From Fastidiosibacter lacustris (lineage in GTDB: Bacteria; Pseudomonadota; Gammaproteobacteria; Francisellales; Francisellaceae), in NCBI RefSeq assembly GCF_003428155.1, contig NZ_QLIR01000001.1:60001-92000 (forward strand): DNA of 32,000 bases, written 5' to 3'. A model generated the notes under the pieces. It was not told the DNA's origin and made no database searches. It saw only the letters and a list, made by a program, of their open reading frames with translations. Of this stretch, positions 1-32,000 are shown piece after piece (the stretch's first letter is position 1; each line of letters begins with the position of its first letter). The position numbers were made by a program, and so were the translations under genes.

Positions 1-857
1 TTTATTGGCAAGATGATTCAAATCGACCTAATTATTCAAACAGCCAGCTTGCTCAAAGCCATAATCAAGATTTGAGGTTGTATGAAAGATTGATAGGTAA
101 AGCTGCAAATCAATTTTCATCAACAGAAGAGCTTGCCTCAAACACAACCATAAAAAAAGATAAATGGCAATCTGCAACCCAGTTGAGTATGCCATTAGAT
201 GAGTTAGATATCGACCATGAGATAGCTACAAAAGAAATACAAACAGTTCCACAGTTGCAACTAGAAGATAAAAAGTACCCATTAGGATTTGCTGTAGCAC
301 AAGTGCATGGCATTTTTATCTTATCCCAAACCGAAGATGGCTTAATTGTTGTTGACATGCACGCCGCACATGAGCGTGTATTATATGAAAAAGTAAAAGC
401 ATTATGGGCAAATAACAAGGTGGTTTCTCAGCAACTGCTGTTACCTATTACTTTTGAGTTAAGTACAATATTATTAGATGTTCTTCTTCAACATGAAAAA
501 ATGTTAAGTAAACTGGGGTTTGTGTATGCTCCTTTGGGTGAGAAAACGTTGGTGGTGCGTGAAATCCCTGTTTATTTAAAAAGTAGCCATATAGAGGACT
601 TATTGCTTAACATTGCCAAAAGTCTGGAGTTGAGTACCCAATCTAAAGAGATAGATGACTACATTAATCAAATTTTAGCTACGATGTCGTGTCATAAAGC
701 CGTGCGTGCAAATGATAATTTGACTTTGCAAGAAATGAATCATTTATTACGTGAGATGGAGCAAACTGCACGTGCGGATCAATGTAATCACGGTCGTCCT
801 ACGTGGGTTAAAGTAAGCGTTGCAGATTTAGATAAGCTTTTTATGCGTGGACAGTGA
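1..857 (+). CDS. mutL: DNA mismatch repair protein MutL, C-terminal part (5' end lies upstream of the window)
   Basis: The frame is open from nt 3 to the TGA at 855-857, so the listed start at 72 is only an internal TTG. The translation has MutL C-terminal domain hallmarks: QVHGIFILSQTEDGLIVVDMHAAHERVLYE and a near-terminal CNHGRPTW. Confidence 0.9.
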   Translation, partial: YWQDDSNRPNYSNSQLAQSHNQDLRLYERLIGKAANQFSSTEELASNTTIKKDKWQSATQLSMPLDELDIDHEIATKEIQTVPQLQLEDKKYPLGFAVAQVHGIFILSQTEDGLIVVDMHAAHERVLYEKVKALWANNKVVSQQLLLPITFELSTILLDVLLQHEKMLSKLGFVYAPLGEKTLVVREIPVYLKSSHIEDLLLNIAKSLELSTQSKEIDDYINQILATMSCHKAVRANDNLTLQEMNHLLREMEQTARADQCNHGRPTWVKVSVADLDKLFMRGQ

Positions 858-1147
858 TTTAGTTTTATTGAACGTAATCAAAATCTGAAAAATACGAGTG
901 ATATTTTGAAAAATAAGTGTGTGGGTAGAAAGTTTGAAATAGAATTTATGTAAAGACCAATTACATTATCGTGCACTAACTTGCTTTTTGAAAAAAGCGG
1001 CGTGATTATTTTAAGATTAAAGTACTCCTCAATATCAAAATCATTAAAAGTAAAAATAAAGAAAGAATTGGCAAGATTTTTGGGTAGTAAAAGCACTCAA
1101 AAAACTTGCTTTAAATCAAGATTCTTGAACAAATCTAGTTAAGGTGT

Positions 1148-1175
1148 TTGGTGATCGGATTAAATGGTGTATAAT
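1148..1175 (+). promoter_or_regulatory. Candidate sigma70 promoter for trhO (TTGGTG-N16-TATAAT)
   Basis: There is a perfect TATAAT at 1170-1175 and a TTGGTG at 1148-1153 with a 16-nt spacer, ~140 nt upstream of the trhO ATG in a 456-nt intergenic region. This is motif-only evidence in AT-rich DNA. Confidence 0.3.
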
Positions 1176-1313
1176 GCGTACACTTTTGCTGGTGTGATGC
1201 AAAATATTCACGCGCTATGTCCCTTTGCGAATGATTTTGTAGGTTTTATGCCAAAAAAATTTGTGATGGATACAGTTGCTTAGTTTTGAATAATTTGGAA
1301 ATGAAGAATAGCT

Positions 1314-2309
1314 ATGCCAAACTACGTTGTGTCTGCGATGTATAAATTTGTCGCATTAGATGATTTTGAAGAACTTAGAGAACCTTTGTTAAAGGTGATG
1401 GAAAACAACCTTGTACGTGGCACACTATTGCTTGCTAAAGAAGGTATTAATGGGACGATTGCTGGCACTAAAGAAGGTATTGAAGCCGTACTTACGTATT
1501 TGAAATCCGATCAGCGCTTAGCCGATATCTCATCTAAAGAGTCGTATGATGATCATATCCCATTTAACCATGCCAAAGTTAAACTTAAAAAAGAAATCGT
1601 GACTTTAGGTGTAGAGGGGCTTAATCCACGTAAAGTATGTGGTACTTATGTTAAACCAAAAGATTGGAATGCTCTTATTTCAGATCCTGATGTGTTAGTT
1701 ATTGATACTCGTAATGACTATGAGATTGGAATTGGTACATTTAAAAATGCAATTAATCCACATACAGAAACATTTCGTCAATTTCCTGAGTACGTTGAAA
1801 AAAATTTGGATAAAAATAAACACAAAAAAGTTGCAATGTTTTGCACAGGTGGTATTCGCTGTGAAAAATCAACTGCCTTTTTGAAAGAAAAAGGTTTTGA
1901 AGAGGTATACCATCTTGAGGGTGGAATCTTAAAATATTTAGAAGAAGTACCAAAAGAAGAAAGTATGTGGGAAGGCGAGTGTTTTGTTTTTGACTCACGT
2001 GTTGCCGTTAATCATGCTCTAGAAAAAGGTCAATATGATCAGTGTTATGCTTGTCGTAAGCCAATTACTGAAGAAGATAAGTTAAAACCTGAGTATGAGA
2101 AAGGCATCTCATGCCATCAATGTTATGCTCAGCATACTTCTAAGCAACGTAAGCGTTTTTTAGAGCGTGAAAAGCAAACTCAACTCGCCTATAAACGTGG
2201 TGAGACGCATCTTGGTGAAGACGCTAAGCAAGCGGCTATGTTTCGAAAGGAACAAAAACAGAAAAAACGTGACCATAATCGTCAAGTTAACTTGCAAGAA
2301 ACACAATAA
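1314..2309 (+). CDS. trhO: Rhodanese-domain tRNA uridine(34) hydroxylase TrhO (YceA/UPF0176 family)
   Basis: 331-aa ORF. It has the N-terminal YceA-type region ([16 protein letters not shown]...[16 protein letters not shown]), the rhodanese active-site loop [10 protein letters not shown] and a C-terminal Cys-rich tail (CYACRKP...CHQC). Confidence 0.85.
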
Positions 2310-2459
2310 GTGAGGCAGGGTACTACGAGGAAAAGGCATAGATATATGTCGCATACGGTTTTGTGAAAGCTAGAGTGAAATTTTCTCTGCTTTACTCGAC
2401 TATCCAGTATTTTTAAAAGAATTTTTGGACTTTTTAAAACGTTGTGAAATGCGCTGAAT

Positions 2460-2537
2460 TGGTGGTCGCTACTGGACTCGAACCAGTGACCCCTACCATG
2501 TCAAGGTAGTACTCTAACCAAGCTGAGCTAAGCGACC
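2460..2537 (-). tRNA. tRNA-Val (anticodon GAC), CCA encoded
   Basis: The reverse complement folds by hand into a cloverleaf. Acceptor stem GGTCGCT/AGCGACC, D arm GCTC-AGCTTGGTTA-GAGT, anticodon arm CTACC-TTGACAT-GGTAG (anticodon GAC), variable loop GGGTC, T arm ACTGG-TTCGAGT-CCAGT, then ACCA. The 63-aa ORF at 2434..2625(-) is its shadow. Confidence 0.9.
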
Positions 2538-2548
2538 AATCACGGCTG

Positions 2549-2576
2549 ATTATAAATTTTTTAGCAAAAAGCACAA
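2549..2576 (-). promoter_or_regulatory. Candidate promoter of tRNA-Val (TTGTGC-N16-TATAAT on the minus strand)
   Basis: On the minus strand there is a perfect TATAAT (plus-strand 2549-2554) ending 11 nt before the mature tRNA 5' end. A TTGTGC lies at plus-strand 2571-2576 with a 16-nt spacer. Confidence 0.4.
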
Positions 2577-2662
2577 GGGGATTTAAGGTTTTTTTGTTAA
2601 AATCATCACGCAAATTAAATTCCATTTAAATTAAGATAAACAAACGCAGGACTAAAATCACC

Positions 2663-4339
2663 ATGTCTGAACAATATATTTACTCCATGCACCGAGTGGG
2701 CAAAGTTGTCCCACCTAATCGCTACATTTTAAAAGATATTTCACTATCGTTTTTTGATGGTGCAAAAATTGGCGTTTTAGGATTAAATGGCTCGGGGAAA
2801 TCAACCTTGCTTAGAATCATGGCTGGCTTGGATACTGAAATTGTTGGCGAAGCCGCTCCTCGAAAAGGTGTCAAAATTGGCTATCTACCACAGGAACCTA
2901 GGCTTGATCCTAAAAAAAATGTCAAAGGCAATGTTGAAGAAGCACTTGCTGACCTAAAAGCAATGCTGACACGTTTTGATGAAATCAGTATGAAGTTTTG
3001 CGAACCAATGTCTGATGATGAGATGAATAAGCTTTTAGTTGAACAAGGAGAATTACAAAATAAAATTGATGCCACAGGTGCTTGGGAAATTGAGCGAAAA
3101 CTTGAAATTGCTGCGGATGCTTTGCGTTTGCCTGAATGGGATGCGGATATCACTAAACTCTCTGGTGGTGAAGTGCGTCGCGTTGCACTTTGCAAACTTC
3201 TACTATCTTCACCTGACATATTACTGTTGGATGAGCCAACTAACCATTTAGATGCCGAAAGTGTGGCATGGCTTGAGCGGTTTTTGCAAGAGTATAAAGG
3301 AACCGTGGTTGCGATTACGCATGATCGTTACTTTTTAGATAACGTTGCTGAGTGGATTTTAGAGCTTGATCGTGGAGAAGGTATTCCATTTAAAGGTAAT
3401 TATTCAAGCTGGCTTGAACAAAAAGAAGCTCGCTTAGCTCAAGAAGATAAAAAACAAACCGCTCATAGAAAAGCATTGCAACAAGAACTTGAATGGGTAC
3501 GCCAAAATGCAAAAGGTCGTCAAGCTAAATCAAAGGCACGTTTAGCACGTTTTGAAGAATTAAGCTCACAAGAGTTCCAGGAGCTTAATGCCACACAAGA
3601 CTTATACATTCCACCTGGGCCACGTTTGGGCAACAAAGTCATCCATATCAATGAAATTAGCAAAGGTTTTGGGGATCGCTTATTAATAGATAAGCTTAAT
3701 TTTGAAGTTCCTGCGGGTTCAATTGTCGGGATTATTGGACCAAATGGTGCTGGGAAGTCTACTTTCTTTAAGATGATCGCAGATCTTGAAACCCCTGATC
3801 AAGGTAACGTAAGTTTTGGTGAAACCGTTGAGCTTGCTTATGTGAATCAATCGCGCGATGTGCTAGATGACAATAAGACTGTATGGGAAGAAATCTCTGA
3901 TGGTTTAGATATCATCACCGTTGGCAAATATACCATTCCATCACGCCAATATGTTGGTCGCTTTAACTTCAAAGGTTCCGATCAACAAAAATTTATTAAA
4001 GAGTTATCTGGTGGTGAGCGAAATCGCGTCCATTTAGCAAAACTCTTACGCAAAGGTGGGAACGTTATCCTATTGGATGAACCAACAAATGACCTTGACG
4101 TTGAAACTTTGCGTGCATTAGAAGAAGCAATTCTTGCCTTTCCTGGATGTGTGATGATTATATCACACGATAGATGGTTCTTAGACCGTGTAGCCACTCA
4201 TATCCTTGCTTTTGAAGGGGAGAGCCAGGTTGTTTGGTTTGAAGGCAACTATGGAGCCTATGTTGAAGATAAGAAAAAACGCTTAGGTGATGATTCAGTC
4301 GATCCACATCGTATCAAATACAAGAAACTCATAAGTTAA
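2663..4339 (+). CDS. ettA: Energy-dependent translational throttle protein EttA (ABC-F ATPase)
   Basis: 558 aa with no TM segments. It has two ABC cassettes: Walker A GLNGSGKST and GPNGAGKST, signatures LSGGEVRRV and LSGGERNRV, and Walker B LLLDEPTNHLD and ILLDEPTNDLD. The N-terminus MSEQYIYSMHRVGKVVPP is typical of EttA/YjjK. Confidence 0.92.
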   Translation: MSEQYIYSMHRVGKVVPPNRYILKDISLSFFDGAKIGVLGLNGSGKSTLLRIMAGLDTEIVGEAAPRKGVKIGYLPQEPRLDPKKNVKGNVEEALADLKAMLTRFDEISMKFCEPMSDDEMNKLLVEQGELQNKIDATGAWEIERKLEIAADALRLPEWDADITKLSGGEVRRVALCKLLLSSPDILLLDEPTNHLDAESVAWLERFLQEYKGTVVAITHDRYFLDNVAEWILELDRGEGIPFKGNYSSWLEQKEARLAQEDKKQTAHRKALQQELEWVRQNAKGRQAKSKARLARFEELSSQEFQELNATQDLYIPPGPRLGNKVIHINEISKGFGDRLLIDKLNFEVPAGSIVGIIGPNGAGKSTFFKMIADLETPDQGNVSFGETVELAYVNQSRDVLDDNKTVWEEISDGLDIITVGKYTIPSRQYVGRFNFKGSDQQKFIKELSGGERNRVHLAKLLRKGGNVILLDEPTNDLDVETLRALEEAILAFPGCVMIISHDRWFLDRVATHILAFEGESQVVWFEGNYGAYVEDKKKRLGDDSVDPHRIKYKKLIS

Positions 4340-5570
4340 TGTCTATTAACATTTGCTGTATTTTATCTAATCCAAGCTTAATTTCATCAAATCTTGGTCC
4401 AAAGCTTAGCCTTACATACTTTTTCAAACGCGTATTGATCATCTTACGCCTTTGCCCTGGATTGACATCAAAGAACTCACCCGGTACACAAATGACTTTG
4501 TATTGTAATAACGCTTTAAAGAATTTCATCCCATCTGCAAGTGTTTCTGGTAAGTTCTCAAGTGAGGCAAAGCAATAAAAACCGCCTTCTGGAATTCCAG
4601 GTAGCACAAAGCCCATTTCTTTTAAGCGCTGGATCATGTATTTACGTTTTTTATCAAATTCCTTTTGAATCGATTCTGCCTCTTGATCAGCATGATTTGG
4701 TTGTAAAAGAGGAATAATTGCTTTTTGAATAGAGTGTACCGCACCACCATCCAAAAATGAGCCAGCCGATGAAATTGCATCGATCACTTCTTTTGGCCCA
4801 AGGGTCCATGAAATTCTTAGACCAGGGTAGCGCCAATTTTTAGTTAAGCCATCTACAATCAGAACATTATCTTTATCAACGTCTTTTACATAGGATGCAG
4901 CACTTAGCGTTTTTTGTGACTGTTCATATAAATAATGCGAATAGAATTCATCAAAAATCATCGCACAACCGATTTTCTTAGCTGCATCGATCAATTGCTT
5001 GAGCTCATTACCTATAATGATCTGCCCTGTAGGATTACAAGGGTTTGATAAAAGCATTGCACCTAAGCCCATATTGACCATTAACCTTTCCATTTCGGCA
5101 ATATCTGGCTTAAAACCATTGGCTATTCTATAGGAGATGGGAATAGAAACAAATCCACCAAACACATTTAATAATTCTTCATAAGCCGTATAATCAGGTA
5201 AAAAATGTCCAAGGTTAATGTTATTCATTGTTGCTGCAATTCGACATAAAGCAGGACGCCCACCAGAGGAAATGGCAACGTTCTCATAAGTGTATTGTGA
5301 TTTTTTATCAAAACGATAACGATGATTATATAATTCTGCTACAGCTTTTCTTAACTCAACGTCGCCTGAAACAGGGCTATATTCTGAAGAATTTTGATCA
5401 AGTAAGATAGTTGTTAACCGTTTTGGGCTTGTTGGCATATTTCCGGTTTCAGGCGCCCCTTGCCCTAAATTTGCCCATTCTGGATTACCATAATAAAACC
5501 CATGTGCTTGGGCTTTAGACATAACATAAATAACGCCTGTTTTAGGAACACGCTTAAAACTATTTTCCAT
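4329..5570 (-). CDS. PLP-dependent aminotransferase, class I/II (substrate not assignable)
   Basis: 413 aa with fold-type-I motifs: NPCNPTG, a PLP-lysine context DGLTKNWRYPGLRISW, and LSFGPR near the C-terminus. Confidence 0.8.
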   Translation of the reverse strand: MENSFKRVPKTGVIYVMSKAQAHGFYYGNPEWANLGQGAPETGNMPTSPKRLTTILLDQNSSEYSPVSGDVELRKAVAELYNHRYRFDKKSQYTYENVAISSGGRPALCRIAATMNNINLGHFLPDYTAYEELLNVFGGFVSIPISYRIANGFKPDIAEMERLMVNMGLGAMLLSNPCNPTGQIIIGNELKQLIDAAKKIGCAMIFDEFYSHYLYEQSQKTLSAASYVKDVDKDNVLIVDGLTKNWRYPGLRISWTLGPKEVIDAISSAGSFLDGGAVHSIQKAIIPLLQPNHADQEAESIQKEFDKKRKYMIQRLKEMGFVLPGIPEGGFYCFASLENLPETLADGMKFFKALLQYKVICVPGEFFDVNPGQRRKMINTRLKKYVRLSFGPRFDEIKLGLDKIQQMLIDINL

Positions 5571-5671
5571 GTTTAAATACTAAGTTGACGCTGCTTAATT
5601 AATATGAACTAGTATATACTTACTAACGCCTTTGAACCAATAACTTAATTTTCATGACCTGTGGAATTTAT

Positions 5672-5699
5672 AAAAAAGCTTGCTATGCGTTGCAAGGCT
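5672..5699 (-). terminator. Candidate intrinsic terminator after the TauE/SafE gene
   Basis: On the minus strand the sequence reads AGCCTTGC-AACGCATA-GCAAGCT followed by a T run. The stem is 7 bp with one bulged base and the loop is 8 nt. It lies ~56 nt downstream of the stop at 5755. The stem is modest. Confidence 0.4.
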
Positions 5700-5754
5700 G
5701 TTGTTTATTTTTACTTAAAACCGCCAACACAGTAAGTCAATAGATATTATTTTT

Positions 5755-6513
5755 TTAGTTAAAGAATACTAATTTAATCATTAAACCAAGCAATACAAAT
5801 GTCACAATTTTCTTTAACCACTTGACATTGGCTTTTAATACGAACTGTGCTCCTAACAAATACCCCATTATTGCTGCGGGCAAAGCAATCATAACAATAC
5901 ACCAATCAATTGTGCCTATCGATAGAAAATAAATTAACGCCCCAATATTAGCAGATAAATTGACAATTTTGGCATTGGTGACTGACTCCTTGGCTGACAT
6001 TGATAAAAGATACATAAAACTTAAAAATAAGAAAGTTCCAGTGCCTGGACCAAAAAAACCATCATAAGCGCCCACAGTAAAACATACCAAAACTAAACGC
6101 ACATAAAATAAGGTTGTAGGTAGGTAGCTACTTTCAGCACGATAGTTTTTAAATGTTCCAATAATCAAAATTGTTGGGATAACAATTAAAAGAAGAATAG
6201 TCATCAATTGATAATTTACCAAGTGGCTGATAAGTTTAGCTCCAAGGAGTGAACCTAAAAACGCAAATAAAATGCCAAATATAATCGTTTTCCAATAGAT
6301 TTTAACTGAATAAATAAGGCGTATAACAGCCGATAAAGTGCCCATTGACATTACCATTTTGTTTGTCCCTAATACTAAGTGAGGAGGTACGCCTATACTC
6401 AAGTAAGTTGGAATCGTAATCATCCCGCCGCCACCTGCAATACAATCTACAAAGCCAGCAAAAAAAATCATGATAAAAACAAATGCACCGGATAAAAACG
6501 AAATATGCTCCAT
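5755..6513 (-). CDS. TauE/SafE (TSUP) family anion/sulfite exporter-like membrane protein
   Basis: 252 aa, hydrophobic throughout with about 7-8 predicted TM helices. It has a Gly-rich N-terminal helix (AGFVDCIAGGGGMITIP) and an internally duplicated architecture typical of the TSUP/DUF81 family. Confidence 0.75.
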   Translation of the reverse strand: MEHISFLSGAFVFIMIFFAGFVDCIAGGGGMITIPTYLSIGVPPHLVLGTNKMVMSMGTLSAVIRLIYSVKIYWKTIIFGILFAFLGSLLGAKLISHLVNYQLMTILLLIVIPTILIIGTFKNYRAESSYLPTTLFYVRLVLVCFTVGAYDGFFGPGTGTFLFLSFMYLLSMSAKESVTNAKIVNLSANIGALIYFLSIGTIDWCIVMIALPAAIMGYLLGAQFVLKANVKWLKKIVTFVLLGLMIKLVFFN

Positions 6514-6740
6514 TTCAGCTGCTTAAACAGTAAATATTAAAAGCTATAATGTACTTGTTATCGTTAGTCTAAGCTATTGTTTTTTAAGCTTGGACATAAA
6601 GAATTAATTAACGTTGAATGCTAATTTTCGTCGAATGGGTGTATATTTCCTCATCATAAGATTAAGTTATTAAAAGACGATAGCTAATAATCAGAGTTCG
6701 CTAACATGATGTGAAATGGCAATCTTTATTGTATGAGAAG

Positions 6741-6773
6741 TTGAAATTGATGATGAATCGAGGTTTGTGTAGG
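6741..6773 (+). repeat. Copy 1 of an imperfect 33-nt direct repeat (partner at 7004..7036)
   Basis: TTGAAATTGATGATGAATCGAGGTTTGTGTAGG versus TTGAGATTGATGATGGATCCAGCTTTGTACAGG gives 27/33 identical by hand alignment. Both copies translate to (V/I)EIDD(E/G)S(R/S)FV. Confidence 0.6.
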
Positions 6774-7003
6774 TAAAATTTATCAAGAAAGAGACTACCC
6801 AAGCGTTTCGGCTAATTGGTGAAACAAAAAAATTGATCAAGCGGCTTTGTGTTAGTGTTAATATAACGCCATGTTTACCTTTTTGAGGTCGAAGCTGGGA
6901 GGTAGAGATTGCATAGCATGAGGAAAAGCTTTAGTTTTTAATTTGGATAACAAAACTGGAAGCGCGCCTCATTCTATTATGCAAGACTATCCAGAACTTG
7001 TTA

Positions 7004-7036
7004 TTGAGATTGATGATGGATCCAGCTTTGTACAGG
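7004..7036 (+). repeat. Copy 2 of the imperfect 33-nt direct repeat (partner at 6741..6773)
   Basis: See copy 1. This copy lies inside a short open frame ending ...MQDYPELVIEIDDGSSFVQGEVDKK* (stop at 7055-7057). Confidence 0.6.
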
Positions 7037-7064
7037 GGGAAGTGGACAAAAAGTAATGATTATG

Positions 7065-7103
7065 AATTATGGTTTGTGCATGATTCATTCTAAATTTAAA
7101 ATT
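7065..7103 (+). repeat. Left copy of a 39-nt imperfect direct repeat bracketing the AlbA_2 gene
   Basis: AATTATGGTTTGTGCATGATTCATTCTAAATTTAAAATT matches the copy at 8480..8518 at 33/39 positions without gaps. It ends 32 nt before the ATG at 7136. Confidence 0.7.
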
Positions 7104-7135
7104 AGGCATTCAAAATTAAAGGAAGCTGAGTTGAT

Positions 7136-8458
7136 ATGAAATTACAGGAATCGCAGACACTGGAATTTAAAGAGATATGGAAGGATGAATATCTCAAAAC
7201 GATTTGTGCTTTTGCCAATACAGATGGCGGAATGCTTTATATTGGTGTCGATGATAATGCAACGATTGTGGGGATAAGTAAGGCTGCGGAGTTTACAGAG
7301 GTTTTGCCAAATAAAATAAACAGTAGGCTTGGACTTCTTGTCGATGTTGTAATTAAAGAAGCTGATGATAAACAGTATCTTGAAATTATGGTGCCCAAAA
7401 TATACGCTCCAGTTTCATATGGTGGCAAATTTTATCAAAGAAGTGGCGCCAATACTATTGAGTTAAATGGCGGTAACCTTACTAATTTTTTACTTAAAAA
7501 GTATGGAAAAACCTGGGATGATGTGGCTGTAGAAGGTTTTGGACTTGATGAGATAGATTTAAGCGCAATAGAGAAATTTAAAAGTTTAGCTAAAGATCGG
7601 ATTCCCCGTATTGATCAGGAAAAAGATGTTATACAGTTATTGTCCAAGTTGAATTTGCATGACGGTAAATTTTTCAAAAGAGCAGCTATCTTATTGTTTG
7701 CTAAAAATCCACAAAAATACTTTATACAATCGCATTCAAAAATAGGGCGTTTTTTGACTGAATCAGATATACAAACGAGTGATATTATTGAGGGTAACTT
7801 AATTGATCAGGTTGATAAAATTTTAGACGTGCTTAGAAGCAAATATTTAAAATCGTATATTTCTTATGAAGGGATTTATCGCCGAGAAAAGCTTCAATAT
7901 CCATATTCCGCTTTACGAGAAGCCATTATTAATGCATTAGTGCATCGTGATTATATGATCAGTGTGAATCTGCAAATTAGGGTGTATGATAACAAATTCG
8001 TTATATTTAACGGAGCAACGTTACCAGAAAATATGAACGTTTCCACATTAGCAAAACCACACCCATCCATGCCGCATAATCCAGTAATCGCCAATGTGTT
8101 TTATAAAGCAGGGTTAATTGAGAGTTGGGGAAAAGGTACGCTGGATATTATTCAAGCTTTTCATGACCATAAGTTACCTAAGCCTGACTTTGAATATGAT
8201 GGCTTATCAATAAAGGTGACCTTTTATTCCAATGCAGCAAGTGGCGGAGCAAGTGGCGGAGCAAGTGGCGGAGCAAGTGGCGGAGCAAATAAGCTATATG
8301 AATTTATTAGGCAGAACCCAGGTTTGAACTCAAAGCAAATGAGTGAAATATTGCATGTTGCGCTTCGTACACTGGAAAGACATCTTAAAACCTTAAAAGA
8401 GGCACATAAAGTTGAATTTAGAGGGGCATCAAAGACAGGTGGGTATTATGTTAAATAG
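7136..8458 (+). CDS. AlbA_2 (Schlafen-like 'divergent AAA') / HATPase_c_4-like / C-terminal winged-HTH protein, usually annotated 'putative transcriptional regulator / RecG-like'
   Basis: 440 aa. The N-terminus ESQTLEFKE...CAFANTDGGMLYIGVDD is the AlbA_2 signature. The central ALREAIINALVHRDY motif is typical of the RecG-C-terminal-like HATPase_c_4 region. A (ASGG)4 linker precedes a wHTH-like tail (LYEFIRQNPGLNSKQMSEILHVALRTLERHLKTLKE). An AAGGA RBS lies upstream of the ATG. Confidence 0.7.
   Translation: MKLQESQTLEFKEIWKDEYLKTICAFANTDGGMLYIGVDDNATIVGISKAAEFTEVLPNKINSRLGLLVDVVIKEADDKQYLEIMVPKIYAPVSYGGKFYQRSGANTIELNGGNLTNFLLKKYGKTWDDVAVEGFGLDEIDLSAIEKFKSLAKDRIPRIDQEKDVIQLLSKLNLHDGKFFKRAAILLFAKNPQKYFIQSHSKIGRFLTESDIQTSDIIEGNLIDQVDKILDVLRSKYLKSYISYEGIYRREKLQYPYSALREAIINALVHRDYMISVNLQIRVYDNKFVIFNGATLPENMNVSTLAKPHPSMPHNPVIANVFYKAGLIESWGKGTLDIIQAFHDHKLPKPDFEYDGLSIKVTFYSNAASGGASGGASGGASGGANKLYEFIRQNPGLNSKQMSEILHVALRTLERHLKTLKEAHKVEFRGASKTGGYYVK
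8237..8284 (+). repeat. Perfect 12-nt tandem repeat (GCAAGTGGCGGA)x4 inside the AlbA_2 gene, encoding (ASGG)4
   Basis: Four identical head-to-tail units occupy 8237-8248, 8249-8260, 8261-8272 and 8273-8284, followed by a partial unit GCAA. The unit length is a multiple of 3. Confidence 0.95.
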
Positions 8459-8479
8459 AAGGTTGAATTAAAAATTAAA

Positions 8480-8518
8480 AATTATGGTTTGCTTATGATT
8501 AATTCACAATTTAAAATT
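8480..8518 (+). repeat. Right copy of the 39-nt imperfect direct repeat
   Basis: AATTATGGTTTGCTTATGATTAATTCACAATTTAAAATT. It ends 31 nt before the probable wbpA ATG at 8550. Confidence 0.7.
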
Positions 8519-8549
8519 CAACGTGCGTAATTCCTATAAGGCTCGTAAG

Positions 8550-9800
8550 ATGATAAAAAGAAAAATTTCAGTTATTGGTTTGGGGTATGTTGGTTTACCC
8601 GTAGCGGTTGCCTTTGGTCAAAAGCAACAAGTGGTCGCATTTGATATTAATCGAAATAGAATAAAAGCGTTAAAAGCAGGACATGATTACACCTTAGAGG
8701 TAGCAGATGGTGAGTTACAATCAGCGAACTTACTGTTGACAGATGATATTGGAGAGCTTAAAAAAGCAGATTTTCATATTCTGGCAGTCCCAACGCCAAT
8801 TGATGATGCGAACAAACCTGATTTAAGCCCACTTTTAAGCGCATCAAAAACGGTGGGAAAGGCACTTAAAAAAGGCGATATTGTCGTTTACGAATCTACA
8901 GTTTATCCAGGGGCGACAGAGGAGGACTGTGTCCCTATTTTGGAAAAAGAATCAGGGTTAAAATGTGGCATTGATTTCTTTGTAGGCTACTCACCTGAGC
9001 GGATTAATCCAGGTGATAAAGAGCATACGTTTACCAAAATTCTTAAGGTGGTTTCAGGGCAAACTCCCGAGATTTGCGATATTGTTGCCGAAGTTTATGC
9101 TTCTGTTGTTAAAGCTGGTGTATATAAGGCAAGCTCCATTAAAGTGGCAGAAGCGAGTAAAGTAATTGAAAACTCACAACGGGATTTAGGGATCGCTTTT
9201 GTCAATGAGTTATCAAAAATTTTCCATTTAATGGGAATAGATACGCAAGAGGTTTTAGATGCCGCAGCTACTAAGTGGAATTTTGTGCGACTTAATCCAG
9301 GTCTTGTTGGCGGGCATTGTATTGGGGTAGATCCATATTATTTGACATATAAAGCGGAGAGATTAGGCTATCATCCTGAAGTTTTATTGGCAGGGCGCAG
9401 AATTAATGATGGTATGGCGAAATATGTGGCTGAACAGGTTGTCAAGACTATGATTCACGAGGGAAAGCTAATCAAAAATGCCAAGGTTGCGCTATTGGGT
9501 GTGACGTTTAAAGAAAATTGCCCAGATATTAGAAATTCTAAGATTTTTGATGTGATTCAGGAGTTGAGAGAATATAATCTCAACGTTGACGTTCATGATC
9601 CAGTGGCTGATGTCAATGAGGTTGAGCATGAGTGTGGCATAAAACTTATTGATTGGACTGAACTGGAAGGAAAACGTTATGATGTTATCGTGGTTGCAGT
9701 AGGGCATGATGACTATCGTAATGAAAGACTGCCTGAACATGATATACTAATTGACGTCAAATCAATTTATGATAAGAAAAAATCTAAATTTAGACTGTGA
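8550..9800 (+). CDS. wbpA: UDP-N-acetyl-D-glucosamine 6-dehydrogenase (WbpA/TviB/WecC-type nucleotide-sugar dehydrogenase)
   Basis: It has the Rossmann motif ISVIGLGYVGLP and the catalytic Cys context GGHCIGVDPYY, at the length expected for the UDP-glucose/GDP-mannose dehydrogenase family. wbpB/D/E homologues follow. The ORF track starts at GTG 8523, but the ATG at 8550 (MIKRKISVIGLG) preceded by AAGG is more plausible. Confidence 0.85.
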   Translation: MIKRKISVIGLGYVGLPVAVAFGQKQQVVAFDINRNRIKALKAGHDYTLEVADGELQSANLLLTDDIGELKKADFHILAVPTPIDDANKPDLSPLLSASKTVGKALKKGDIVVYESTVYPGATEEDCVPILEKESGLKCGIDFFVGYSPERINPGDKEHTFTKILKVVSGQTPEICDIVAEVYASVVKAGVYKASSIKVAEASKVIENSQRDLGIAFVNELSKIFHLMGIDTQEVLDAAATKWNFVRLNPGLVGGHCIGVDPYYLTYKAERLGYHPEVLLAGRRINDGMAKYVAEQVVKTMIHEGKLIKNAKVALLGVTFKENCPDIRNSKIFDVIQELREYNLNVDVHDPVADVNEVEHECGIKLIDWTELEGKRYDVIVVAVGHDDYRNERLPEHDILIDVKSIYDKKKSKFRL

Positions 9801-9816
9801 ATTTAAGGAATATTTG

Positions 9817-10821
9817 ATGAAACGTTTTGCATTGATTGGAGCTGCTGGTTATATTGCACCAAGGCATATGAAGGCAATCAAAGATACTGATAATGAACTT
9901 GTGGTTGCAATGGACACTTTTGATTCAGTTGGAATCTTGGATAGTTATTTCCCTCAAGCTGATTTTTTTAAAGAGTTTGAACGCTTTGAACGTAATGTTC
10001 AATTGCGCAAAGGGGGCAATAAACGAGTGGACTTCGTCTCAATATGTTCCCCGAATTACTTACATGACAGTCATATTCGCTTCGCGTTAAATAATGGGGC
10101 GCATGCTATCTCGGAAAAACCTTTGGTTTTAAATCCATGGGTTCTAGAAAATCTCGAGAGTTTGGAAAAAGAAACTGGTAAAAATGTATATAATATTTTG
10201 CAGCTACGCCTTCACCCATCTATTATTGCTTTAAGAGAGAAAGTGCTTCATGGTCCGAAAGACAAGGTATATAATATCGATTTAACCTACCTAACAAGCC
10301 GTGGAACATGGTATTACAGTACATGGAAAGCGGACCAAAACAAGTCAGGTGGAATTGCAACTAATATTGGTGTGCATTTTTTCGATATGTTAGCCTGGAT
10401 TTTTGGAGATGTTAAAAGGAATGACTCTCATCTTGATGAAATTGATAAAGCGGCCGGGTATTTAGAGTTTGAACGTGCAAGAGTGCGTTGGTTTTTAAGT
10501 ATCAATCCGGAAATGCTGCCTCAGCAAGCCTTAAGCAAAGGGGTTAGAACTTTTCGCTCTATTAAGATTGATGGTGAGGAGTTTGAATTCAGTGATGGTT
10601 TTACGGATCTTCATACTGTGGTCTACAGAGATATATTGGATGGTAACGGTTATCGAGTGTCTCATGCAAAAACTGCGATTGAAATCGTGTTTTCTCTAAG
10701 GCATAAGACGCCAAAAGGTATTACTAAAGACAGTCATCCATTTTGTCAAAAAGCGATTCAAACACCGTTTTTGGGATTTTCTAAAGACATGATTGGGAAA
10801 TATTTGGAGAAGTTGGTGTGA
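9817..10821 (+). CDS. wbpB: Gfo/Idh/MocA oxidoreductase, WbpB-like (UDP-GlcNAcA 3-dehydrogenase)
   Basis: It has the N-terminal Rossmann motif [18 protein letters not shown] and an EKP motif ([11 protein letters not shown]), and sits between wbpA-like and wbpD-like genes. The ATG at 9817 has an AAGGA 7 nt upstream. The listed start at 9751 would overlap wbpA by 50 nt. Confidence 0.8.
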
Positions 10822-11399
10822 GTGATTTTTTCGTTCACGAAAGCAGTTATATTGATGAAGGTGTTAGTATTGGGGAAAATACCAAAATTTGGCATTTTTG
10901 CCATATCATGCGTAATACCAATATTGGTAACGATTGCTCATTTGGGCAAAATTGTGTTGTTGGTCCCAATGTGAAAATTGGTAACAATGTTAAAGTACAG
11001 AACAATATTTCTATCTACGATGGTGTAGAATGCGAAGACGATGTTTTTCTTGGACCTTCAATGGTATTTACAAATGTCATTAATCCAAGAAGCCATGTCA
11101 ATCGTAAGCATGAATTTAAAAAAACCTTGATAAAGAAGGGTTCGACAGTAGGTGCTAATGCCACAATTGTTTGTGGTGTAACGATTGGTGAATATGCTTT
11201 GATTGGAGCGGGCTCGGTAGTAACAAAAGATGTTAAACCGTTTGCATTGATGGTGGGAATTCCTGCTAGGCAAATTGGTTGGGTTGATATGCTTGGAGAG
11301 AGAATTAATTTTGGCAAGAGCAACCAGGCACTTGATGGACAAGGTAATGCTTATATTTTGCAAAATGAATTTGTTAGCTTGCTCAGAGGAATTCGGTGA
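10818..11399 (+). CDS. wbpD: Hexapeptide-repeat (LbH) N-acetyltransferase, WbpD-like
   Basis: 193 aa made of left-handed beta-helix hexapeptide repeats ([69 protein letters not shown]). The GTG start overlaps the wbpB stop (GTGA). Confidence 0.8.
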
Positions 11400-13372
11400 A
11401 TAAATCTAATTTAAACTTATACAGGGCAGATATAGATGGATTAAGAGCAATAGCAGTTCTATTGGTTATCTTTTATCATTTGCAATGGTCGTTTTTTTCA
11501 GCAGGTTTTTTAGGTGTAGATGTGTTTTTTGTAATTTCAGGTTATCTGATTACTTTGCATATTTCTCAGAGTCTGTTTTTAGAGAAGTTTTCTTTGAAGC
11601 AGTTCTATTTAAAACGAATGCGAAGGATCTTGCCAGCTCTGCTTTTTTTGCTTGTTGTAACGAGCTTTTTCGCATGGTTGTTTTTATTACCAGATGCTTT
11701 GTTGGGTTATACTAAGTCGTTGTTGGCGGCGTTATTGTCTTTTTCAAATATTTACTTTTATAACTCTTTCAATTTTGGGTACTTTGCCACCGACGCTTCT
11801 GTTATTTCATTGCTTCACACATGGTCGCTTGGTGTTGAAGAACAATTTTATATAATATGGCCTTTATTATTACTTGTTTGCTTTAGGGTTAAGAGCTCAT
11901 ATTTGATGTTATCAGTTATGGCTTCTATAATTCTTTTTCTGTCATTGTTTTTGTATATAACTATAGATTCGAATATGGCGTATTATATGCCCTTTACCAG
12001 AGCATTTGAGCTATTGTTTGGTGCGATACTTGCATTATTTTCAAAGCAGATAAAGCTAGTAAAAAGTATATTGATTGCAAATGTACTTTCACTTGTAGGA
12101 ATAGTGATTATTTTGTTACCAGCAATCATGCTTTCTAAAAGTGACTTCCCTAGTTTTTGGGCTGTAGTTCCTTGCGTAGGTGTTGTATTGATAATCTTTA
12201 CTGGTGGCTTGCAGAAGAGCTATACCCCTTATGTTAATAAAGTACTGGCGCTTAAACCTTTGGTCAATGTTGGTTTGATTTCCTATTCGCTGTATTTGTG
12301 GCATTGGCCGATTATTGCATATTTGAATTATCTTAGTATATCAATAACTCCATACACTGGAATTGCGGTCATTCTAGCATCAATTTTGATGGCAAGCTTA
12401 AGTTATTTCCTTGTAGAAAAACCATTGCGCTATAAAGTTATTTTCCCTTTTGGAAAAACTTTTTTCACCTTTATTTTGCTGCCTTTGTTTTTGTTCTCTA
12501 TATTTGCGCTAGTTGTGCGGATTAATTCACAATTTGGGTATAACCAGTATTATAAGGATGTTCAACAATTATCATCAACATATTACGGTGTAATTAAAGA
12601 GGACGATGGATGTCATAATTCTGGCACTGACGTGTCACTCCCCTCAAAGAATAAGTGTCTAATAGGTGATCGTAGTAAGAAACAAATAAAAGTTCTAGTT
12701 GTTGGGGATTCACATGCAATGGCTGAAACTGGTATGCTAGATGTAATGCTTAAGAATGCAGGACTTAAAGCATATGTGGCAACTAAATCTAGCGGGCCAT
12801 TTTTAATTGGTAAACTTAAAGATTGGAATCAATATTTTCCAATGAAGAGAAACAATTTATTATTACGAGATATACAAGAAAGTAAGTATAAGTATGTTAT
12901 AATCGGTGGTTCTTGGAATGATGTTTATTTGGAAAATATTCAAATTCAAGATCAAAAAAACACTAAACCTTGGCAAGGGTTGATGTATGGTTTATAGAGT
13001 GCGCTTAAAGCAATTGTATCGAGTGGGGCTATGCCAGTTATTGTTTTAGATAATGCGACGACCCTGAGTTTAAAGAAAACTTGTGGCTTAACAAAAATTC
13101 CTACGGCTAAATGTGTCAATGATTATGATAAAGCAAATTTAATGAACGTGAGACAAAAGATCTTGGGATTAAAGAAACTTTACCCTACCTTGATATTTAT
13201 TGATCCTAACAAAATTATTTGTGAAAATAAAAAATGTGTCACTTCCATTAATAAAGTTCCGTTGTATTATACTGATGGAGAAAATAGCCATTTAAGCTAT
13301 GCAGGTTCAACCTTGATTGGTAAGTTATATTTGAACAAAGTTGGAAACCCTTTTGATCTAAAGATTAGCTAA
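11396..13372 (+). pseudogene. OafA/WbpC-like acyltransferase-3 + SGNH fusion, interrupted by one in-frame TAG at 12995-12997
   Basis: ORFs 11396..12997 and 13031..13372 are in the same frame. The read-through translation is ...WQGLMYGL*SALKAIVSSGAMPVIVLD.... The N-terminal part has the acyltransferase_3 signature (DIDGLRAIAVLLVIFYH, ~10 TM helices). SGNH block I (VLVVGDSHAMA) and block III (GGSWND) lie before the stop. The block V-like DGENSHLS lies after it. Confidence 0.8.
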
Positions 13373-13390
13373 ATAAATTAAGAGAGTTAT

Positions 13391-14449
13391 ATGAAACCAT
13401 TTTTTGATATTCAAGCACAGTATCAAATGTACAAAGAAGAAATTAACCAAGCAATTCAAGAAGTGTTGGATTCAGGTAATTTTATTATGGGGCTACAAGT
13501 TAAAATGCTTGAGAGTGAGTTAGAAAGCTATACGGGTGCTAAGCATTGTGTGACATGCGCCAATGGCACTGATGCGCTACAAATTGCAATGATGGCAATA
13601 GGCATAAAACCAGGTGATGAAGTGATCACAACGCCATTTACTTTTATTGCAACAGCAGAAACAATAGCGCTTTTGGGCGCTAAGCCTGTATTTGTGGATA
13701 TTGAAGAAAGTAGCTTTTTAATTGATGCTGATTTAATTGCAGAAAAAATCACCCCCAGAACTAAAGCAATTATCCCTGTGTCATTATATGGGCAGGTTGC
13801 TGATATGGATGCAATTAACAAAATGGCTAAAGAGCATTCACATAAATTGGGGCATAAAATTTATGTCATTGAAGATGCTGCTCAAAGCTTTGGTGCAGAG
13901 TATAAAGGTAACAAATCTTGTAATGTATCAGACATCGCTACAACAAGTTTTTTTCCAACAAAACCATTAGGTTGTTATGGCGATGGTGGTGCAATATTTA
14001 CATCGAATGATGAAATAGCGCAAAAGATGCGCGAAATTCGAGTTCATGGTCAAAGTAAACGTTATTATCATACGAGTGTGGGGGTGAACTCACGTTTAGA
14101 TACCATTCAAGCAGCAGTCTTATTGGTGAAGCTAAGATATTTCGATCAAGAAATTGAAATACGCCGCAAGCGAGCACAAGAATACTTTAAGCAATATCAA
14201 GGTACAGAAATAGTAACACCAATTGAATTGCAGGGTAGAAAGCATGTTTATGGTCAGTATACGGTGCGAGTAAAAGATAGAGAGAGTTTTCAAGAGCGAT
14301 TGAAATTGCAAGGTATTCCAACCACCATTCATTATCCGGTACCATTAAATAAGCAGCCAGCATTTGAGGATAAGTATGCCTTTTGTCCTGTGTCAGATAG
14401 ACTATCTGATGAAGTGTTAAGTTTACCGATGTGTTTGTACAGTGAATAG
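13391..14449 (+). CDS. wbpE: DegT/DnrJ/EryC1-family PLP aminotransferase, WbpE-like (3-oxo-UDP-GlcNAcA transaminase)
   Basis: 352 aa with the family motifs CANGTDAL, EDAAQSFG and the PLP-lysine context SFFPTKPLGCYGDGG. It shows synteny with wbpA/B/D. Confidence 0.85.
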   Translation: MKPFFDIQAQYQMYKEEINQAIQEVLDSGNFIMGLQVKMLESELESYTGAKHCVTCANGTDALQIAMMAIGIKPGDEVITTPFTFIATAETIALLGAKPVFVDIEESSFLIDADLIAEKITPRTKAIIPVSLYGQVADMDAINKMAKEHSHKLGHKIYVIEDAAQSFGAEYKGNKSCNVSDIATTSFFPTKPLGCYGDGGAIFTSNDEIAQKMREIRVHGQSKRYYHTSVGVNSRLDTIQAAVLLVKLRYFDQEIEIRRKRAQEYFKQYQGTEIVTPIELQGRKHVYGQYTVRVKDRESFQERLKLQGIPTTIHYPVPLNKQPAFEDKYAFCPVSDRLSDEVLSLPMCLYSE

Positions 14450-14454
14450 AACTA

Positions 14455-15702
14455 ATGTTTAAAAAAATCTCTATTGTTTTCTTTGGGTATGCGTTAGCTC
14501 AGGGAATTCTCTTTGCATCCTCTCCATTGTTATCAAGATTGTATGACCAGTCGGCTTTTGGCTTGTTAGGCTTTGTTATGGCTTTTGCTGGTGTAATGCT
14601 ACCAATTTTAAGCTTACGTTATGAATACGCAATGCCTTTGGTAAAAACGGCTCACAGTAAACTATCTCTTTTAAAAATCTGCCAAAAGCTAGTTGCTGTA
14701 ATAAGTGTTGTTGCAATCTTTGGATACCTATTGCTAAATTTACTTTTTAATTTCCATGAAATGTCTGTGATTCAATTACTCATCATGGGGGTGATTCTAT
14801 TTACTCAAGGTAATGTTCAAGCAAGCAATCTATATTTAATTTCATATGGGCTTACTACAAAGATGACGGTTGGCAAAATCTATCAAAATATTGTGTTAGT
14901 CGTGGCTCAATTTTTGTTAGCGCTTTTGATCATGGGAATAGGGACAGGTTTAATCTTGGCTTTGCTAATAGGACAGTTAGTTAATCTTGTGTATTTACGT
15001 TATGTTTCAAAGGTTTTGACTACTTCTTGCCATGTGCCAAAAAAATCTCATGCGTTGCTTTTACTGTCTAAGTTTAAGCGATTACCATTATTGATGAGTT
15101 GGGGAGATTTGTTAAACTCGCTAACGTCAAATTTGCCAGTCTTCTTTTTCACCAGTTATTTTGGAGCAAAAACCGTTGGCTTATACTTTTTTGCTTATAG
15201 TGTTTTTAGTGCTCCTTTAAGCCTTTTAGGATTAGCCATATCTCAGGTGATGCTAAAAGATTTTGCAGATAGAGTGATTTATAAGAAAAAAATACTAAAG
15301 CGCTTCTTGATGACGAGTTTTCTTTTAGTGCTGTGTGCTCTTTTGTATTATCTTGTTGCTATTATTTTAGCTCAATATGCTTTATTAATATTTGGTGCTC
15401 ATTGGCAGGGCTTGAAAGAAGTGATTGAGTTAATTTCGCTACCAATTGCATGTATGCTAGTTGCGTCACCACTTTCAACGCTACTAAACACCTTAAATAA
15501 AAATAGATACTTGACAATGTGGCAATCTCTATTTTTTATCGGTACTTTATTGGCATTATATTTGTGTAAGCATTTCGATTTTTTTGAGTTACTAGGTTCT
15601 GTTACATATCTCTGGACATTTATGTATATTCTATATTGGGTAGTTATATTTATTTTTGTTGTTCTATATGAAAAAAGGTTAAGTGGTCGTGTCTCAGTCT
15701 AG
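14455..15702 (+). CDS. wzx: O-unit flippase Wzx (MOP/polysaccharide-biosynthesis family)
   Basis: 415 aa, ~12 predicted TM helices, very AT-rich, located inside a glycan locus next to a Wzy-like gene. The family call rests on topology and context rather than strong motifs. Confidence 0.7.
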   Translation: MFKKISIVFFGYALAQGILFASSPLLSRLYDQSAFGLLGFVMAFAGVMLPILSLRYEYAMPLVKTAHSKLSLLKICQKLVAVISVVAIFGYLLLNLLFNFHEMSVIQLLIMGVILFTQGNVQASNLYLISYGLTTKMTVGKIYQNIVLVVAQFLLALLIMGIGTGLILALLIGQLVNLVYLRYVSKVLTTSCHVPKKSHALLLLSKFKRLPLLMSWGDLLNSLTSNLPVFFFTSYFGAKTVGLYFFAYSVFSAPLSLLGLAISQVMLKDFADRVIYKKKILKRFLMTSFLLVLCALLYYLVAIILAQYALLIFGAHWQGLKEVIELISLPIACMLVASPLSTLLNTLNKNRYLTMWQSLFFIGTLLALYLCKHFDFFELLGSVTYLWTFMYILYWVVIFIFVVLYEKRLSGRVSV

Positions 15703-16876
15703 TGATTTATCCTTTTCATCAAACTGTTTAGTAGCTAAGGAAAGACTATCAAACTTTTATCTTTGGATGATTAGTGCAGGGTTCTTTCTCTATAACTACC
15801 TTATTGGAAATAACTATCTACCTGCAGGTCATGTTGGTCTTTATAGTTTTTCATCATTATTCTATTTGTGCTGCATGGGGTATCTATACCGGTATGATCT
15901 GGGGAAAATACGGTTTGATTTATTATTATTTTGGGTCACAATATTTATTTTTTCAGTCTTTTTACTGACGATTGTTTATTATCTGTTTGATCTTCCTTCC
16001 TCAAACTATAGTTTGAGTTTGTTTACTGCAAATCTAAAATTTATTATCCAATATACTTCGTTGCTGTTTGCAGCTTATTTTGTAAAAGTAGGAAGAATGA
16101 GAAAAGTTATTTTATATTCTTTTGTTTTACTCTCTTGCTTAATATTTTCTAACATAGATTACAATTACTTGATTTTTACGTATGGATACTCAGCTGATAG
16201 TAACTTAATTGCAAGTTACCAAGGTATGGCTAGTAGCTATTTGATGCTATTGATTTTGTTGTTAGTTGCAACTAGGCGAAAGGATGTAAAACTGCTATTT
16301 GCATTTGTGGGCATGGTAGCTCTTTTTTTTATTGGCGCTAGAACTCAGTTTGTTATGGGAGCAATGATTTTTACTTTAATGTTGTTTAAATATCATCCTA
16401 AATTTACTTTTATTCTCATGTTTATAGGAGGCATTTCATTATGTTTTTATCCTGAGATCTTGCTCATGCATGATAGTAGAATTTTTAATTTGTTCCATTT
16501 AGCTCATGACACATCGTTTAAAGCAAGAATCCAAATGTTTGATGCAGGTATCCAAGATATTATAAATCACCCTATTTTGGGAGTATATGGTGGGCAAGTT
16601 TATTATTTTGATGATTTGGGTAGCTATATCCATAATGCTCTTAGTGTTTGGAGGCAGTTTGGAGTTTTTGTTTTCTTAGTATATGTATATGTCATTATGA
16701 GATCCTTTAGTGCTTTGTTTATTTATGCAAGGAAAAGCTCCTCAGTAGAAATAGTATTATTTTATGCAATTGCAATAATTGTGGGTTTGACTTTCTCTCA
16801 AAATTATGAAAATGCAACAGTAGCTTTTATTGTGGGAGCCGCTTTAAGATGTTTAAGTATTAAAGAGAAAACGTAG
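15683..16876 (+). CDS. wzy: O-antigen polymerase Wzy (O-antigen-ligase-like Wzy_C family membrane protein)
   Basis: ~10-12 TM helices plus one large loop (HDSRIFNLFHLAHDTSFKARIQMFDAGIQDIINHPILGVYGG), as in Wzy_C/WaaL-type proteins. It is adjacent to wzx. The start is uncertain: GTG 15683 overlaps wzx by 20 nt, and the ATG at 15767 is an alternative. Confidence 0.6.
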   Translation: MVVSQSSDLSFSSNCLVAKERLSNFYLWMISAGFFLYNYLIGNNYLPAGHVGLYSFSSLFYLCCMGYLYRYDLGKIRFDLLLFWVTIFIFSVFLLTIVYYLFDLPSSNYSLSLFTANLKFIIQYTSLLFAAYFVKVGRMRKVILYSFVLLSCLIFSNIDYNYLIFTYGYSADSNLIASYQGMASSYLMLLILLLVATRRKDVKLLFAFVGMVALFFIGARTQFVMGAMIFTLMLFKYHPKFTFILMFIGGISLCFYPEILLMHDSRIFNLFHLAHDTSFKARIQMFDAGIQDIINHPILGVYGGQVYYFDDLGSYIHNALSVWRQFGVFVFLVYVYVIMRSFSALFIYARKSSSVEIVLFYAIAIIVGLTFSQNYENATVAFIVGAALRCLSIKEKT

Positions 16877-16885
16877 GAGTATTTA

Positions 16886-17527
16886 GTGATTGCAATTATT
16901 GATTATGGTATGGGGAACCCCGCTTCTATATTGAATATGATTCGAAAGGTCGGTGGAGAGGCAATCTTATCATCCAGTGTTCAGGATATTAATGCTGCAA
17001 CAGCAATCATACTCCCAGGGGTAGGCTCTTTTGATAATGGTGTAATAAGGCTAAGGCAATTAGGTATCTTAGAGACTTTAAAGAAGAAAATATTGCAAGA
17101 TAAAATTCCATTTTTAGGTGTTTGTTTAGGTATGCAACTATTGTTTGAAACAAGCGAGGAAGGTGAGGAAATGGGGCTAGGGTATATTTCGGGAAGTGTC
17201 ACAAGATTTAATTTTTTTGAACGGCGAGAGCAACAAAAAAAATTGCGTGTGCCGCATATGGGATGGAATGAAATATCAGCGAAAGATGACTTGCTATTTA
17301 GAGGGTTAACGGAAAACGCTAGATTCTACTTTGTGCATTCATATTATGTTAATTGTTTAGATGAAGCTAATGCTCTAGCCTGTTGTCATTATGGGCATCC
17401 ATTTACCTGTGCTGTACGTAAGGATAATATTTATGGGGTTCAGTTTCATCCTGAAAAGAGTCACAAATTTGGTATGCAACTATTTAGGAATTTTTTGGAG
17501 ATTGTGAAATGCTCAGAACACGCGTAA
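16886..17527 (+). CDS. hisH: HisH-like class-I glutamine amidotransferase subunit (LPS-locus paralog, HisH2/WbuY type)
   Basis: MIAIIDYGMGN start, catalytic Cys in GVCLGMQLL, and His/Glu in FHPEKS. An AGGAG RBS precedes the GTG start. The context is glycan biosynthesis, not a his operon. Confidence 0.85.
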   Translation: MIAIIDYGMGNPASILNMIRKVGGEAILSSSVQDINAATAIILPGVGSFDNGVIRLRQLGILETLKKKILQDKIPFLGVCLGMQLLFETSEEGEEMGLGYISGSVTRFNFFERREQQKKLRVPHMGWNEISAKDDLLFRGLTENARFYFVHSYYVNCLDEANALACCHYGHPFTCAVRKDNIYGVQFHPEKSHKFGMQLFRNFLEIVKCSEHA

Positions 17528-18273
17528 TCCCTACATTATTGTTAAAAGAAGTGGGATTATATAAAGGCATACAGTTTAAAAACCACCAATATGTCGGAGA
17601 TCCAATTAATGCGGTGAAAATTTTTAATGAGAAAGAAGTTGATGAGCTTGTTTTTTTAGATATCTCAGCAACTGATAATAAGCGTATTAATTATGAATTG
17701 ATTGCTGATATTTCTGCTGAGACGTTTATGCCTTTTGCTTATGGTGGAGGAATTTCCCAAGTACAACAGATAGAGAAGCTTTTCCATCTGGGTGTTGAAA
17801 AGGTTATTATAAATACTGCTGCATTCTATTACCCAGAATTAATCACTCAGGCAAGCAAACTTGCTGGTAGTCAGAGTATTGTTGTGTCAATAGATGTTAA
17901 AAAGAGTCTTATGGGTAGGTATGAAGTATACGTTAACAATGGAAAAACTAGAACAAAGCAAGCCCCTATAGAATATGCTAAAAAAATTCAAGATCTAGGC
18001 GCTGGGGAAGTCATCGTGACTTCTATTAATCGTGAAGGTACTGGTAGTGGTTATGATCTTGAGCTACTTTCTCAAATATCTTCGGCAGTTGAAATTCCTA
18101 TTGTTGCTTCAGGAGGTGCGAACTCTATTGATGATTTTGCTCAAGCTGTATCAAAGGCTCATGTGTCAGCCGTTTCAGCGGGTAGTATGTTCGTTTTCCA
18201 TGGCAAGCATCGTGCTGTTTTGATAACATACCCCAGTTATGAAAAACTAGAACAAGCTTTGCAGGAGAACTAA
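17509..18273 (+). CDS. hisF: HisF-like cyclase/ammonia-channel subunit (LPS-locus paralog, HisF2/WbuZ type)
   Basis: 254-aa (beta/alpha)8-type sequence with RVIPTLLLKEVGLYKG, DELVFLDI, GGGIS and ASGGA motifs. It overlaps hisH by 19 nt. Confidence 0.85.
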   Translation: MLRTRVIPTLLLKEVGLYKGIQFKNHQYVGDPINAVKIFNEKEVDELVFLDISATDNKRINYELIADISAETFMPFAYGGGISQVQQIEKLFHLGVEKVIINTAAFYYPELITQASKLAGSQSIVVSIDVKKSLMGRYEVYVNNGKTRTKQAPIEYAKKIQDLGAGEVIVTSINREGTGSGYDLELLSQISSAVEIPIVASGGANSIDDFAQAVSKAHVSAVSAGSMFVFHGKHRAVLITYPSYEKLEQALQEN

Positions 18274-18275
18274 AG

Positions 18276-19418
18276 TTGGCTGAAGCTTATCAAATGTGTA
18301 TCCAATGTGTCATGGATACAAGTGACCCCCATATCATTTTTGATGAAAATGGTGTTTGTAATCATTGTCATGAGTTTGAAGAAATCACTTCAAAGCGTTG
18401 GTTTCCTAATGAAGTAGGTCAAAAGCTTTTGGAATCTATCATAGAGCAAATAAAAAAAGATGGTCAAGGTAAAGAGTATGATTGTATTATTGGGTTAAGT
18501 GGTGGAGTCGATAGTTCATATTTGGCTTTAAAGATTAAAGATTACGGTTTGAGACCTTTAGTTATTCATGTTGATGCTGGGTGGAATAGTGAATTAGCAG
18601 TGTGGAATATCGAGCAAATTGTGAAATATTGTGGCTATGAGTTACATACTAGAGTAATAGATTGGCAGGAAATAAAAGATTTACAGGTTGCTTATTTAAA
18701 GTCAGGAGTTGCAAATCAAGATGTTGTGCAAGATCACGCATTCTTTGCCTCTCTTTATCATTACACAACAAAGAATAAAATTAAGTATGTGATTAGTGGT
18801 GGTAATATTGCAACTGAGTCAGTTTTTCCCGAAAGTTGGCACCATTCAGCCATGGATGCAATAAATTTAAGAGCCATACACAAAAAATTTGGTCAATGCA
18901 AATTAAAAGATTATGAAACGATTTCATTTTTTCAGTATTACTTTTATTACCCATTTGTTAAAAAGATGAAAACGATTAGACCGCTGAATTATATGAACTA
19001 TGATAAAGTGCATGCATTGCAAGAGCTTAAAGCGGTTGTTGGCTACAAAGAGTATGGTAGAAAACATGGAGAATCTAGATTTACCAAATTTTTTCAAAAC
19101 CATTACTTACCAACTAAGTTTAATATAGATAAACGTAGAGCACATTTATCAAGCGAAATTCTTTCTGGGTTGATTACGCGTGACCAAGCACTTATTGAGT
19201 TAGAAAAACCGCTATATGATGCAATCGAATTAAAGGAGGATTTTGCTTATATTGCGAAAAAACTTGGCATATCTATTGAAAACCTGATGGAAGTAACGCA
19301 ATCAACTGGTCATAGCTATCAGGAATATAAAAATTGGGATCATTTGCAAAAGTTGGCTAAGCATATTCAACGAGTGGTTGAAAAAATCACCAATAAAAAT
19401 GTTAAGATTTACAGTTAA
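18276..19418 (+). CDS. wbpG: N-acetyl-sugar amidotransferase (WbpG/WbuX/PseA family, PP-loop ATP pyrophosphatase)
   Basis: It has an N-terminal zinc ribbon CIQC-X17-CNHC and the PP-loop GLSGGVDSS, and sits immediately downstream of hisH/hisF as in the P. aeruginosa O5 wbp cluster. The TTG at 18276 has an AGGAG upstream; the ATG at 18294 is an alternative start. Confidence 0.85.
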   Translation: MAEAYQMCIQCVMDTSDPHIIFDENGVCNHCHEFEEITSKRWFPNEVGQKLLESIIEQIKKDGQGKEYDCIIGLSGGVDSSYLALKIKDYGLRPLVIHVDAGWNSELAVWNIEQIVKYCGYELHTRVIDWQEIKDLQVAYLKSGVANQDVVQDHAFFASLYHYTTKNKIKYVISGGNIATESVFPESWHHSAMDAINLRAIHKKFGQCKLKDYETISFFQYYFYYPFVKKMKTIRPLNYMNYDKVHALQELKAVVGYKEYGRKHGESRFTKFFQNHYLPTKFNIDKRRAHLSSEILSGLITRDQALIELEKPLYDAIELKEDFAYIAKKLGISIENLMEVTQSTGHSYQEYKNWDHLQKLAKHIQRVVEKITNKNVKIYS

Positions 19419-19441
19419 TTTTTTGTTATGGAGTATACCTT

Positions 19442-20542
19442 GTGATTAAAGTTGCACATTTAACGTCTGTCCACTCTCGATATGATGTCAGAGTTTTTTT
19501 AAAAGAGTGTGTATCTCTTGCAAAAAAATATAACGTTTCTTTGGTAGTTGCAGACAGCAAAGGTGATGAAGTAAAAAATGCTGTCAACATTTATGATGTG
19601 GGTAAACTTCACGGGCGTGTTAATCGTATTTTTAAAACAACGAAAAAAGTATTGAAAAAAGCCTTGGAGTTGGATGCTGATATCTATCACTTGCATGACC
19701 CTGAGTTATTGCTTATTGCAAAAAAACTGAAAAAAGCGGGTAAAAAGGTGATTTTTGATGCGCATGAAGATCTTCCTGCACAGCTATTGTCAAAGCCATA
19801 TCTAACGGTTTGGAAAGCGCGGTTGCTTTCATATATGGCAGCTAAGTATGAGAAAATGGTATGTTCAAAGACTGATGGAGTAGTAGCTGCAACTCCATTT
19901 ATTAGAGATAAGTTCCTAAAAATAAATAAAAAAACAGTAGATATTAATAATTATCCTATTTTGGATGAAGTTGGACAGTTGATTAATTGGAATTTAAAAG
20001 ATGGTAGTTTTTGTTATGTTGGAGGGGTATCTAAAGTAAGAGGGATAGTAGAAATTATTCAAGCGGTAAATTTATCACGGTTATCTAAAGCTTATATTGT
20101 AGGTGGTTTTGAAAGCCCAAAATTTGAACAGGAAGTTAGGAAGGGATTGTCGAAGAAAATCGAACTTATTGGGTGGCTTTGCAGAGAAGGAGTCAGGGAA
20201 GTTTATGAAAAAAGTATCGCAGGTTTTGTTACTTTGCATCCAATAATTAATTACGTAGATGCATTACCAGTCAAAATGTTTGAATATATGTCAGCTGGAA
20301 TTCCGGTTATTGCCTCTAATTTTGCTTTATGGAGAGAGATTATTGAGGGTAATAATTGTGGGATTTGTGTTGACCCGATGAAACCAGAAGAAATTGTCCA
20401 AGCAATCAATTTCTTAATTGCAAATTTAGATAAAGCAGAAGAAATGGGTAATAATGGCAGAATAGCTATCGAAGAAAAATATAATTGGGGAAATGAGTCA
20501 GAAAAATTGTTAAAGTTTTATAAGAGTATTGAGTTAGGATAA
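19442..20542 (+). CDS. GT4-family (GT-B) glycosyltransferase
   Basis: 366 aa. It has an N-terminal KVAHLTSVH region and the C-terminal EX7E-type motif region PVKMFEYMSAGIPVIAS. The GTG start is preceded by GGAG. Confidence 0.8.
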   Translation: MIKVAHLTSVHSRYDVRVFLKECVSLAKKYNVSLVVADSKGDEVKNAVNIYDVGKLHGRVNRIFKTTKKVLKKALELDADIYHLHDPELLLIAKKLKKAGKKVIFDAHEDLPAQLLSKPYLTVWKARLLSYMAAKYEKMVCSKTDGVVAATPFIRDKFLKINKKTVDINNYPILDEVGQLINWNLKDGSFCYVGGVSKVRGIVEIIQAVNLSRLSKAYIVGGFESPKFEQEVRKGLSKKIELIGWLCREGVREVYEKSIAGFVTLHPIINYVDALPVKMFEYMSAGIPVIASNFALWREIIEGNNCGICVDPMKPEEIVQAINFLIANLDKAEEMGNNGRIAIEEKYNWGNESEKLLKFYKSIELG

Positions 20543-20665
20543 AAATTGTAGTGGCTTAGTTATACGTCTACAGTTTGTGAACGTAGCATTAGTATCAAAA
20601 TTTTAGTAAAAATGAAAAACTGAAAGATAAAGAGTTGTTTCTGAAAAGTTAGTTTTGGAGTATCT

Positions 20666-22489
20666 ATGTGCGGAATTTTTGGTGTTATTTCAACATCAGT
20701 TGTAAATAAGAGTGATTTTGAGAAATTAGCTAAGCATGCTGAACAACGCGGTATGGACTCTAGTGGGATAATTTGTTATGAGTATGGTCATTATAAGATT
20801 AAGCGAGCTGACTATGCTGTTGAAAAGTTGATTCGTAAAGTGAAGCTCAATGGTGCATCCTTGGCTATGGGTCATAGCCGACTCATTACAAATGGTCTAT
20901 CTGACAACCAGCCAGTTGTGCGTGGAAATATTATGGCAATCCACAATGGGATTATTGTTAACGATGAAGAGGTTTGGCATGAGCTTTCAATTGCTAGAAG
21001 CCTCAAGATAGATTCAGAGGTTCTCGTAGCAATTGCTGAAGAACATCTTTTAAATGGAGGTGCAGTCGAAGCTATTCCGGGAAAAATATTGAGTCTTTGT
21101 AAAGGAGTTATTGCATGTGCACTTGTGTTGGTAGAACATGGTAAGCTTATTTTATTTTCCAATAATGGCAGTTTATACATTGGGGAAAAAGGCAAAGATA
21201 TTTATTTTTCTTCAGAAAGCTTTCCCTTGAGAGAGACTGGCTGTAATAATATCAAACAGGTAAAATCTGCTGTTTGTATTGATATCCCAAAATCTCATGA
21301 GTCTCCCAAAATTCTCGATGAGAATATTCGCCAACATAATGTAATTCCCACACTTATTACAAATGTTGAAGAGGAAGCACTTTTACAGTATGAGACTCCT
21401 GAATTAAAAAGATGTAGTAAGTGTATTTTGCCTGAAACGATGCCATTTATTCATTTTGACTCAGAGGGTGTATGTAATTATTGTCATGATTATAAAATAC
21501 GGAATAAACCACGTCCAAAAGAAGAACTGTTTAAGATTGTAGAGCCTTATCGCCGTGCGCATGGAAATGATTGTATTGTTCCTTTTTCAGGAGGAAGAGA
21601 TAGTTGTTATGGTCTTCACTTAATTGTAAATGAGCTTAAAATGAAACCAGTTACTTACACCTATGACTGGGGGATGGTGACTGATCTAGGAAGGCGAAAC
21701 ATCAGTAGAATGTGTGCAGAACTTGGTGTTGAAAATATTATTGTTGCTGCTGATATTGATAAGAAACGTAAGAATATTGCTATGAATTTAAAGGCATGGT
21801 TAAAGTCTCCTCATCTTGGGATGATTAGTATATTAACAGCGGGAGATAAACATTTTTTTAAATATGTTGAGTCAGTTAAACAGCAGACTGGGATCAATTT
21901 AAATTTATGGGGGGTGAATCCTTTAGAGGTTACACACTTTAAATCGGGTTTTCTTGGCGTTAAGCCTGATTTTGAGGAAAAGCGAGTTTATTCGCATGGT
22001 ATGATAAAACAGTTGCGTTATCAGTCTTTACGTTTACGAGCCATGCTCAAAAGTCCAGGGTATTTTAATAGCTCACTATGGGATACACTTTTGGGGGAGT
22101 ATTACAGAAGTTTCACCGAGAAAAAAGATTATTTTCATATATTTGATTATTGGCGTTGGGATGAAAAAATCATTGATGAAACCTTAATGTCCTGTTACGA
22201 CTGGGAAAAAGCAGTAGATACAAATACAACCTGGCGTATTGGCGATGGAACAGCGGCTTTTTATAATTATGTTTACTATACGGTTGCGGGATTTACAGAG
22301 CATGACACTTTTAGAAGTAATCAAATCCGCGAAGGTGAAATTTCACGAGAGCGTGCATTGCAGTTAGTTAAAGATGAGAATAGACCTCGTTATTCAAATA
22401 TTCGTTGGTATCTTGATGTTTTAGGTATGGACTTTAAAGAAGTTATAAAAGTGGTGAATTCAATACAAAAATTATATAAGGTAAAATAA
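20666..22489 (+). CDS. Fusion protein: class-II (Ntn) glutamine amidotransferase domain + WbpG/WbuX-type N-acetyl-sugar amidotransferase domain
   Basis: Residues 1-~200 carry MCGIFG (nucleophile Cys2), GHSRLITNG, IHNGIIVND and DSEVL, which are GATase-II motifs. From residue 250 there is CSKC-X16-CNYC plus the PP-loop PFSGGRDSC, colinear with the ORF at 18276..19418. Confidence 0.8.
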   Translation: MCGIFGVISTSVVNKSDFEKLAKHAEQRGMDSSGIICYEYGHYKIKRADYAVEKLIRKVKLNGASLAMGHSRLITNGLSDNQPVVRGNIMAIHNGIIVNDEEVWHELSIARSLKIDSEVLVAIAEEHLLNGGAVEAIPGKILSLCKGVIACALVLVEHGKLILFSNNGSLYIGEKGKDIYFSSESFPLRETGCNNIKQVKSAVCIDIPKSHESPKILDENIRQHNVIPTLITNVEEEALLQYETPELKRCSKCILPETMPFIHFDSEGVCNYCHDYKIRNKPRPKEELFKIVEPYRRAHGNDCIVPFSGGRDSCYGLHLIVNELKMKPVTYTYDWGMVTDLGRRNISRMCAELGVENIIVAADIDKKRKNIAMNLKAWLKSPHLGMISILTAGDKHFFKYVESVKQQTGINLNLWGVNPLEVTHFKSGFLGVKPDFEEKRVYSHGMIKQLRYQSLRLRAMLKSPGYFNSSLWDTLLGEYYRSFTEKKDYFHIFDYWRWDEKIIDETLMSCYDWEKAVDTNTTWRIGDGTAAFYNYVYYTVAGFTEHDTFRSNQIREGEISRERALQLVKDENRPRYSNIRWYLDVLGMDFKEVIKVVNSIQKLYKVK

Positions 22490-22490
22490 A

Positions 22491-23726
22491 GTGAACGTTT
22501 GGTACATCTCTAAATACGCAACTATTCCTAAGTATGGCAGGTTAGCGCGAACTTTTCTGTTGTCAAAAGAGTTTGCTGAAAAAGGAAATAAAGTGTTTTT
22601 AATTACCTCAGATGCTAATCATTTAGCGCAATATCCAGAAACTGAAAAAGTTTATAATTTTGAGCATATACAAGGTATTGATGTTTGTTGGATAAAAACC
22701 AAAAAATATAAAAAAACAGCCTCACTTTCCCGCATACTGAGCTGGCTGGACTTTGAAATAAAATTGTTTAGATTAAAAAAAAATAACCTAGATAGCCCTA
22801 ATATTGTACTTGTCTCATCTTTATCTATATTCACGGTGATCTATGGTTTTTATTTGAAAAAAAAGTATAAAGTTCCATTAGTTTTTGAAGTGCGGGATAT
22901 ATGGCCATTAACGATGACAGAAGAGGGCGGTTTCTCTAAGTGGCACCCGCTTGTTAAGATAATTGGCTGGATTGAGAAATTTGGCTATAAGCATGCTGAT
23001 CTTATTGTGGGGACAATGCCTAAACTGGATAAGCATGTTGAAGAAGTTTTAGGGTATAAACGCCCTTATTTTTGTTCCCCGTTAGGATTTGATAAAAAAA
23101 GTTATGATTATGATAGATTGAATGATTATGAAAATATGTATTTTGCACAGCTCCCCAAAAAGAAAACAATTATTGGCTATGCGGGGAGCATGGGAGTAAC
23201 AAATAATTTAGAGCCTTTGATTAAAACAATAAAGCTTTTGAAAAATAATGGGGATATGTTTTTTGCGCTTGTAGGTTATGGGGATTTGAAAGAGCAGTTT
23301 GAAAAAGAGCTTAAAGGTTGTGATAATGTTATCTTTGTTGGTAGACTGCCTCAGGAACAAGTTAAATTTTTTCTAGCTAAATGTGATTTGGTATATCTGT
23401 CAACGATACCATCTAAAATTTGGTCATATGGTCAGTCGATGAACAAGGTGGTTGAGTATATGCTTGCAGCTAAGCCAATCTTGGCCTCATACTCGGGTTA
23501 CCAATCGATGATAAATGAAGCAAACTGCGGATATTTTATTAAAACAGATGATCCTGAAAGGTTGAAGCAAGAAATTTTAAAATTTTGCGAGCTAACTGAG
23601 GGAGAAAAGTCCAAAATGGGTGAGAGGGGGAGAAAGTGGATTCTGGAGCATCGGTCTTATGATAAGCTTGCAAGTGAGTATCTAGAGCAACTTGAAAGGT
23701 TAGTTCAAAAAAAGAAATTAGGATAG
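22491..23726 (+). CDS. GT4-family glycosyltransferase (WbuB-like)
   Basis: 411 aa. It has the N-terminal [10 protein letters not shown], the [10 protein letters not shown] motif characteristic of WbuB-type GT4 enzymes, and the C-terminal region [16 protein letters not shown]. The GTG start is 1 nt after the preceding stop. Confidence 0.75.
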
Positions 23727-23812
23727 ATGACTATGCAGGGTTCAATTATATCCTACTGCTACGGATTTTTTGCTTTGGTCAGTGCATTGTTCCGTTATCA
23801 ATATGTACAAGA

Positions 23813-24436
23813 ATGAGGTCAATTAGAGAAGTGAAGGTCTTGTCAGATAAAATATTTGCAGTTGTCATTCTAGCTATTTTTTTTCCAATTATCTTGATAG
23901 TGGGTGTCTTAATTAAAGTCAAGTTAGGATCACCGATTTTTTTCAAACAAAAGCGCCCAGGAAAAGATGGCAAAATATTCACAATTTATAAATTTCGCAC
24001 AATGAATAATAACACTGATAAATATGGTGAATTACTTGCAGATGAACAAAGGCTAACTAAGTTTGGTAAGTTTTTAAGAAGTACAAGTTTAGATGAATTG
24101 CCACAGTTATTTAATGTACTCAAGGGGGATATGAGTTTTGTGGGACCTCGAGCTTTATTAGTTGAATATTTGCCTTTATATAGTAATAGACAAGCTAAAA
24201 GGCATATAGTAAAGCCTGGGATTACCGGTTGGGCGCAAGTAAATGGGCGTAATGCAATTAGTTGGGAGGATAAATTTGAGTTGGATGTCTGGTATGTCGA
24301 GAACAGAACTTTTTGGCTTGATATGAAAATATTGTGGATGACTTTTATCAAGGTCATAAGGCGTACTGACGTAAATAATGAATCTCATGTAACAATGTAT
24401 AAATTTTCAGGTTCAAAAAATCATGGGCAAGACTAA
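23813..24436 (+). CDS. Small monotopic phosphoglycosyl transferase (PglC/WbaP-C-terminal 'bacterial sugar transferase' family), the initiating enzyme
   Basis: 207 aa with a single N-terminal re-entrant helix ([21 protein letters not shown]). It has the KQKRPG...FTIYKFRTM motif, the catalytic DE dyad in [23 protein letters not shown], and [13 protein letters not shown]. Confidence 0.88.
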
Positions 24437-25055
24437 GAAAAAATTGTTAATAGTGGGTGCTGGCGGGCATGCCAAGGTTGTTGCAGATGCTGTCATAGCC
24501 CAAGGTGTATACTCCATTGAAGCCGTGATTCAAGATGTGAACATTCCAGCTGAGGGAAAAACGTTATTAGGATACAAGGTTTCCCATTCCTCGGAGCTAA
24601 AGGTCTTCCAGGCAGAATATTTCATTGTTGCAATTGGGGAGAATTTTATTAGAGCGGAGCAGTTTGTCAAATATAAGAAGCAAGACTATCTCCCCGCGAA
24701 TATTATTCATCCAAGTGCAATCATCTCTCCATCGGCTAAGATGGGCGAGGGGAATGTAATTATGGCTGGAGCCATCATCAACCCAGAGGCTAAAATTGGC
24801 TCGAACGTCATTATCAATACAAGAGTCGTTATAGAGCATGAAGTGGTCATTTCTGATCATTCACAACTATCGCCAGGATCAATTGTATGTGGAGGATGTA
24901 GTATAGGTAAAAAGGTTTATCTAGGTGCCAATTCAGTTATTCGTCAATGTCTTAGAATAGCAGATAATTCAATTATAGGTTGTGGAGCAAGTGTCATTAA
25001 CAATATTACAGAGTCTGGAGTATATGTTGGTGTTCCAGCTAAAATAAAGGTGTAG
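24423..25055 (+). CDS. PglD/NeuD-family sugar N-acetyltransferase (hexapeptide)
   Basis: It has an N-terminal Rossmann-like [13 protein letters not shown], a C-terminal LbH region ([31 protein letters not shown]) and a GVPAK tail. It overlaps the upstream gene by 14 nt. Confidence 0.8.
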
Positions 25056-25133
25056 AGGATTTAAAACCCTTGTTGTATACTCACTTCTCTTATAGAGAAA
25101 GCACGTCATTTGAAGTTTATAGAGGATAATTAA

Positions 25134-26303
25134 ATGGCAATAAACAACACATGGCCATATTTTGCAGAAGATGAAATTTTAGCAGTTGAACAGGTTTTAA
25201 AACGTGGTAGGGTAAATTACTGGACTGGAGATGAATGTAAACTATTTGAGAAAGAGTTTGCTGCATTTATTGGTACTGATTATGCCATTTCGTTGTCGAA
25301 TGGAACCGTAAGTTTAGAATTAGCACTACGAGCTTGTAATATTAGTGAAGGTGATGAGGTAATTACAACACCGAGAACATTTATTGCTTCAGCAAGCGCT
25401 ATTGTTGCCGTTGGTGCAACTCCTGTTTTAGCGGATGTTGACCCTTACACTGGGAACATCACAGCAGAGAATATTTTAACCAAAATAACCAAGAAGACAC
25501 GAGCGATTATTCCTGTCCACCTTGCTGGCTACCCATGTGAAATGGATAAAATTATGCAGCTTGCGACCGAATATAAGCTTTATGTTGTTGAGGATTGTGC
25601 GCAAGCGCATGGTGCTGAGTATAAAGGCAAAAAGGTTGGAGCCTGGGGACACTTCGGTTCTTTCTCCTTCTGTCAGGATAAAATTATGACCACTGGAGGG
25701 GAGGGTGGTATGTTAGTGTGTTATGATCCTGAGTTATATAAAAAGGCTTGGAGTTATAAAGATCATGGCAAAGGTTATGACGCTGTTTTTCATACCAAGC
25801 ATGAGTATGGTTTTAGGTGGCTACATGATTCCTTTGGGACGAATATGCGGATGACAGAAATGCAGGCAACCATAGGGCGTAAGCAGTTAGAGAAATTACC
25901 AACCTGGCTTAAGCGGCGAAACAAAATTGCACGATGCTATAGTGAGGTGTTTAAAGATTTGCCAATTGTTGATGTTCCAACAGTTGAGGCAGGTGTATAT
26001 CACGCGTTTTATAAATATTATCTCCTATTAAATGAAACGCATGTAAGATCAGATTGGAGTAGAGATCGCATCATAATTGAAATCAATAAACTGGGTGTTG
26101 CCTGCTTTAGTGGCAGCTGTTCTGAAATTTATAAGGAAAAAGCTTTTCTTACAAGTGAGTATGCAGTCAGTGAACCCTTATATGAGACGAAACGAATAGG
26201 GAATCGAAGCCTTATGTTATTATGTCATCCAACATTATCTAATGATGATATTAATCATATTGCTAGCACAGTTGCTCAAGTGTTAAAGATGGCAAGTATC
26301 TAG
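25134..26303 (+). CDS. DegT-family PLP aminotransferase, PglE-like (4-keto-6-deoxy-HexNAc transaminase)
   Basis: It has the motifs SNGTVSLELAL and EDCAQAHGA and the PLP-lysine context FSFCQDKIMTTGGEGGM. It is flanked by PglD-like and PglF-like genes. Confidence 0.8.
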   Translation: MAINNTWPYFAEDEILAVEQVLKRGRVNYWTGDECKLFEKEFAAFIGTDYAISLSNGTVSLELALRACNISEGDEVITTPRTFIASASAIVAVGATPVLADVDPYTGNITAENILTKITKKTRAIIPVHLAGYPCEMDKIMQLATEYKLYVVEDCAQAHGAEYKGKKVGAWGHFGSFSFCQDKIMTTGGEGGMLVCYDPELYKKAWSYKDHGKGYDAVFHTKHEYGFRWLHDSFGTNMRMTEMQATIGRKQLEKLPTWLKRRNKIARCYSEVFKDLPIVDVPTVEAGVYHAFYKYYLLLNETHVRSDWSRDRIIIEINKLGVACFSGSCSEIYKEKAFLTSEYAVSEPLYETKRIGNRSLMLLCHPTLSNDDINHIASTVAQVLKMASI

Positions 26304-26360
26304 TTATTTAGGATGCACAACTTGGTGCTGACTTGATATGGTTTTAGAGAATAATAAGTT

Positions 26361-28187
26361 ATGAAAACAAGCCTAATAAAAAACAAAAGTGCGTGGATTG
26401 TATTTGCCTATGATGTAGGCTCTGCCTTATTTGCGTGGACTATTGTGCATGCGCTTATTTGGGGAAAAGTAAGTGGCTTTAGCGTAAGGCAATTTTTGTT
26501 CGTTGCCATTGCTTTTACTATATCAACAAAAATCTTTCGCACTTATGCCTCATTGTGGAAAACAGTATCTGCAGAGGATTTGAAAAGAAATATTTATTCA
26601 GTACTTTTTGGCTCAATCATTCTTTTGGGGCTGGAGTTTATTGCCAATAGAATGGCTTATGTGGCGCGTTCTGAGGCTGTTTTCTACCCTGCTTTGACAT
26701 TGCTCATTACACTTGCTGGACGATTTTTTTATAGGCAATACTTGCTGGGCTTAAGAAAAAGAAATGCAAAAAAAATGATTATCATTGGGGGTGGTGATGG
26801 TGCAAGCTTATTTTTACGTGAAAACGATGCACTCAACAGACCATATAATATTTTAGGGATATTTGATGATAACAAGGCATTGCATGGCAAGTTGCTTCGA
26901 AATAATATGATTGTCGGTCCAATTGATTTTCTAGCTAAGGAAAATTTTTTGTATAAGTATCCAGCCGATGAAGTTTTAATTGCTATTCCTTCACTGGATA
27001 AAATTAAACTGCAAGAGATATACCAGAAAGTAGCAAAGCTTGGTTTGCCCATCAAAATACTACCTTCCTTAATGGAGTTAACGCATGGTGCAAAATTTAC
27101 GGATCTTAAAGAAATTAAGATTGAGGATCTTTTGGGGCGTGATCAAGTTATTATTAATTATGAAAAATTAGCAAAAGCCTATTTAGAAAAAACAGTATTA
27201 GTAACGGGAGGTGCAGGATCTATTGGTTCAGAAATCTGTCGGCAGCTGTTAACAAACTCTCCTCCAAAAGTATTGATTATTTTAGATCATAGCGAATACA
27301 ATCTCTATTTGATTGAGAGGGAGCTAAGCTTAATTTCCCGCCAGACAAAGCTTAAATTTAGTTTAACTAGTGTTATGGATCAGTGCGGTCTATCTCACCT
27401 ATTTCAATCAAATAAAATTGATATTATTTTTCATGCAGCAGCCTATAAGCATGTACCATTATTGGAAGATCAACCGAAAATAGCGATTCAAAACAATATC
27501 ATCGGAACAAAAAATATGGTTGATTTGAGTCTTAAGCACAAAGTGGAACGGTTTCTTCTAGTTTCAACGGATAAGGCAGTTAATCCTACTAATGTCATGG
27601 GAGCGACAAAACGAATTGCTGAGTTATATGTCAATGCACAAAAAAATGAGCATACTAAGTTTATGGTGACACGTTTTGGCAATGTTTTAGGCTCTGCTGG
27701 AAGCGTTGTCCCTCTCTTTAAAGAGCAGCTGAAAAAAGGGGGACCGATTACCGTGACGCACAAGGATATTGAACGTTATTTTATGACCATTCCTGAAGCT
27801 TCTTTATTGGTTGTTTTGTCTTGTGCTATTGGAACAGGGGGTGAAACCTTCGTGTTGGAAATGGGGCAGCCTGTGAAAATAGTTGAACTTGCTGAGCAAA
27901 TGATCAAGCTATCGGGCAAAAAACCATATGTGGACATTGATATCCAATTTACAGGTTTGCGACCTGGTGAAAAAATGTATGAAGAACTATTCTACACAAA
28001 AGAGGAATTGAAAAGCTCAGGTTTTGATAAATTATTAATTGGTCGATCTATTCATTTAGAGCGTGAAAAAATAAATGGGATCCTGAAAACGCTTTGTACA
28101 GATGAAAGTAAGGAAGGGTTACTGAAAGTTATTGAGTCTTTGAATAGTTGTGATTTGCTTACAACGCAGACGCTATATGAATCATAA
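26361..28187 (+). CDS. Membrane-anchored UDP-GlcNAc 4,6-dehydratase (WbpM/PglF/CapD family)
   Basis: 608 aa. It has ~4 N-terminal TM helices, a first nucleotide-binding-like IIIGGGDGA, the SDR domain VTGGAGSIGSE, the FHAAAYKHVP catalytic region and VSTDKAVNPTNVMGATKR. Confidence 0.88.
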   Translation: MKTSLIKNKSAWIVFAYDVGSALFAWTIVHALIWGKVSGFSVRQFLFVAIAFTISTKIFRTYASLWKTVSAEDLKRNIYSVLFGSIILLGLEFIANRMAYVARSEAVFYPALTLLITLAGRFFYRQYLLGLRKRNAKKMIIIGGGDGASLFLRENDALNRPYNILGIFDDNKALHGKLLRNNMIVGPIDFLAKENFLYKYPADEVLIAIPSLDKIKLQEIYQKVAKLGLPIKILPSLMELTHGAKFTDLKEIKIEDLLGRDQVIINYEKLAKAYLEKTVLVTGGAGSIGSEICRQLLTNSPPKVLIILDHSEYNLYLIERELSLISRQTKLKFSLTSVMDQCGLSHLFQSNKIDIIFHAAAYKHVPLLEDQPKIAIQNNIIGTKNMVDLSLKHKVERFLLVSTDKAVNPTNVMGATKRIAELYVNAQKNEHTKFMVTRFGNVLGSAGSVVPLFKEQLKKGGPITVTHKDIERYFMTIPEASLLVVLSCAIGTGGETFVLEMGQPVKIVELAEQMIKLSGKKPYVDIDIQFTGLRPGEKMYEELFYTKEELKSSGFDKLLIGRSIHLEREKINGILKTLCTDESKEGLLKVIESLNSCDLLTTQTLYES

Positions 28188-28408
28188 AAATAAACAACAA
28201 ACCTATAATGAGTTGGTTAATTGGGAAACTGCAGCTAATATGCTGAGAGATAAATGTTCTGTAAAAGACATTTTATAACTTTATATTTTTAATGACAGAC
28301 TTATCAAAAGCCAAAAGCGCGCAAAATGCAAAGCGAGGAAGGTATAAAATGATTCGTAGGTGGGATATACTAGCGTATTACCTGAGTTTTCCTATGGATT
28401 GATCAAAA

Positions 28409-29827
28409 ATGCTAGGTGTTTACCAATCAGAAAATCTTCAAACGTTACTGAAACTGCAACAACAAGCATTTTTATTACAGCCCTATCCAGAGTTGGCATT
28501 TCGTAAGCAAAGGCTAAAGCGACTTTATGCTCGTATTTTATCTCATCAACAGCAATTGATGGAAGCAGTCAGTAAAGACTTTGGATTTAGGAGTCTTGAA
28601 GAGACTTGGTTAAGTGAGATTTTTCAAACAACCAGTACGATCAAATATGTACTTGCGAACTTAAAAAAATGGATGAAAAAACATAAACGTCGCACTTCGA
28701 TTATTTTTAAACCTGCTAAAAATTATATTTATTATCAGCCTTTGGGAGTAGTGGGCATTATTGTGCCTTGGAATTACCCTATTTTGTTAGCCTTCTCTCC
28801 TTTGATATATGCTATTGCTGCGGGTAATAAAGTTTGTATTAAACTTTCAGAATATACCCCACACACCAACGAGGTTATCAAACTCATTTGCCAATCCTGT
28901 TTTAACAGTGACGAAGTGGCAGTGATAACGGGAGAGGCAGATATGGCTCAAGCCTTTAGTCGTTTGGCATTTGATCATTTGTTTTTTACAGGCTCAACCC
29001 AAACAGGTAAAAAAGTGATGCAATCTGCATCAGCAAATTTGACACCTGTCACTTTAGAGTTAGGAGGAAAATCACCACTTATTATCGATAAGGATTTTCC
29101 ATTAGAGAAAGCAGTAAAAATGATTTGTTTTGCTAAAGGGTTAAATGCAGGACAAACCTGTATTGCACCAGATTACGTTTTTGTGCATGAAAAAATGCTT
29201 GATCAATTTATTGTAAAGATGCAGAAAGCGTTCAACGAAGTGTATCCAGAGTTGGATAAGAATCAACAATACAGCTCTATTATTAATCAAAAACACTATG
29301 AGCGATTGCAGGGATATCTAATCGAGGCAGAAGAAGCTGGAGTGAAAATTTTGTTCCTTTCAGATTATCATGGTCGTCGAGCAAACGATGTGCGTAAACT
29401 ACCCATTGTTTTGGTTGTGAATCCTAGTTTTATTTCAAATCTCATGCAAGAAGAGATTTTTGGTCCTATCTTACCCATCGTTACTTACACGGCTATTGAA
29501 GAGGTTGTGGATACTATTAGCCATCGTGATAAGCCATTAGCGAGTTATTTATTTAGTTATGATAAAGCTTTGCAAGAATATATTATCACACATGTAGCAA
29601 GTGGTGGGATGTGTATTAACGACGTTTTAAGTCATATTGCTCAACATGACTTACCTTTTGGTGGTGTGGGTGGCTCTGGTATGGGGCGTTATCATGGTAT
29701 CGAAGGGTTTAAAACTTTTTCTAATGAAAAAGCCATTTGTGAGCGCGGTAGAATAAACTTGTCTATGTTGCTCTATCCACCATATGGCAGAGTGTTTAGA
29801 TGGTTTCAGTCATTATTTAGTCGTTAA
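28409..29827 (+). CDS. NAD(P)-dependent aldehyde dehydrogenase (ALDH3/coniferyl-aldehyde-dehydrogenase-like)
   Basis: 472 aa with the catalytic Glu in TLELGGKSP, the catalytic Cys in NAGQTCIAPDY, FTGST, and EEIFGPILPI near the C-terminal third. Confidence 0.85.
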   Translation: MLGVYQSENLQTLLKLQQQAFLLQPYPELAFRKQRLKRLYARILSHQQQLMEAVSKDFGFRSLEETWLSEIFQTTSTIKYVLANLKKWMKKHKRRTSIIFKPAKNYIYYQPLGVVGIIVPWNYPILLAFSPLIYAIAAGNKVCIKLSEYTPHTNEVIKLICQSCFNSDEVAVITGEADMAQAFSRLAFDHLFFTGSTQTGKKVMQSASANLTPVTLELGGKSPLIIDKDFPLEKAVKMICFAKGLNAGQTCIAPDYVFVHEKMLDQFIVKMQKAFNEVYPELDKNQQYSSIINQKHYERLQGYLIEAEEAGVKILFLSDYHGRRANDVRKLPIVLVVNPSFISNLMQEEIFGPILPIVTYTAIEEVVDTISHRDKPLASYLFSYDKALQEYIITHVASGGMCINDVLSHIAQHDLPFGGVGGSGMGRYHGIEGFKTFSNEKAICERGRINLSMLLYPPYGRVFRWFQSLFSR

Positions 29828-29934
29828 ATAACAATTAGTCTTGAGGTGTAATGCAAAACAGCTAAAAGCGTTTGTTGAGCTAATCAAAAAGCTGTTATAC
29901 TTTGCGACAAATTTTGTAATTAATAATCTTAACG

Positions 29935-30483
29935 ATGTTAACTGATCATTTAAACCAAAAGATACGTAGCGTGAAATTACTTGTTCTAGATGTAGATGGT
30001 GTATTAAGCGATGGTAAAATTATCTTAAGTAATGATGGCAATGAGACCAAAAGTTTTGATGTTAAAGATGGCTTAGGTATGGTGTTGTTGCAGAAGTTGG
30101 GCATAAAAATAGCTGTTATTACTGGGAAAAGCTCGCAAATTGTACACAATCGCTTAACAGCGTTGGGTGTTCAAGATGTTTATCAAGGGCAAAAAAATAA
30201 GGTTACTGCATTTTCAGATTTGCTAGAAAAGTATCATTTGAGCACGGCTGAAGCAGCTTATATGGGTGACGATTTACCTGATTTATCTATTATTGACAAA
30301 GTATGTGTGTCTTTTGCACCACATGATGCAGTCCATATAGTAAAAGAAAAGGTAGATTACATTTGTACGCATAGAGGAGGGCACGGTGCAGTAAGAGAAA
30401 TATGTGATTTATTCTTACAGGCACATGACAAATATGACAAAGTCATAGCAGATTATATTGTACATGGTGAGGCAAAATTTTAA
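29935..30483 (+). CDS. kdsC: 3-deoxy-D-manno-octulosonate 8-phosphate phosphatase KdsC (HAD superfamily)
   Basis: 182 aa with HAD motif I LVLDVDGVLSDG, motif II ITGK and motif III GDDLPD. It lies directly upstream of lptC-lptA-lptB, and its TAATG overlaps the lptC start. Confidence 0.9.
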   Translation: MLTDHLNQKIRSVKLLVLDVDGVLSDGKIILSNDGNETKSFDVKDGLGMVLLQKLGIKIAVITGKSSQIVHNRLTALGVQDVYQGQKNKVTAFSDLLEKYHLSTAEAAYMGDDLPDLSIIDKVCVSFAPHDAVHIVKEKVDYICTHRGGHGAVREICDLFLQAHDKYDKVIADYIVHGEAKF

Positions 30484-31076
30484 TGTTTTTCAGTAAACGT
30501 GTCTTCTTTAGCACGATTGGTTTATCTGTTGTGGTTGGCTCAAGTGGTTGGCTTGTGGTTAAATCAGCGCAAGAGCAAATCAGTCATGGTGAGTTGCCTG
30601 CCCATTTTATTGAGAATACGGCAGAAGGATTACGTTATGAAAAATATGATCAAAAAGGATGGTTGCAGTACAGCCTCTATGCTAAACAAGGTAAACGGTT
30701 TTACAATCAAGATGCAGTGCTTAGTGAGGTTAATGCCGAGTTTTTTTCTAAAGATCAAAATGATAAACCTTGGTATATTACGGCAAACAATGCGGATGTA
30801 ACGAATAATAATAACAATATTCGCCTATATGGTAACGTCATTATGCAAAGACAAGCAAATGGTAACAGTTCACCTGCGATTAAAATAACAACAGAAATGA
30901 TTGATTATGACAATAATAAAGATGACTTAAATACAGATAAGTTAGTTACCTTTACTGAACCAGGGACCCCCAATAACACAGTAGGTTTAGGTTTAAGTGG
31001 CGCTCCTAAAAAGGGTAATTTTACATTATTGAAAAACGTGAGAAGTTATTATGCAGGACAAAATGCTAAGAATTAA
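30483..31076 (+). CDS. lptC: LPS export system protein LptC
   Basis: 197 aa with a single N-terminal TM anchor (FFSTIGLSVVVGSSGWLVV) followed by a beta-jellyroll-type periplasmic domain. It holds the conserved position between kdsC and lptA. Confidence 0.8.
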   Translation: MFFSKRVFFSTIGLSVVVGSSGWLVVKSAQEQISHGELPAHFIENTAEGLRYEKYDQKGWLQYSLYAKQGKRFYNQDAVLSEVNAEFFSKDQNDKPWYITANNADVTNNNNNIRLYGNVIMQRQANGNSSPAIKITTEMIDYDNNKDDLNTDKLVTFTEPGTPNNTVGLGLSGAPKKGNFTLLKNVRSYYAGQNAKN

Positions 31077-31800
31077 ATCATTGTTAATCATATTAAGTAT
31101 GGGGAGTTTCTTAGGTTTAGGTACGACTTACGCAGCACAAGAACGTACAATGGATGCAGCTAGCATGTTTGGTAAAGACGCAACAAATGATGGTCCCATT
31201 ACCATTTGTAGTGATAGCTTATCGTATAGCCAAACTGCACATAAAATGATTTATCAAGGTAATGTGCTGGTAATGCAAACAAAAGATGCCACCATCCAAT
31301 GTAGTGCCTATAGTGTCCCTGGAGATAAACAAAATGTACCTTCTTATCAGTTTCCAGTACAAGTGAATGACTATCTACAATCCCAAAAACAAGCACTTGA
31401 AATGGCAAAGCAAATTTGCCAAAAGCAAAAAGGGTGCAGATTCTTGACAGGTCAAACGTTAACCATATCGTTTGATCAACAAAACAATCAACTAACCGAT
31501 ATATTGCTGACAACAAATACCCCTTATACGGCAAAATTTTACTCATTACCTTTTCCTAAGGGAGGTGAGAAAACACAACCTCAGTCCGATCAGCAAACCA
31601 TGTATGCTGAAGGGCGTAAGATGAATTTTAATTTACAGACCAGTATATTAACGATTGAAAAAGAGGCTTACGTTGATCGAGCAGGGAATCGTTTTTCTGG
31701 TGATAAGGTGCTATACGACACTAAGAGTGGATTGGTTACCGTGCCAGACACTGGACAAAGGGCAACGGTTATTTTAAATAATTTAAACACAAAGAATTAG
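31063..31800 (+). CDS. lptA: LPS transport periplasmic protein LptA (OstA-like), with a ~45-aa insertion
   Basis: It has a signal peptide MLRIKSLLIILSMGSFLGLGTTYA/AQ and OstA-like blocks (PITICSDSLSY...MIYQGNVLVMQ and GDKVLYDTKSGLVTV), and sits between lptC and lptB. An alternative ATG lies at 31051. Confidence 0.75.
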   Translation: MLRIKSLLIILSMGSFLGLGTTYAAQERTMDAASMFGKDATNDGPITICSDSLSYSQTAHKMIYQGNVLVMQTKDATIQCSAYSVPGDKQNVPSYQFPVQVNDYLQSQKQALEMAKQICQKQKGCRFLTGQTLTISFDQQNNQLTDILLTTNTPYTAKFYSLPFPKGGEKTQPQSDQQTMYAEGRKMNFNLQTSILTIEKEAYVDRAGNRFSGDKVLYDTKSGLVTVPDTGQRATVILNNLNTKN

Positions 31801-31809
31801 CTCGAAAAA

Positions 31810-32000
31810 ATGACAGATACGAATAGACATAAACTTGTTGCAACACATTTGGGTAAAGCCTATCGTTCCCGATGGGTTGTCGTTGATGTGTCCATGGAAG
31901 TCAATAGTGGTGAAATTGTAGGACTCTTAGGACCAAATGGTGCTGGGAAAACGACTTCTTTCTATATGATTGTGGGTCTTGTTCGCCCCAACCGTGGTAC
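31810..32000 (+). CDS. lptB: LPS export ABC transporter ATP-binding protein LptB (N-terminal 63 codons; continues beyond the window)
   Basis: This gene is not in the ORF track because it runs off the window. My own translation is [63 protein letters not shown], which has the Walker A motif and the typical LptB N-terminus. It starts 10 nt after the lptA stop. Confidence 0.9.

Follow-up and report, generated by a model that had tools for sequence, protein, structure and literature searches.

Several three-protein systems are known for the formation of acetamidino groups on sugars: WbpG/HisH2/HisF2 in Pseudomonas aeruginosa O5, WbuX/WbuY/WbuZ in Escherichia coli O145, AglX/AglY/AglZ in Methanococcus maripaludis, and PseA with Cj1315c/Cj1314c. 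In these systems the synthase is served in trans by a class-I HisH glutaminase and a HisF2 barrel. P. aeruginosa O5 contains ManNAc3NAcA and ManNAc3NAmA, which are made with wbpG (PMC8319346). The synthase family (NASAT) is described as having a zinc ribbon, an SGGxDS PP-loop and a downstream helical region, with the tetracysteine zinc-site motif CxxC-Xn-[GN]xCxxC; the Legionella pneumophila enzyme LpNASAT (8WEX) combines this zinc site with a Rossmann-like PP-loop core (PMC10607449). A different group of enzymes in O-antigen loci, the AsnB-type sugar amidotransferases such as WbpS and WbtH, uses glutamine and joins an N-terminal Ntn glutaminase to a C-terminal PP-loop ATP pyrophosphatase. AsnB-type amidotransferases are the usual candidates for uronamide formation. 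To our knowledge, the enzymology of sugar amidines is almost unknown, with a single crystal structure and no reaction reconstituted so far.

In this study, a stretch of 32,000 nucleotides from Fastidiosibacter lacustris (the window) was analyzed, in which a complete triad lies approximately 1.2 kb upstream of a fused amidotransferase gene, here termed FUS. The relevant features are as follows.

16886..17527, + strand, HisH-type class-I glutaminase of the triad (TIGR01855, 234 bits)
17509..18273, + strand, AglZ/HisF2 acetamidino-modification protein of the triad (NF038364, 358.7 bits, above cut-off)
18276..19418, + strand, stand-alone WbuX/NASAT amidotransferase of the triad (TIGR03573, 301 bits, above cut-off)
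20666..22489, + strand, FUS, Ntn glutaminase fused to a NASAT/WbuX-type PP-loop body (ORF of 607 aa, domain scans, AF2 model)
20666..21283, + strand, class-II (Ntn) glutamine amidotransferase domain of FUS, aa 1-206 (GATase_6/7, GlmS/PurF/AsnB N-terminal models, Foldseek)
21284..21406, + strand, interdomain linker of FUS, aa 207-247 (between the two profile matches)
21407..22480, + strand, NASAT (WbuX/WbpG-type) body of FUS, aa 248-605 (TIGR03573, hhalign, fold match 8WEX)

The original prediction had described the 607-aa ORF as a class-II glutaminase joined to a WbuX/WbpG-type body, and the ORF and the domain scans agree with it. FUS starts with an ATG that has a GGAG Shine-Dalgarno sequence about 6 nt on its 5' side, and its translation contains all of the motifs that had been quoted. 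In the Pfam scan, GATase_6 and GATase_7 matched aa 64-186 above cut-off. The NCBIfam models of GlmS, PurF and AsnB matched through their N-terminal glutaminase parts only (aa 1-206); the GlmS models reached 60-66 bits against cut-offs of 381-418, and the match of the AsnB model TIGR01536 was confined to aa 2-243. Neither the C-terminal asparagine-synthase domain (Asn_synthase, PF00733) nor an SIS isomerase domain was found in FUS by the Pfam and NCBIfam scans. The remainder of the protein was instead covered by the WbuX model TIGR03573, which aligned to aa 248-593 over profile positions 2-339 of 344 (E 2.9e-40), and hhalign of the FUS body against 14 stand-alone WbuX proteins gave 99.9% over 332 columns (stand-alone positions 3-349) with an identity of about 22%. 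As judged from these profiles, the C-terminal part is a NASAT-type body that is homologous from end to end to the WbuX/WbpG/PseA-type enzymes and is not of the AsnB type. The score of 138.8 bits lies below the curated TIGR03573 cut-off of 203.2 bits, which makes the fused proteins a divergent sister group rather than members by the NCBI threshold; a distant fused relative reached 93 bits.

The same picture was obtained from structure. The AF2 model of FUS (pLDDT 93.1, pTM 0.93) presents the two domains as one compact, confidently predicted unit, and within the linker aa 215-219 form strands, aa 234-237 form a helix and pLDDT dips at aa 221-230. Foldseek placed the N-terminal domain on the glutaminase domain of GlmS (1xff, TMt 0.70), whereas the best PDB fold match of the body was 8WEX (E 2e-15, target-normalized TM about 0.6, identity 18-20%), which was also matched by aa 261-348 in a sequence search of the PDB. 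Unlike FUS, LpNASAT stands alone and has no glutaminase domain. Superposition on AsnB (1CT9) was globally poor (TM about 0.3), and an AsnB-type C-terminal domain, which would have overturned the original assignment, was rejected on this ground together with the missing Asn_synthase match and the alignment to WbuX. FUS thus shares with AsnB-type enzymes the pairing of glutaminase and PP-loop domains, but its C-terminal domain belongs to another family with a zinc ribbon. Likewise, it shares with GlmS and PurF the N-terminal fold and catalytic residues, whereas their acceptor domains (SIS and PRTase) are unrelated to the FUS body.

All 25 catalytic and motif positions that were checked are invariant in 77/77 FUS copies. 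They include the Ntn set (Cys2, Arg28, Arg72, Thr75, His93-Asn94-Gly95 and Asp116), the zinc ribbon (Cys250/253/270/273, CSKC...GVCNYC) and the PP-loop (SGGRDS, aa 308-313, nt 21587-21604), the last of which was also invariant in a set of 55 sequences (55/55). The protein begins with MCGIFG, so that cysteine directly follows the initiator methionine, and its position as residue 2 fits the requirement for an Ntn nucleophile. On the evidence of these residues, the Ntn domain has a complete catalytic set for the hydrolysis of glutamine to ammonia, in which Cys2 would act as the nucleophile, Asn94-Gly95 would form the oxyanion hole, and Arg72 and Asp116 would bind glutamine. [quoted passage not shown] A dead glutaminase as the explanation for HisH-HisF beside FUS in two related loci (L046 and L049) was rejected, since neither Cys2 nor any of the other residues is altered.

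The stand-alone WbpG-type paralog with hisH and hisF upstream, as originally proposed, is borne out by the scores listed above, and one locus does hold two amidotransferases with bodies of the same type. FUS and the stand-alone WbuX share only 32% identity over 116 aa in BLASTP, which led to the rejection of a recent duplication; the two PP-loop bodies of the window are, by sequence comparison, anciently diverged paralogs. FUS resembles the three-protein systems in its synthase body, including the whole downstream helical region, and in its occurrence in glycan loci with N-acetylated amino sugars. It differs from them in having a class-II glutaminase in cis, in the divergence of its body and in the usual lack of HisH/HisF from its loci.

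The fusion is not an artefact of the window. A recorded F. lacustris protein of 607 aa is identical to FUS, and a protein search with FUS returned more than 7,800 matches, the best 120 of which are full-length fusions of 603-620 aa; an assembly error or two joined genes was therefore rejected. Relatives were found in 355 species-level genomes from many phyla, the best 80 aligning over nearly the whole protein, and full-length relatives are 67-74% identical. A survey of frequency and neighbors had been proposed at the outset, and its outcome is that the fusion is widespread and usually occurs without the triad. The NCBI name of the protein is 'glucosamine 6-phosphate synthetase', which is a mis-transfer from the N-terminal glutaminase domain, and a distant relative carries the name '7-cyano-7-deazaguanine synthase'. 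The original statement that the fused architecture has no known characterized example still holds, as none was found in the literature and database searches. Papers on the glycans of Psychrobacter, Bordetella avium, Vibrio anguillarum and Tannerella contained nothing on the fused enzyme, and no amidotransferase of any kind is mentioned in a Campylobacter concisus N-glycan preprint (2026). The enzyme of the Tannerella glycan cluster is AsnB-type according to the literature. Searches for literature on GlcNAc3NAcAN, and on a glutamine-dependent acetamidino amidotransferase in O-antigen, found none. The FUS family is real, widespread and mis-annotated, and is uncharacterized as far as the literature was searched.

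The surroundings of FUS in the window are made up of two glycosyltransferase genes and two sugar blocks.

19442..20542, + strand, GT4 glycosyltransferase upstream of FUS, GTup (Pfam)
22491..23726, + strand, GT4 glycosyltransferase GTdn, conserved partner of FUS (Pfam GT4/GT1)
8523..14449, + strand, UDP-GlcNAc3NAcA pathway block (annotation; likeness to WbpA/D/E of the Escherichia albertii O1 cluster, EAOg1)
8523-9800, + strand, WbpA/TviB-like dehydrogenase
9751-10821, + strand, WbpB-like oxidoreductase
10818-11399, + strand, WbpD-like acetyltransferase
11396-12997, + strand, AT3-SGNH O-acetyltransferase
13391-14449, + strand, WbpE-like aminotransferase
23813..28187, + strand, initiation block
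23813-24436, + strand, small phosphoglycosyl transferase (PGT)
24423-25055, + strand, PglD-like acetyltransferase
25134-26303, + strand, PglE-like aminotransferase
26361-28187, + strand, PglF-like 4,6-dehydratase

The pathway block, whose WbpA/D/E-like proteins are 53-55% identical to their EAOg1 equivalents, probably supplies the substrate of FUS. No 2-epimerase gene was found in the window, which points to GlcNAc3NAcA as the substrate there. The initiation block is predicted from its gene content to make a first sugar of the diNAcBac/QuiNAc4NAc type.

The neighborhoods of FUS were counted in 80 related loci, using genes within 10 kb (n = 76 for some order counts), and the context was always glycan assembly. 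A GTdn homolog occurs in 64-66/80 loci and lies directly downstream of FUS in 43/76; in the window it starts 1 nt after the FUS stop codon, as seen in the junction sequence, and FUS is separated from the gene that follows it, of whatever kind, by a median of 9 nt. FUS and GTdn are usually followed by a diNAcBac-type initiation block in the gene order of the window, and this FUS-GT4-PGT-AcT-AmT-PglF cassette is conserved across phyla; FUS travels with its GT4 as a module. GTup homologs were found in 33 of the 80 loci and WbpB/D-like genes in 35. HisH is present in 14/80 loci and HisF likewise in 14/80; the complete triad was found in nine of the 80 by clustering, and a locus with a divergent WbuX (L001) makes ten. 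AsnB-type amidotransferases share the locus with FUS in 20/80 cases, sometimes as two copies, and accompany it in both plasmid contexts. The Chryseobacterium loci can supply a uronic acid. In a distant unit with the order dehydrogenase-GT2-FUS-GtrA, a UDP-HexNAc-type dehydrogenase is encoded two genes upstream of the FUS-like gene, and such a UDP-HexNAc-type dehydrogenase, as in locus L088, fits amide and amidine alike.

A compact context is a complete galF-gnd O-antigen cluster (L081), which contains only WbpA/B/D/E/I, Wzx, Wzy, two GT4 genes and FUS. It was identified as EAOg1 by exact in-silico PCR, in which the published wzx primers gave the expected 249-bp amplicon, and a protein identical to its FUS occurs in E. 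albertii. The two GT4 genes are orthologs of those in the window (GTup is 50% identical to GT4a), and the FUS proteins are 69% identical. HisH and HisF are absent from this complete cluster, FUS is its sole amidotransferase, and its sole dedicated sugar pathway leads to UDP-ManNAc3NAcA. It lacks bacillosamine genes and also a small PGT gene; from the absence of a PGT, initiation by the housekeeping WecA can be inferred. The title of the published description states that the O1 polysaccharide resembles P. aeruginosa O5 (Zheng et al., 2017).

These observations favor, with a probability of approximately 0.55, the reading that FUS by itself, with glutamine as its nitrogen source, converts acetamido to acetamidino groups on a 2,3-diacetamido-hexuronic acid and so replaces WbpG, HisH2 and HisF2. 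Ammonia released at the Ntn site would reach the PP-loop site within the protein, which would make the HisH and HisF2 proteins of the three-protein systems dispensable. The reaction would be the usual one of the family, from acetamido to acetamidino, on 2,3-diacetamido-2,3-dideoxy-hexuronic acid, which would be modified as the UDP-sugar or directly after its transfer. GTdn, the GT4 translationally coupled to FUS, would install this residue, which may adjoin the diNAcBac-type first sugar in the repeat; this placement follows only from the position of the GT4 gene between those of FUS and PGT. In the window, the separate triad would provide another amidino group, on a different residue or position. 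A repeat unit with two nitrogen-containing, charge-altering decorations would result, and the original prediction of two such groups per repeat remains a reasonable expectation. Against this reading stand the coexistence of FUS and the triad in about ten loci, including the window, where two isofunctional systems would have to act on different residues, and loci such as L041 without a diacetamido-uronic pathway within 10 kb.

The main rival is carboxamide formation, in which FUS would adenylate a (di)acetamido-hexuronic acid at its C6 carboxylate to give GlcNAc3NAcAN or ManNAc3NAcAN, and the triad alone would make the amidine. This is rather unlikely in our estimation, although a change of chemistry is made possible by the low TIGR03573 score and identity of the FUS body. 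Every well-resolved context offers a uronic acid (the window, EAOg1, the Chryseobacterium loci and the distant dehydrogenase unit), and the recurring uronic-acid dehydrogenase neighbors fit carboxamide formation equally well. PP-loop enzymes such as AsnB and NadE adenylate carboxylates, the Ntn and PP-loop pairing of FUS is that of AsnB, and different chemistries would explain why FUS and the triad coexist. However, the FUS body is homologous from end to end to the acetamidino-forming family and not to AsnB, and genetic studies of PseA and AglX, and by inference WbpG and WbuX, tie this family to amidines. Furthermore, the AsnB-type genes that accompany FUS in 20 loci indicate that the two are not substitutes for each other and would make FUS redundant for amidation, which argues that it does something else. 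EAOg1 also has what we take to be the P. aeruginosa O5 gene set, with FUS in place of hisH2-hisF2-wbpG. Amidination of the 2- or 4-acetamido group of the bacillosamine-type first sugar (QuiNAc4NAc/diNAcBac), a target named in the original prediction, is now disfavored and seems very improbable. It would account for the conserved position of FUS beside PGT-PglD-PglE-PglF across phyla, including pgl loci with PglB, and for loci such as L041, in which no diacetamido-uronic pathway was found within 10 kb. Against it, the closely related FUS of EAOg1 functions in a cluster without bacillosamine genes, no diNAcBac block was detected in some 16-30 of the 80 loci, according to the gene scored, and the high identity among all FUS copies makes one substrate class likelier than several. 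The database identities as a GlmS-like glucosamine-6-phosphate synthase or a QueC-like 7-cyano-7-deazaguanine synthase have next to no probability: beyond the names themselves and the N-terminal domain, whose closest likeness is to the glutaminase domain of GlmS, they are refuted by domain content, as the C-terminal 360 aa are NASAT-type, and they are at odds with the glycan context.

If the acetamidino reading is correct, FUS apparently does alone what takes three proteins in the known systems. A wider proposal, offered tentatively, is that the NASAT body is fed by two unrelated glutaminase classes, one polypeptide replacing WbpG/HisH2/HisF2, and that in F. lacustris the triad and the fusion together place two amidine or amide groups on neighboring diacetamido-uronic acids, or else that the fused clade has turned the NASAT fold to the amidation of a carboxylate; the latter, if true, would be new chemistry for the family. 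Acetamidino and carboxamide groups turn anionic surface sugars neutral or zwitterionic, altering serotype and recognition by phages, tailocins and the immune system. A self-sufficient single-chain enzyme would be far easier to reconstitute than WbuX/HisH/HisF and could settle substrate activation and ammonia delivery in the family. The F. lacustris locus, with both solutions to ammonia delivery side by side, offers a natural comparison. Re-annotation could extend to thousands of entries in O-antigen, capsule and N-glycosylation loci that now bear the names 'glucosamine 6-phosphate synthetase', 'hypothetical protein' or 'QueC', among them that of O1, the commonest serotype of the emerging pathogen E. 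albertii. Finally, the presence of FUS in PglB-type loci of Campylobacterota would, if the assignment is true, add a previously unrecognized amidine or amide modification to bacterial N-glycans.

The fused amidotransferase (FUS) is encoded at 20666..22489 (+), with a GGAG ribosome-binding site approximately 6 nt 5' of its start, and comprises 607 amino acids beginning with MCGIFG. A Pfam scan placed GATase_6/GATase_7 at residues 64-186, and the NCBIfam models of GlmS, PurF and AsnB matched residues 1-206 with their N-terminal glutaminase parts only. Residues 248-593 were matched by TIGR03573 (WbuX, N-acetyl sugar amidotransferase, NASAT) over profile positions 2-339 of 344 (E = 2.9e-40); the score of 138.8 bits does not reach the curated cut-off, which is 203.2 bits. 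Asn_synthase and SIS domains were absent from the Pfam/NCBIfam domain scans. The original prediction, a class-II Ntn glutaminase joined to a WbuX/WbpG-type body, was therefore correct in all of its details, and an ordinary AsnB C-terminal domain is ruled out by the lack of an Asn_synthase match and the coverage of residues 248-593 by TIGR03573. None of the database names in the family reflects this architecture: its members (window 20666-22489; L082:10001-11965 and L083:12064-13815 in two further loci) are called 'glucosamine 6-phosphate synthetase', 'glutamine--fructose-6-phosphate transaminase', '7-cyano-7-deazaguanine synthase' or 'hypothetical protein'. The three enzyme names were wrongly carried over from one domain, and GlmS and QueC are wrong as identities of FUS.

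The glycan locus around FUS contains the following genes:

8523..9800, WbpA/TviB-like UDP-GlcNAc 6-dehydrogenase
9751..10821, WbpB-like oxidoreductase
10818..11399, WbpD-like acetyltransferase
11396..12997, AT3-SGNH O-acetyltransferase, inserted between the WbpD- and WbpE-like genes
13391..14449, WbpE-like aminotransferase
14455..15702, Wzx
15683..16876, Wzy-like membrane protein without a family match, assigned by hydrophobic sequence and position
16886..19418, HisH/HisF2/WbuX triad, made up of the next three genes
16886..17527, HisH, upstream of FUS
17509..18273, AglZ/HisF2 (358.7 bits, above the cut-off)
18276..19418, bona fide stand-alone WbuX (301 bits)
19442..20542, GT4, upstream of FUS
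20666..22489 (+), FUS
22491..23726, GT4, beginning 1 nt past the FUS stop
23813..28187, small PGT, PglD-, PglE- and PglF-like genes

The hisH/hisF paralogs and the stand-alone WbuX that had been proposed upstream were all recovered with NCBIfam. As listed, the WbpB-like ORF (9751-10821) begins with TTG and shares 50 nt with the dehydrogenase gene before it; its actual start probably lies more downstream. Directly upstream of the locus (7136-8458) lies a 440-residue protein with Schlafen AlbA_2 and HATPase_c_4 domains, which is unrelated to sugar synthesis. The repeat is predicted to consist of a diNAcBac-type first sugar and two residues from the UDP-GlcNAc3NAcA pathway, which the two amidotransferases, FUS and the triad WbuX, would decorate. 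A 2-epimerase is present in the Escherichia albertii O1 O-antigen cluster (EAOg1) and in 16 of 80 related loci; no match to this family was found among the window ORFs scanned, and the uronic residues are therefore predicted, from gene content, to be gluco- rather than manno-configured.

Across 55 aligned fused proteins (35-85% identity), R28, T75, H93-N94-G95 and D116 of the glutaminase, C250 of the zinc ribbon and the PP-loop S308-G-G-R-D-S313 are invariant, and C2, R72, C253, C270 and C273 are at least 90% conserved; furthermore, all 25 positions checked are invariant in 77 copies from the window and related loci. This conservation indicates two intact active sites, each strongly constrained. 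AlphaFold2 gave a confident, compact model (mean pLDDT 93.1, pTM 0.93), in which the two domains form a single compact unit. Its best fold match in the PDB is the Legionella NASAT 8WEX, to the C-terminal body, while the N-terminal part is matched by the glutaminase domains of GlmS, PurF and AsnB; whole AsnB superposes poorly (TM ~0.3), and a PDB sequence search agreed. When the profile of the fused family was compared with that of 14 stand-alone WbuX proteins, FUS 245-605 aligned over 332 columns (99.9% probability, 22% identity), covering essentially the whole stand-alone enzyme, and BLASTP against the WbuX paralog in the window gave 32% identity over 116 residues only. The C-terminal body thus belongs to the NASAT lineage, and the low identities argue that the fused proteins are an old, divergent sister group; a recent duplication of the neighbouring WbuX is ruled out by the low identity between the two paralogs.

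The fusion is widespread, as the survey called for by the original prediction established. Fastidiosibacter lacustris has a database entry for an identical 607-residue protein, and FUS has over 7,800 matches among database proteins, the best 120 of which, from Chryseobacterium, Aliarcobacter and others, are all 603-620 residues long and 69-100% identical over essentially their full length. With this identical record and full-length fused relatives, an assembly join of two genes is ruled out. When one genome per species was scanned, 355 genomes across many phyla proved to encode a relative; the best 80 (67-74% identity) are from Gamma-, Beta- and Alphaproteobacteria, Bacteroidota, Campylobacterota, Verrucomicrobiota, Leptonemataceae, Desulfobacterota, Bdellovibrio and Patescibacteria. 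Among the representatives of a library clustered at 50% identity, 478 matched at E<1e-30, and the best 150 were nearly all fused (600-690 residues, 37-69% identity). The family appears there as a tight clade, a gap and a broad 37-51% tail, the sole full-length representative above ~51% being one at 69%. Two length classes, ~605-660 and ~650-690 residues, occur (representatives P0128-P0266); the longer aligns in two pieces, with ~60 extra residues ahead of the zinc ribbon, and includes P0128.

Neighbourhoods were surveyed by tblastn of window proteins against the 80 best loci and by de novo clustering of neighbouring ORFs. Of the 80 loci, 64-66 have the downstream GT4, which is the immediate neighbour of FUS in 43 of 76, the median gap to the next gene being 9 nt; PGT, PglD-, PglE- and PglF-like genes usually follow. 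Median identity to the window across loci is 69% for FUS versus 45% for this GT4; other travelling genes are also less conserved (PGT 57%, WbpE-like 46%), which marks FUS as unusually strongly constrained. WbpB/D-like genes lie within 10 kb of FUS in 35 of 80 loci, and L041 has sulfation, FemAB-like and DUF7033 genes in their place. The complete triad occurs in 9 of 80 loci, or 10 counting L001, where WbuX is divergent. In two Bacteroidota MAG loci (L046:3220-6589, L049:8457-11827), HisH and HisF2 genes stand directly upstream of a FUS with intact glutaminase residues, and no stand-alone WbuX was detected by HMM within these loci; the alternatives are a WbuX partner located elsewhere and an ability of HisH/HisF2 to serve the fused enzyme too. 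The oligosaccharyltransferase PglB (WWDYGY motif) comes after the module in Campylobacterota, which places FUS in N-linked protein glycosylation loci, and the N-glycan is predicted to carry an amidine or amide. In L003, L014, L034, L040 and L074 (Sulfurovum, Sulfurospirillum and relatives), FUS-GT4 precedes a PglB-type enzyme and PglC/D/E/F. The more distant P0128 retains the same GT4-FUS-GT4-PGT cassette, and P0232 lies in a unit of a UDP-HexNAc-type dehydrogenase, a polyprenyl-phosphate-sugar-synthase-like GT2, FUS and GtrA. In this compact unit (L088:7633-12380), the GT2 is ArnC/PpgS/AglJ-like and the FUS-like protein has 650 residues (39% identity); the gene content suggests modification of a lipid-phosphate-linked HexNAc-uronic acid for periplasmic glycan decoration.

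A link to known chemistry is provided by L081, a galF-gnd cluster in E. coli (NZ_CP148493.1 1966788-1996574), FUS being carried by 2 of 5,426 complete E. coli genomes. Its listed genes are WbpB-, WbpA/TviB-, WbpD- and WbpE-like, Wzx, Wzy, GT4, a WecB/WbpI-type 2-epimerase, FUS and a second GT4, and nothing else; HisH/HisF/WbuX, AsnB and bacillosamine genes are all absent. This set resembles what we take to be that of Pseudomonas aeruginosa O5, with FUS in place of hisH2-hisF2-wbpG. FUS is 69% identical to that of the window, and the GT4 orthologs are 50% and 40% identical. The FUS sequence is labelled 'MULTISPECIES [Escherichia]', with the UniRef taxon E. albertii. The wzx primers published for EAOg1 genotyping (Ooka et al., 2019, Table S5; PMC6927306) have exact matches in L081 and yield in silico the 249-bp product that is expected, by which L081 is identified as the E. 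albertii O1 cluster. It represents an inter-species O-antigen transfer, not found in E. coli by the 2019 E. albertii survey; the cluster occurs in two Korean chicken E. coli strains and contains two frameshifted ISAs1 transposase genes. EAOg1 cross-reacts with an antiserum to E. coli O180, and among E. coli serogroups ManNAc3NAcA occurs in O180 alone (PMC7685785). In P. aeruginosa O5 (PAO1), which uses wbpG, both ManNAc3NAcA and ManNAc3NAmA are present (PMC8319346).

In the NASAT lineage, the PP-loop implies activation by ATP -> AMP + PPi (PMC10607449), and FUS is predicted to work like the WbpG/WbuX/PseA/AglX amidotransferases. Glutamine would be hydrolyzed at Cys2, the ammonia would move inside the protein to the PP-loop site and would there displace AMP from the adenylated oxygen of an acetamido group, which would become acetamidino; a 2,3-diacetamido-hexuronic acid, transferred by the coupled GT4, would be the substrate. 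We assign a probability of about 0.55 to amidine formation. The main rival, amidation of the C6 carboxylate to an amide, would suit a uronic acid that is always at hand and would let the window triad be the maker of the only amidine; however, the body of FUS is NASAT-type rather than AsnB-type, and AsnB-type amidotransferases often occur beside it, coexisting with FUS in 20 of 80 loci and in both annotated plasmid contexts. This reading is the less probable one. That FUS acts on bacillosamine, for which L081 carries no genes, is highly improbable.

FUS differs from the NASAT family in scoring below the curated cut-off and in usually lacking HisH/HisF2 partners, and resembles AsnB in logic only. 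As originally supposed, searches of the PDB and the literature returned no description of the fused form, and the single NASAT structure is of a stand-alone enzyme. The fused form is a widespread, mis-annotated and uncharacterized variant of the NASATs and does not amount to a new category of system. Its appeal lies in the neat exchange of one glutaminase module for another on a synthase that is poorly understood, and it would offer an easier route to the enzymology of that synthase.
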